Source: Lepidodermella squamata (taxonomy: Eukaryota; Animalia; Gastrotricha). From it: a stretch of DNA of 64,000 nt. Made by a program: the position numbers and the translations under genes. The DNA lies in assembly GCA_047495785.1 (NCBI GenBank), contig JBLDXI010000024.1, positions 186,001 to 250,000 of the forward strand. Direction: 5' to 3'. The notes beneath the pieces were generated by a model. The model did no database searches. It was not told where the DNA came from and saw nothing but the letters and a program-made list of their open reading frames with translations. Every line of letters starts with the position of its first letter. Within the stretch, counting starts at the first letter, position 1. Positions 1 through 64,000 of this stretch are shown piece after piece.

Positions 1-1548
1 GGCACTTTCGGGCTGGAAAATTTAGTTTCAAGGTGGATTAATTCTGAAATATTCAAGGTTACCTTCGAGTATCCCACAACTTCATGACATTGTCGTATGA
101 GCCAGAAATGAATAAGTGCTCGGCTGATTTGGACCAATCAACAGAAGAAACCCAGGTAGAATGTGAAGTGAAAGTGGATTTCACTACCAGTCCCTCTAGA
201 ATGACGAAAAATTAGCAAAAAATTATTTGGTAAATATTCGAAAAATATACCATCTGATCGAGGGTCGTATAGTCGGATGTGGCGATCAGTTGAGGTAGTC
301 AAAAGGCACTGGTTCATAGGAGAATATGACACGGACATGAAAGCCCTTACTCCTGGCTGAAAATGGAAAAAAATTAAATTAATATTAAGGAGGAATTTTT
401 AAAACAAACAATTTTTCGATTTTCGCGACCAGCCTCCAGATCCCAGAAGACGAGAGCATGATCGAACCCAACAGTGACCAATTCCGAGTCATTCATCCAA
501 GCCAGATCTGAGATACCCTCGTTGTGTCCAGATAGGGTGACCAGAGGTACAACTCGCTTCACCGCTGAATCGTTGCTATCATCTTCCTTCGTTTTACGCA
601 TCTTTCTCTTGTGACCCTTCGACTTCTTCGCCCCTCCGTTATCGTCACTGATCGCCAATTCTTCGTCATCGGCGTTGTCTTTATTTTCGCTCACATTCGA
701 GTCATTTCCAGATGATGGGTTTAGGTTCAAATCCCAGATTTTGAGCATAGTATCCCAACTTCCTGAGGCGAATCGCTGTAGATTTGGGCTAACTGCCACG
801 CAATCGACACTGCCAGCATGACCCCGTCCGAGAACTGCGGGATGCAGCTGCCAGTCATCGTCCCGAGACGACGCCGGAATGGCCCGGGTCATCATCACGG
901 TCTGATCGTGAGCACCACTGACCGCCAATATTTCGTTATCCACTTGAACTAACGCAACGGATTTCACGGGAGCAGTATGGCACTGGACTGAGGCAACCAT
1001 ACCGTCGTTCATGCTCCACAAATTGATTGAACCATCATAACAACCCGTAAGCATTCTGTCAAGACAAGGATCGATAATTTCTAGGCACAACTTATGATAT
1101 TTCGACTTACATTGTATCCTTATCCAGCTTAATAGAAGCAACGGATGAAACCCAATCAGGGTGAGGGCATGAGATACATGGTTCAGGAGCAGATTCTTTA
1201 GTGAAATATTCCAACTCAAGAACTGATTCCTGTAATAGAAAAATGTATTCAGAATCTTTGAATAATTAGTCCTATATTCACCTGTGGCAACTTTTTAGCC
1301 TCGATGAGCTTTTCCAGCGTAGATTTCAACACGTCTTCTCCGCATCGAAAATCAAATGAAACAGCCTCTTCCGCAGCGTCTTCATCCGCTTCTTTCAGGA
1401 CTGTGTTGATCAATTCAGACAAATCCTCCGCGGTTGAGGTCACGCTGAGAGAGTAAACAGTGGACGGAATGGCAAACTCCGCTTGCCGTGTGGTAAAACG
1501 AACTTGCACCGATTGCTCATCGACATCGTCACTCAATTTTTCACCCAT
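1..1548 (-). CDS. WDR12: Ribosome biogenesis protein WDR12/Ytm1 (NLE/UBL domain + WD40 repeats); 3' end runs off the window
   Basis: ATG at 1548 (MGEKLS..VQVRFTT..FDF). Exons 1548-1282, 1229-1111, 1055-410, 356-251, 195-63, 12-<1 join in frame via 50-55 bp GT-AG introns. Motifs PDWVSSV, LTGCYDG, SGSWDTMLKIW, DRHIRLYDPR, SGSYDNVMKLWDTR. Confidence 0.93.
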
Positions 1549-1604
1549 TGTTGCAAAAAATAAAACACCTATGCAGTGACAAATTGAATTAAAGTGAAGT
1601 CGAG

Positions 1605-2544
1605 TTATTTCCAAGTTATGCTGCATATCGAGCAACGGACGCCTTCTAAAATTTCCAACTCATTTTCAACAACAAAACGATGTGGATCATTCGGATGGGT
1701 TGTCTTCAAATATTCCGAGAATTCCAATACGGATCCTCCAGTGCCGAAATAGTAATACTTGGCGGCTAAATAAGCCACGCCGTTTGGTTTGAGGCATCTA
1801 GCCAAAAGTGACTTCAGCTTGAAATAAGAGCTCGGGACGTAGATTGTTTCACTCATGATTATGACGTCATATTTTTCAGAAACGAATCCATCTGATTCAG
1901 TCAACTTTCCCCAGTCGCCATAGAAAAATTTCGATTTCCGAAGCAATGCCTCGCCATTCACGGCCACGTTAGGTATCGTCCAGCTTTCAATGACCTCCTT
2001 GTTGAAATCTTGAAAAACGACTTGCTTAGCGCCGGTTATTAGACAATAAAGAGCGTCAAGGCCAGCACCACAGCCGAGCTAAAAAGTTCCATCTTAAAAT
2101 GTTTCATGTTCAAAACGAAAGTCTTACTTCAAGGATCGTTTTATCCGAGAAGTCAATACTTAAATCGTCAAAGTATTTCAGCAAATACCTGGCGCATTCC
2201 CATAATTTAAATCCACCTGAAGTTGAACTTTATCATGATTCGAATAGTTGAGAACTCAATTGGTTTAAAGTTCTACCTTCGTAAACATTTGTCTCCACGT
2301 CCTTGTCAGCAGCAATATCTAAACCAGCTGTTTTCGGATCAGGATTGCTTATTATTTTCAAAATTTGACCATCGGCAAGTTTGAAGTCTTGCGTCACTTG
2401 AGCAGAGAAATTTTGATCCTTTAAATCATGAGGAATCACCTCACCACAAGTCAATTGTGCATCATCTTCTTTCTCTTCTCTGTCCTCATTTTCCTCACAT
2501 TTTTCATCGGATTGAAAGAAATCGAACCGAAAAGTAGATGTCAT
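1605..2544 (-). CDS. METTL18: Histidine protein methyltransferase 1 homolog (RPL3 His methyltransferase)
   Basis: Exons 2544-2277, 2216-2128, 2078-1605 give VYEGGFKLWEC, LELGCGAG (SAM motif I), FQDFN, YDVIIMSETIY and AAKYYYFGTGG. Confidence 0.92.
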
Positions 2545-2591
2545 TATTTGTTAATATCAAGGCCTATTCAATAAAGATTTGTCCAAAATAA

Positions 2592-3965
2592 TTAAAGGTT
2601 AGTGGCTTCTGGTGATGGAATTTCTTCCCGATTTTTCAAACTTCGCCAATGGAAAATGAAAAACGGCAGCGTTAGCAAAAGGCCGAACAAAACGCAAGAG
2701 CCAGAAAGCGCGTAAACGGTGAAGAAATCGTAACCTAGGTCGAAAAGGAACGCCCATAGCATCGGCCCAAGACCACCGAGCCCATGGCCGATCATGACAA
2801 TTCCAAAGGTAGTCGACAAACTACGAGGGCCGAATATTTCCATAGTTGTAGTAAGCAAAGAACCGGAAAATGTTGCCATGGAAATCCCGAAGAAAGCTGA
2901 CGCCATAAAAGGACTGAGGTACTTATGAATAAAAGGTGCTGCTACGATAGCTAATCCGCATCCAAATTGTCCTGAAAAGTAAAGTTTGGAGGGAGAAATT
3001 CGAAAAACAGTCGCCAGAATGCCAATCGAAATCCGAACAGGCGTGTCGACAATGCCGATGCAAGTCAACGTCCAAGCAGCCATTGGCAGCGAAAATTCTC
3101 CAACCTTCATAGCCAGGCGGACGCAAAACGCGTAGAACATCATGACTCCTTAAAATTATTGCAGCCCGAGGTTAAAATAATAAAAAAACTAATAACTGCT
3201 TCATACCTAACGGCCATGTTACGTTATTAATGAAGAACGTTATCAGCTTTACGTGGGAGAGTGAAATGCATTTTGAATTTTCAGTCGCAGTTTGCTCCAA
3301 CTGGCGAGGTGTTTTCGCCCAATTCGGCGGAGGCCGGAGAAACATGGCGCATACACTGATCTGCGCGACAATACAGCCTTCAAATAGCATGCAAGTGCGC
3401 CAGTCGACATCTGCAGTCATGAGTTGACTCAAGAAAAACGCGTTCAACGAAGTCCCAATACCATTCGCTGTCGAAGAAATGCTGCATGCTACCGGCCTGT
3501 ATTTATTGAACCACAGCGGAACTATGGTGACACAGGCAGTGAAAATTAATCCGAATCCGATTCCGACGAAAATCCCATAGCCGACGATTAGCATCCAAAT
3601 ATTGTAGCTGAAGAAACTGATAAATTGGGCAAATTTTATGAAAATTAGTGCTGTTACAAAGCTTGCCATATTAAATAGCCAACAGTGGCGAGTAAACTGC
3701 CGGTCACCACAGTTATCCGATGGCCAAACTTCTGGATCATTGCCCCAGCTAACAAGCCTGAGAAAAACAGGCAGGTCATGTTGACAGAGCTTATCGAGCT
3801 AATCAGGGTCAGTGAATGAATACTTGAAAATTCGGCGATCCATGCTTGCAGGAGGATCCCAACCGAGAACGCGAAGGCGATTGAGGAGGCTATAGGTACA
3901 TAGGCTGCAGCAACGATCACCCAGGCATACGTGCCGTCTACTTCGCCGTTCGCCGTAGAGGTCAT
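2592..3965 (-). CDS. Monocarboxylate transporter family (SLC16/MCT, MFS) protein, paralog 1
   Basis: DGTYAWVIV N-terminal MCT motif, KFGHR loop, WFNKYR and multi-TM hydropathy. Three exons; the first intron (3617-3666) needs a GC donor. Confidence 0.85.
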
Positions 3966-4444
3966 AGAAATGCTCTGATTCAGCGACTGGATTCATCCGC
4001 AAACATGAAGTCTTTTGAACACTCATATCTCAACCACGAGGGTGACACTAAAATTATTGCAACTCAGATGTACCCTAAAAATGAAAATAAATCGATAAAA
4101 AACAGGCACGATGGATCGCCCTTGTTATATTCAATTTACTTGAGCATCAACTGACAATTACATCAAATCTATACGTGAGAGCTGCCCATGGCAAATTGAT
4201 AAATCGAAAACGACAAGATTTGATCCCGTGGCTAATAGAACACAGGCAAGAAAAACGCGTCTAAAATCACTTCCAAATCAGGTAAAAGATGCGTAGTATA
4301 ATATTCGTTGAAATAGAATCACTTTAGACACCAACATAACATGCGTGATATATAGCACGGGTGTAGAAACGTCAGAAAAAAGGAAAATTTCGATTGATAA
4401 ATACCAACTTAATATATAATATCAACAACGAAAATCTCAACAAA

Positions 4445-5935
4445 TCAAAGCTCTTCATTTTTGCCATCTTCAAGAATTTCGAACGCGCTATCGTTCGCAG
4501 CTTTGCCGTTCGAGCCAGCCGGCGATTTTTTCGTGTTTTTCAAATTACGCCAGTGAGAGACAAAAGACGGAGTAGTAATGGCAAGACCGACGATGACAAT
4601 TACACCGAAAACCAGGTAAATTAGCGTGAAACTATTGTCAAACGCATCGAGCATTAAATCAGCGATAATTGGTCCAATTCCGTTGCCGAATCCGTTGGCT
4701 ACAATCAAAATACCGAAAACGGTCGAAATCTTTTCGGGGTCAAATAATTCAGCAGTTGTGGTGACTAGGGCGGCTAGTTGGGTGCCAAAAGACGCACCAA
4801 ATAGAGCAGATGCAACAAATGGATTCATAAATTCGTTGATGAAAGGCGTCAAAGAAATAACAATGCCGAAGCCGAGTTGCCCGACAAAATAGAAAACCGA
4901 AGGCGAAATTCTGAATTTCGAAGAAATAGCACCAGTAATTACACGGAACAAGGCGTCGATGAGCCCAATGCATGAAACAGCCCAAACCGCAAGAGGCAGA
5001 TCAAATTTTCCGAGTTCAATCGCTATTCTGACACAAAACGCGTAGAATACCATGACGCCCAGCGGCCATGTGAGATTGTTGATAAAATAACAAATGAATC
5101 GCTTGTTTGTAAACAGCTGACCCGCAACCTGGAAAAAGCTGGGCTTTTTCTTCGGAGCCGGGGCGGCGCCAGTGGGTCGCAGGGCGACAATTTCGTCGGG
5201 TTTAGTCTCCTTGGGAGCGGGAGGCGGGCGGAGCAGCATGCCGACTACGCAGACCTGGCTGACGATACAGGCCTGGAACAGCATACAGCCCTTCCAGCCG
5301 GATGACCGGATGAAAACGTCAAGAAGAAAAGCGTTAACGAAAGTTCCGAGGCCGTTTCCTGAGGCAGCGATACCGCAGGCGATTGAGCGGTAACGATCGA
5401 ACCATAGCGAAACAATGGTAATGCTCGCCATATAAGAGAAACCAAAGCCGAATCCGACGAAAATTCCGTAACCGATGAGCAGCATCCAAATATTTACTGC
5501 GAAGAAGCTACAGAAAAAAATCAAGATTTAATTGTTAACAAATTGGAATTTTCAACCAATCGTACCTGATAATATACCCTATCACGCAGAGTAGGCCTCC
5601 AATAACCACAGTCATCCTGTGGCCAAGCTTGTCGATTGAAAACCCAGCGACAAAGCCGGAGAAAAACAGACAAGCGCAGTTGAGAGAACCCACAGAGCTG
5701 ATTAGGGCCTTGGAATGGTGTTTTCCGTAAGTTTCCGACCAGGCTTGCGAAAACACGGCGACTGAGTAAGCAAATCCGATAGATGCCATTTGCGGTAAAT
5801 AGCTAAGGAAAAATTCGTTAAGACTCGATAGGTGGATAAAAATGCTGGTTACCTAGCTGCTAAAATCACCCAAGCATAGCCTTTGTCGCGTTCAAGAACG
5901 AGTCCGCAAACTGTGTTCGGTTTGGTACCGCCCAT
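4445..5935 (-). CDS. Monocarboxylate transporter family (SLC16/MCT) protein, paralog 2
   Basis: ATG at 5935 (MGGTKPN..DKGYAWVILAA), KLGHR, WFDRYR..ACGIAASG. Tandem paralog of 2592-3965 (shared FINNxTWPLG). Confidence 0.85.
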
Positions 5936-7303
5936 CTTCCAATATTCGTGTAAAAATTAACGAGCGGACCTAGGAAAGAGATTAGAGCCTTAGAATCTCA
6001 GATTATTTTTTTCTCGTTTATTTCTCTTTTTATTGAGTGTTAGTAACAGCTCACGTTCTTGATCAGCAATGCTTTGTAAAAGCATTTCCATGCTACAAAA
6101 GAAGCCGCAAGTCAGCCTCGGAAAAGCTCAGCACAACAAGGTGTTTGGGTAGCACATACTGTGATGGTGGTTGGTGGGATGAATAATAACAACTGCCAAT
6201 CATCATCATTTTACACAGTTGATTGATTGAATAATAACCAAAAAAATCATCGCTACCATCGTGCAATTACAGCGATAACGATGACAGGTAATAATAATTA
6301 ACATACATATTATAACAATATATTTCCAAAAATTTTATAATATTTATGTTCATTTATGTATATATATTTTCACATCTGTTGACCAGTATAATGCATTAGC
6401 AGTAACCATAGCAGAGAAGTGCATTATCAAAAAGGGAAGTCTCGCACAGGTACACAAGTGGTCGATAAGCCGGAAAAGAAGAGTAAACGGAAAAAAATCT
6501 GACGTGCGGATTTCGTGCTTTATAACAATGAATTTTTCGAATCTTACAAACGCTCGCAGTAAACACAAAGAAGTTTGCAAGTACGTCGATTATTCTCTGA
6601 GCAGTTATCATGCGCTTCAAGATGCAAAACCGGCAGTTTACACATCTGACTCGATTTCTCTCACTCTATCACTGGAAAGATGCAATTAATAGTAACAGGG
6701 GTTATTTATCAAAAATACGCAATGCTCGAGTTTCAACGCATTAAATCATTTGACAGCTCATTTTTAGAATTTATTAGAAATAATGATCACTATATAAGAC
6801 ATCATCATCATTATGTAAGAGGTGAGCGCTTACGTTTGCTAAGCACAGAAAAAAACAGAGCCTGCAATCTTTAACAATCATAGTATTTCTCACCGCCGAT
6901 CATCAACTGCTTTACTAAAAAAGCATTACATAGTTCAGAAAGAATCCGTAGTATGGTATAAGGATGTATTCTATTAAACCGAGCGCAAACAATACAAAAT
7001 TACTTCTCAACACTATTCCCGTAAGCTTAAGGTCCTCTCTGAAAACATGGGCCCGAGCGATGAAGCGTAACGAAGAAACAACAAGTTTTGATGATAGAAA
7101 ACCGTCATGACAATCTTGCTTTATTTTTCAGTAATCAACGAAGCCTGAATCTATCACTACCGAAAATATTTACAAATTTAGTGAGGCATTTTTCTCAACT
7201 GCTCATGATGAAACAGAAACCAGAGAATACAAGAACTCATCGACCAAATACAGAAAGGCATTGCAGCTGCGACCAAAAAACATTAAAAAAAAAGAGCGCG
7301 GGT

Positions 7304-8956
7304 TTAGGAGGAAATTTCGGCAAACGCCAACTGACAGGCCGGTCCAGGCACGGCTGGCAGCGAGGCCGAAACCAAGTCATCCTCGCGGCCGTTTTCGAAC
7401 GTGGCGTCGAGACGCACCGAGTTGTGGTGTTGCCGTGCCGCGATCGAAGCAGCCGCCGCCGCTTGAATGCTGCCGTTGGACGACGTGAACGACATGGCCG
7501 GCGAGGGCACAGCGATTAGCGACTGCGAGTAGCTGCTCGGGAACTGGTCTAGGCTCGAAGCGTTCGATAGGTCGAAGCTGGCGCCTAGCACTGGGGCGAT
7601 TGATCCACCGGGGGTCTGAAGGAGTGCATCTGATGGGGGTGGTCGAATGAAAAAGCGAAGTAAATCTGACAACGAGACAATGCCAATAACTCGGCGTGAT
7701 GAATCTACAACAACAAGACGGTGAACGAGGCCGCGGACGATTTTTTCGAAAATCTAAAAAAAGAAGGGTTTGAAAAATTAAGCTGGATTTAGTCTGATAT
7801 TACAGTGCCGAGAGTTTCTTCCATAGTGCATATCCGAAGAGGTCCGGCTGAAGCAGGTCGTGGAGTGTCTTCTGAAAAATGCGGAAGGATGTCGCTCAAG
7901 GGCCGATTCAAATTTAAATAGCCCTTGTCGACTGCGAGAATGAGCGAGTCGGAGCGCGAAAAAACGCCGATGAGCCGTCCGTCGACGGAACTGACGACCG
8001 GGAGAGCGGAAACGTGTCGATCCACGAGAAGTTTCAGTGCATCAACGACTTTAGTTTCCGGCGTAGCAGTGGCTATGTTTGTGAAAGTGCCTGCACCGGC
8101 CTCGGCCAGGGTCTTGAACCACGACCGGGGTTTCACCAGCCGCGGTAGGTTAGCATAGATTAACCGCGCAATGTGCTTGTGTGCGATGGTGAAGAGAACA
8201 TTACCACTGGCCGGGTCGCACACGGGTAAACGCCGGACCCGGCTGCTCAGTAATAAACTCGTAGCCCTGGCAAGGCTATCTTCAGGACCTATAGCTACCA
8301 TGCGCCGCCTTTCGGTATCATATTGCAACCAGGACTCAATGCACTGCTCCTCAATGACCATGCCTCCGTCGGTATGTTGATGGCAAACCGCACGAATAAA
8401 ATCGCAAACAGTGAGCACTCCAACGTATGTCTGCCTTTCTGAGCTCCATAGCAACGCGGCACTCACGCCATTGTGCATCCTATGAGACGGAAATTTGAGC
8501 ATTATTTTTTTGAAATTTCATAATTAAAACTTGCATGGCAAAAAACGCCTTCCGACCACACAGCCTTGTATCAAAAACCACCAATTTAGAGCTGTGAGGC
8601 ATTAACTCGTAACAGGGATGGCGCTGTAGAAAGTGGACAAAATGGAATTCCGATCTTGCAATCAACGAATGGGCCTGAGGTCCACCAGAGGGTACGGCTG
8701 GAAGCGATTCTGAGAAGGCACCGTCATCCAAGCGGTCTTCATCTGCCGTTTCTTCGAGACTGCGCTGCGTAGGGAGACCGCTATCCCGCGAGCTCAGATA
8801 AGTGTTAAGGCGACGGCGATGCGACTTCACATTGGCGCTATCGGCACCAGGGTCGAAATATGACGGATCGTCGTTTGATTCTTCTAATGAAAGACTGCGA
8901 TGACGACCGGTAGGGAAGAGGCGATTACGATTGGGCGTTCCACCAGATGTATTCAT
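7304..8956 (-). CDS. PRKAG: 5'-AMP-activated protein kinase gamma subunit (4 CBS domains), divergent
   Basis: CYELMPHSSKLVVFDT, KAFFAM, RLPVCDP, VSALPVV, VHRLVVVD, VSLSDLL. Introns at 8480-8534 (GC-AG) and about 7754-7803. Confidence 0.88.
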
Positions 8957-11441
8957 TTTTAGCAAAATATCAGTAGTTCAAAGATTAAGACACTATCATT
9001 TTCATGGACGGGCTCGGCGGCTAATGCCAGACAGAAATAGTTTTCGCATAACAATCTAGAGTATAAATAGTTGAAAAAAATAACAAGGGCAGAATGCTTG
9101 GGCAAAAACAGCCGTCGCCATAGACGCCGACTCCATAAACTGGAAACTAGATGACGGCACATCACGTGGATTAGCGTTAATAACAATACGCTCTACAATT
9201 ACGAGTGTTTACTCTTTTCAACGAGTGAGCCTAGGTCACGAGACACGCTATATACATGATAAGGCTTGGTTGGCGGGGTGGAACTTGGGGTGGTTAGCGC
9301 TAATATGCATAAGCATTGTTAAAACAGTACATTATAAGCGCCCGTTGAAACAACTGAATGCCGAAAAAATTGCGCACAGTTAGGCAAGCAGTGAAACCGC
9401 TGAGCGCTACGATAGTGTTTTGGTATGGCGGCGTATAACAGAAGTCTCGTGCTTTTTGCACATTATTAGCCGTTAATACACAAGAAAAAAATACACTGGT
9501 ATTACGCCAAGAAGCTATAACCTATAAAACACATTAAATTAGCAGCATCTAAAAAGAATGCGGTTAGAATGTGGTTAGAGCATCCTCTTGAAACATCTGG
9601 GATAGAGATTACATATTCCAAACATCTGCGTAATTTAATACTTGAAGACATTTTCACATTAGAAATATATGTCATAAATCACGAAGGAACTGATGGATGC
9701 TTAATCGTCCCATCAGATCACAAGATCCCGCGCATGGTTGAAATCTCCGAGATTTGTATCCTAATGCTTCAAACATTGAAAAAACATGTTTAATCTTGAC
9801 GATGATTTAAATGAAGAGGATTGGTATTTCAGCTTGCCGGGATGACAATATATATATGCATGTGTGTGCGCATACATCCTACGCTCTGAGGTATAAAAAT
9901 CGATAATGCGACGCATTTGCAATAATATGGTTCGTGGTTTCTGCCAGTTATTTTTTTAAATCCATCAAATATCAACTTATTGATCATTCTGAAAGTTTCA
10001 GAGGTAAAGTGGAAAGGCTGATAAATATCCCTGATCAGAGTCTCATTTGCAATATCAATAATCCTACAAACATACATTATTGTCAATCGAAGGCTAAGTT
10101 AGCCTGGCTAACTCCACCCATTGACACAGAGCGGAATCTCACGCCTGGTTGGAAAAAGGTAACGAGACAAGCAATGTATTAGTCAGCGTTATAAAAAAAC
10201 AAAATATAAGAACACGTTACAATGCATGTTTGATAACCAGTTTTTTGGAATCACACGATTGATGAAGTTTAGCGCAAACAAAACTTCGAAAGTAAAATTA
10301 TTACGTTACAGTTTATGAACATGATCATCTTATTTTAATAAATTTAGTCGTCGTTTCTGTCAAGTTGATAAATCTTGGTTAAATGTTGATTTGTCTCAGA
10401 GAGAAAGATGTTCAATCTTGGTTTGAAATGTTTTGTGGCAGGCCTAGGGTTCTTACTTGAAAATTTTGATCCCGACGTGCTTCGTTCTCATATGTTCAGC
10501 GTTAAGCAAAACAGTAGTTTCCTTCGCGTACATGAAAAAATTATTAAATTTCTATATTCGAGGAAATAGCAAAGAACTATCCAGTGAATCATTATTTTTG
10601 GTTACAGTGTAATCTTGTTCACTAAGTGAAGATAAAAGACGAAAAATGGCAAACATGAAATCGCCGGCGGAAGTTTAATTATAGTTCCTTATCTTATCTA
10701 TGCTTCCAAGTTCTTTCCTCATGAAACCAGAATTCATAATTAATTTGCCCTGCGCTGGCCGTATTCAAATTATTAAGAACAAATTGGATAGCAGTTAAAT
10801 TGGAGAGCAACGAGAGCTAAGAGCTAAATGATTGCTCGTAAATGAAATCGACACAATGATTATCGTGACCGCATGGTCATAGACTGGCTACGCAATCTCT
10901 GTTCAGGACTTATGCAGATTTCGTGAAAACTCCCAAGTCCGTAGCTCACTGCTGATTCTAGTTTGATCCAATCTTTCTACGAATAAATTTATCTCGATTA
11001 GTTTTCAGCCACAGGGAGTAGATGCATGAAAATAAAATAGTCAAAAAGAAAAAATATCGGCATCGAAAATTTGAGTGAAAACCATAGATCAGAAATCTCA
11101 AGAGCCAGAATGCGACAAACCACACTGTCTCTGTATAAACGTTTGAAATTGAGTATTCAGAAAGGCCTACAACATTAAAATAGTGATAACCGTAAGCCAT
11201 ATATTAAATGTTACTACCATGTGATTAATTCAAAAGCCATACAATATGAAGGTGAATAATGAGATTTTGCTATCTCACTTGCGGATACTTGTCAAGCTCC
11301 CACAAACCACGATTAGCAGAGTGAGTCAATACTTACTCACTACTCGATCTAATGTTACCGCTCGATTGAGTTAACTGTCGAACGGGAATAGTAGAAAATC
11401 GTGTTAACATTTTGGCAAATATCAAAAGTTTACAACTAACC

Positions 11442-11462
11442 AATAATAATAATAATAATAAT
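11442..11462. repeat. (AAT)n microsatellite
   Basis: aataataataataataataat read directly. Confidence 0.8.
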
Positions 11463-11852
11463 GAGGGTGGGAATGTGAAATATAAAATGCCTCAGTATAA
11501 GTAGTTCCACGAACAGAATGTAGCTTAACAAGCCAAAGCAAGAGATAGCTAAAGCAGAGTTTGCTACCTAGAATAGCATCCAAAAGCGTGTATACGGATG
11601 GGAGTCGGAAGTTTATGCACAACGCCTGCTTGCTACTAAGTGACTCACGTGACTTGAGGTTTGAGGTTTGACGTTGACACTCCAGATAGAAGCCGCGGAA
11701 GTTGGATCACACCCAAAACCACGTGCCGCAAAACACTCAATATAATTTATCTCCTAATTGGTTTTCACAAATTAAAATAATATCACAAAAATAAAATTAG
11801 ACATTTATTTTAAAAACGATACTATATTCAAACAATTAAAGCGTCCTAGGCG

Positions 11853-11865
11853 CGTTGCCAGGGCG
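11853..11865 (+). promoter_or_regulatory. X-box (RFX)-like site upstream of SPAG6
   Basis: cGTTGCCAGGGCG, about 100 bp before a putative 5'UTR-exon donor (gtaaga, 11961) whose acceptor (ttgcag, 12495) precedes the SPAG6 ATG. Only the left half matches the consensus well. Confidence 0.4.
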
Positions 11866-12529
11866 TTTCTATCTCGAACCAAGAACAACAAATGGTCAAC
11901 TTGTGACGGTCAGAGTTATTTCAGATTTTCGACGAAGCTATCCTATTTTCCTGTTATACTGTAAGAAGCTACACTTGTTAATATTAATCGCTCTAAATTA
12001 GCTCGCATTTGACTGTTGCCCTGTGCATTCGAGCACTTCAAAAAGGTATTGCTGAACTCTGGAGTAGCGTACTGCCTTTTTCAAAATTTGGCGATTAAAC
12101 ATGACTTGAACTATAATATGCGATTGATACATTTTGAAGAGAATAGAAAGTATTGAGGAAATGCGTTTTCTCAGCCTATCCGAATATACCGCAGTTCTGA
12201 GTGGATCATTCTTGCGTCTGAAGTAACGGTTGTTGATTGCTGCATTATTAGTTGAAAACACCAGTTTGGCAAGAGACATTTAGCGGGAGGAGTCTGCTTG
12301 CTTGGACAAGAGTGCTCGAACGATGAGTTATAAAGCACCAATACCCATTACCTATACGTAATACTCATAACTCCAAATTGTGCTTTCAATTATTTTCGAT
12401 TATTAGGTAGCACTCTTATGCCTAGATATATTATCGCTTTCTTGCTTCTTACTCATCACGGTGCGGCTTTCATCTACTAACTTTTTTCATTGCAGTTAGA
12501 GCCATATTAAACATTACTGACTTTGGAAA

Positions 12530-14345
12530 ATGAGTCAACGTTTAATTCTTCAAGTTTTTGAGCAATATCAAAAATCGCGCACGCAATTCGTGCAAACTGT
12601 TGCTGAGCTAGCAACTCGGCCCCAAAACATCGAGATTTTGCAAAATGCTGGGGTTATGGCGCTTTTGAGACCTTTGCTTCTGGACGTTGTACCAACAATA
12701 CAGCAAACTGCTGCGTTGGCTCTGGGACGTCTAGCTAATTTCAACGATGAACTTGCAGAAGCTGTTGTCAAGGGAGATATCTTGCCCCAGCTCGTTTACA
12801 GCCTGGCTGAGCAAAACGTAAGCTAGTTAATATCTAATACTATTGTGAATAATATTTTGGATATAATTAAGCGATTCTACAAAAAAGCTGCTGCGTTTGT
12901 GCTCCGTGCAGTGGCTAAGCACTCACCTCAATTAGCCAAATCTGTTGTGGACAGTGGTGCCTTGGATGCATTAGTGATATGCCTTGAAGAATTCGATCCT
13001 GGCGTTAAGGAGGCAGCAGCATGGGCTCTTGGATACATCGCTCGCCACAATGCTGGTTAGTGCAGATATTTTTTATTATGTAGTATAAATGTATGGACAT
13101 TTTAATCATCATTAGAATTGGCTCAGTCTGTCGTCGACGCTGGAGCTGTGCCTCTTCTGGTTTTGTGTGTGCAGGAACCAGAAATATCTTTAAAACGCGT
13201 CGCTGCATCGGTAACATTTAAACCTTCAACCGGTGAACACTTTTGGACACGATTTTTAAATTAATTTAGGCGCTATCTGATATTTCCAAACACACACCCG
13301 AACTTGCCCAAACTGTTGTTGACGCTGGCGCCATCGCTCATTTAGCTCAGATGATTTTCAATCCTGACGCTAAGCTCAAACGCCAAGTCTTCTCAGCGCT
13401 CGCTCAAATGAGCAAGCACTCAGTTGATTTGGCCGAAATGGTAGTCGAAGCAGAAATCTTCCCTGCTGTTCTGAACTGCTTGAAAGACCCTGATGAATAC
13501 GTGAAAAAGAATGTTGCTACCTTGATCCGCGAGATTGTTAAACACACACCCGAATTGGCGCAACTTGTTGTCAACGCTGGGGGTGTTGCTGCGTTGGTCG
13601 ACTTTGTCGCGGAGACCAGAGGAAATACACGGTTACCTGGCGTGATGGCACTCGGTTACATTGGGTCTCATTCGGAGAGCCTTGGCGCTGCAGTCATCGG
13701 AGCCAAGGGAGTTGTACAGCTAGCTATTGCTCTACAGCAAGAAAGCGAAGACTTCATGTTGGCTTCAGTTGCATGGACACTCGGCCAAATAGGCAGACAC
13801 ACTCCCGAGCATGCTAAGGCGATCGCTAGCGCCAATATCTTGCCTAAACTGCTGCAATGCTATTTGAAAACTGACGCCACTGAGGATCTTCAAGTTAAAG
13901 TAAGCGAACTATAAGTATGTGAGCTATGCAGTTAATTATTAATCTATTATTCCAACAGTCGAAAAAAGCGTTGAAAAACATCTTGCAAAAATGCGTGCAC
14001 CTTCCGGCCCTCGAACCATTGTTACACGATGCTCCATCGAATATCTTGAAGTACGTTGTTGGCCAGTTCAGCAAAGTTCTCCCGCACGAACCGAAGGCGC
14101 GAAAACTTTTCGTTACAAGCGGCGGCTTGAAAAAAGTTCAAGAAATCAAGGCTGAACCTGGATCTGCTCTGGTAAGTTATCATTGCGTATTTCTTTCCCG
14201 TAAAAACTTGATATTTTTGTCATCTTAGGCTGAATACATCAACATTATCAACTCATGCTATCCCGAAGAAATCGTTCGCTACTACTCACCTGGGTACTCT
14301 GACGCGTTGCTGGAGAAGGTCGAGCAGTACCAACCCGATATTTAA
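12530..14345 (+). CDS. SPAG6: Sperm-associated antigen 6 / PF16, armadillo-repeat axonemal central pair protein
   Basis: MSQRLILQVFEQYQKSRTQFVQTVAELATRPQNIE...YPEEIVRYYSPGYSDALLEKVEQY. Six exons with short GT-AG introns; stop TAA at 14343-14345. Confidence 0.96.
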
Positions 14346-15399
14346 TTTATGTTATAATGCGTTGTGACCTCTGATATCCAAATTCTGTCAGATTGGAATA
14401 AGAATCCTATCGACGAAACTTAGTCACTTGAAATTTCTACACCGAATGTAAAGTTCGCGTGGCCATTTAGCTTTGCAAATTGTTGGGAAATAAATTGTCA
14501 TCGGGTTTTGTGTTCAAAAGACCGCGTTTTCGTTAATTTGATTTGCAGCACGTTTACTTCAAAAAACCTGTGCACGCCATAAAAATATAAACATTGTACG
14601 GCACAACTTGATACAACGAGGAATCTCCCATGGAGCGAAAAGACTAGCGAAACATCATTGGTGAACAGTGACGAGGTGCGCACGAGTTGATGAACCCTTC
14701 ATTCAGAAAACGTTGGTGAAAGGCAGAGCCAACAAAGGTTTGACAGCAAAAATAGGTACCTATATCGGAGTTCAACAACCACGATTCATAAAAATTACAA
14801 GATACTAAGAAAGCAAAACTGCAATATAAAGTATTATGAGATAACTAGCAACCATAGCAACAATATCGAAGGAAAAAACTCGTGATACGCTGGATGCTCC
14901 GATTTAGTTAACAAAGTATCACACCTAAATCAGACAGATATTGGTCGAACAAGGGGGCCTGTTCGTTTCGATGAGATGAATTCATACATTATTTTGCCAC
15001 TGTTTATGCGATTTGACAAAAATGCGAAGGAGAAAATGCTATAGTAAAATAGATACGGCAACACAGCTGGAATCGTAATGAAGCGGCTGAACCGGTAGAA
15101 AATAAAGACACGACATCAGGTTGAAGGAGAAATAGCAATGTGACTCGCAAATTTCAAGACAAGCTAGCGGAAGCCATGAAATAATAAAATCGATAAATTG
15201 GCTTATTCGTTTCAGATGATGTCGTTATTATATTATTGTCAGTGTCATTTTTTTATTTTTATGTATCAAAAATTTATTGATAAAATCGTTTATTTTGTGG
15301 TTTGAGATAGTGAATGATATTGTAATTAATCAACAGTACAAATAAGGAGATCGACGAAGGAGATAGGGTAGGAGATTGGCACAATACGATTTGCCAACT

Positions 15400-18300
15400 T
15401 CACTCAGGCGACGAATTGCCACTGCCATCACGACTAGACTTGACAATAGCAGCGATTTCTTCAGCAACGCAGATTAGTACAAACTCAAATTGTTCTTTCG
15501 TCTTGACCAGACCGACTCGTTGGTCGCGGAGATGTTCCAAACTGGCCGAAATGTCTACTTCACGTGCACCTTTCGCGATGTGGTTCAGGGTCATGTCCAG
15601 CAAAATGTAGGCACCAGCCCGACCACCGCCATTCGTACTCTGAACAATGATGGGCGAGGCGTGGGGACGGTACGATCGATTCGCTTTCCTGAAATAGGGC
15701 AGGCATTTAGAAAAGGTCAAAGCAATAAAAACAAAAACAAAACAATGGGACGGGTCGAAAATTCAAATAAAATCAAAGCAAGTTTATCAAACCTGAAGCC
15801 ATGGTTACACAAACGGAGGTAGAAGCGAAATTGGAAGTCAGTCAGTCTCACACGGTTGGAAAGCGAGAGTTCGTCGAAAGTGACAGCATGAAGCGAAAAC
15901 GGAAGGTCCCGCGATAGGTTCAGAAAAAAGCCATGCTCTGACCCACTTTTGTGACTATGCAATTTCCGCGGCCGCTTTTACAACGAAGCGACTCAAGTTA
16001 GGCGAAACTGCATTGTCGAACAAAAGTAGGCCCGCGAACGGCAGTCACAGCAGCCAACAATTAACATAACAAGTAGATTACACAGACAAGACACGAAACG
16101 CAACAGACAAAAGCACGAAGGACAACATAGATGGGGATAAGCAAAGCACAAAAAATCACGCGAAATTACCTGCGGAATGCAAGGATGCTGCGGCAAAGTT
16201 TCGGCACGCCGTCGCTAGGCCAAGCCAAAAAGTGGAATTGGGTGACGGTGCGGCTATCGCCAGTCGCGGTGTCTTTCAGGACGAGGCTGCGGACGATGAA
16301 GTCCTCGTTCCAGGCGTGCTCCGACACGAGACCGACTTGCCAACGGTGGTAGAGCGTCAAGCCTTCGTCCGGCCAGTATCTGATCGACTTGGGCTCGTTC
16401 GGCTGCGCAAGGTAGACGATCAAGGTGGACTTTTGCTCCCAAACCAGTTGCCAGAAGTCGGCGACAGTCTCAGCGAGCGGCGCCTGGGTGGCGACGTAGG
16501 CCGGGCGGCGAGGGTCGGTGTCCACGATGTAGCTTGCGTTGATGTAGTCGGCCTTGAAGGCGTTCGACTCGGAACACAGCTTGACGCGGTTGTGGTCGTA
16601 GGGCACAACGCCGATTTCGCGGTTCTTGCTCGCGTTTTCAACCAGGTTTGCGATGCTGAGGTCGCTGCGGTCGGGCGCGTAGCCGCACAACTCGCTCCAT
16701 TCCTCTTCGAGGCGTGATCGGTTCTTCAGGTGCTCCTCCATGTAGGCGAGCACGACGTGGGCGGTAGAGACGTCGAGGTCGGTAGGGCGGGGCTCTTCGG
16801 CCCATGGTGGCGGGGAGGGCGGGGGACTCTGGCGAGAACCGTTGCCACCGCTGGTTACGACCTCACCTAGGCCTGCCTTAGCAGAACCGGCCTTAGTCGC
16901 GATCGACTCACGACACAAGTCCTGAAAAATAGTGTAAATTTAGATGTAAAACGCGCGAAGTGACAAGCGACAGGTATCGCGATAATGCGGGCAGTGGTCA
17001 GTGAAATAAACAAGTTGATCGAATTTGAAGAAGGGATAATATTATTTATCATACGGTGCGCAGCGAGTTAATCTTACTCATTACAGATGAGAAATCCCGC
17101 GTGCAGCTAGTTTGACAGCACGGGCTTCACTCATCAATATCATCCACCTTAACTTAGTGACTAATGAAAATGTATTATCGACATGCCGCGTGTTAATTTT
17201 TTGTGACACAACAAAAACAAAAACAACAAGACGGGGGTGAGAATGAACTTACTTCGTAGCAGCGTCGAGATTTCCACTCGCGGATCCTGCCCTGGACATT
17301 GCCGAGCGCGTGTTTCAGCGAGCCCTTGCGCATGGCGACGCGGAGCAGCACGAACACGACGATGGAGCAGGCGATGCAGACGCTGACGACGATGAGAAGC
17401 GCGACGATGGCCGTGTGCGAGGCCGACCAGCGACTGAGCGTGCCCTGGGCCTCGGCCGTCTGTGCGAGGGCGGCTTCTTGTTGCCGCAGTGCCAGGTGCG
17501 CCTGAGCGTTCAAAACAAAGTCATATGGCGGAGTTGTAGGAAAACAGCCTTGGATTCAGCGAAAAAGTGACCACTTACCCGTCTGCCGATTCCGACGGCA
17601 ACAACGTGCCGATTGCAGTTGCTTCTAATCTTATCAGCATTCGACTCTAAAAACAAATAAAATGCGAAAAGTTGGTGTGGGCGGTTGATAGAAGTGAAAT
17701 TGGCTAATAATTTGAATATGGCGGCGAATGAGCCAGGCTGAGGACTAACAGCGAGACTTAAATATGACTGGGATTCATGTCATCGCGGAAAAGTAATAAT
17801 AAACTGGTTTTGCGACATGACAGGCGCGAATGAAGCCGTCAAAAGCCGGGGCATCGACAAGCCTCTCTCCTGCTTCTACTGCCGATGCTCTAATACTAGG
17901 CGATTTGAGGACAGGCCAGGCACTCACTCTGAGCTGATTAAAGCATCACAGCGCATCCCAGCGCCCCGTCAAAGCCGGTTTCATCGCGCCAGCTGATGAT
18001 TTCATCACGGATCTGCGATATGAAAAGGTGCGATGAGTGGCGTCGCTGTTCCTGCGCCGCGCGATAATATAGCCGCTATAAGAAGAGAGCAATGCCTTGA
18101 TTGCAAGTGAAAATGACGCGGGTAGTGATTACTTGAACTCGGCGTCTCTCTCCCTCGTTATCGATCGGGCCGATTAGCAGCCGAGCAGGCAATCATCGCA
18201 GTAAATATATACAGGACGAGTGGCAACACGGGGGAGAGGGAGGGAGAGATTTTGTAGCCTAGCGCGCGCGCGAGTGTGAGTGAGTGAGAGAGTGAAAATA

Positions 18301-21300
18301 TAAGGCATCGATAAATATAGGATCGCGTTATTGCTTAAATCGCGACTTAAATCTCTGCTGCGGCGCAGGCAACGACGACAAAAGGTGGCGACTGAACTAA
18401 TGCGACAGGAAAGAAGACGACAGGCGATAAATTTCGCACAGCCGTGATAATAATGCTATTAGAACCGGGCGTTGGCAGGCAGGCATCAGACGCGCAGGTA
18501 GCGTACGCAAGGGAAAACAATAGCGATCACTGAAATCTAAAACCGGGCGCGAAAATGACCGTCGACCTATTTCGAGAGCAGGATTAAGGAAGATTGAGAG
18601 CGAGAAGGTGAGTTCAGAAGACGGGAGGAAATTTGATGCCCGCCGCCGTCCGTGATGCTAATAAAAATTTGGAAAATTTTTGCGATAACGTTGCCGAATG
18701 CGGGCGGCCTGTGGTAGCAGTGAGCAGTCGGCCCGCCGACCGGCCATGAAAACAAGCTCGGCGGGACTACTATTGTATTAGAATCTATTCTATTATTTTT
18801 GATCAGGCTGCTTTGTCTCGTGCGACGGCGACGAGCACGACGGATGGATGACGTCGGCGCAAACACGAGCTGATAATATCTATCGATTGAGGCACTTGGC
18901 GTACGCCAGCTAGATCCCATCGAAGACCGATGAAGCGTCCATAACGCGTCTTTATTATTTTTGAGCATCGCCATAGACGGTAGCTGGCAAGCGAGCGGAA
19001 AATGGGGCTGAGAAGCCAGCCGAAAGCCGAGAGCGAAATCAGAGCGCAGCATGTGCACAGCGCACAGTGCGCTTAATTTGGTTTCAGAGCGGTGCACGAT
19101 GAGCCGTTATTGAATTGCTTCATGATTAAGCTCGACGCTATTTCACGGTCACATGCGGCATCGCAGTGCAGTAATAAATATGAACAATATGGCACACGAG
19201 CCTAATTCGAAAAAATGCGATTTGGTTTCACGACGCGGCCATTAGAAGCCCGACGGACAGCTAATGCGATGACGATGATAATTGCTGGGACGAGAGAGAG
19301 AGAGGGATTTCAGCTGACTAATGCGGATCGGCCATTAAGATGGCTCACCAAGGGAGGCACTAGCTGCTCTTGTCATCACCCAAATATTGTGCGAGCGAGC
19401 GAAATGAGTATAAACACAAAATGGCTAAAACGTATTAGGAACGCGAATAAGTGGAATGCTAGGTGCAAGCTGAGGGAAGGCGAAATTCTAAACAAGAAAA
19501 ATTCTAGCAGGAAGCGCTAGGTATTATGGCAGCCGTCCGCGAAATAGGCGGCGGTTTCATTCAATTGCGCCCGCCCGGCGAAGCTTCTCACCTTAAAGAT
19601 CGCCAATATACGCAGAGCGCGCCTCAAAAGTCAATTTCCTGTGAACGGCCGCCTCGTGAACGAAAGCTAATAGCATTACAAGTGCTTGTTTATGAGGCCC
19701 AGCAGTAGCCGCTATGTGCGAAGAAACCCCCAAGAAGTTACTGCTTAGAATCCCTGCGCTACTGTTGTTTTGTTTTCGCCGAGACAAAATCGATCAAGGC
19801 CGCAGTGCTTACCGATTTCTTTGGCGATCGAGCTCGCAGTCGCCTTGCCTGCGGGATCCCGAACTTCGAAAACTATCTCGCCCTGCCAACTGTTACAAGA
19901 ACGCTTTGTTATAATTTGAATCGTAACTAGCCAAGAAAATCACCTGTCAAGAATGATGAGAGCCTTTGAATCGTCCTCGCCCAGTTGCGCTACAGCGCAG
20001 TCCAGAAAAGAGGATGCTGACGAGGCAGAGTTGATGCTGAAAAATGGGAAAATTTGAAATTTATCAGAGAATAAATATAGACTGGAAGTAGTGTTTAAAA
20101 ACTGACCTCGGCTCGGTTTGAATGTAAGCATAATTTGTTTCTACCATCTTGACGTCGGAAGCAACAGGCGCGCCCTTACGAGGGTCGCCGACCACGATTG
20201 AATCGGAAGAGACTATAGCGCTACTGTGATGCATGGGTCTTGGTCCCAGACTGTCGCCGCCGAAAACTTCAACTTTAACATCTCGATGCGCGCCGTTGCC
20301 AGCAGATAACAAACGGGCCAACATCGCGTTTCTAGAAGAGGCTTGCTTCTCAACGATTTCATCAGCATCGTCGCTGTCGTCATCGTCGTCGTTATCAGCA
20401 ACAACTTCGACTCGATTTGCGAGGAACGGCGATAGACCGCCAGTCCTTAGTTGAGGCCTCACCTGAGGAAGGATTTCGACGACTTCAATATCGTTGCTGC
20501 CATCTTCATCGTCACTATCCTCCCCATCGTCAGCCTCGACTACGATAGGCAAAGTCCGAATTTCGTCCTTTTCATCTTCATCGTCGTCGTCGTCGTCGTT
20601 ATTTTCGTCATCACCATCTGCGATAGGAACGACGATTTGATCGTTATCCTCATCGATCACGGGAACAACAGGAACGACTTCTTCATTGTCATCGTCGTCG
20701 TTGAAGGCAAAGAATTTCGCGGCATCAGGATTGCGGGTGTCGAAAAACTGGCCCATGTTCGACAATTGCTTGCCAATAAACTACGGACAAACAATCGATA
20801 TGAATACCAAAGAGCATTTTTCGACGAAAAAACATACTATAGAATTTTTAACGCGAGGGTACTTCTCGACGAGATGTTCGTTTTCGGGAATGCCTTCCTG
20901 AGGCATGTACGATTGGAAGGCATGAGCGAGACTTTCACTAACACGTTTTTGACCTTGTTCTGAAAATAAATTATATTTCGTTTCAATCAAGTTCCACCTC
21001 GTGATTTTGTCGCTGTTTACCAGGCAAAGCTTCAGTGAAAGCACTCAGGCAAGGAGGCGGTTCCAGGCGGTGTGACGACCTGTCAACGGTAAATTGTTAT
21101 TGAAACTGATCATTTCTTTTTTAGATCCGTTATACTTGAAAGATTCGATAAGCCATTTGATGGCACACTGTGATTCCTCATCTTTCCAAGTGAAGCCGCG
21201 CTGGGCCAGCAAGTGCAAAAATCTAGTCAGGATCGCTTTTTGTTCATTTGTTGTTTCAAGGGTAAAATCAGGCACAATATCCAAAGCTAGGACGGCTTGG

Positions 21301-22798
21301 GGAACGCAAATGCCGAACAGGCCATCTGTGAAGAAATAAAATAAGTAATTAGGATCCCGCTGAACTTCAAACAGCAATCGCCAATGCGTGATAATTTAAA
21401 TCCGGTACTTTTCATTAGCGATCGTATCTATGGACGACACGCCTCACCACATGAGAAATTCAATCCATAAACCATTAGTGCACATAAGCAAATTTACACG
21501 CGTCGTTATATGCAAAGGAAAATATGCATCGGCGGTATTATTCATCTATGCAAATCACTACCTCAGTGCTCAGTGCTCGCATTTTCAACGAATATTATTC
21601 TTCAGCCCGCTATGTATTCAAATTATTAATAAATTGATTTATAATCGAAATGTATTTCGCCGCTAAGTGTGGAACAGCGAGACGAAATGGCAATGCACCC
21701 CACTTTTTGAAAACAGCTGGACTTTCGCCCCCTAGTTCCGTTCCGCCTATTGACGCACAATCCAATATAAAAATTCAATACATCGTAATAGGATGTGCCA
21801 ATGTATAACAATACACATCAACTGCAGTGCTCACCTAAGCGCATGTCTGCAGAAGCACATTCATGGCCGCGCAAACAAGAGAGCGCGCGGCATGTTGTCA
21901 ATAGCTTTTTTCTAGCGGCTCGCCCACATAATGGAAAGTCAATCTCAAAGGACCGTAATCGCCGCAGGAACAGATCGATATTTTAATATCCAACGAACGA
22001 TCTCTGACGAAAGCCGCCCAGTGTGCATCTGACGCATGTAATTCGATAAATATCGACTGGGCGTAGGCGTAAGCCTACTAGAGCGGTTTGAAATTTAGAT
22101 CATCGAAAGCAAAACAAACCACATAAACACGCATCTCGCCATCTACGAAGTCCTATATTCATATCCGAAGCATATTATCGCCGCCCTCTCATATTCGCAC
22201 CACGGCAAATTTATCGGTGAATGTGAAAGCCGATCGGCTCTACACTGGCTAGAGTATTAGGCTACTTATCATCGCAATGAAGCTGCGTATAATGATTCAA
22301 TACGTAAAAAAACGTATTAGGTCCGCATACTCGCGACTCGTAATAAAATGTACAGCTACGCGGATGGTGGCTGATTTAATTTTCAATCGAGAGTAATGAT
22401 GAAACAAATAATTACGCACGCAGCTGTGATGTGAAAATGATTAGGGCGGGAAAATCTGTCGCAAAAGAGAAGCGTTCGCGGAAAAAGCGGCGGCGCACAT
22501 CGTGCGGAGGTGATTGTAATATCCTGTCACCTAAAATTTTAGATAATACATTACGCTGAGAAGGATAATTTCCTGCATTCCAGCTAATACATTCTTGACC
22601 GTACTAAATGCATCAATTTCAACGGCTTACCGTTAACACACAATTCCGAGGTTTGGCAAACAGAAGAGAATGAACAGCCTAAGAAAAAATGTAAATTCGC
22701 TATACAAACGCAATTATACAAGACTTACCTATTGCTCCACCAGCAGAAACACAAGACAGATAGACAGAAATAATAATAGTGATAAAGAATAGTGCCAT
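15400..22798 (-). CDS. PTPRN: Receptor-type tyrosine phosphatase-like N (IA-2/PTPRN/PTPRN2, ida-1) dense-core vesicle protein
   Basis: Signal peptide from ATG 22798; GCSFSSVCQTSELCVNDGLFGIC Cys motif; ectodomain exons 20036-19944, 19889-19813, 17646-17579; TM exon 17501-17253; YEDLCR, LAYMEEHLKN, YINAS, TQFHFLAW, EHLRDQR in exons 16921-16170 and 15688-15400. Confidence 0.92.
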
Positions 22799-24343
22799 AA
22801 AGATGAGAGCACTAGCTCATGCGCTCATTTAATGGCCGAATAGGTCAAATGGTAAATATTGATAAAATATTCACCTAAAATGAAAGAAATGAATCTGATA
22901 AAATTCAAGGCAACGCAACAGGTTAATGCAACATGTTTACATAGAATAGAATAGAATTTGAAATGTTGCATTCGACATGGAATAAGCCGAAAATCACAGT
23001 TGAATCACAGCAGGATATTAACTGTCACCCACCAATTTAGCTTTAAATTGTCGAATCTTTGGACAAGCATTATTAACACATGACGTAGAGGTATCCTGGT
23101 TCTGAGTGAAGAAACGAATGTCTGATGGTTAATTAAATCAAGTTTCAAGCAATTCAACTCGGTTACACAATCAGTAAAAACACAGAGTGCGGCATTGTTT
23201 TGCTGAATCTATGGCAATCGTGGAACTACGAAATCACCATCTTAGTTAATTATCGGAACTTTGAAACCTAAAGAGCGCCCTGAATGAAGGAATTAAGTTC
23301 TACAAATCAACCAACAGCAAATATATATATAATAATCATGATCTTCAGACCTGTAACTCATAATGAGTCTACATATTCGCACTTGGCCTGAATTCAACTT
23401 ATCCCAAAAGAGGTCACTTATGATATCACAAACTGATGCTGGGGAAAAGTGGGATTCAACATGTCATCATCCTCACTACCATACATAAAATTGAAAGAAC
23501 AAAGCCATACTTACTCAAGTATCATTCGGCGATCTTTAAAAAGAGCCACCAAGTTTTCAAGAGTATTGCAATTTACTGAATTGCATCAGGCATTGAGATA
23601 TAGTAGTAAAAAGAGTGGGCGTTTAAAATACGAAGGAAACTGGAGAACCATAGTGGCATCTGTGAATGAGTAGCGGAAAAGTTTCAAGTGACATCGGATG
23701 TATTAGTCATGATAGCCGTAATCACTGCTGACATCTCTTGATTAGCGTGAATCCAAAGAGTCAAGCGCAAAGAAACAAGAGACAGCGACACAGGTTAGGA
23801 GACGGACTTGGCAGCTGATGAGAGATTGAAATTTAAAGTGGACGCCCGCGCAAACTAATAATTTTTTTCACATAAATTACTTTTAAATTTTTAATTAAAC
23901 GTATTTATTTGTTTTAATTTAGTTTTATCACTTTGATTTGAAATTGCATAATGCGGGGTGCCGACGACCGCCGGACGGAGCGCGGTGCGTCGTTTTGCAG
24001 TCATCCTTTGTTGTTGGGTTCGACAACTAGGTAAGAAGTCTCAAGACGTCTGCTGCTGCTATCGAGGGCAGCTTGTTTGGTTTTCGTTTTACATGGTGCT
24101 GAGGCGAATCTGTAATACGCACTTTACTTGAATTTGGGATTCATCCTTCTCAAATCCGCCAAACAAGCGAAAATTCTCATGTTTGTCGTTTTCACTTTTC
24201 ACCGTTCATTGTTGACTATGTTGAATTTGGCAGTAGCCTGGTATCGATCCATTTTTCTTTTATAGACTCTTTCAGCTATCATCTCACTCTAAATTTACTT
24301 TGAAAGTTTTGGAAATATATTTCTAGAAATATTAAATATTACC

Positions 24344-25808
24344 ATGGCTGCTGTAAAAGCGGATACCGTGAGTGCTAAGTCTCTATTAAGATCCATGTAT
24401 TGTAATCGTTGTGTTTTCAGTTGATGGGCGGAAAGATGATGGATAAAAACATGCACGCACTGTCAAGGCCAGATCTTGCGCCCATGGATATTGATTCTTT
24501 GGTTCCTCAGCTCACAACTTCCCAGAAAGAGGAAGGCATTAAATCTTATTACCTCAGCAAGATCGAGGAGCTCCAGCTGGTTGTTGCTGAGCGTATGCAG
24601 AATCTTCGTCGCTTGGAGGCCCAGCGTAACGAGCTAAATGCTAAAGGTAAATAAATCGATACCATACATCCGTTATGTCTACAAACACTATTGTCTTCAG
24701 TTCGAATGCTAAAGGAAGAACTCCAGCTGCTTCAGGAGCAGGGATCTTACGTTGGCGAAGTCGTCAAAGTTATGGACAAGAAGAAAGTTTTGGTCAAGGT
24801 AAGATTTTGTGGCTTTATCATGTATACGAGCTCTCCATGTCAAATTCGTAGGTTCATCCTGAAGGCAAATATATTGTCGATGTTGACAAGAGCCTCAACA
24901 TTGCTGACATTGCTGCTAACTGCAGAGTGGCTCTCCGTAATGACAGCTACACTCTTCACAAAATTTTGCCAAACAAAATCGATCCATTGGTCAGTTTAAT
25001 GATGGTTGAGAAAGTCCCAGATTCGACGTATGATATGATTGGCGGTCTTGACAAGCAAATCAAGGAAATCAAAGAAGTCATTGAGCTCCCAATCAAGCAC
25101 CCCGAACTGTTTGATGCTCTTGGAATCGCACAACCCAAGGGAGTACTTCTTTACGGGCCACCAGGAACTGGAAAAACCCTGCTCGCCCGAGCCGTTGCTC
25201 ATCATACTGACTGTACTTTCATTCGTGTTTCCGGTTCTGAACTTGTCCAGAAGTTCATCGGCGAAGGCGCTCGCATGGTGCGTGAACTGTTCGTCATGGC
25301 TCGTGAACACTCCCCCTCAATCATTTTCATGGACGAAGTTGACTCAATCGGCTCGACTCGCATCGAAGGCGGTCCTGGTGGCGACAGTGAAGTTCAACGG
25401 ACCATGCTTGAGCTGCTGAATCAACTCGACGGTTTCGAACCTAAGCAAAACATCAAAGTCGTAATGGCGACTAACCGTGTTGACATTCTCGATCCTGCCC
25501 TTCTTCGACCCGGTCGTATCGATCGCAAGATCGAATTCCCCGCACCCAATGAAGAAGCTCGTTTGGACATTTTGAAGATTCATTCCCGCAAAATGAACCT
25601 AATGCGCGGTATCAATCTCCGCAAAATCGCTGGCATGATCTCTGGCGCCTCGGGAGCTGAGGTGAAAGCCGTGTGTACTGAAGCTGGCATGTATGCTCTC
25701 CGAGAACGTCGTGTTCACGTCACGCAAGAAGATTTCGAACTCGCGGTTGCTAAAGTGATGCAAAAGGACCATGAAAAGAATGTTTCGATCAAGAAATTAT
25801 GGAAATAA
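24344..25808 (+). CDS. PSMC5: 26S proteasome regulatory ATPase subunit Rpt6
   Basis: Exons 24344-24367, 24421-24646, 24701-24798, 24852-25808. Motifs [38 protein letters not shown] and C-terminal SIKKLWK. Confidence 0.97.
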
Positions 25809-26460
25809 TCGTATTTCCATTATCTTTTTTTAGCCTTCTTAACATGTTATGACTGCTGTTTATTATTTTGATAAATGCAGTCCGCCGTTCTCGCTTGTCA
25901 TCTCTCTCACGTCCTCTTACTGTCTAAGCGTAAATTTATTATCATAAACAAATCCTTTTTGAAAACAAAACCATTTCACAAAATGATTGGCTGACTTGTG
26001 TGTGTGCGTGCGCGCGATTTCGTTCTTGTACTTCACCCATCTGTGCTTGAACTTGCCTAGCAAGCTCTCTAGAACGCGACGTGATGATAATTTTTCTATG
26101 TTTACTAGCTGTTATTTTCTTTCTCTTTCAATCACTAACAGGACGCGGGAATGGGTCTTCTTTACGTTCTCATGGTATTCTTTTCCTATTCTGCGAATAC
26201 TTGCAGTGTGTAATGCAATTCTTCACTTTTCGGCGAGACTCGATGCGCTGCAGAAATGTTGTCTGCACGAGCTCGTAACGATAATGTACAGAAAAATGTA
26301 CAGTTTTAGCAGATGAAATGCTTGTATGCGCGCACCCAAAAAATGTTGAATTCTTATACTGTTATCATAGCGAACATGCTGGAAATAAACGAACTTGGCT
26401 TGATGAAATAACTAAGGTGGCGATCGCTAATTATTTCCTTGTTTTTTTAGAGATTTAATC

Positions 26461-26616
26461 ATGGGAGCGCATAAGAGCGTGCGCGTGAAGACGCTGTTGG
26501 CCAAGAAAATGCGCCAAAACAGGCCTCTTCCGCAATGGATCCGTCTCCGCACTGGCAACCGCATCCGCTACAACGCCAAGAGGCGTCACTGGAGGCGCAC
26601 CAAGCTCAAGACCTAA
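26461..26616 (+). CDS. RPL39: 60S ribosomal protein L39 (eL39), 51 aa, below the ORF-track cutoff
   Basis: Manual translation: [51 protein letters not shown]. Confidence 0.96.
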
Positions 26617-26975
26617 ATGTCTGCTGGTGAACCGAGCTGCTCAGATTGCTGGATTCCACTTTCAATTAAAACGGAAAAACGCTTCCACTATTTGTCACCT
26701 GGCAATAGAGTCATGTGGTGTTATTTCTTGAGACGAGGAGTTGACAGAAAATAAAGAAAGATTACGACTGATGCTGAACCATCGTCTTTTGTTTTATTAA
26801 ACGCAGTTGTCGTTAACTTACAACAAGATCAGAAGGATCACAAGAATAGTATGATGTGATTAATAGCAGTTCATGAGAAAAACTAAAACGCTTGACAGAA
26901 CTCTGGATTGGCAAAAATGAAATGGGGATAATATCAGCATAATTATACGACGAATTGTTGAGAAAATAATTTTTG

Positions 26976-29900
26976 TTAATTAGCTGACAATTGCTGAGCG
27001 CTCCACAACCCCCAATACGTGCCTTTCAAAGCAAGCAGCTCAGCATGTTTTCCAAGCTCACGGACAACGCCGTCCTGGATCACGGCAATCACATCAGCTC
27101 CTTCTATGGTGGAGAGACGATGGGCAATGACCAGGGCTGTGCGTCCAGTCCGAGCTTTATCTAACGCCTCTTGGACAACTTTTTCACTCTCAGAGTCCAG
27201 AGCAGACGTGGCCTCGTCAAGCAGCAGCATTTCAGGTTTCCTTATCAACGCACGAGCGATAGCGATACGCTGCTTTTGGCCACCACTCAGCTGGGCACCG
27301 CGCTCGCCAACACGAGTTTTGTAACCCTCGGGCAAATTGCTGATAAATTCGTGAATATTCGCCATTTTGCAGGCATTAATGATATCGTCTTTCATTTCGT
27401 CAGCCTTCGAAGCTTCGTTTTCGAGGGTCAGACCTTCAACGCCGTAAATGATGTTCTCGGCGATGGTTCGGTCGAAGAGAATCGGCTCCTGTGATACGAG
27501 CGACATTTTCGCACGAACCCATGGCAGATGAAGAGACGACAGCAAATTTTCGTCAAGATGCACTTCTCCCTTAACCGGATCGTAGAATCTTTCGATAAGC
27601 TGAATTACTGTGGATTTGCCTCCACCACTGCAAATTTTGATCAAAATTAGCGATGAAAATTAGGTCGAATTTTGATGTATTATACCTAGCTCCGACTAGA
27701 GCAATAGTTTGACCGCGTTCAACTTTCAAATTGAGCCCCTTCAGAATTTGGGCGGTGGGACGGGTGGGGTAATGGAACTCTACTTCCTTGAATGAAGCTG
27801 TTCCATTGTATGCGTCTGAAAAAGAAACAGAAAATAAATTAATATTGCGATATAAGATCTGAGTAAAAAGTTACTCGGCTTTGTTCCTTCTTCTTTATCC
27901 CAACTTATTGTGGGCACGCGGTCAATCAACTTGAAAATTTCGGCTACTGCAAGCTGAGCCTTCTGCTGGTCCGGGGCCATTGCGTTGGCTTGTCCCATGG
28001 AAAAGGCGCTGAACATAACAGCAGTCAGACTGAAAAAAATAACATGAATATTCGATTTCGAAGCAGGTTTCTCCTCGATCTTACGCAGTGAACATATTTT
28101 CGAAGTCGGTCCAGCCGTTCTTGATGAAAACAGCGCCGGCGTAGAATGCTGCGGCGTATGCGTAAATCATCGAGGCTTCGCTGAGGCCGAAGCAGAAAGC
28201 GGCGATCTGGATCTTCAAAATTTCACTGCGGTGGCGGCTCATGAGCGGCGCATTGAACATGTCGATGAAAACTCGGTAAATGCCGAGAGTTGTCACAGTT
28301 CGGATGTTGCTGGTAGAAGCCACCAACGCACGAGCGGCTTGTTCAACGAACTTATCTTGTTTCACGAAATCGCCCATAGCCTTGGCTTGCACAACACCAC
28401 CGAGGATTACAATTGGCGTGAATGCGAGCATGATGAGCGTGATGCGCCATTCGTGGATGAAACCGATGATGAGGGCGGCGATCAAACACGAGATTGACTG
28501 AGCCATTTGCGCCAAGCTGGCGCCGGTCGCGTCTTTCACGGCTCCGGCCTGAGTCGACAGCCGAGAGGTCAACGCTCCTACAGCGTTGTCGTCTTCATCG
28601 AACCAGGCCATGTCTTGACGCAGCATTGATTGGAACGCCAGCTTACGAATTCTTGCCACTAAGCGCTCGCCCTAGAATTCGAGGCGTCCAGTAAGACTTT
28701 TTAATTAACAATTTAGCAATAACTTACACCAAATGCGACCATTGCTTGCATGATGAAAATGCTAATGAAACAAGCTGCACCGATCGCTAAAAATATCAGC
28801 GAGTACATGAGACCTTTGCGATTTCGCTCGGCCTCTTCGCAAGCCCTAGAAATTCAGTGTATAAATAACAGATTTACAAAGTGTAATTGGTAAATTACGT
28901 GAACGCTCCAAGCATTTTCGAGAAAATAATACCAAAGCAAGGCCAAACAGCTCCAGCAACCATCGCACCTAAAATTTCGGGAAAAATTTAGCATTTCTAT
29001 AGGCCATAATTGCAGCTCATACCTAGTAGGGCTAATAAGAAGAAAGGATATTCGGGTGCAGCCATTTTCCACAATCGCGAAGCAGAAAAATGTTGCTTGA
29101 CGAGAGCTTCTTCTTGCTTTTTCTTTTCACGGGCTGACAATTCAGGCTTGTTGCTGGCTACAACCTGTTTTCCTTTAGCATCGGCTTGGCTCTTTGCTTC
29201 AGCCTTGCCCTTCTTCGCCAGGGCAGCTCTGGATTCCTTGATGGAATTCAAAGTCGTTTCAATATCGCCAGTGCCTTCGCGTCCTTTCTGAGCTTCGACC
29301 AGTTTCGCATAAATTCCCTGCTTAGCAATGAGCTCGGAATGTGTTCCGCTCTCGAAAACTGAACCGTTGTCGATGACAATGATTTTATCGGCATTCATGA
29401 TGGTTGAGAGGCGATGGGCAATAGCTATGGTGGTACGACCAGCTCGGGCTCGATCCAACGCCTCTTGTACGATAGCCTCTGACTCGGTATCCAGCGCGGA
29501 CGTAGCTTCATCGAGCAAAATGATTCTCGGGTTACGAACTAAGGCGCGGGCAATAGCAACTCGCTGTTTTTGGCCACCACTCAACTGGGCGCCCTGTTCT
29601 CCCACCATTGTTTCATAGGCTTGGGGTAATTTCATGATAAAATCGTGAGCGTTCGCCAACTTCGCCGCGTTTTCGATATCTTCGCGGCTGACGCTCGGAT
29701 AACCATAGCGAATGTTTTCGTAAATAGATGTGCCGAAAAGGATAGGCTCTTGACTGACGCTGCCAATCATCGATCGGAACCAGAAAATATTGTAATCCCG
29801 CAGGTCGCTGCCATCGACCGTCACAGATCCAGATTCTGGATCGTAGAAACGTTGAAGCAGCTGGATAACAGTCGATTTACCGCAACCGCTGGCGCCTACC

Positions 29901-31826
29901 AAAGCAACAGTCGTACCGGGCTCTATTGTTAGCGATAGGTCGCGCAGGATTTGGACATCAGGACGAGTTGGGTAGCGGAAAGAAACGTTTTTGAATTCGA
30001 TACGGCCGTTAAATTGGGCGTTCTCGCGTTTAATACCTCGTTGTGAAAACGCATCCACCGGCGGAATTCGGTCGATAATCTCGAATACAGAGTAGGCAGA
30101 CGATCGAGCGGTTGCCAGAGCCTGCAAGCTAGTGACCGACATGCCAATCGAAAACGTACCCATAATAATCGCGAAAAAGGTTGTAGTAACTCTGCCAATT
30201 TGGTACCCGCTCTCTTTGTCATTGATCAGAGTGACACCGTATGAAAAGCCAAGAGCGTAGGCGCCAAAAATAATGAAAAATGTAATGCCCATCATCGCTC
30301 CGGTCATGGCGCCCTTTTTGGTTCCGACGATTCGAGCGTCGTTTAGGTTCGAACCGTAACGCTCAACTTCACGCGGCTGACCACCAAATGAAGCGACCGT
30401 TCGGATCGAGCTTAGAACCTCCTGAGCAATCGAGCCGGCTTTGGCGTAAGCCGCTGATTCGTTTTGGGCTTGAGTGAATGCGAATCGAATCATCAAAACA
30501 GCCGCGAGGGCAAGCAGTGGGGACACAGACAATATAACCAGGCTGAGTTTCCAGCCAGAGATAAAGCCAACGATCATTCCACCAACAAAAGCGCCGATGT
30601 TTTGGAGGAACAATGCTACTTTGTCGCCGATGCCTTTCTGCAGAGAGGAGATATCCTCGGCGAATTTAGCAGTCACCGCCCCGCTGGATTGCTGGTCGTA
30701 CCAGCCGATGTCTTGCCGCAATAGATTTCGGAAAAACGCCTTGCGAATTCGTCTGATTTGATACTCGGCAGCGACGTTCCAACAAGCAGATTGGACGTAG
30801 CCGACGAAAAGCGAGACGGATGCGATAACTGGACAGAGAAACAAATTATAATGGTTTTAAAGCTAGGAATATGAACATACTGATGAAATATTTAATTTGA
30901 ACAGTCATGTTGTCTATGAAAGTCACTTTCATGGACTCCATATAAGCGTCCATCATTATTTTCCGTTCCGCCTCCGTCATATTTGACATCAGCGAGGATG
31001 AGTTGGATGAGTTGGATCCGCAACTACCAACAGCGCCATCTTGCTATAAGAGATAAATATGAAAGGGAATAATTAAGGTGGATTTGATTTGTAGGAATTT
31101 ACAGATGGGCCCACGAATCCGTCAATGACATTGCCGAAAACGAGAACCATCAGCGGCATGACGGCGCCGTGGACAAGAGCAGCGATAGCCCCTGTTGTAG
31201 GATTTCAGGTAATTTCACATTGAGGTTCAGATTAGTATTTCTATTATACCTATGACACACAAAAATCGATCCAGCGGGGAGGAAAATCGAAACTGAAAAA
31301 TATTGATGGCTCATTGTTTGAATTTTCTCGATTTTTCATTATTACCATTTCGAACCATCCAACAGTTGGCTTTTCTTCCTTCTTTTCCTCCTCACCACCG
31401 CCAAAACATAGGAACTTCTTCTTTTTGTTGGTCTTTTCCTCATTAGACGCGTCTCCATTCGATCCATTTTCTGCCTTGGCTTTGCCTTTTTCCACGTCCG
31501 GATATTTGTATTCTGTTTTGCCCTTGACACCGGCGTCTTCGTCGATCTCAGGCGGTAGTAATTTCTCTGTAATTTGTTGGCAAGAAGGTACAATATTTAC
31601 TAAATTCGGCCGGGAAATTACCTGCGCCAATATGCTTGGGCGCGACCTTATTAAATCCGCCTTTACTCGATGAAGTTCCGTTTGATATCACCGAGTTCGC
31701 CTCGTCCGAGTGAAATGCACCGTTCTGGTGAACTAAAATACAGGAGAAAACGTTAAAAAACTGAAAATTATCCTGGAATTGCATCAGACCTTGCTCCTTC
31801 TTGTCTTCGTCTTCCAACGTCATCAT
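26976..31826 (-). CDS. ABCB1: ABCB1/P-glycoprotein-like full ABC transporter, copy 1
   Basis: TMD-NBD-TMD-NBD layout; [17 protein letters not shown] twice, [10 protein letters not shown] twice. The exon junctions I traced join in frame. Confidence 0.92.
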
Positions 31827-33260
31827 ATCTTACGAATTGAAAAATAGCCACGGGGAGAAATTTTGTATGTATCCACCTAAAAGTGAAATAATAAGATAAA
31901 TCGATTAAATGAGCCATTGGATTAAGCATTTCGCACTTTCTGGAAGTCAAATTGACAGGTAGGCAATAGAAAGGAGCAAAAAAATGTCTTGCCACAAGTT
32001 CAGTCAGAATGTGCTATGTCACCGCTGCTGCATCACAGGCTATAAAAAGACCGCACAACGGACTGCGTTTACGCAAGTTTGTTGTAAGAAAACATAATTT
32101 CTTGCAGCAAAAAACCAATTGGCAAGGAATCTCGGCCGTTGTGGAGTGATTCATGCGTGATTAAAGGTTGTTTTTCCCGGCAAGGTGAAAAGCACAAAAA
32201 ACACGACGAAGATAGATTGTGTAAAAAATGCAACCAGCGTATTTTTTTACGCGCTCGTGAATTCGTTGTCGGACTTACGAGGTCGCCTCAAATGAGATGA
32301 GAGCCGGGCAGACGTCTTTCATAATACAGAAGTATGCACGCTGAGCATTAGGAAAAGGTTACTACGTACAGCACCTGCATTCAACAAAGTGCAAATTTTC
32401 CAGAAAAATACATCCACGTGAGCTAGGCCTAAGAATTTACAGTTGAAAGATAAGGCGTATTTATAATTAAACAAAGGTGATCCTTGTCCGGTGGACAGAT
32501 CACCTATAAATAAAATTTAGTACAGCTCTTCCTGCTATGAAATCAATTTAGCGGCTTTACCTGTCATTGGTAATTATCAAAATAAGGTCATTATCAATAA
32601 TCATTCATGAAAAACCACAGAAATCACATAGCAGCCAATTGACATCTCGAAACTTTTCGACTATAATTGATTAGTCTAAAAAATAAAGACATGTTTTCAA
32701 TGTAAATTTCAACCCTGTCCACCCCACGGGCTACTGATACTACGGCTTAAGACTTTTGTATCGCTCATCGGCAATCTCTTCTGATGAGATTCTGATTAGA
32801 TCTTAAAAAGCTAAAAAAAAATACTATTCAAACCGGCGATGAATAAGATGTAGTCATTTCCATATAAGGCAAGGCTTGCTATGTATTATTCAGTGAAAGA
32901 TGAGTTGTGTAAGCATCGATTTTGCTAGTCGTTGCTTGTCGACGAAATCGGTAAAAAACAGCCATCACGTGCAGACAATTTCGAACATAGGAACTGGTAA
33001 ATGTAAGCTTGCTTCGAACACGTATATGTCTCGTATGTATACGCGAGTACTTTGCATTTTTTAGCAGTGTGGGTAATATAAAAAATAACAACGAACTGTC
33101 GCCTGTTCGAGCGATCGATAACTCTTGCGTGACTGCATTTACCTGAGCGAAAATACACACACAAACACTGGCATTGAAAATCACCATGATGAATAAGAGG
33201 CCAAAGCATGGCTTGAAATTTGACACGATAATAATAGCATACACGGAAATTTTTATTAAC

Positions 33261-33676
33261 TCAGTTATTATCTGTTATCCTGTCTTCAATGCGAAGCGGT
33301 GAAATTCTTTTCTTCAACTCGGCAAGGAACGGCCGTGCGCTTGAAAGTTTCGGCGTTCCTGGCTGCGTTTTCTCATTATCGCACATTGTCGGCAAAATAG
33401 GAGCTATCGGAATAGATTTTGCTGGACTTCCATATCCTGAGGTTTTCGAATTATAGCTTTCATGTAAATTCCTCAAAGTTTTGACGTTTGATGAGCGAGA
33501 TGATTCAGAATTAGCCTCTGTATCATTAGAGGTAGCGCCGAAATATGAAACTTCAGGTGCCGATGACTGCTCGGATCTTGAGACCATCCTGGAGGTTGGA
33601 TGAAGGATGAAAGATTAAAACATTAAGAAATGTGAACAAACCATATCACGTAGTAGAACATGATTGATTCAGCCAT
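33261..33676 (-). CDS. Small orphan protein (about 120 aa, Ser/Pro-rich)
   Basis: ATG 33676, exon 33676-33642, a typical 53-bp GT-AG intron (33641-33589), then the 108-codon ORF 33587-33261. No family recognised. Confidence 0.45.
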
Positions 33677-34003
33677 AAGGAAGATCAGCGAAACTAGAAA
33701 TTCGGTAGTCATTGTAACAGTTACTGACAACATTTTTCACTCGAACTAGATTAATGAAAAGGGTACGAAAAAACATGAGTTTATGCGGAGATTCGGCCAC
33801 AAAAAAGCCGAAGTGGTAATACAAAACCGATCGATTTTCCAAAAAAAGACAGCGGATTCTCAGAAAATTGCTTTATTCTGGTACAGCAGTGGTACTAATT
33901 GAATAAAAACAAGATTATATTCCGTACATAAATTATTGTTCTCTCAGCTAATAATACTGAAAATGTTTCCGACAGTGCTTATTATTGATTTTTTATCCTC
34001 ATC

Positions 34004-37000
34004 TCAGCCGGAAACCGATAACTGCTGGGCTGACCACAAGCCATAATAAATGCCCTTCTTCTCGAGTAGCTCGGCGTGCTTGCCCTCTTCCGCCACGACG
34101 CCATTTTGAACCACTGCAATCACATCAGCACCTTCGATCGTCGACAAGCGGTGCGCAATCACCAGGACGGTTCGGCCGGCTCGAGCTTTATCCAATGCCT
34201 CCTGCACAACCTTCTCGCTTTCAGAGTCCAGGGCTGAAGTCGCTTCGTCTAACAACAGAATTTTCGGCCTGCGAATCAAGCCCCTAGCGATAGCGATTCT
34301 CTGCTTTTGACCGCCGCTCAACTGACCGCCCCGCTGCCCAACTCGGGTGTTGTAGCCATCGGGTAAACTCGAGATGAAAGTATGAATGTTGGCTTGCCGA
34401 GCAGCTTCTTCGATTTCTTCCTGAACGATCGGACCGTCGCCAAAGGCGCCGTAAGCGATGTTCTCAGATATTGTCCTGTCGAACAAAATCGGCTCCTGAG
34501 AAACAAGGGCCATTTGACCTCGGGCCCAAGGTAGGCTGAGGGAAGGTAGCCCATTATTATCCAGGTCAACAACGCCAGCTGCAGGATCGTAAAATCTCTC
34601 CAATAACTGAATTAGAGTCGACTTGCCGCAACCACTCCCACCAACTAACGCCACAGTTTTGCCCTGATGGACATCTAAATTTAATCCACGCAAGATAGGC
34701 AGAGTTTTGCGCGTCGGATAGTGAAACTCGAGCGAGTTGAAACTGACATTGCCATCGTAATTTCCTAATCAAAAAGAAGTTAAATCGAAAAATAGGCGGA
34801 ATTCCGAAATCGAACCGGGAGTTTTCTTGTCAGCTTGGGCGTTTTCGTCCCATTGGATCCCAGGTTTTCGGTCCAGGAGGCGGAAAATTTCAGCAACTCC
34901 AAGTCGAGCCTTGAATAAACCAATAATGATAGGCCTAATATATTGGGCAATAATACCTTGGCCTGATCAGGTGCCATCGCATTTGCTTGACCGACAAAAT
35001 AGGAACTAAGGATAACAACTCATGAATCATGAGAATAATGGAAGAATTAAGGTTTCATACCTGAACATGATAGCGATGAGTGCGGTGAACATTCTTCCGA
35101 AATCGGTGACACCCCATTTAATGAAGATAGACGCAGCGTAAAATCCAGCCGCGTAGGCATCAAGGTAAATTACTTCGATTAAACTGAAACAGATTGCTAC
35201 GACCAGAGTCTTGATCATTTGCTTCTTCTTGCGTTGTTCCAGAGGTTTCATGAACTGGTCGCCGAAGATGTTGTACAGCCCAAGAGCGGCGACTGTTCGA
35301 ATGTTGCTCGTCGATGACGCCAAAGCTGTTGAAGCTTCTTCGACGAATTTATCTTGGTCTGCATTATCGCCGAACACCATCGCTTGAACCATTCCACTCA
35401 TGATTGCCAACGGGGCGAATAGTAACATAATCAGAGTCATTCTAATTAATTTGCAAGGATTTACAGGTAAATAATAAGTAAATAAGCAGTTCCCTTACCT
35501 CCAATCGTGAACGAAAGCGATGATGAAAGAAGCGATAACACCGGCAGTTATTTGAACTATTTGGCCCAGCTGGTTACCGGTCGCATCTTTAACGGCTGAA
35601 GCTTGAACGGAAAGACGGGTTGTCAACGCACCGGGTGAATTGTCAAGGTCGTCAAACCACGCAATGTCTTGCAGCAACATAGCGCGAAACGCCATTTTTC
35701 GAACTCGTAAAACAACCCGCTCGCCAGCGAGGGCGAACATGGAGAACATCAGAGTGAACCCAAGGAAAGTCGCAAAGGCATTGGCGACCATTATCAGGGC
35801 GAATTTCAAGCTCTCGTTGAACCTGTCATCCTTCGTGCACAAAGCGTAAGCGTGGAGGACTCGGGCGACCAAAATACTGAAAACCGGCCAAACAATGCCG
35901 CAGATGATTGCACCGAAAATTCCGATAATATAGAATGGCATTTCGCTTGAAGCTAATTTCCACAGACGAAGCGTTGAGTAGTGCTTTTTCACGATTTCTT
36001 TTTCGATTTTGCCTTGTTCTGCGATTGTCAATCGGCGCTTTCGCACGACTCCACTGCTGTCGTCATCTTTTTCTCTGGCTTCCTTTGCCTCCTGTGCAAC
36101 CCTGACCAAAGCTGCTCTCCGCTCTTGAATAGCCTTAACGTTGGTCTCCACGGATCCTGAATTACTTCCCTGTTGAGCCTCGACCAGTTTTGCGTAGATT
36201 CCACCCTTGGCGATTAGCTCTGCATGGGTCCCAGACTCAAACACCTTACCCTGGTCGAATACAATGATCTTATCTGCATTCATTATCGTCGAAAGGCGAT
36301 GAGCGATCGCTATAGTAGTCCGGCCGGTCAGAGCTCGGTCCAAGGCATCTTGAACAATAGCTTCCGATTCGGTATCAAGCGCAGACGTGGCTTCGTCCAG
36401 TAACAGAATCCGAGGGTCACGCACGAGGGCCCGAGCAATCGCAACTCGCTGTTTTTGGCCACCACTCAACTGCGCACCCTGCTCGCCAACCATCGTGTCA
36501 TAACCGTGTGGCAGTTTCGAGATGAAATCATGCGCATTCGCCTGCTTTGCTGCGTCCTCAATAGCTTCACGCGTCGTGTCAGGCCAACCGTAACGAATAT
36601 TCTCGAAAATGGTCGTGCCGAAGAGAATCGGCTCCTGACTAACGCTGCCGATCACCGATCGAAACGAGGAAATGTTGTATTCTGTCAAATCTTTCCCATC
36701 GATCAAGACCTGGCCGTTATTAGGGTCGTAGTACCTCTGCAACAACTGTAATATTGTTGATTTTCCACAACCACTAGCTCCTACTAATGCGATGGTTTTA
36801 CCGGGTTCCAGCTCAAGATTGACCCCGCGAAGAATTGGCACATCTGGCCTTGTCGGGTAAGAAAACGCAACGTTTTTAAACTCGATCTTTCCGACGAATG
36901 ATTGCTTTTCCACCTTAAATCCTTCCGTGGCGTAAGGGTCAATCGTTGGAACGCGATCGGTTATCTGAAAAACTCGATAAGCCGCGAAACGGGACGAAGC

Positions 37001-38451
37001 AAAACCTTTAATAGCAGACAGCGAGGTTCCAAATGCATATGTACCCTCTAAAACCGCCCACACCACAAGTGCCGCATTTCCGATGCTATAGTCCTCGTAA
37101 TTAATGAGATAAACACCGTAGCAGAAACCAAGCGCGTATAGACCGAACATAAAGAAGAACATAGCCCCCATTATAAGGCCGGTGTAGAGCCCAGTCTTAA
37201 TGCCAACTTTTTTAACTTCGTTCAAGTTTGCAGCGTATCGTTCAACCTCCTCATTCTGGCGACCGAACGCCGTTACAGTTCTGATTGAAGTTATTACCTC
37301 TTGGGCGATTGCTCCCGCTTTCGAGTACGCCTCTGATTCGCTATTCGATTGCGAAAACGCGACTTTCACCATCAAGTAAGACGCTATGAGGTTAACTGGG
37401 GTGAGAGACAGCGTGACCAGGGCTAGTTTCCAGCCAGTGTATAACGCGACAATCGCGCAGCCGATGAAGGCTCCCATGTTTTGGACGAACATTCCGATTT
37501 TGTCACCGATACCCCGTTGAATTTGGCCGATATCTTCCACAAATCGGGACGTCAAAGCGCCCATCTCTTGTTTATCGTACCTGAAAAAATTCACGTTTAG
37601 GATGAAAGCTATTGGTATATGGAAGATTAAACCAACCAGGCGACATCCTGGCGTAACAAATTGCGAAAATAAGCTCGTCTGATAGATATTATTTGGTTTT
37701 CAGCCGAAACAGACCAAAAGAGCGATTGTATGAAGGAAACCACAAAAGACCCACCGCTGATAACTATGTAAATTAGTTAACGATCATGGAGTTTCTAGGG
37801 ACATATTGAAGCTTACTTGCAAAAGCAATGCACAGCTTTTTTATGGCAGCTAAGGATCGCTCCATGGAAGCATCGCTTGGGGTCATTTCAGTTGTACCGA
37901 GAGTTACGTTTGAACTGTTGCTCGCGAAAATCGTTGTAGAATTTTTGGGACAAAATTCCTGGGGAAATGAAGAAAGAAATCACACAGTTTGATTTCACCT
38001 CTGAACTCACATCTGGATTCATGAATTCGTCGATAACTGTGCCAAAGATCCAGCAAAGAAGCGGCATAACGGCTCCGTGAGCGATAGCGCCCAATGTGCC
38101 TGAAGACACATTGCATCGGTTTTATAGGTTAAAAATCTTATTAAATCTTTACCGAAAATGCATAAGAAAATGTCGAACTTGGAGGCGAAGCGAAACACTT
38201 CGAACCAACCAACAGCTGGGTCACCTGCTGATTTTTCAGGTTGGTCTTTCGCTGCATTCGAATCCTGAGCTTCCAACTTGCCAAGATTTTCCAACTCGAT
38301 CACGGAATTTTCCGCAGCTATAAATCAATCTTTAGAAAGCCATAGTATTAGGTAACAAAATTCGGAAACCTTTTCTCACGTCATCGGCTTCGCTGTCGTT
38401 GTTGAATGATGGATTGTTGTAGGCTTCTTTCTGCGATTCACCGGGCCCCAT
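34004..38451 (-). CDS. ABCB1: ABCB1/P-glycoprotein-like full ABC transporter, copy 2
   Basis: ATG 38451 ([13 protein letters not shown]). Two NBDs with intact Walker A, signature, Walker B and H-loop; AATAAA near 33872-33877 on the minus strand. Confidence 0.92.
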
Positions 38452-39029
38452 CTCCAAATAATTAAGCTGCTAAGCAAAAGTTATCACAAAATTGTTCCAG
38501 ACGATTAAGCTCCTGATTAGGATTTGCAATGCCACGTAATTAAGGTGTATGCTTTTTCACCAATTTGCGAGTTACACGGATGTGGAAGATAATTAAGGTA
38601 AGCTATGTTCGAGCTAATTTATTGTTCGCATTTGGCAGGCAGGGCTTTTCCCCCTTCCAGTGCTGCTGCTACGTCCACTAGAAGTGACATGCTATAACGT
38701 GCAGATGAAGCCTGGAGATCTGTATATCTCATCGTTGTAAAAACCGTCCCCGGTAAGCTATTATTATTGTCAGGCCGTGCTGTTTTTTGTCAAGCGCAAT
38801 TAGCTGCTTTAACGTGGCCTTATACAAGCTACCTATTATGTTAATCCTCCTCATTTCATCAATCATCTTTCAATGATCGAAAAAATGTCTGCGATTGTTT
38901 GCGTTCCAGTCAAAGGAATGACAAGTGTCGCCGATTGTTCTAATTAATTATCATTTACCACCACGCTCTGATAATTTTGCTACCAAGTTTGATATTCATG
39001 TAAAAAACATTGAAATTGTTTATTTATTT

Positions 39030-40600
39030 CTACGTCAACATTAAACTAAAGATGAACGCTTCAACTGTACAAGTTATGATGAAAATGATTGCGTAAAAAA
39101 TAGAGTCGATGACTCGAATACGTCGCATTTCGACAAAAGTGTCAAAAAATACGAGTTCAATCCGTTCTGCAAAATACCGCTCCCTGGCAAGGGCACAAGC
39201 TAGGACGGTGTAAACTGTACTGATCATGCCAACGACGATTTGCACTGACATCAGGACCGTAATGTACGGTATTTCGCTCGATTTCGGAATTGAATCGCCA
39301 ACAACTTTAAACAGAGAAGTTAACTTGAAATGTTCAACTAAAAAAAACAATTTCTTTTATACCTGATTGCATAATTGCGAAAGCTAAAACAACTGAAAAA
39401 TCGGCAAAAAGTTCGGAACGGGGTGAATTCAAATATGAGAAAATATACCAGTTATACTATATGTTGGTCTGAATTATAAAAAAACAAGAATAACATTATA
39501 ATTAAACGTAACGGGAATTGTTTAATATTACCTATCGGGCATTCGAGGTGGCATGAAAACTGAGCTGAATTGAAGAATGGCTAGGCAAAGACAAGGCAGA
39601 AACAAATTTACGATGTACAGCTGGTACTTTCGTCGAAATGAGAAGGTGAACACAGCCCGGTCATACCAGCCTTCCCAACCGGAGTAGGTGATGTTTTGAA
39701 TTTCGGCACGCATACCAAGCAATTCGAATATTTCGGCTGGGTTCATGAACTCCATTGAATTTCCACTGATACTTATGCCGGGTTCCTCTAATTTGAATCT
39801 GATGAAAAAGCTGTCCAGAAATGACTCGATAAATATGTCACAATCCTGGAGGCGTTTGAATGTATTATCCTTTTAAAAATTCCATTTGGAAAGGACAAAC
39901 CTGATAATCGAAAGGAAATTTTTTGAAGCTGAAAAATAATAAATCATTATTTCAAAAAAATCGGAAGCGCTGAAATAACTTAAACCTCATGTCGCAAAAA
40001 GACTCGTATACAGCAATAACCTGCCACGTCACGTGTCCATTCGGATAAATGTACATCGGGGTGTTGTCTATTTGCCTAGTTAAAAAGCCGCCTCAATTTT
40101 AGTGGAGTATATTATTTTTGAAATTTGATTTACGCTTCGATAAAGTCAGCGTCGCTAGCAGCATTGTTATGCGTTAACGCCGGGTGCCAGTAAGTAGCAA
40201 TGAAATCCATTAGTCTAGTTACATTGGACCATTGCAGTGTATCATTGGTCTTGCCCCATGAGATGCAAGGGTGAACCCATTTTATATCTAGCTCGGCCAA
40301 TAACGCAAATCTTTTATTGGTATAGAAATAAATACGCGAAATCTGTGTTTAGAATGCTTACTTCTGGTCCTTGTCAATCAGGTCGCGAAAGCTATAAGGA
40401 ATCATTGACACGTTGAGGAACAGGGGATCCGAATACTTTTCGACAGGGCGCGTGTTCGTTCGCAGGTTACACTTGGTGATCAGGTATTTTTTCACCTGCT
40501 CCTCCTGAGGAATAAATTTCCCCAGAATTTGGCATGTAGAAAAGTCGAGAAAATAGTGAATACCCAAAAAGGTCAGAAGTAAGGTATTAGGAAGCATCAT
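39030..40600 (-). CDS. Divergent Cys-loop ligand-gated ion channel subunit A (nAChR/5-HT3-like)
   Basis: Signal peptide, RPV, WHP, spliced Cys-loop CDMSFKKFPFDYQDC, pre-M1 FRRKYQLYIVNLFLPC and four TMs. Many small exons. Confidence 0.85.
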
Positions 40601-40747
40601 CTTTATTCGGTTGGAAATCTCTAGTGACCATATTGGGGCAAGGTAGTGTAATGATAGCTAGCGCGACACTTTCATTTTTCAGCCAAACTACGCGTTAGCT
40701 TATTTATTCAGCCGCTAAAGAATGCTAAATCAGCAGATGCCTACTAC

Positions 40748-42247
40748 TCAGGGCTCGATCATTTTTACGAAAATAGAGTGGTTGATTACGATAGCTGCGC
40801 TTATGATACCGCTATAAATGATAACGTCGATGGCACGCATAAATGACATTGTCATATAGTCGAGGCCGAAGAACCGGAACCGCCTCTGGACCATTTCGTG
40901 AGAGGCGATTGTGCAGGCTATTACGGCGTAAACCGAACACGCCCCGCCGATGAATATTTGCACCAGCAGGAAAATTGTTATGTACGGTATCTCGTCGGAA
41001 TGTGGAATGACTTTCGATATTTCGGAGAGCATCACAACAAGCGCAATTAAAACTGTAATGGAAAAAAAGACAGATTCTTTAAGAGAATTCGGAGCCATAC
41101 AATTATAACCAGTGATTGTGAATGATGATCTATCCGAAAATTGAGGAGGAATCAGTCCTGATACGAGTTGCATCACAGTTAAACACGAGCAAGGTATGAT
41201 GAGGTTAACTATATAGCTGGCGTATCGTCGTTCGAAAACGAAATTGAATGTCGCCCTGAAAGAGACCATAATGCACGATAAATACTCGAATTTTACTCAA
41301 CTACCGGTCGAAAGTTGAATTATCCCAGCCGAAATACGTCACCTGGCTGGTTTCAGCATAGACCGATTTCAACGACCAGACCGATCCGGAATGCACGAAA
41401 CTTTCGGTGTTGTTGTAAAGGCTCACACCACGGCCTATCAAGTTCAACTTGATCACCGTCGTTTCGTCAAAAAGCTCGATATGAATCGGGCAAATTTGCT
41501 TATCGAAAGGCCATTTTTTAAGCCTGAAAGAGAGTATATGGCTGAAAATTATAATCTTATGAAGCTAGCTATATTGCGACCTCAAGGAACAGTACGAAGT
41601 CATGACTGTAACGATTTGCCATATTACATCGCCAGTCGAATAGAAATACATGGGAGTGGTGGATGCGACTCTGAAATCCACCAGAAATGCTGTTTTCCCC
41701 TTATTATCAGCCAGAACTTACTCTTCAAAAAGTTGAGATGAATTGTAACTGTTTGAATGGATTAAAGTTGGGCGCCAATATTTTTTAGCCACGTCTAAAA
41801 CTCTGGAAACGTTTCTCCATTTCTTTGTCTCCTCGGATTCTCCTTTATGAGGAAACGAATTTAAGGTGGATCCTTTGGGAATCTGGCCGACCTACCCCAG
41901 AATACGCAAGGATGGTGCCATTCGAAATCGAGCTCAAGCAACAAGGAAAATCTATCTTTCGAAAATTCTGGCTGTTGAAAATTGAGTAAATAAAATTGTT
42001 TGTAAGACCTTTGAGTGCTATCTTCCAGCTCTCGAAAACTGTAAGGAATCATCTGCAAGTGCATAGACAGCGGGTTGCTGTACTTGACGACTGGCCGGCT
42101 GCTGCTGTTTAAACTGCACCTGTTGATCAAATACTGCTTCACGGCTTCTTCCTCTGGGATAAACTCCTGCGAGTAACCCAAAACCAGTCGAATGGATGTC
42201 AAAATAATGAGTATCAACATTTTAATTACGATAGCTCCAGAAATCAT
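40748..42247 (-). CDS. Divergent Cys-loop ligand-gated ion channel subunit B
   Basis: Signal peptide, SSRPV, WRP, Cys-loop CSLRLKKWPFDKQIC, FERRYASYIVNLIIPC and four TMs. Tandem paralog of subunit A. Confidence 0.85.
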
Positions 42248-42624
42248 CAAATTTTTGCCAGCTTAATAGTACAGTTCGCAAAGGTTTAAACAGCTGCTGC
42301 TACTATTATTTCATGCGGGAAGTGACACGACCCAGGAATAACGAAATATTTTATTGATCGGCAACGTTATGAAAGGTAAATCATTTAGTCGGAAATAACG
42401 AAATCTCTTGACCGAGTAATGATAGTCAAATTTTAAGGTAGAAGAATGAATTGCGAAAATAAACACAAAAAATAGAGAAACTATTGCACCGCACTCAAGT
42501 GTATATAACCGGACTAGCTGGAAATCGACTATAAATTCTCGATAGCATAAGAAACAGGCAGCAAGAGAGAAAAATACGATATTTCATAGAATTAATCAAA
42601 AGCAAAAAAAATAAATGATTATCT

Positions 42625-45600
42625 TCAACGAGTCAGCTGTTGCGCTGACCATAAACCGTAATAGAGACCGCGTTTAGCTAGGAGATCTTCGTGCGTGCCC
42701 AATTCGCGAACAACCCCACCTTGAATAACGGCAATTTCGTCAGCGTTTTCGATTGTCGATAAGCGATGCGCGATGACAAGAACAGTGCGACCCTCGCGGG
42801 CGCGATCCAACGCGTCTTGAACCACCTTCTCACTCTCTGAATCCAGGGCTGAGGTTGCCTCGTCCAGCAGAAGCAACTGCGGTTGGCGAATCAACGCTCG
42901 GGCGATGGCAACTCGCTGCTTCTGGCCGCCACTCAACTGGGCGCCTCGCTCGCCGACCCTGGTGTTATAACCCTCGGGCAGGGCCTTGATAAACTCGTGG
43001 ATATTCGCCATTTTCGCGACTTCTTCGATTTCTTCCTGAGACGCCGTTCCGCCTCGAGTAGCGCTCCTCAACCCATCGAGGCCGTACGAGATATTCTCGC
43101 CGATAGTTCGATCGAAAAGGATGGGCTCCTGCGAAACTAGGGACATCTTACTGCGAGCCCAGGGTAAGCTCAGGTCAGTCAGCGGGTTGTTGTCAAGTCG
43201 AACGTGGCCTAAATTCGGGTCGTAAAACCGCTCAAGCAGTTGGATAACCGTCGATTTTCCACAGCCACTCCCTCCGACCAGCGCAATAGTTTTGCCCGAC
43301 TCGACCTGCAAATTGATGCCGTGTAGGATGGTGGCGTTCGGGCGGGTCGGGTAGTAGAAATGAACTGATTCAACAGTGGCCCGGCCTTCGAACTTTTCTG
43401 GCTTGTAGGCATCGGCCGAATTCTCCCAATCAATCGCCGGCTTGCGGTCGAGCAGCTTGAAAATCTCAGCGACAGCGAGTTGGGCCTTGCGCTGGTCTGG
43501 CGCCATCGCGTTGGCTTGGCCGACTGCGAATGCGCTGAACATGATGGCGGCGAGGGCCGTGAACATGTCGCCGAATTCTGTCACTCCGTCCTTGATGAAC
43601 GTGGCGCCCGCGTAGAAGGCGGCCGAGTACGCGAAAAGCATCGAAGCTTCGCTCAACCCAAAGCAAATACCAGCAATCTGTCATAAAAAAAAATGAAGTA
43701 TTATCACGATTTCTCAAACAAAACTAAGTTTTTACGTTGATCTTGATAAGTTCTCGCTTATGACGGCTGACCAGTGGGGTGTTGAATAGGTCGATGAAAA
43801 TGCGATAGGCGCCGAGGGAGGTGACTGTTCGAATGTTAGTCGTCGACTGCACAAGGTATTTCGCCGCCTGCTCGACAAATTTGTCCTGAGAAACGGTGTC
43901 ACCGACCGCTTTGCCTTGAACCAGACCGCCGAAAATGAGGACAGGCACAAAGGCCAACATAATCAGGGTGATTCGCCATTCGAAGATGAAAGCAATGACT
44001 ATAGCAGCTAGCAAAGATGAAAGATTCTGGACCAGCCTGTGAAATAGTGTAAAATAAAGGCATTATTTTATATTATTATTATTATATTTTTTTTATAATT
44101 GACAGTTTGCAAGTGAAGAGTGGGTTAGGCGAGTTTTCAGTATTTTCCACCAAATCCCAACAGGAGCGCTGGCTAGAAAGGAACGATTGGTGGATTTCAT
44201 CGTATTCTAACCCTTTCGAATGGTTTATAGTTTTATTAGCGAAAAGGACAAAGTAAAAAATTTATTTATTATTTATTTAACCCAGATTTTCTTGAAGATT
44301 TAAAATTATCTAATTTCAGACCTTCCGGAAGAAACCATCCTTCTTGAAAGGCTGGAATCTGAAAACTATCCCCGACAATTCTTGTCTTGACGCGGGGCCA
44401 CCAGCTCGATTCCTCCCAATTTTTTTGAAATCTAATTTTGAAATTTTTTTAATGTTTTAATATCCAATATCCAGGGAGATTCTATATAGGTACCTCGAAT
44501 TACCATAATAATTTAAAAAATTGAAGTTTAAAAATTAAAAAATTAAAGTCCATTTTCTCAAATGTGATGACGCGATGACTATCAATCTCTTTTTCATATC
44601 ATTCGACACTATGTCGAAAAATTCGCCAAACCCCACTTTTCACTTGTTAACTTGGTCAATTATGATTTTTTCGAACTTACTGAGCCAGCTGTGAGCCAGT
44701 TGCATCGCGAACTTGCCCGCATTTGGTCGCCAAACGGCTAGCCAACGCTCCCGTCGCGTTGTCTTCATCATCGAACCAGGCAGTTTCTTGCCGCAGCATC
44801 GCGTGAAACGCCATTTTTCGAATACGGGCCACTAACTGCTCGCCGGCATACGCAAATCCAGCCATCATAACCGTGAATCCGATGAAGCAAGCCGCGCCAA
44901 TTGCGAGGAAAATCAGCGAGAACGTCAGGCCCTTCTGGTAACGCGCCTCCGGGTCGCAGTCAGTGAACGCGTCCATCATTCGCGAGAAAATGACCGAAAA
45001 AGCTGGCCAAACGGCGCCGCAAAGCAGCGACCCCAGCGTACCGGCGAAGATGTACGGAATTTCAGGTGTAGCCAAGCCCCACAGGCGTCGCATCGAAAAG
45101 TGATTCTTCACCAAATCGTCCTCCAACTTTTTCTTTTCAGCAGCAGTTAACGCGACAGTTTTGCTGTCAATGTCCTTCATATCGGCGACTTCCTTCGTCG
45201 GCGAAATGGCGCCATCGGCGTGACTTTTGCGGTTCGCCAACGCAGTTCGACGCTCTCGGGCGCTGTCGAATTCCAGGGTGACGTCAGACACATCTCGGCC
45301 CTTTTGCGCTTCAACCAACTTCGCGTAGATGCCCTTACGTTCAATCAGCTCGGTGTGAGTTCCAAATTCGCAAACTTGCCCGGCGTCGATTACAACGATT
45401 TTATCGGCGTTCATGATAGTCGACAGGCGATGGGCGATTGCGATGGTAGTTCGGCCGGCCCTGGCTTTGTCCAACGCGTCTTGAACAATCGCCTCAGACT
45501 CGGTGTCTAACGCAGACGTTGCTTCGTCGAGGAGTAGGACCCTCGGGTTTCGGACCAAGGCCCTGGCGATGGCGATTCGCTGTTTCTGACCACCACTCAA

Positions 45601-47862
45601 CTGGGCGCCCTGTTCTCCGACCATCGTTTCGTAGCCTTGGGGTAGTTTCATGATAAAACTGTGGGCGTTAGCCAGCCGCGCCGCTCGTTCGATTTCCTCA
45701 CGCGTGACGCTAGGGCAGCCGTATCGGATGTTTTCAAGGATCGAAGCTCCGAAAAGGATCGGCTCTTGGCTGACGACGCCAATCAACGAACGGAACCAGA
45801 AAATGTTGTATTCCCGCAAATCGACGCCATCAATCGAGACAGAACCGGCATCTGGGTCGTAGAAACGCTGTAAAAGCTGAATGATTGTCGATTTGCCACA
45901 ACCACTCGCGCCGACCAGGGCGACCGTTGTGCCTGGTTCAATTGAAAGCGAGACATTTTGCAGGATCGGAACGTCAGGGCGAGTCGGGTAGCGGAAAGAA
46001 ATGTTCTTGAATTCGATACGGCACGGGAATTTCTCGCCATTCTCGCGCTTTACGCCCAGCTTTGAGAACGGGTCGATTGTTGGCCGCCTATCGATGACTT
46101 GAAACACATTGTAGGCAGCAGAACGAGCCGCGGCGAAAGCCTGAATCGAGGTAACACTCATGCCCAGCGAGAAAGTGCCCATAATGACGGCGAAAAACGT
46201 TGTAGTCACAACTCCGATGGAATACCCAGGCTCGCCGCGGTTTATCAACTCAACACCGTACGAAAAACCAAGGGCATACGAACCGAAAATAATGAAGAAT
46301 GTCAGACCCATCATAACACCCATGACAACGCCTTTTTTCGTGCCGAATCGCCTCGCATCGTCGAGATTCGCCGCGTATCGTTCCACCTCAATGCGCTGGC
46401 CGCCGAACGACGCGACAGTTCTGATTGATCCGAGCACTTCTTGTGCAATCGCACCCGCCTTGGCGTAGGCATTTGTTTCATCCTGAGCCTGCGCGAACGC
46501 GAATTTCATCATGAGAACAGCGGCAACTGCGAGCAATGGAGAAAGCGATAGCACAACCAAAGCCAGCTCCCAGCCCTTGATCATAGCGATGACCATGCCG
46601 GCGATGAAAGCGGCGATGCTTTGAAATATTAGGGCGCATTTGTCGCCTATGCCTTTGTGAATTAGGAGGATGTCCTCGGCGAATTTCGACGTAACAGTGC
46701 CCGATTCTTGCTGATCGTACCAGCCGACGTCTTGGCGTATCAAATTGCGGAAAAATGCGATGCGGATGTTTTTCACCTGATTTTCAGCCGCCATGCCGAA
46801 CGCTGAGAAATGGATGTAGCCAACTAACCAGCTAGCAGCGCCAATGACTTGAAAATTTTGAAAAATTACCCGAAAATTTAATTAAAATCCAGAGTTTACT
46901 TACTGACAAAATAGATGATTTGCTCGAGCATCTTATCCAAAAACTCAGCCTTGCCTTGTTCGATCAAAGCACATGTAGCATTAACTTTTTCGAAAAATCC
47001 AGTGCCGTTTAGCGACTGGAGAATAGGAGCTAATGCCCAGGCCTCAGGGTTTGTCCAGATTATTGTCACAATTTCTTGTTCCAGCTGGCTTTCGGACTTG
47101 GTCAAGAAGTCATCGCACGTCAATTTGAAAACTCTGGTTATGTTGTCTATCAAGTCCTTATGATCAGCCATCAGATACGTAAGATTACATTGTTGCTATA
47201 TAACAAAGACAAGGGGAATTAAGCTGCAAAATGTACAAGGCGAAAAACGCTATTACCGATGGGTCGGTGAAGCCGTCAATTACGTTACCAAAAATGACAA
47301 CAGATAGAGGCTGAATAATACCATGGCCAATAGCAGCAAGGATTCCGATGAGCATCAATGCCGTGTCATATTTCGACGCGAATCGGAACTTAGAAACGCG
47401 ATAGTTAAAGGCTTTGATTAAAAAATTAAGCATCAACAGCTCACCACTTCGAAAAACCCAACACTAGGTTTGACTTCTTTCGGAGCCTTTTTCTTCCCAC
47501 TAGGGTCTGTTTCAGCAGTTGTGTCAGGGGTGGCTTTTTGTCCGCCAGTTTCGACATAGGCGACATCGGGGAGTTTTTTCAGTTCAATACCATCACTCAC
47601 CGGAGGTTCCAAGCTCACTGAAAATTGAAACGATGTTTTATATAAATCTTGAAAAACTGTCGTCTGAATTTGAAAGCGTAACTAAAAGGTGCGAGAATTA
47701 GTCACCAACACAACGGAAAATCAACTAGCTACTTCTTCTCACCTGGTTCGTAGGAAACGTTTTGTTTATTGTTCTGTCATATAATTTCAATAATTAGCAA
47801 GCAATTCGGTAGCAAGCCTCCTTAAAGGCTAGGTTCTTTTCGTAACAAACCCGAGACGTCAT
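42625..47862 (-). CDS. ABCB1: ABCB1/P-glycoprotein-like full ABC transporter, copy 3
   Basis: Two complete TMD/NBD halves. Probable start at 47862 via small exons (MTSR|NNKQNVSYEP|VSLEPP); the start is less certain than the body. 644-bp intron at 44037-44680. Confidence 0.9.
44095..44663. mobile_element. MITE-like non-autonomous element with about 45-bp imperfect terminal inverted repeats, inside an ABCB intron
   Basis: Left end ataattgacagtttgcaagtgaagagtgggttaggcgagttttc versus reverse complement of right end ataattgaccaagttaacaagtgaaaagtggggtttggcgaatttttc. AT-rich non-coding interior. Confidence 0.7.
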
Positions 47863-48484
47863 TTGAGTTCAGATTTTCATCGACTGAACCAACAAATGTA
47901 GGATTTATGAATGCTGTCATTTTTTGTACACGGTAATTATTTAAAATGTGATGCTGCTAAGGTCAATAAACTCTTACCTTGAGGTCTCTGGGCCTTTTCC
48001 ATACAACTTGCAAATGACCAGTTTCACTTAAATTCCTAGTTAGTGTTAAAATTTGATTATTTTGCAGGTTTGTCGTAACGAGGAATGAGAACCGATCTGT
48101 TTTGAGCAACAAAACTGAGCTGACAGCAAGCCTCTAGCAAGCAATTGCGAACGCAAGAAGACAACGATGAAAATATGGATAAAGCAGTATATTTATTGAA
48201 GCAATAGCCTTTCTTACAATAGTAGACATATTTTTTCGTTTAAAGAGCGGAATGGCTTCGAAAACGTCAACAATCACAAATTGCCAATAGAATGTCTTAT
48301 ATTAAATTCAACATCGGTAATTGTATATACTCATCATGTTTTGAAAGCAACGGGGTGGGCAAGGATACGAGATGCCTCAGCAATACCTATCACTATTCAA
48401 GCAGCTAATTCAGCATATTATGTTTCAACGTCAAAATTAAAGCAGTAATTGCATCAGAGTCCAAAAGGCTTCTAGCAGCAAGCT

Positions 48485-48788
48485 TTAGTTGTACTTGCTC
48501 TTAAGGTCACCGACCAGCTTGACGTAAGCCTCCTGGGCAGCCTCCTTGGCCATGCCTAAAAAATCCACCTTAACAACAATTTTTTAGGTTAAATAAGAAT
48601 TTACCCTTCTTGGCGTTCCAGGCGTCCCATTTGGCCTTTCCCTTGAGGTCCAACATACCTGGGCGATCGGTGTTGCAATCGCCAACGGTGCCTTGCTTGT
48701 AAAGAGCATAGGTCTCGAGCAGTTCGTCGTTGGTTGGCGACTTCTTGAGCTGCTTGACTTCCTCGGCGGCAGTATCGAAGGCACTCAT
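48485..48788 (-). CDS. DBI: Acyl-CoA-binding protein (ACBP/diazepam-binding inhibitor)
   Basis: [46 protein letters not shown]|[22 protein letters not shown]; one intron. Confidence 0.95.
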
Positions 48789-49665
48789 TATTGCTTAGTA
48801 AACGAAAAATATAATAAAATCTAAAAGAAAACATAGAAATACATAGAAGATTGAGCGGTAAGTTCCTTCTTTATTCCAGCAGCGGTTGACTGCGAGTAGT
48901 AAACAGAACAAAAGTGGCTACCTAACCTCTGGATAGCTACATATATAGCCAATATCGTTCAGAGCTGTCTGTTCTTAGCATTGCATTGTAACGCAATTTA
49001 TAGAATTTGAATCAACATTTACAAGTAACGGAACATAAAACGATCAATAATATTATTAACAATTTGATTACTGTTTTTGCGACATTCCGTCGTCGTCGAA
49101 ATACAGAAGATTGTGCCGTGGCAAAATAGCAAACGAGCGTGGCTTCAACACCGTTGCAGCTTGACGATGAGACTTTTTCGGGTAGAAATCATCACATTTG
49201 CGAAAATAAAATTAGTAGTAATCGACATAAATCATCGCAACTAACTAGCTACGTATCATGTAATCATTAATGTCATCGAATTTGTGAGATTCTAAGCATT
49301 CGTTTCTAAAGGTGCGAAGCGCTATCAAGGTTAAACAGCTATCTGACTCAGCTCGGTGTCCGCAATTCCGGGAGTAATAACAAATCCAAAGCACCTATCG
49401 ACCTAGTATTAAAGCCAATATGATAGTAAAAAACAGTGCGATAAGGGAATTTCGCGTTTTGCGGTGCAGGAAAAAAGGCACAAATAACAGCACTAGAATG
49501 AGAAAAACTGATAACAAAAGAGCCCACTACAGCGATAAGACTTTTTGTTTCCTTTAGTGGAACATTACGTCAGCTAGAATGATTAATTCGATTATATTAT
49601 TCATGAAATTAGGTCTTGTACATAGCAAATCAAGGAAGTATCATATTATACAAGAGGCTGGCATA

Positions 49666-50473
<808 letters not shown>

Positions 50474-51207
50474 CTAAGATTATAAAATGAGAAATTTAGA
50501 AGCGGTGATGATGAAAATGCATATTTTAGCAAAACCAACCAAGTCAAAACAATGAATTCGTTATTCTTTTCCATCACGTGAATAGATATTATTATTATTA
50601 ATATTATTACATTCAATTATCATAGCCATAGCATTAGTATAAACAAGACCGATCAGTGAAATGTCCCACACGAGACCGTGTGGTGATGGTAAGTGACGAT
50701 AATAAGCGCCAATAAATACGGAAACGAGACAAAATTTAAGAGACGAAGCTGAATACAACTCGGTTTTCGCAATACAAATTGTTTAGAAATAATTGTTGCT
50801 ATTGCTGTGAGATGAGCCCGGAGGATGACCGCGAACAGGGCTGGTCGCAATGATAACTGGCGGCTGGCTTTCGAACAACGGCTGGCCATACGGTTCAGGG
50901 GACTGTATTAATGATATAAAAACGAAATTGATTAATTATCTAATAACCAAAAGTGTAAAAGTGCAATTTTTTAGTCGAAAATGAGAGTTCAGTGTTGCCC
51001 ATTTTAGCCGCGGCCATGCATTCAAATCTATCAGGAACCTTCATTTTCAACCAATTTGTGGTTATAAAGTCCCGTTTCCGAACGACGGTGTTGGGTTATA
51101 CTCTTGAATATGTTAGGTGTTAGCTGGATATAGAGTTAAATCATGTGAAAATAATAGGAAATTGATTTTTGTAAAAGGTAATAGTATAACAACCCTAACA
51201 CCAGTGT

Positions 51208-54200
51208 TCAGTAGGATTCATAGATCGCAAACTCGGATCTCTTCAGGACCATCTGCGTCTGCGCGAATTAGTCACGATAGGCGAGTTTAATAATAGTAAT
51301 GACATTCAAGTGCATTCGGGTGAAAGTGCGTTAGTGAAATTTACCTGAATGGGTGCTTCGCCGGACGGCTGGTCGAAGAACGACCGGTAATTACTGCCGC
51401 CCAGGGAGGAGTTGTCGTACCAGGACGACCCTCCACCGCCACCACCACCACCTGAACCACCACCACCACCACCATTACCTGTACCACCACCACCCGCATA
51501 GCCGGCGGGGAAATCACCTGAATAACCCGACGAGGAGGAATGAGCTGGGAACGACCGATTATTCGGCATTTGAGACGAAGAAGGCAGCCGCTGGTGAGCC
51601 GGCGGTGGTTGAGGGTACGGTGCCGGCGGGTTCGCACCCGTCGACGTCACGTACTGCTCAACTAGCGGCGTCGAACCGCCGCCGCCTGATGATGTCGAAT
51701 ACTGAGGAGTCGTAGCAGACGACTGCCGGCGTGGGTCCGGTCCGTAAGAACTGGTTCGCTGGGTCTGGGAACTACTCCGACTGGAAGACGAGGCGGGTGG
51801 CGCTCCTGATCCACTACTCCGGTGGCTGCTACTAGTCCGCCGCATCGAAGATGAGGACGACGAAGAAGAACCAGGAGGACGAGACGGGTCGGCCTGGCTC
51901 TTACGACGACTCGAATCGTTCGGGTCACTGCTGTTCGACTGAGACGGGAAGTCTGGCTGAGATTTATGATGTTGCAAACTCCTGCCCGGCTGCGGTTCGG
52001 ATGACTGCTTCTGAATTTGCGGATATGAAGCCGACAGGGGTATGGGCGTCGGCTCTGGTATGCCGCTCGGAGTAACCGCTGGCGGTTTTTCCTTCGACCC
52101 ATCGAAAGAATTGGTTCGTTGCCTGAACCCTGAGCCAGACGACGCATTTCTCGACGACGACGAAGATGACGAGGACTGGCCATTGCCGCTTATCGGTAAA
52201 GTTCCAGGCCGTTTAGAGGAAGAACTCGATTCTTTCGAACCAGACGAGCCATTGCCATTGCCCTCAGCGTTAACAGTACTACTTTTCTTTGGAATTCGGA
52301 AACTGCCCAGCAAACTGCTACTAGGAGCCCCTTGGCTTGCAGCCGGTTGCTGCGGTGTAGTTTTCGACGAGCTGTTCGAGTTTTTCGGCGTCGTCTTCGA
52401 GGCACTTCCGCCCCCTGCTGCCGGGTCGGGTGTTCCCGTCGGTGTTGTCGACGGAGTTTTCTTCGGAATTTTCATATTGGTTGGTAGCGGTTTCGTAAAA
52501 TCTGACAAGGCCGCCGGCTTGGCTGCTTGGCCTTCGGTGCGTGGCTTATCTTTCTTGGAATCAGCTGACCCAGTAGTAGCGGCGTCTTTCTCAATTTTAC
52601 GCTGTTTAGCTAGAATCGGGCCAGACTTATCGTCGCTAATCGTTCGCTGGCGTTGCGAAGTGGCCGCGGTGGATGAAGCAGGGCCTGGTGCTGCTTTCGC
52701 CACGGATGTTTTCAAGGTAGCTGAACCAGCTGGATTGGCAACAGGCGCTGGTCTCTTAACCGGGCGCGATAAACTGGCTTTCAACTCTGCCGGCGAACTG
52801 GGTACAGGATCGCGGTCAGTGAACGCGAAGGCGTCCTCCTGCGACTCTTGAGCGTTCTTAAACAGAACCCGATCGAGAGCGGCTCGGGCAGCTTGACGAC
52901 TATCACCCGTGTCATAAATATCAGACGATTGAAGCAGCTTCATTCCGCCTTGCTTGCTAAAACTCGACTTCAGTGCCGCAACAGCCGGGGTCAAGCCACG
53001 CGAAGTCGACATAGGACGATTCGGGTCATTACCACCCGATGCATTTGTCGATTTATTAGCCGATGAGCTGGATGAAGTGTCCGGCAGCGAGTTACTGCTA
53101 GACTGTTCTGACTCGTCGGAAGAAATCACGCGTTGCTGCATACGATTACTTCCGATTCGCAGCTGACCCGACATCGCGCTGTTGGATCGAGACTGGTTTC
53201 GATTTCCCATCATCATCGACAATGGCGGGCTAGTTCGGGTGTCGTCGAAAACTGGCGAGGCTTCATAAACGCCTTGTTCACAGATAACCAAGCCTTTTTC
53301 GTCTTCTTCGCTAGCTGGTCGAGCAGGTAGTTCCGATTCGAGAACGGGCGGAGACGGCGAACCTTCGATGTTTGCATCGACCGGGTCATTGTTCATACCA
53401 GCCATCTTCTCGTCAGACGGGGTTGACTGAACACATGACTCCTCTGATTCTTCATTGCCATGTTCTGAGGGGTAGCTGAAAGCTGGAGTCATCGCCATTG
53501 GCGTATTGCTTTGATGGTATTCGCTGCCACCTCCTTGTAAATGGGTGAAGAATTCACTTCCGTGCCGAGAACCAGCCGGCGATTGTTGCATCGAAAACGC
53601 GGGCGAGGAAGCCGATGGAGACGTTGATGGTTTCCGTACTCGTTTTGCCTGGGTCGGTGGCTTGACCTTACCGGAAACTAAAACAGGCGACATCTGATGC
53701 TCACCAGTTTCGCTGACAGTGGGCAGGGATGGGCGTTTTTTCGACGAAGAAGCTGCTGCCGGGCTGCGAACAGCCGTGTTTTGAACAGCTGCTGCCGCCG
53801 AACCCGGTGAAATAACCAAAGGAACTTTCCTCGGCCGCCCTCTAGTTCCAGTGTGTATTGTCGTAGTCCGAACTGGAGCCGGTATGCTGATAGTTGGCGG
53901 TGGCGGGTCAAAACTTGTGATATTTGACGAGTTCGGAAGCCACGAGGTTGAGTTCAGCAAACGCGTCGGTGATAAATTTTCAGCGGACGGGCTGTACATC
54001 GCAGAATTATTCGCTACACTGGCGCTATTTGCTGCCGCTGCTGCTGCATTCATTGCATCACTCTCCGATAAAATTTCTTCGAGGATCGACGGCTTTTTTG
54101 ATTTCGCAGAATCACTGCAGGCTGATGGTGACAGCGCCATATTGACATCTTGCTTTTCGTCTTTAAGTAGGGAAGAACTCAGCGGAGCAGGCAGGAAGCT

Positions 54201-55869
54201 CTGCCAAATGAAAGCCCCAAGCGCTGACAATGACCAGGTCGCTTTGAAAACTTCAGAAATGGAATCAGTAAAGCTTTGAACTGAATCGTCAGTAGTTTCA
54301 GATAACATTGACTCCAAGGAATCAACTGCTATTGTCGGATCGTTGAAAGAAGCGCCGCATTCACGGGGGAAAGTTACTGTTGTAGATACGAACTTGGACT
54401 CAATCGGATGACGGCATTTCAGCGTAAACTTTGTCAATGAATGAACAGATATATTAAGTGGTACGCAAATGCTGTGACGGCTTTGATGATCGAGGCCACC
54501 TTTAGGCAACATGCTTTCGCAAGAATTCAGCAGTAACGAATTGAAGCGCTGTTGCAGCCGCAGTAAATGAGTGATGTGAGATAAACTTTTCGTATCACAA
54601 AATGGAATCGCCTCAACCCAGTGACATGGGTCAAATGCATTAGGATCAAGATCCTTTTCCCATTGCACTGAAATCGCCAACCGCATATTATGATTAGGAA
54701 GACTCTGTATATAAAGAGATGTGCAAAATAAAATGCTGAACATCATCAAATATCCTCCTACCTGTAAAATTCTGTCACTTCCAGATAAATTAAGGAGAGC
54801 TCTGGGAAATTCAGGCGTTGCCTCTCGCATAGAGGGCAAGCAACTGTGATTGCTCGTTGTCTTGAGAAATTGCAAAACGCCAGCGTTTCGACAAAGATCT
54901 TGTATTTTACGATAAATAGCAAAGCAGATCAAAACAGGTTTTTCCAGCACCAAAACGTAAACACCAGATACCGAAGCGTATGTAAAAACATTGGAAACGT
55001 GATTATGAGCCACCTAGGAAGATAACAAAATGCATTTAAATCACTAATTTGCTGAAATATTGCATACCTGAAGGCTGAAAGACGATTTAGATTGTAAAAA
55101 TTTGACATTTAACCGATATTCTGTTAGTTTTGCGACGTCATTGGTCAGCTGAGGCTGAGATGGATGGCAATAATAAACAACATATGGTCGAAGGAAACAA
55201 GATTGGCCGGATAAAATGTGTCCGTATCTAGATGAAAGCACGGATTCGCAGGATGGCAAAGGTTCCATATGGATAGCATCCCCGTTTATATCGCTGTATA
55301 TTGACAGAAGGCCATTCATAATCTTAGACAGTTCCCCGTTGTCGTCATGAGCAGCTTCGAGCATTGATTTGATCAATTCAACAAACGTCGTGAACACTGA
55401 ATTCAGATCGGAAGGCGCTTTTAGTAAACTGATAATGTCAAGTTCGGCATCATGAACTGCCGGGTGATGTAGGGAAACGCGCTCGATCGCCCCACGGCTG
55501 TCCAATTTAACAAATATGGTGAATGAGAGGACTCGCAAATCGATGACGTTATCTTAATCCAAAAGAATTAGCGAACAGGAGCAATGATAGGACAATTTTA
55601 CCCTTAGAATAAGCAACTTCGAAGCCAGATCGTTTAGCCACATCAGTAAAAGCTGTGCGCCATTTCTCCGCATCGTTTTTGCAGTCATTTTTAACATATG
55701 CTTTACCGTCGATCTGAAAGTAGAATTTTCATGGTTAATGGTTAATGGAAAATGGCCAATGACCCACTTGTTTCACGCAGCTAATCCAGTCTAAATATTT
55801 GCGGACGCCGGAATCAAATTTATCAAGAAGTGTCACCACACTTTTAACCTTTTCATCGCTGGCAGCCAT
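51208..55869 (-). CDS. MED1: Mediator subunit MED1-like (Med1 domain + long Ser/Pro/Gly-rich disordered tail)
   Basis: ATG 55869. FTIFVKLDSRGAIERVSLHH and IPFCDTKSLSHITHLLRLQQRFNSLLLNSC resemble conserved MED1 blocks; S-rich tail with KIPK motifs. The 3' end is either 51306 or a last exon 51258-51208. Confidence 0.7.
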
Positions 55870-56937
55870 GCTCTTTTCATGACATTATCAACTCATTATA
55901 TAAATATATCTACACAAAAGACATACATCGACGGGTAATAACTAAGCCTCAAATAAAATCAAAGCGAATCAGAAGGATGTGATTGGCCTTATGAAAACTT
56001 CAGCAACCCGCAACATTTATCGGCAGGTCTTCCATGAATAAGTCATATAACATTGAGGCAAATGAGGCAGAGCGAGTAAACAACTAAAAAAGGTACAAGG
56101 TAACCAGTAAAGAATACAAAATACAACAGATCGACGTAATTAATCGGCCGGCAAACTGGTAACTAGAGCAGGAAGTCAAGTTGGTCAACTTTTTTTTCGA
56201 GATGGTCACACCCCAGGCCTCTTCGCTGATGCCGGTTTTTTTAATCAAATATTTCTCGTACTGCCATAAATTTCGGTCAAATTATAATCTGAACAATTTA
56301 AGAACAATTTTTAATTAATATACTTGAATACAGAGAAGAATGATTTACCGCGGAACGAACAATGTCCCTAACTCCATTTCTGCGGTTTTTTTGTTTGTTT
56401 GCGGTTACTGGGTAGAGGGAGTAGGCATAAGCTCGGAATGGTGTAGGAAACGAAGCCTAGTCTTCAGACCTATCTTAGGAGGAGCATAAATAGCGCCATC
56501 TTCGGCCTGAAGCATAACCAAGGCGATCTGATTGACGAATCAATAATATCGATAGTATCGAAGATGAAGCTAGAGGCGATGAGCAATGAGGAGCATTCTT
56601 CCGATTCGCTTTCCTCTTCTCAGCTTGTGCACCACTGTTAACTGTCGCATCGTGAGAAGACGTGTCATCCTCCTGCATAGATGACATCCTCACTCCGGTA
56701 TTTCGTATCATTGTTGAGTTTCGCGCACTTCCTATTTTCGACAACCCCGTCTACAAAATGAGCTTCACCGCGGCTTAGACGTCTTCTGCGGCTTTTTCAT
56801 GTCATACTACTTGAAACGCCAACTTTTAGAGTAATGGCCCTAATAAGTAATGGCGATTCCACTCTATAATTCATTTATGCCATTTTAAAGTTTGTTATCT
56901 ATTTTTTGTTATAGTTTCTTGACTAACATTTTGAAGC

Positions 56938-57740
56938 ATGGCGTCAGTATGTTGGCTTCTTTCATCTCTCGCCTTGCTTTTATTGATCGGAGATTGCAGT
57001 CTTGCAACTGTCGCTCCTTTCACTGAGAACGAAATGTATTTCATCGAGAAAGAGAGCCAGAAGCCATGCACTTATTTCATGGGCAAAGAGCGAAATGGTC
57101 AAGATGCTCGCAAGTCTAGGAGAGAGTCGAGTTTGGTGAACTGCACCTGGTATAAGGATCAAGCTTGCTGTAAACGCACCGAAGTAACTTCGGTGTTCTC
57201 AAAAATGTATCCCTTGAACTTGGCATCGACGTAAGAAATTAATTTGTCCATTCTGTTTTGTCATTATTAAACTTTGTTCTCTTCAGGCGCTGTCGAAATT
57301 TGATCAACTATATGCTTTGCTATTGGTGTTCGCCTGTTCAATATAAGTGGTATTACAAGTAAGAGAAAAATTCCCCGATAAATCATTGACCATTAATTCC
57401 AACTTCCTTTATTTTAGACGTCTATTTATATGCAAGGACTATTGCGATCTTGTTTACACGGAATGTGCTAGTAAGTGTCTAATACCTATGACGCGCAATT
57501 TTTTACGCGGAACTAATAATTTCAGAAGCCACCTGGAATAACTTTGAGTTGGGTGTGAAGTACCGCTCGGGCACACAATTCTGCGAGGCTCAAAAATTTG
57601 AAGTTGTTCAGTCATATCCATGTTTCGACTTTGACGAAAGCATTTTTGATGCCGCTTCCAGTTTGCAGCCAATGTTGCGAAATTCTATTTTGATTTTTGC
57701 TGCCAGGGCTGTTGCAAGTTTCTTGACAACTTCGTACTGA
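56938..57740 (+). CDS. Secreted, probably GPI-anchored Cys-rich protein with folate-receptor/riboflavin-binding-type domain
   Basis: Signal peptide; CTWYKDQACC, CRNLINYMLCYWCSP, LFICKDYCDLVYTEC; hydrophobic C-terminal tail; four exons join in frame. Confidence 0.75.
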
Positions 57741-58288
57741 ATAACTTTGAGTGCTTTCAAGTTCTTTGTTGGAGCTGCGACAAGTTTTTTTAAAGTGCCT
57801 GAATTGAAATCAAATATGCCTAGCTTGGATTCTGATTGGCTCATAGAGTAAGATATTATATTATTGTATTGTTAATGATCTCTATGATGCACGTGAAGCG
57901 CCATCGTCAGTCTCGTATTGTGATAAAACTGCCTGTTCTACCAGACTTTTATATTGATCAATTTTTCGATCTAATTGATGTGCAATGCTCTAATTTTTTA
58001 TCAGTGTTTTGTTTTTACACCAGATTTTGTCAGTGTTAAATAAATAGTTGTTGCTTTTAAAACATCGCCGAACTCTTGTTATTCATCATTTATTTTTCAG
58101 CTTTCAGCTTCTCATCTAATCCGTTTCAAAATAAGTTTACAAGAGTGCTTTTGCAGTAACGCTATATATACATGAGAGGTCGAGTTGACGACTGGCAATG
58201 TTGCAGGCATAAATCATCAGACGAACGCTTCGTGACAAAATAATGTGGCAACAAACAGGTTTTGATAAGCTCGATCGATAGCGGATGA

Positions 58289-59899
58289 TTAATCGGCTTC
58301 GCTGTTCTCTACTACCTGAGGATATTGCAATCTAGATATTCTGTGAAAGGCAGCTAGATCCTTTGCGACTAGGGAGTGCGAAAGGCGGAACTGCAGAGGC
58401 TCGATCTTCTGGTTCCAAGCCGGATTTTGAGCGTGAACCATCTTGTCAGTATCGATGACATTTTTCATAAGAGTTTCAATGCCTCGCATTCTGAACACGT
58501 AGCCGCGAGTGTCGCTGAGATGAGCACTAAAATCAATAACATCAGGTGACCGAATGATGGCTCCAACTGGGAATATGAAAGGCCGTAAAATGGTGTATTG
58601 GCGAGTAATTTTTGCGCTCGCGAGCAGTTGTTCCTTAATTTGAATCGGAGCGCTGACGTAGACCAGCCGGAAAAATGGGTGAACACTCATGACGATAATA
58701 TGAGAGCCATACAGCAACTTGTCATCGACCGTTCCCACCTTAAAATAATTATTTACTTGAAGAATTGATACATTGCAAATTTTACTGTTACCTGAGCGTG
58801 ACCAATTGAAATGTAATAAGGCCATTTGTAGAGAACAAAAGGCGAACCACCCCTGAGGGCGTCTTGAACCGAGTCAAACGGTGCTTTCGCTTCGCCTGAA
58901 ATGAAAGAGAAAATTAAATGTTTCGATTTCAGCTCGTATATGAATTAAAATATTACCTTTGGGCCACTGATGATATATGCAATCGCCACGTATGTCACAT
59001 TTGAAGACGCGAAGAGGATCGAGCGAGTATATGTAGTAAAGGGTGTTATTTACAGTTATCGGTATCCAGTTTATTTCAGTTCGCTGTAGCCGGGGTTTGA
59101 AATCTTCTGGAACATTGAGCTTCACAAGCTGGTTTTTGTCGTAGTTCCACAAAAACATTCGACCCCGGATGTCAGACTGGTCGCGATCGAACTGCCAAAT
59201 ATGGAACGACAGGAAAATTGTCTGATTCCACCTGAATAGGCGTGGATCCATCGGGCCGTCGGACCTGTAGGCGTAATGGCAGTTTGTAGCCGTCGGAATG
59301 CCGAGAATGCTTCCGCGTTCAAGAGCTGTCCAATCGGTATCGAATTCGCGCTTGTAAAGAAAATTTTCGGGGTAAGTATTTCGTGTTTTAATATCAGGAT
59401 CTTTGTTGTACAAGACATCGTAGTGGGAGAGCCAAATTCGTTGAACTGTCAAAATTGAGCCATCGTCTTTGTCTATGATAGCTGGGCCAAGACTGACATA
59501 AACGTTCTCTTCGAATGGATCGTATATTGCCTCGCTGAAAAATTGCTCGACTTCAGGCGAAAATGAGTAGACCAGAGATGTTGTAACAGGGGCTGAGACG
59601 TTGAAAAAATTACGACCCCGATCAGCGAAAACGCGACCGTTTTGAATGTAATTGCTGATGAATGTTCCTTTATGCCGCGGCCCGTCCAGGTGGTTACTCA
59701 GGGAGCGCTTGTGAGCCAGGCGAAATTTGATACCACCACCATCGCTGCCGAAGCAGGCGACGAAAAGCGAAAATGGCACGATGAAAAGAAGGACAAAAAG
59801 AGCGAAAAATGTCACAGCGCATTTTCGACCGCCCGACGTCGTCGCCCACCACCGTCGTAGGCGCAGAATTTTCAGTTTTACCTCGCTCACCGACGTCAT
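58289..59899 (-). CDS. Type II membrane glycosyltransferase-like protein (Bmt/GT91 beta-mannosyltransferase or GH130-like beta-propeller), 498 aa
   Basis: Exons 59899-58957, 58895-58792, 58738-58289. Short basic N-tail plus TM; motifs GPMDPRLF, EINWIP, YSLDPLRVFKC, LRGGSP. Confidence 0.6.
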
Positions 59900-61040
59900 G
59901 CCTTGCCAGAAAGCTCGTAAATCCGCAAGTAAAATGTGAACGAGAGAGGGCTGCGCTGAAAAGTGGCGGCGTTGTAAATTCAGTTTTAGAGCCGCTATAT
60001 TTGATTAGCGAGCGGGCAAGCAAGTCCGAGTGAGTGCGGTCCGAAATCGCAAATAAGTGGCGACAGGTATCGACGACTGACCTTTTCGGATGCGCTCTAA
60101 ATAGCGTAGCGACAAAACCAGCGACAAGAAATGCGCGTCGTGACAGTCCGGCACTATACACAAGAGGTAAGAGAGGTACGCTGCTTAGTCGGTATACGCG
60201 CCTCGGCGGCGTCGCTGTGTTTGGCCAAATTAATACAGTGCGAAATTTTTTAGAAAATTCGGCATGTCCCTAAAAACAACAACAACGAGTTACTTTTGTG
60301 CGTCTCACCTTATTTAAAAAAGACGGAAAGAAAAATCTGACTTTCACGAGTAGTTTCTGTTGAACCGAGCGGGTAAAATGATAATAAAAGTAGCTAGGTG
60401 TTTCTGAGTGCATTGGTAAACGAGCCGCCGGTGTCCTTTGTATTATTCAAATCGGAAAATGAGAGAAACGTTTCGTAACCAACGTCTGAACTTTCGATTG
60501 CGTGTATTGGTGGCGAACAAGAATGCATCTTTCGACATTCTCTGTGTACACATGCACACGTGAAGCACGGCTGGGCGCCAAGCACTGCTCTCTTGTTGCA
60601 ACTCGGACTACATACTGCCCTAATAATATTATTACTATTAAGAATAATACTCACAGAGCTGCTGTATACCTATTGTATTGGGTTTTAAGCTGCGCACACG
60701 TTACGGTAAACAATTATTCACGTAAACGCCAAGAATATGGTGACGACGGCGACGACGACGACAACAAGAAATGTCTCAGGCACAGCCTAGCGTAATGCGC
60801 CGTCGTAATATTATATTTGGGGTATTCTCAGCAGTGGTCGCATTACCTATATTTTATATGCTGAAAGGTCACAACATGCTGCTCATCCACCTTGATGTTG
60901 TAAAGCTCAGCTGCAGAAAATAATATTATTAGTATTATCTCTGGTATCGCGCTCACTTTTCTTTTGTGCTTTATTAACAAAAGTCATTCGCGTCAATTTC
61001 AGCACTTAGCTATATATATTTACCCGGAAAACACCGACGC

Positions 61041-63869
61041 ATGATCGCGTTTGCCCGCGGTTCATCGTTTGTCGCTGCCGCTGTGTGGTTCGTTGTCTGG
61101 ACTGGTCTGTCGTTTTTTGCGCACAACTGCGCGCGCCACGTGCTCAATGCCGTGAACAGAGAGCCCAACTCGGCGCCGGACGAAAGTAATGCGCCGGCAA
61201 GCCCATCTGTTATGTGGTTTTGCATTTTCCTGTTAACGCTGTTTCAAATCGGTGAGAAATTGTTAATACGCACCAGGATTTTGTTTTTATATCGAAAATA
61301 ATTTTTAGGAATTGGAGCCCTTGTGTTACTTGTGAGCAAGCGCGTTTACCTAATTTTCGGCATCGGGCGCACTGTTTATCGTTCTGGTTCGCGACCGTCC
61401 TCACCCACGTCGAAAGTGGTGCCTAATGGCACAGCAAATGGAAACGGATACGTCGTTAATGTCGGCACAGCGGAGATGGAAAGCGAAATAATGCCATCGA
61501 TACCCTGGCAAATTCAAATAACTTTGGCCCTGTCGCATCTCATCGCTACCGCTGCTACCAATGCGTCAATAGCCTTCGCGACTCCGGCTCCAGCCTTTGT
61601 AATTAAAGCGTTCGAACCCATTACTACAGCTATTCTCGCCGCGTTGGTGGGCGGAAAACGTGTAGAAACACACGTTATCATATCCCTACCTCTCGTCGCG
61701 TTAGTCTTGGAAATATATTTCTGATCGATGTGTAAAATAATTTAAAATTTAGAATCGGAGCTGTCGGTTTCACATGGCGGTCGGATTTCCAAATCGCCAA
61801 CTTTTTCGGAATATTCATGGCCGTAGTATCCAACTTGATGTACGGCCTTCGAAACATCACCACGAAGTCTCTGCAACACGACCATAGCGGAAACAAAACT
61901 ATTTCGAACCTCGCCCAGTTGCACATTTTAGCTCAGATGTCGATTTTTTCCGGTACTATTTTGGCATGGCTGATTCTAATGCAAACGCTTACCACACCTG
62001 GTCTCTTGAGCCACTTTCTAAAAAGCGACGTCATCTACGACAGCGTCCTTAGTGGATTGTTCCACGTTTCCTACACCATCATCAGTGTGCTAGTCATGCT
62101 CACTGTTCTAACCGTTGTGGCCCATGCAACAGCAAATCTTGGCAAACGGGTCATAATTTCGCTCCTGTGAGTTGCTAATTTTCGAGTTCGAAATATTTTC
62201 TAAAACCATTTTTCTGCCAGGTTCTACATCATCGGAATGCAATACCCTACTTTTTCCAACGTGCTGTTTGGCCTAGTCTTTTTGATTGGACTTTTAATTT
62301 ATGCAAATTCGAACCGCCTGAAATTTAGTGAGGAAATTGAAGCTAGTGACCTAATTGGTACTAATAATGTTTTACGTCATAGGTGAAACCCAGGAGAGCC
62401 AAACATTGATTTTGACTGGAATTTTCACAGCATTCGTGCTGGCATGTGCACTATTCCCGGGTAGCTTCATGGCCTCCACCGCTTCAGTTTCGAAGCCGAC
62501 GCTAGTCGACGACCATCGACCGATTCCATTACCTGTAGCCGTTACTCCCCCCACGTTTAGGGCCAGAAAGGATTTCTTCATTACGAAGGCGAACAAGATT
62601 AACTACATCAATGTGGACTCATCCAACATCGATACCTTGTATCCCAAGTGAGTCAAATTTTTCCAATAAGATCCCAGATCAATATATCTAATTTGTAAAT
62701 TTCAATCCGCAGTTTTCAAACTACACTGAGTGCTGAAGAAGAAGAGTTCTTGAATGTTGACTTGTTTGCCAACCCGGATCGAGCGGATTGGCTGTCAAAG
62801 CGGTTGCCGATTGCTCACGATGTGGTGCTCGAGGCTCAACGCATTCATTATCAATTATTTTCCCGTCTGGTCAAAGGCTACAAGAGAGCCGTTTTAGTTA
62901 ACGTCTTCACGTGGGCTAATCGCGGTGATCACTTGATCACGATTGGCGAGCGTGTTATTTTGTCCCGGTTCAACTTAACATTAGACTACTACTGCTTCTA
63001 TCCCGGCGATGATTGTGATTTCCACGGAATTTCTCGATCAAAAGATTTGGTAGTATTCATTCAAGGCGCGGGGTATATTGGCCACGAAGCTCATGTTCCT
63101 GTCGTCAAGAAAACCATTAAGGCTTTTCCGAACAACCGCGTGATATTCTTTCCAATCAGCGTGTGCTGTACCAGTAAGGAAGAAATAGCAGCCTATCAAA
63201 ACATTTTTGTTACTCACAACGATTTATGGCTTCTCCTACGTGACCGATTTTCTTATGAGGTATGTCTTGTCATTATTTTACCCTTATTCGTCATGTAGCT
63301 TGGAATATGATTTGCAGATTTCAAAGAAGTCATTCACCAAGACGAAATGCTACCTCTCGCCAGATTCCGCCTTTGCAGTTGGCCCTCAGAAACTGACGAT
63401 TGTCCCAACTCACGACCTCATTTGGGTAAAACGTGATGACTGGGAAAACTACAGAGATAAAAACCACGACGAGCTTCCGAAAATTCCGAAAAATATGACT
63501 GCTCTCATTCAGGTAAACTCTAAGCTAACGTTGAGATGTTTTTATTATCTGTGATTTTTTATCTGAAAGGACTGGGACGAGCATTTCATGGACCAGCAGA
63601 CACCAGACTTCATGGAGGATCATCAGCTCAAATCCATGAGTGCATTTGTCTACCTTGCTCGAGGGAAAGTTGTGATAACTGACCGGTTACATGCCCATCT
63701 AATGAGCACCTTGTTGGGGAAACCTAATATAGTTGTAAATTCGATTACGCGTAAGCAGCAAAATTATTATGATACCTGGGAACACAGCATAAAAACATCA
63801 GCATGCGTTGATTCAGCTACTGAAGCGTTGTCAATTGCGAAGAATTTCATTACCATGTTGAGGCTTTAA
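61041..63869 (+). CDS. TPT/SLC35E-type phosphate translocator fused to a polysaccharide pyruvyltransferase (Pvg1/EpsO-like), 809 aa
   Basis: Exons 61041-61251, 61309-61699, 61753-62166, 62221-62327, 62383-62647, 62713-63259, 63318-63512, 63570-63869 total 2430 nt, all GT-AG and in frame. TPT motifs IKAFEP, SNLMYGLRNITTK, ANLGKRV; transferase motifs NRGDHLI, RDRFSY, SPDSAF, VITDRLHAH. Confidence 0.8.
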
Positions 63870-64000
63870 TCAGAATTTATGTTTTTCTATGCTTTCTGGA
63901 ACGATGTTGAAATCCGGCAATGTTTGTGTAAATAAATTATTTGCGGTAAATAAAAACCTGGTATTTCAAACAATATTGCTTTTCGGTATTACTTCACTTT

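What the first reader, a model, noticed from the sequence alone, without database searches (positions are those of the whole stretch)
61041..63869. Animal gene fusing a putative Golgi PEP transporter to a pyruvyltransferase: a self-supplying glycan pyruvylation module
Seen: eight exons splice in frame into one 809-aa ORF comprising a TPT-type multi-pass domain, one extra TM (TLILTGIFTAFVLACALFP), a Pro/Thr stem and a pyruvyltransferase domain. Established: these transferases use PEP and release phosphate. S. pombe splits the job between Golgi Pvg1 and separate TPT-family Pet transporters. Plastid phosphate translocators bind substrate through Lys/Arg residues in the IKAxEP, RN and KR motifs, all retained here. 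Inference: the extra type-II TM places the enzyme in the lumen, so PEP-in/Pi-out antiport could be coupled to catalysis. Pyruvylated glycans are reported from sponges and some gastropods, but the animal enzymes are poorly characterised. I cannot say how widespread this architecture is.
Basis: partly seen in the sequence, partly recalled or inferred. Interest (0 to 1): 0.88.

Follow-up and report, generated by a model that had tools for sequence, protein, structure and literature searches.

The report
Transporter fused to glycan pyruvyltransferase
This invertebrate gene really does make one messenger RNA for a membrane transporter joined to an enzyme that puts pyruvate on sugars; the same fusion occurs, unstudied, in snails, bryozoans and copepods, and so names likely enzymes for animal glycan pyruvylation.

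Summary
Eight exons (61041-63869, +) splice in frame into an 809-aa protein. In one public run, cDNA-like contigs remove all seven introns at GT..AG, including the key 62327/62383 junction.

- **N half:** a 10-helix transporter of the TPT/plastid-phosphate-translocator type. It keeps the phosphate-binding Lys, Lys-Arg and probably Tyr.
- **Link:** an 11th membrane helix and a Pro/Thr-rich stem.
- **C half:** a clear homologue of fission-yeast Pvg1 (family profile E 3e-69). It keeps all three proposed catalytic residues.

The architecture is not unique to this genome. About 27 protein clusters carry it, from gastropods (including Aplysia), a bryozoan and copepods. All named ones are annotated only generically, without a tested function. 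The intron at the seam sits at the same place in three phyla, so the fusion is old. I found no paper describing it.

The proposed mechanism, PEP in and phosphate out feeding a lumenal pyruvyltransferase, is topologically coherent and the most economical reading, but it is inferred. One plant PEP-specificity residue is not matched (Tyr instead of Asn), and I could not obtain the yeast Pet transporter sequences for comparison.

A BMT-like glycosyltransferase gene lies head-to-head with the fusion, and this arrangement is conserved in bryozoans. The scan's other notes on this feature cover this same stretch, not other DNA.

The parts
61041..61251 (+). Exon 1: start codon, transporter helices 1-2 (aa 1-70)
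   Evidence: splice model. The N-terminus aligns with Watersipora P0153 from residue 13. Intron 1 is removed in the X1 contig.
61309..61699 (+). Exon 2: long loop and helices 3-5. IKAFEP lies at 61602-61619; its Lys170 corresponds to Lys204 of GsTPT2.
   Evidence: Pfam TPT E 7e-6. Profile alignment to 5Y78. Motif coordinates.
61753..62166 (+). Exon 3: helices 5/6-9. SNLMYGLRN lies at 61826-61855 (Tyr231 at the Phe263 site), HVSY at 62060-62086, and GKR at 62123-62152 (Lys332/Arg333 correspond to Lys362/Arg363).
   Evidence: Pfam TPT E 1e-9..
62221..62327 (+). Exon 4: helix 10 and a short basic tail (..NRLKFS)
62328..62382 (+). Seam intron (55 nt, GT..AG) between the transporter and the enzyme. 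If it were retained, a TGA at 62384-62386 would end the transporter, and an ATG at 62367 could start a separate type-II enzyme.
   Evidence: Spliced out in the X1 contig. The intron sits at the same place in Watersipora L004 and Tigriopus L005. The ORFs of the unspliced form are listed.
62383..62647 (+). Exon 5: 11th membrane helix (62403-62459) and the Ser/Thr/Pro-rich stem
   Evidence: In the orthologue's AF2 model the matching helix is 326-346, followed by a disordered stretch at 350-366.
62713..63259 (+). Exon 6: N half of the pyruvyltransferase. NRGD carries Asp535 (corresponds to Pvg1 D106; 62915-62932). LLRDR carries Arg639 (corresponds to R217; 63233-63253).
   Evidence: Pfam, alignment A2, profile against 5AX7, residue roles from PMC4872226.
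63318..63512 (+). Exon 7: middle of the pyruvyltransferase (PDSAF and DLIWVKRDDWE motifs)
63570..63869 (+). Exon 8: C half of the pyruvyltransferase. ITDRLH carries Arg749 (corresponds to Pvg1 R337; 63675-63728). Stop codon at 63867-63869.
   Evidence: Pfam E 5.5e-7..
63870..63920 (+). 3' untranslated stretch covered by the transcript contig
   Evidence: The X1 contig ends at 63920.
58289..59899 (-). Head-to-head neighbour: a two-exon, type-II, BMT/GT91-like putative glycosyltransferase. It probably belongs to the same pathway.
   Evidence: Pfam BMT E 0.0027, below the cut-off. Atlas nearest clusters carry BMT. A homologue lies upstream on the opposite strand in L001 and in Watersipora L004.

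Best explanation
One gene makes one mRNA for an 809-aa membrane protein. It has a 10-helix transporter of the plastid-phosphate-translocator (TPT) type, an 11th helix that carries the chain back across the membrane, a flexible stem, and a Pvg1-type ketal pyruvyltransferase.

The most likely function is in the Golgi. The transporter half would bring cytosolic phosphoenolpyruvate into the lumen in 1:1 exchange for phosphate. The enzyme half would use that PEP to put a pyruvate ketal on a terminal sugar and release the phosphate that drives the next exchange.

**Shown:** the architecture, the single spliced transcript, conservation across phyla, retention of the phosphate-binding and catalytic residues, and purifying selection.

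**Inferred:** PEP as cargo, Golgi location, lumenal orientation, and coupling between transport and catalysis.
For: - **Splicing and frame:**. The cDNA-like contig spans both halves with the seam intron removed.
- **Transporter half:** the family profile hits the solved translocator 5Y78 at E 2.8e-22 over all ten helices, against about 2e-3 for the nucleotide transporter SLC35B1. Foldseek on the orthologue model ranks 5Y78 first among transporters. Lys170 and Lys332/Arg333 match the phosphate ligands Lys204 and Lys362/Arg363, with a conserved Tyr next to Tyr339.
- **Enzyme half:** the family profile hits Pvg1 5AX7 at E 3.2e-69 over the whole catalytic domain. D106, R217 and R337 are kept as Asp535, Arg639 and Arg749.
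- **Yeast precedent:** Pvg1 uses PEP and depends on separate Golgi PEP transporters, Pet1p and Pet2p.
- **Topology:** the AF2 model of the 38.5%-identical bryozoan orthologue (pLDDT 88.7) shows 10 helices, one extra helix, a disordered stem and a two-lobed enzyme. Pvg1 itself is a type-II protein.
- **Conservation:** the fusion is kept in gastropods, a bryozoan and copepods, with the seam intron at the same place.
- **Selection:** 24 of 27 listed differences between the window and the transcript contig are synonymous.
Against: - No transport or enzyme assay exists for any member.
- At the site where plant PPT has Asn and TPT has Phe263, which is said to clash with PEP, this protein has Tyr and the family has Phe/Leu/Tyr. 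That rule comes from homology models of plant proteins only about 20% identical to this one.
- His185 of the translocator aligns with Thr here.
- The Atlas feature search on the transporter half returned generic nucleotide-sugar and DMT clusters, so the subfamily is not settled.
- The model is of an orthologue, not of this protein, and its pTM of 0.60 says nothing reliable about how the two halves sit together.
- Location and orientation rest on analogy with yeast.
Confidence: 0.6

Rival explanations
1. The fusion is real, but the transporter half carries something other than PEP. It could be a nucleotide sugar for the acceptor glycan, another phosphorylated C3 compound, or phosphate export only. 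PEP would then reach the enzyme by a separate carrier.
For: - Tyr rather than Asn at the plant PEP-specificity site.
- The Atlas feature search gives mostly nucleotide-sugar transporter clusters.
- Basic residues at the matching places also occur in SLC35B1 (alignment).
- The Pfam TPT family also holds nucleotide-sugar transporters (own knowledge).
Against: - The profile match to the phosphate translocator is about 20 orders of magnitude better than to SLC35B1.
- The full Lys/Lys-Arg phosphate set is nearly invariant in the family.
- The fused partner needs lumenal PEP and releases phosphate, which is exactly the counter-substrate of a strict 1:1 phosphate antiporter.
Confidence: 0.2
2. The transporter half no longer transports. 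It serves as a multi-pass membrane anchor, or as a sorting or oligomerisation module, for the enzyme.
For: No functional data exist. The long, low-complexity loop (aa 89-139) is specific to this species.
Against: - The substrate-site residues (IKxxEP, SN..RN, HVxY, KR) are nearly invariant across phyla.
- Differences in the transporter exons are almost all synonymous.
- An 11th helix already provides an anchor.
Confidence: 0.08
3. The working products are two separate proteins made from the same locus by retaining the seam intron. The transporter would end at the TGA at 62384-62386, and a type-II enzyme would start at the ATG at 62367. The spliced fusion would be a minor or non-functional form.
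For: - Both ORFs exist in the unspliced sequence.
- Contigs drop rare variants, so retention cannot be excluded.
- A true stand-alone type-II relative exists in another animal-like contig.
Against: - The only transcript form recovered is spliced.
- Uninterrupted fused ORFs occur in other species, including a 757-aa ORF on a Logan contig and RefSeq models.
- The frame is kept across the seam in three phyla.
Confidence: 0.05

Closest known systems
S. pombe Pvg1p (Golgi ketal pyruvyltransferase, PDB 5AX7) together with the Golgi PEP transporters Pet1p/Pet2p
   Same: The enzyme family and fold are the same (E 3.2e-69; Foldseek TM 0.76 by target). The proposed catalytic Asp and two Arg are kept. 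The enzyme part has the same type-II layout, and it has the same need for lumenal PEP supplied by a membrane carrier.
   Different: In yeast the enzyme and the carriers are separate genes. Here they form one polypeptide joined through an extra helix. The subclade holding this protein has QGAGYIGH and FPISVC where Pvg1 and the mollusc forms have GGGN and FPQS, so the acceptor may differ. I could not compare with the Pet sequences.
Plastid phosphate translocators (TPT/PPT/GPT/XPT; GsTPT2, PDB 5Y78/5Y79)
   Same: Ten-helix DMT fold. The Lys and Lys-Arg phosphate ligands are kept, with a neighbouring Tyr. The strict 1:1 phosphate antiport of that family would fit the reaction stoichiometry.
   Different: Identity is only about 20%. 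The organism is an animal without plastids. There is no transit peptide. Thr replaces His185, and Tyr sits at the Phe263/Asn262 specificity site. It is fused to an enzyme.
Uncharacterised TPT + PS_pyruv_trans proteins of gastropods (e.g. Aplysia californica XP_012943188, Lottia, Haliotis, Littorina, Physella, Elysia, Patella), the bryozoan Watersipora subatra, and Tigriopus copepods
   Same: Same two-domain architecture with the extra helix. They align end to end (38.5% identity with Watersipora, 26-31% with molluscs and the copepod). The seam intron is at the same place.
   Different: The window's protein has a longer loop between helices 2 and 3, and its transporter half is split over four exons rather than one. 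None of these relatives has been studied.
Bacterial pyruvyltransferases (CsaB, WcfO, WbbZ) and their GT2 fusions
   Same: They belong to the same Pfam family PF04230 and use PEP as donor.
   Different: They are cytoplasmic enzymes acting on lipid-linked precursors, so they need no PEP carrier. Their fusions are to glycosyltransferases, radical-SAM domains or hydrolases, not to a transporter.

Membership tests
Pvg1-type polysaccharide pyruvyltransferase (Pfam PF04230) | Sequence match over the whole catalytic domain | tested here: met
   Pfam hits on exons 6 and 8. The family profile including the window's exons hits 5AX7 at E 3.2e-69, covering residues 17-340 of 348.
Pvg1-type polysaccharide pyruvyltransferase (Pfam PF04230) | [quoted passage not shown] | tested here: met
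   Asp535 (NRGD), Arg639 (LLRDR) and Arg749 (DRLH) align with them. Their roles come from PMC4872226.
Pvg1-type polysaccharide pyruvyltransferase (Pfam PF04230) | Two-lobed alpha/beta (GT-B-like) fold behind a single membrane helix and a stem | tested here: met
   Tested on the orthologue P0153, not on the window protein. AF2 pLDDT is 88.7. Foldseek's top hit is 5AX7, TM 0.76 by target.
Pvg1-type polysaccharide pyruvyltransferase (Pfam PF04230) | Transfer of pyruvate from PEP to a sugar diol | not testable with these tools
   Needs an enzyme assay.
Plastid-phosphate-translocator-like TPT transporters (Pfam PF03151) | Ten-helix DMT fold with a TPT-family sequence match | tested here: met
   Pfam TPT on exons 2 and 3. 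5Y78 at E 2.8e-22 over 297 positions. AF2 helices 1-10 and Foldseek hit to 5Y78, TM 0.72 by target.
Plastid-phosphate-translocator-like TPT transporters (Pfam PF03151) | Phosphate ligands Lys204, Tyr339, Lys362 and Arg363 (GsTPT2) | tested here: met
   Lys170 and Lys332/Arg333 align exactly. The conserved Tyr308 (HVSY) lies one column from Tyr339 in the HMM alignment, so that one is approximate.
PEP/phosphate translocator subtype (plant PPT) | Small or polar residue (Asn262 in AtPPT1) in place of Phe263, to make room for C3 of PEP | tested here: not met
   Tyr231 here, and Phe, Leu or Tyr across the fused family. The protein is therefore not filed as a plant-type PPT. The working hypothesis of PEP transport rests on the fusion partner, not on this site.
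S. pombe Pet1/Pet2/Pet3 Golgi PEP transporters | Closer kinship to Pet proteins than to other TPT or nucleotide-sugar transporters | not testable with these tools
   No tool returned Pet or plant PPT sequences. The word-based searches were capped at 8000 candidates and gave only close relatives.
Animal TPT + pyruvyltransferase fusion family (deposited but undescribed) | Both domains in one ORF, joined by an 11th helix, with the seam intron in the same place | tested here: met

The most novel reading that the evidence does not exclude
This family is the long-missing animal glycan pyruvyltransferase, the enzyme behind the pyruvylated glycolipids of Aplysia and perhaps related glycans elsewhere. 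It would work as an obligatorily coupled machine: each PEP admitted by the transporter half is used by the tethered enzyme, and the phosphate released is the counter-ion for the next PEP. This would be a natural transporter-transferase fusion dating back at least to the protostome ancestor, acting together with the conserved neighbouring BMT-like glycosyltransferase.
Probability: 0.4. Interest if true: 0.8.

Novelty: new variant of a known kind. Interest (0 to 1): 0.66.

Why it matters
Pyruvate ketals give glycans a negative charge much as sialic acid does. They have been known on Aplysia glycolipids and sponge proteoglycans since the 1990s. The review I checked names no animal pyruvyltransferase, and none of my literature searches found one.

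This gene and its orthologues, including one in Aplysia californica, are direct candidates that can be tested.

The fusion is also a Rosetta-stone argument. Independently of yeast genetics, it suggests that a TPT-type carrier and a Pvg1-type enzyme work together. It offers a compact one-gene module for engineering pyruvylation, a use already pursued with Pvg1. Natural fusions of a Golgi-type carrier to the transferase it feeds would be useful models for substrate channelling.

Tried and rejected
- **Splice enumeration:** a brute-force enumeration of splice paths timed out. I replaced it with a targeted test of donor and acceptor options.
- **Homologue searches:** three homologous-protein searches each scored only the 8000 candidates sharing most words and returned few hits, so they could not give the full taxonomic range or distant TPT relatives.
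- **Apparent transporter-only relatives (P0162-P0171):** where I could read their contigs (L001-L003), the 324-aa call is the first exon of a fused gene in L001/L002. L003 shows only the transporter exon before its contig ends. They are therefore no evidence for a separate gene.
- **Other long pyruvyltransferase hits:** these are GT2, radical-SAM or hydrolase fusions, not transporter fusions.
- **Atlas feature search:** on the transporter half it did not discriminate subfamilies.
- **Literature:** searches for the fusion or for animal pyruvyltransferases found nothing beyond two reviews.
- **Folding this protein:** the window's own spliced protein has no reference, so I did not fold or look it up as a whole. 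The Watersipora orthologue served as a proxy.
- **Organism:** I did not identify it. The window's other genes (ABCB transporters, proteasome ATPase, tyrosine phosphatase) and earlier notes are consistent with an invertebrate animal.
- **Tree:** the pyruvyltransferase tree is the quick version only, because the careful search did not finish.
Full report
**1. What is in the sequence**

Between 61041 and 63869 on the + strand, eight exons join in frame. Their coordinates are 61041-61251, 61309-61699, 61753-62166, 62221-62327, 62383-62647, 62713-63259, 63318-63512 and 63570-63869. The seven GT..AG introns are 53-65 nt long, and the product is one 809-aa ORF. Two other donors for intron 4 would also stay in frame (815 and 819 aa).

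Pfam, run exon by exon, finds the TPT family on exons 2 and 3 and PS_pyruv_trans on exons 6 and 8. The helix TLILTGIFTAFVLACALFP is residues 382-400, and a Ser/Thr/Pro-rich stretch follows it.

**2. Is it one gene?**

The rival reading was two abutting genes. Unspliced, the transporter frame ends at a TGA at 62384-62386, and an ATG at 62367 opens the enzyme frame with its own membrane helix.

Public reads argue against this. Run X1 yields a 1999-nt contig covering 61580-63920 from which six introns are removed at GT..AG, among them 62327->62383. A 451-nt contig removes intron 1. Run X2, a DNA run with two haplotypes, keeps the introns.

X1's record does not say that it is RNA. Its content, with all seven introns cleanly removed, shows that it is cDNA. 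Contigs cannot exclude a minor intron-retaining isoform.

Of the 27 listed differences between X1 and the window inside the exons, 24 are synonymous. The three replacements are conservative and lie in loops or the stem. Both halves and the linker are therefore under purifying selection.

**3. The enzyme half**

A profile of the C halves, including the window's exons, matches fission-yeast Pvg1p (PDB 5AX7) at E 3.2e-69 over the whole catalytic domain. The next hit is the bacterial WbbZ.

The Pvg1 paper proposes D106 as the acceptor-side catalytic residue and R217 and R337 as PEP ligands. It describes Pvg1p as a type-II Golgi protein fed by the transporters Pet1p and Pet2p (PMC4872226; PMC6801904). 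By the alignment, these three residues are Asp535 (NRGD), Arg639 (LLRDR) and Arg749 (DRLH) here, and they are nearly invariant in the family.

The subclade that holds this protein differs from Pvg1 and the mollusc forms in two motifs near the acceptor side: QGAGYIGH for GGGN, and FPISVC for FPQS.

**4. The transporter half**

A profile of the N halves matches the red-alga triose-phosphate/phosphate translocator GsTPT2 (5Y78/5Y79) at E 2.8e-22 over 297 positions, that is, all ten helices. The nucleotide transporter SLC35B1 scores only about 2e-3.

The structure paper (bioRxiv 10.1101/169169) names Lys204, Tyr339, Lys362 and Arg363 as the phosphate ligands. Mutating them greatly reduces exchange, and the cationic trio is offered as the basis of strict 1:1 exchange. 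With the construct offset of 89, these align as follows:

| GsTPT2 residue | Residue here | Motif |
|---|---|---|
| Lys204 | Lys170 | IKAFEP |
| Lys362/Arg363 | Lys332/Arg333 | GKR |
| Tyr339 | Tyr308 (one column off) | HVSY |

All are nearly invariant in the fused family.

Two sugar-side residues differ. His185 aligns with Thr. Phe263, which the paper says clashes with C3 of PEP and is Asn in Arabidopsis PPT1, is Tyr231 here and Phe, Leu or Tyr in relatives. The protein therefore meets the test for a phosphate-translocator-like carrier but not the one available test for the plant PEP subtype. I could not obtain Pet1-3 or plant PPT sequences, and the Atlas feature search was not discriminating.

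**5. Topology**

The window's spliced protein has no reference, so I folded the end-to-end orthologue from the bryozoan Watersipora subatra (P0153, 38.5% identity over 792 columns) with a 51-row alignment. The model has mean pLDDT 88.7. It shows, in order:

- ten transporter helices (residues 4-317);
- an 11th helix (326-346);
- a disordered stretch (350-366);
- a stem helix;
- a two-lobed alpha/beta domain.

Foldseek returns Pvg1p first (TM 0.76 by target) and GsTPT2 as the best transporter (0.72).

In ten-helix DMT carriers both ends lie on the same side of the membrane, which is the cytosol for Golgi nucleotide-sugar transporters (own knowledge). Pvg1p has a cytosolic N-terminus and a lumenal catalytic domain. 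Joining the two head to tail through the enzyme's own anchor therefore needs no change in the topology of either part. The short basic tail before helix 11 fits a cytosolic loop, and the conserved cysteines and sequons in the C half fit a lumenal domain. Orientation and compartment remain inferred. The pTM of 0.60 does not allow any statement on contacts between the two halves.

**6. How widespread is it?**

A full HMMER scan with exon 6 found 270 relatives at E 0.001 or better. Among the best 150 and the proteins fetched later, about 27 carry a matching transporter half in front of the enzyme. The named ones are:

- **Gastropods:** Aplysia californica, Elysia marginata and E. crispata, Haliotis asinina and H. 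rufescens, Littorina saxatilis, Physella acuta, Lottia gigantea and Patella caerulea.
- **Bryozoan:** Watersipora subatra.
- **Copepods:** Tigriopus californicus. A Tigriopus kingsejongensis relative (P0010) gave no matching transporter half in my tests.

The annotations are generic: 'uncharacterized', 'pyruvyl transferase domain-containing', 'similar to pvg1' or, misleadingly, 'triose phosphate/phosphate translocator, chloroplastic'. The ESM Atlas has a 60-member cluster with both Pfam families, mostly from Mollusca. A 757-aa uninterrupted fused ORF on a Logan contig is 40% identical to this protein.

The intron at the seam sits at the same place in this genome (KFS|ETQ), in Watersipora (CRFK|DTN) and in Tigriopus (AMSS|EQC). 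That points to one old fusion of a carrier gene with a downstream type-II enzyme gene, no later than the protostome ancestor.

In a quick maximum-likelihood tree of the enzyme domain, all fused forms fall in one clade (SH-aLRT 97). Some 'solo' rows fall in the same clade, and many of these are fragments. One (P0005) is a true intronless stand-alone type-II enzyme on an animal-like contig. Other long relatives are fusions to GT2, radical-SAM or hydrolase domains.

**7. Neighbourhood**

A two-exon type-II gene with a weak BMT (GT91) match lies head to head with the fusion at 58289-59899 on the minus strand.

Its homologue lies upstream on the opposite strand in a bryozoan-like metagenome contig (L001) and in the Watersipora chromosome (L004), but not next to the Tigriopus gene. 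Conserved divergent pairing suggests a shared pathway, perhaps synthesis of the acceptor glycan. This is a lead, not a result.

**8. Mechanism and rivals**

The best-supported reading (about 0.6) is a Golgi module in which the carrier half imports PEP against the phosphate that the tethered enzyme releases. It explains why a phosphate-antiporter-like carrier is welded to a PEP-using, phosphate-releasing lumenal enzyme, and why the arrangement has been kept across phyla. It also mirrors the genetically defined Pvg1 + Pet system of yeast.

The main rival (about 0.2) is that the carrier moves another substrate. Smaller rivals are a non-transporting anchor role (0.08) and separate proteins made by intron retention (0.05).

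**9. Novelty**

The parts and the two-protein system are known, and the fused proteins are already in public databases. I found no paper that mentions the architecture or any animal pyruvyltransferase. The library searched covers only open-access papers and bioRxiv preprints.

I class it as a new variant of a known kind. The case is well supported, moderately surprising and directly testable, and it names candidate genes for the pyruvylated glycans reported from Aplysia and sponges. The scan's other notes on this feature (s1-395110, s1-395223) concern this same stretch, not other DNA.

Noticed in passing
window 58289-59899 (-); L001 4830-6259 (-); L004 309-1688 (-): A BMT/GT91-like type-II gene lies head to head with the fusion gene. 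The same divergent pairing is found in a bryozoan-like contig and in Watersipora subatra, but not next to the Tigriopus gene.
   Followed up: partly
window 62328-62386: If the seam intron were retained, the transporter would end at the TGA at 62384-62386 and an ATG at 62367 would open a stand-alone type-II enzyme. One locus could therefore in principle give either a fusion or two proteins. Only the spliced form was seen.
   Followed up: partly
window 62328-62382; L004 about 10978/11705; L005 about 14147/14213: The intron between helix 10 and helix 11 is at the same place in three phyla, marking the seam of an old gene fusion.
   Followed up: yes
L006 4908-6170: An intronless stand-alone type-II pyruvyltransferase (P0005, 36% identical to the window's C half) sits on an animal-like contig with SNF-transporter and trypsin/Sushi genes. 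No transporter half lies upstream of it.
   Followed up: partly
window 28997-46794 (-): Several large exons encode ABC-B type transporter halves (ABC_membrane + ABC_tran). They look like tandem P-glycoprotein-like genes.
   Followed up: no
window 51306-55013 (-): A 1235-aa uninterrupted ORF that is very rich in Ser, Pro, Ala and Gly. I did not run Pfam on it. The adjacent ORF at 55044-55538 gave no Pfam hit.
   Followed up: no
window 56938-57234 (+): A short ORF with a signal-peptide-like start and a sub-threshold folate-receptor family match (E 1.6e-4).
   Followed up: no
window 61580-61801 and 62143-62275 (run X2): The DNA run shows two haplotypes of about equal depth. They differ by up to about 8% in and around introns 2 and 3, which indicates a very heterozygous or duplicated genome.
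   Followed up: no
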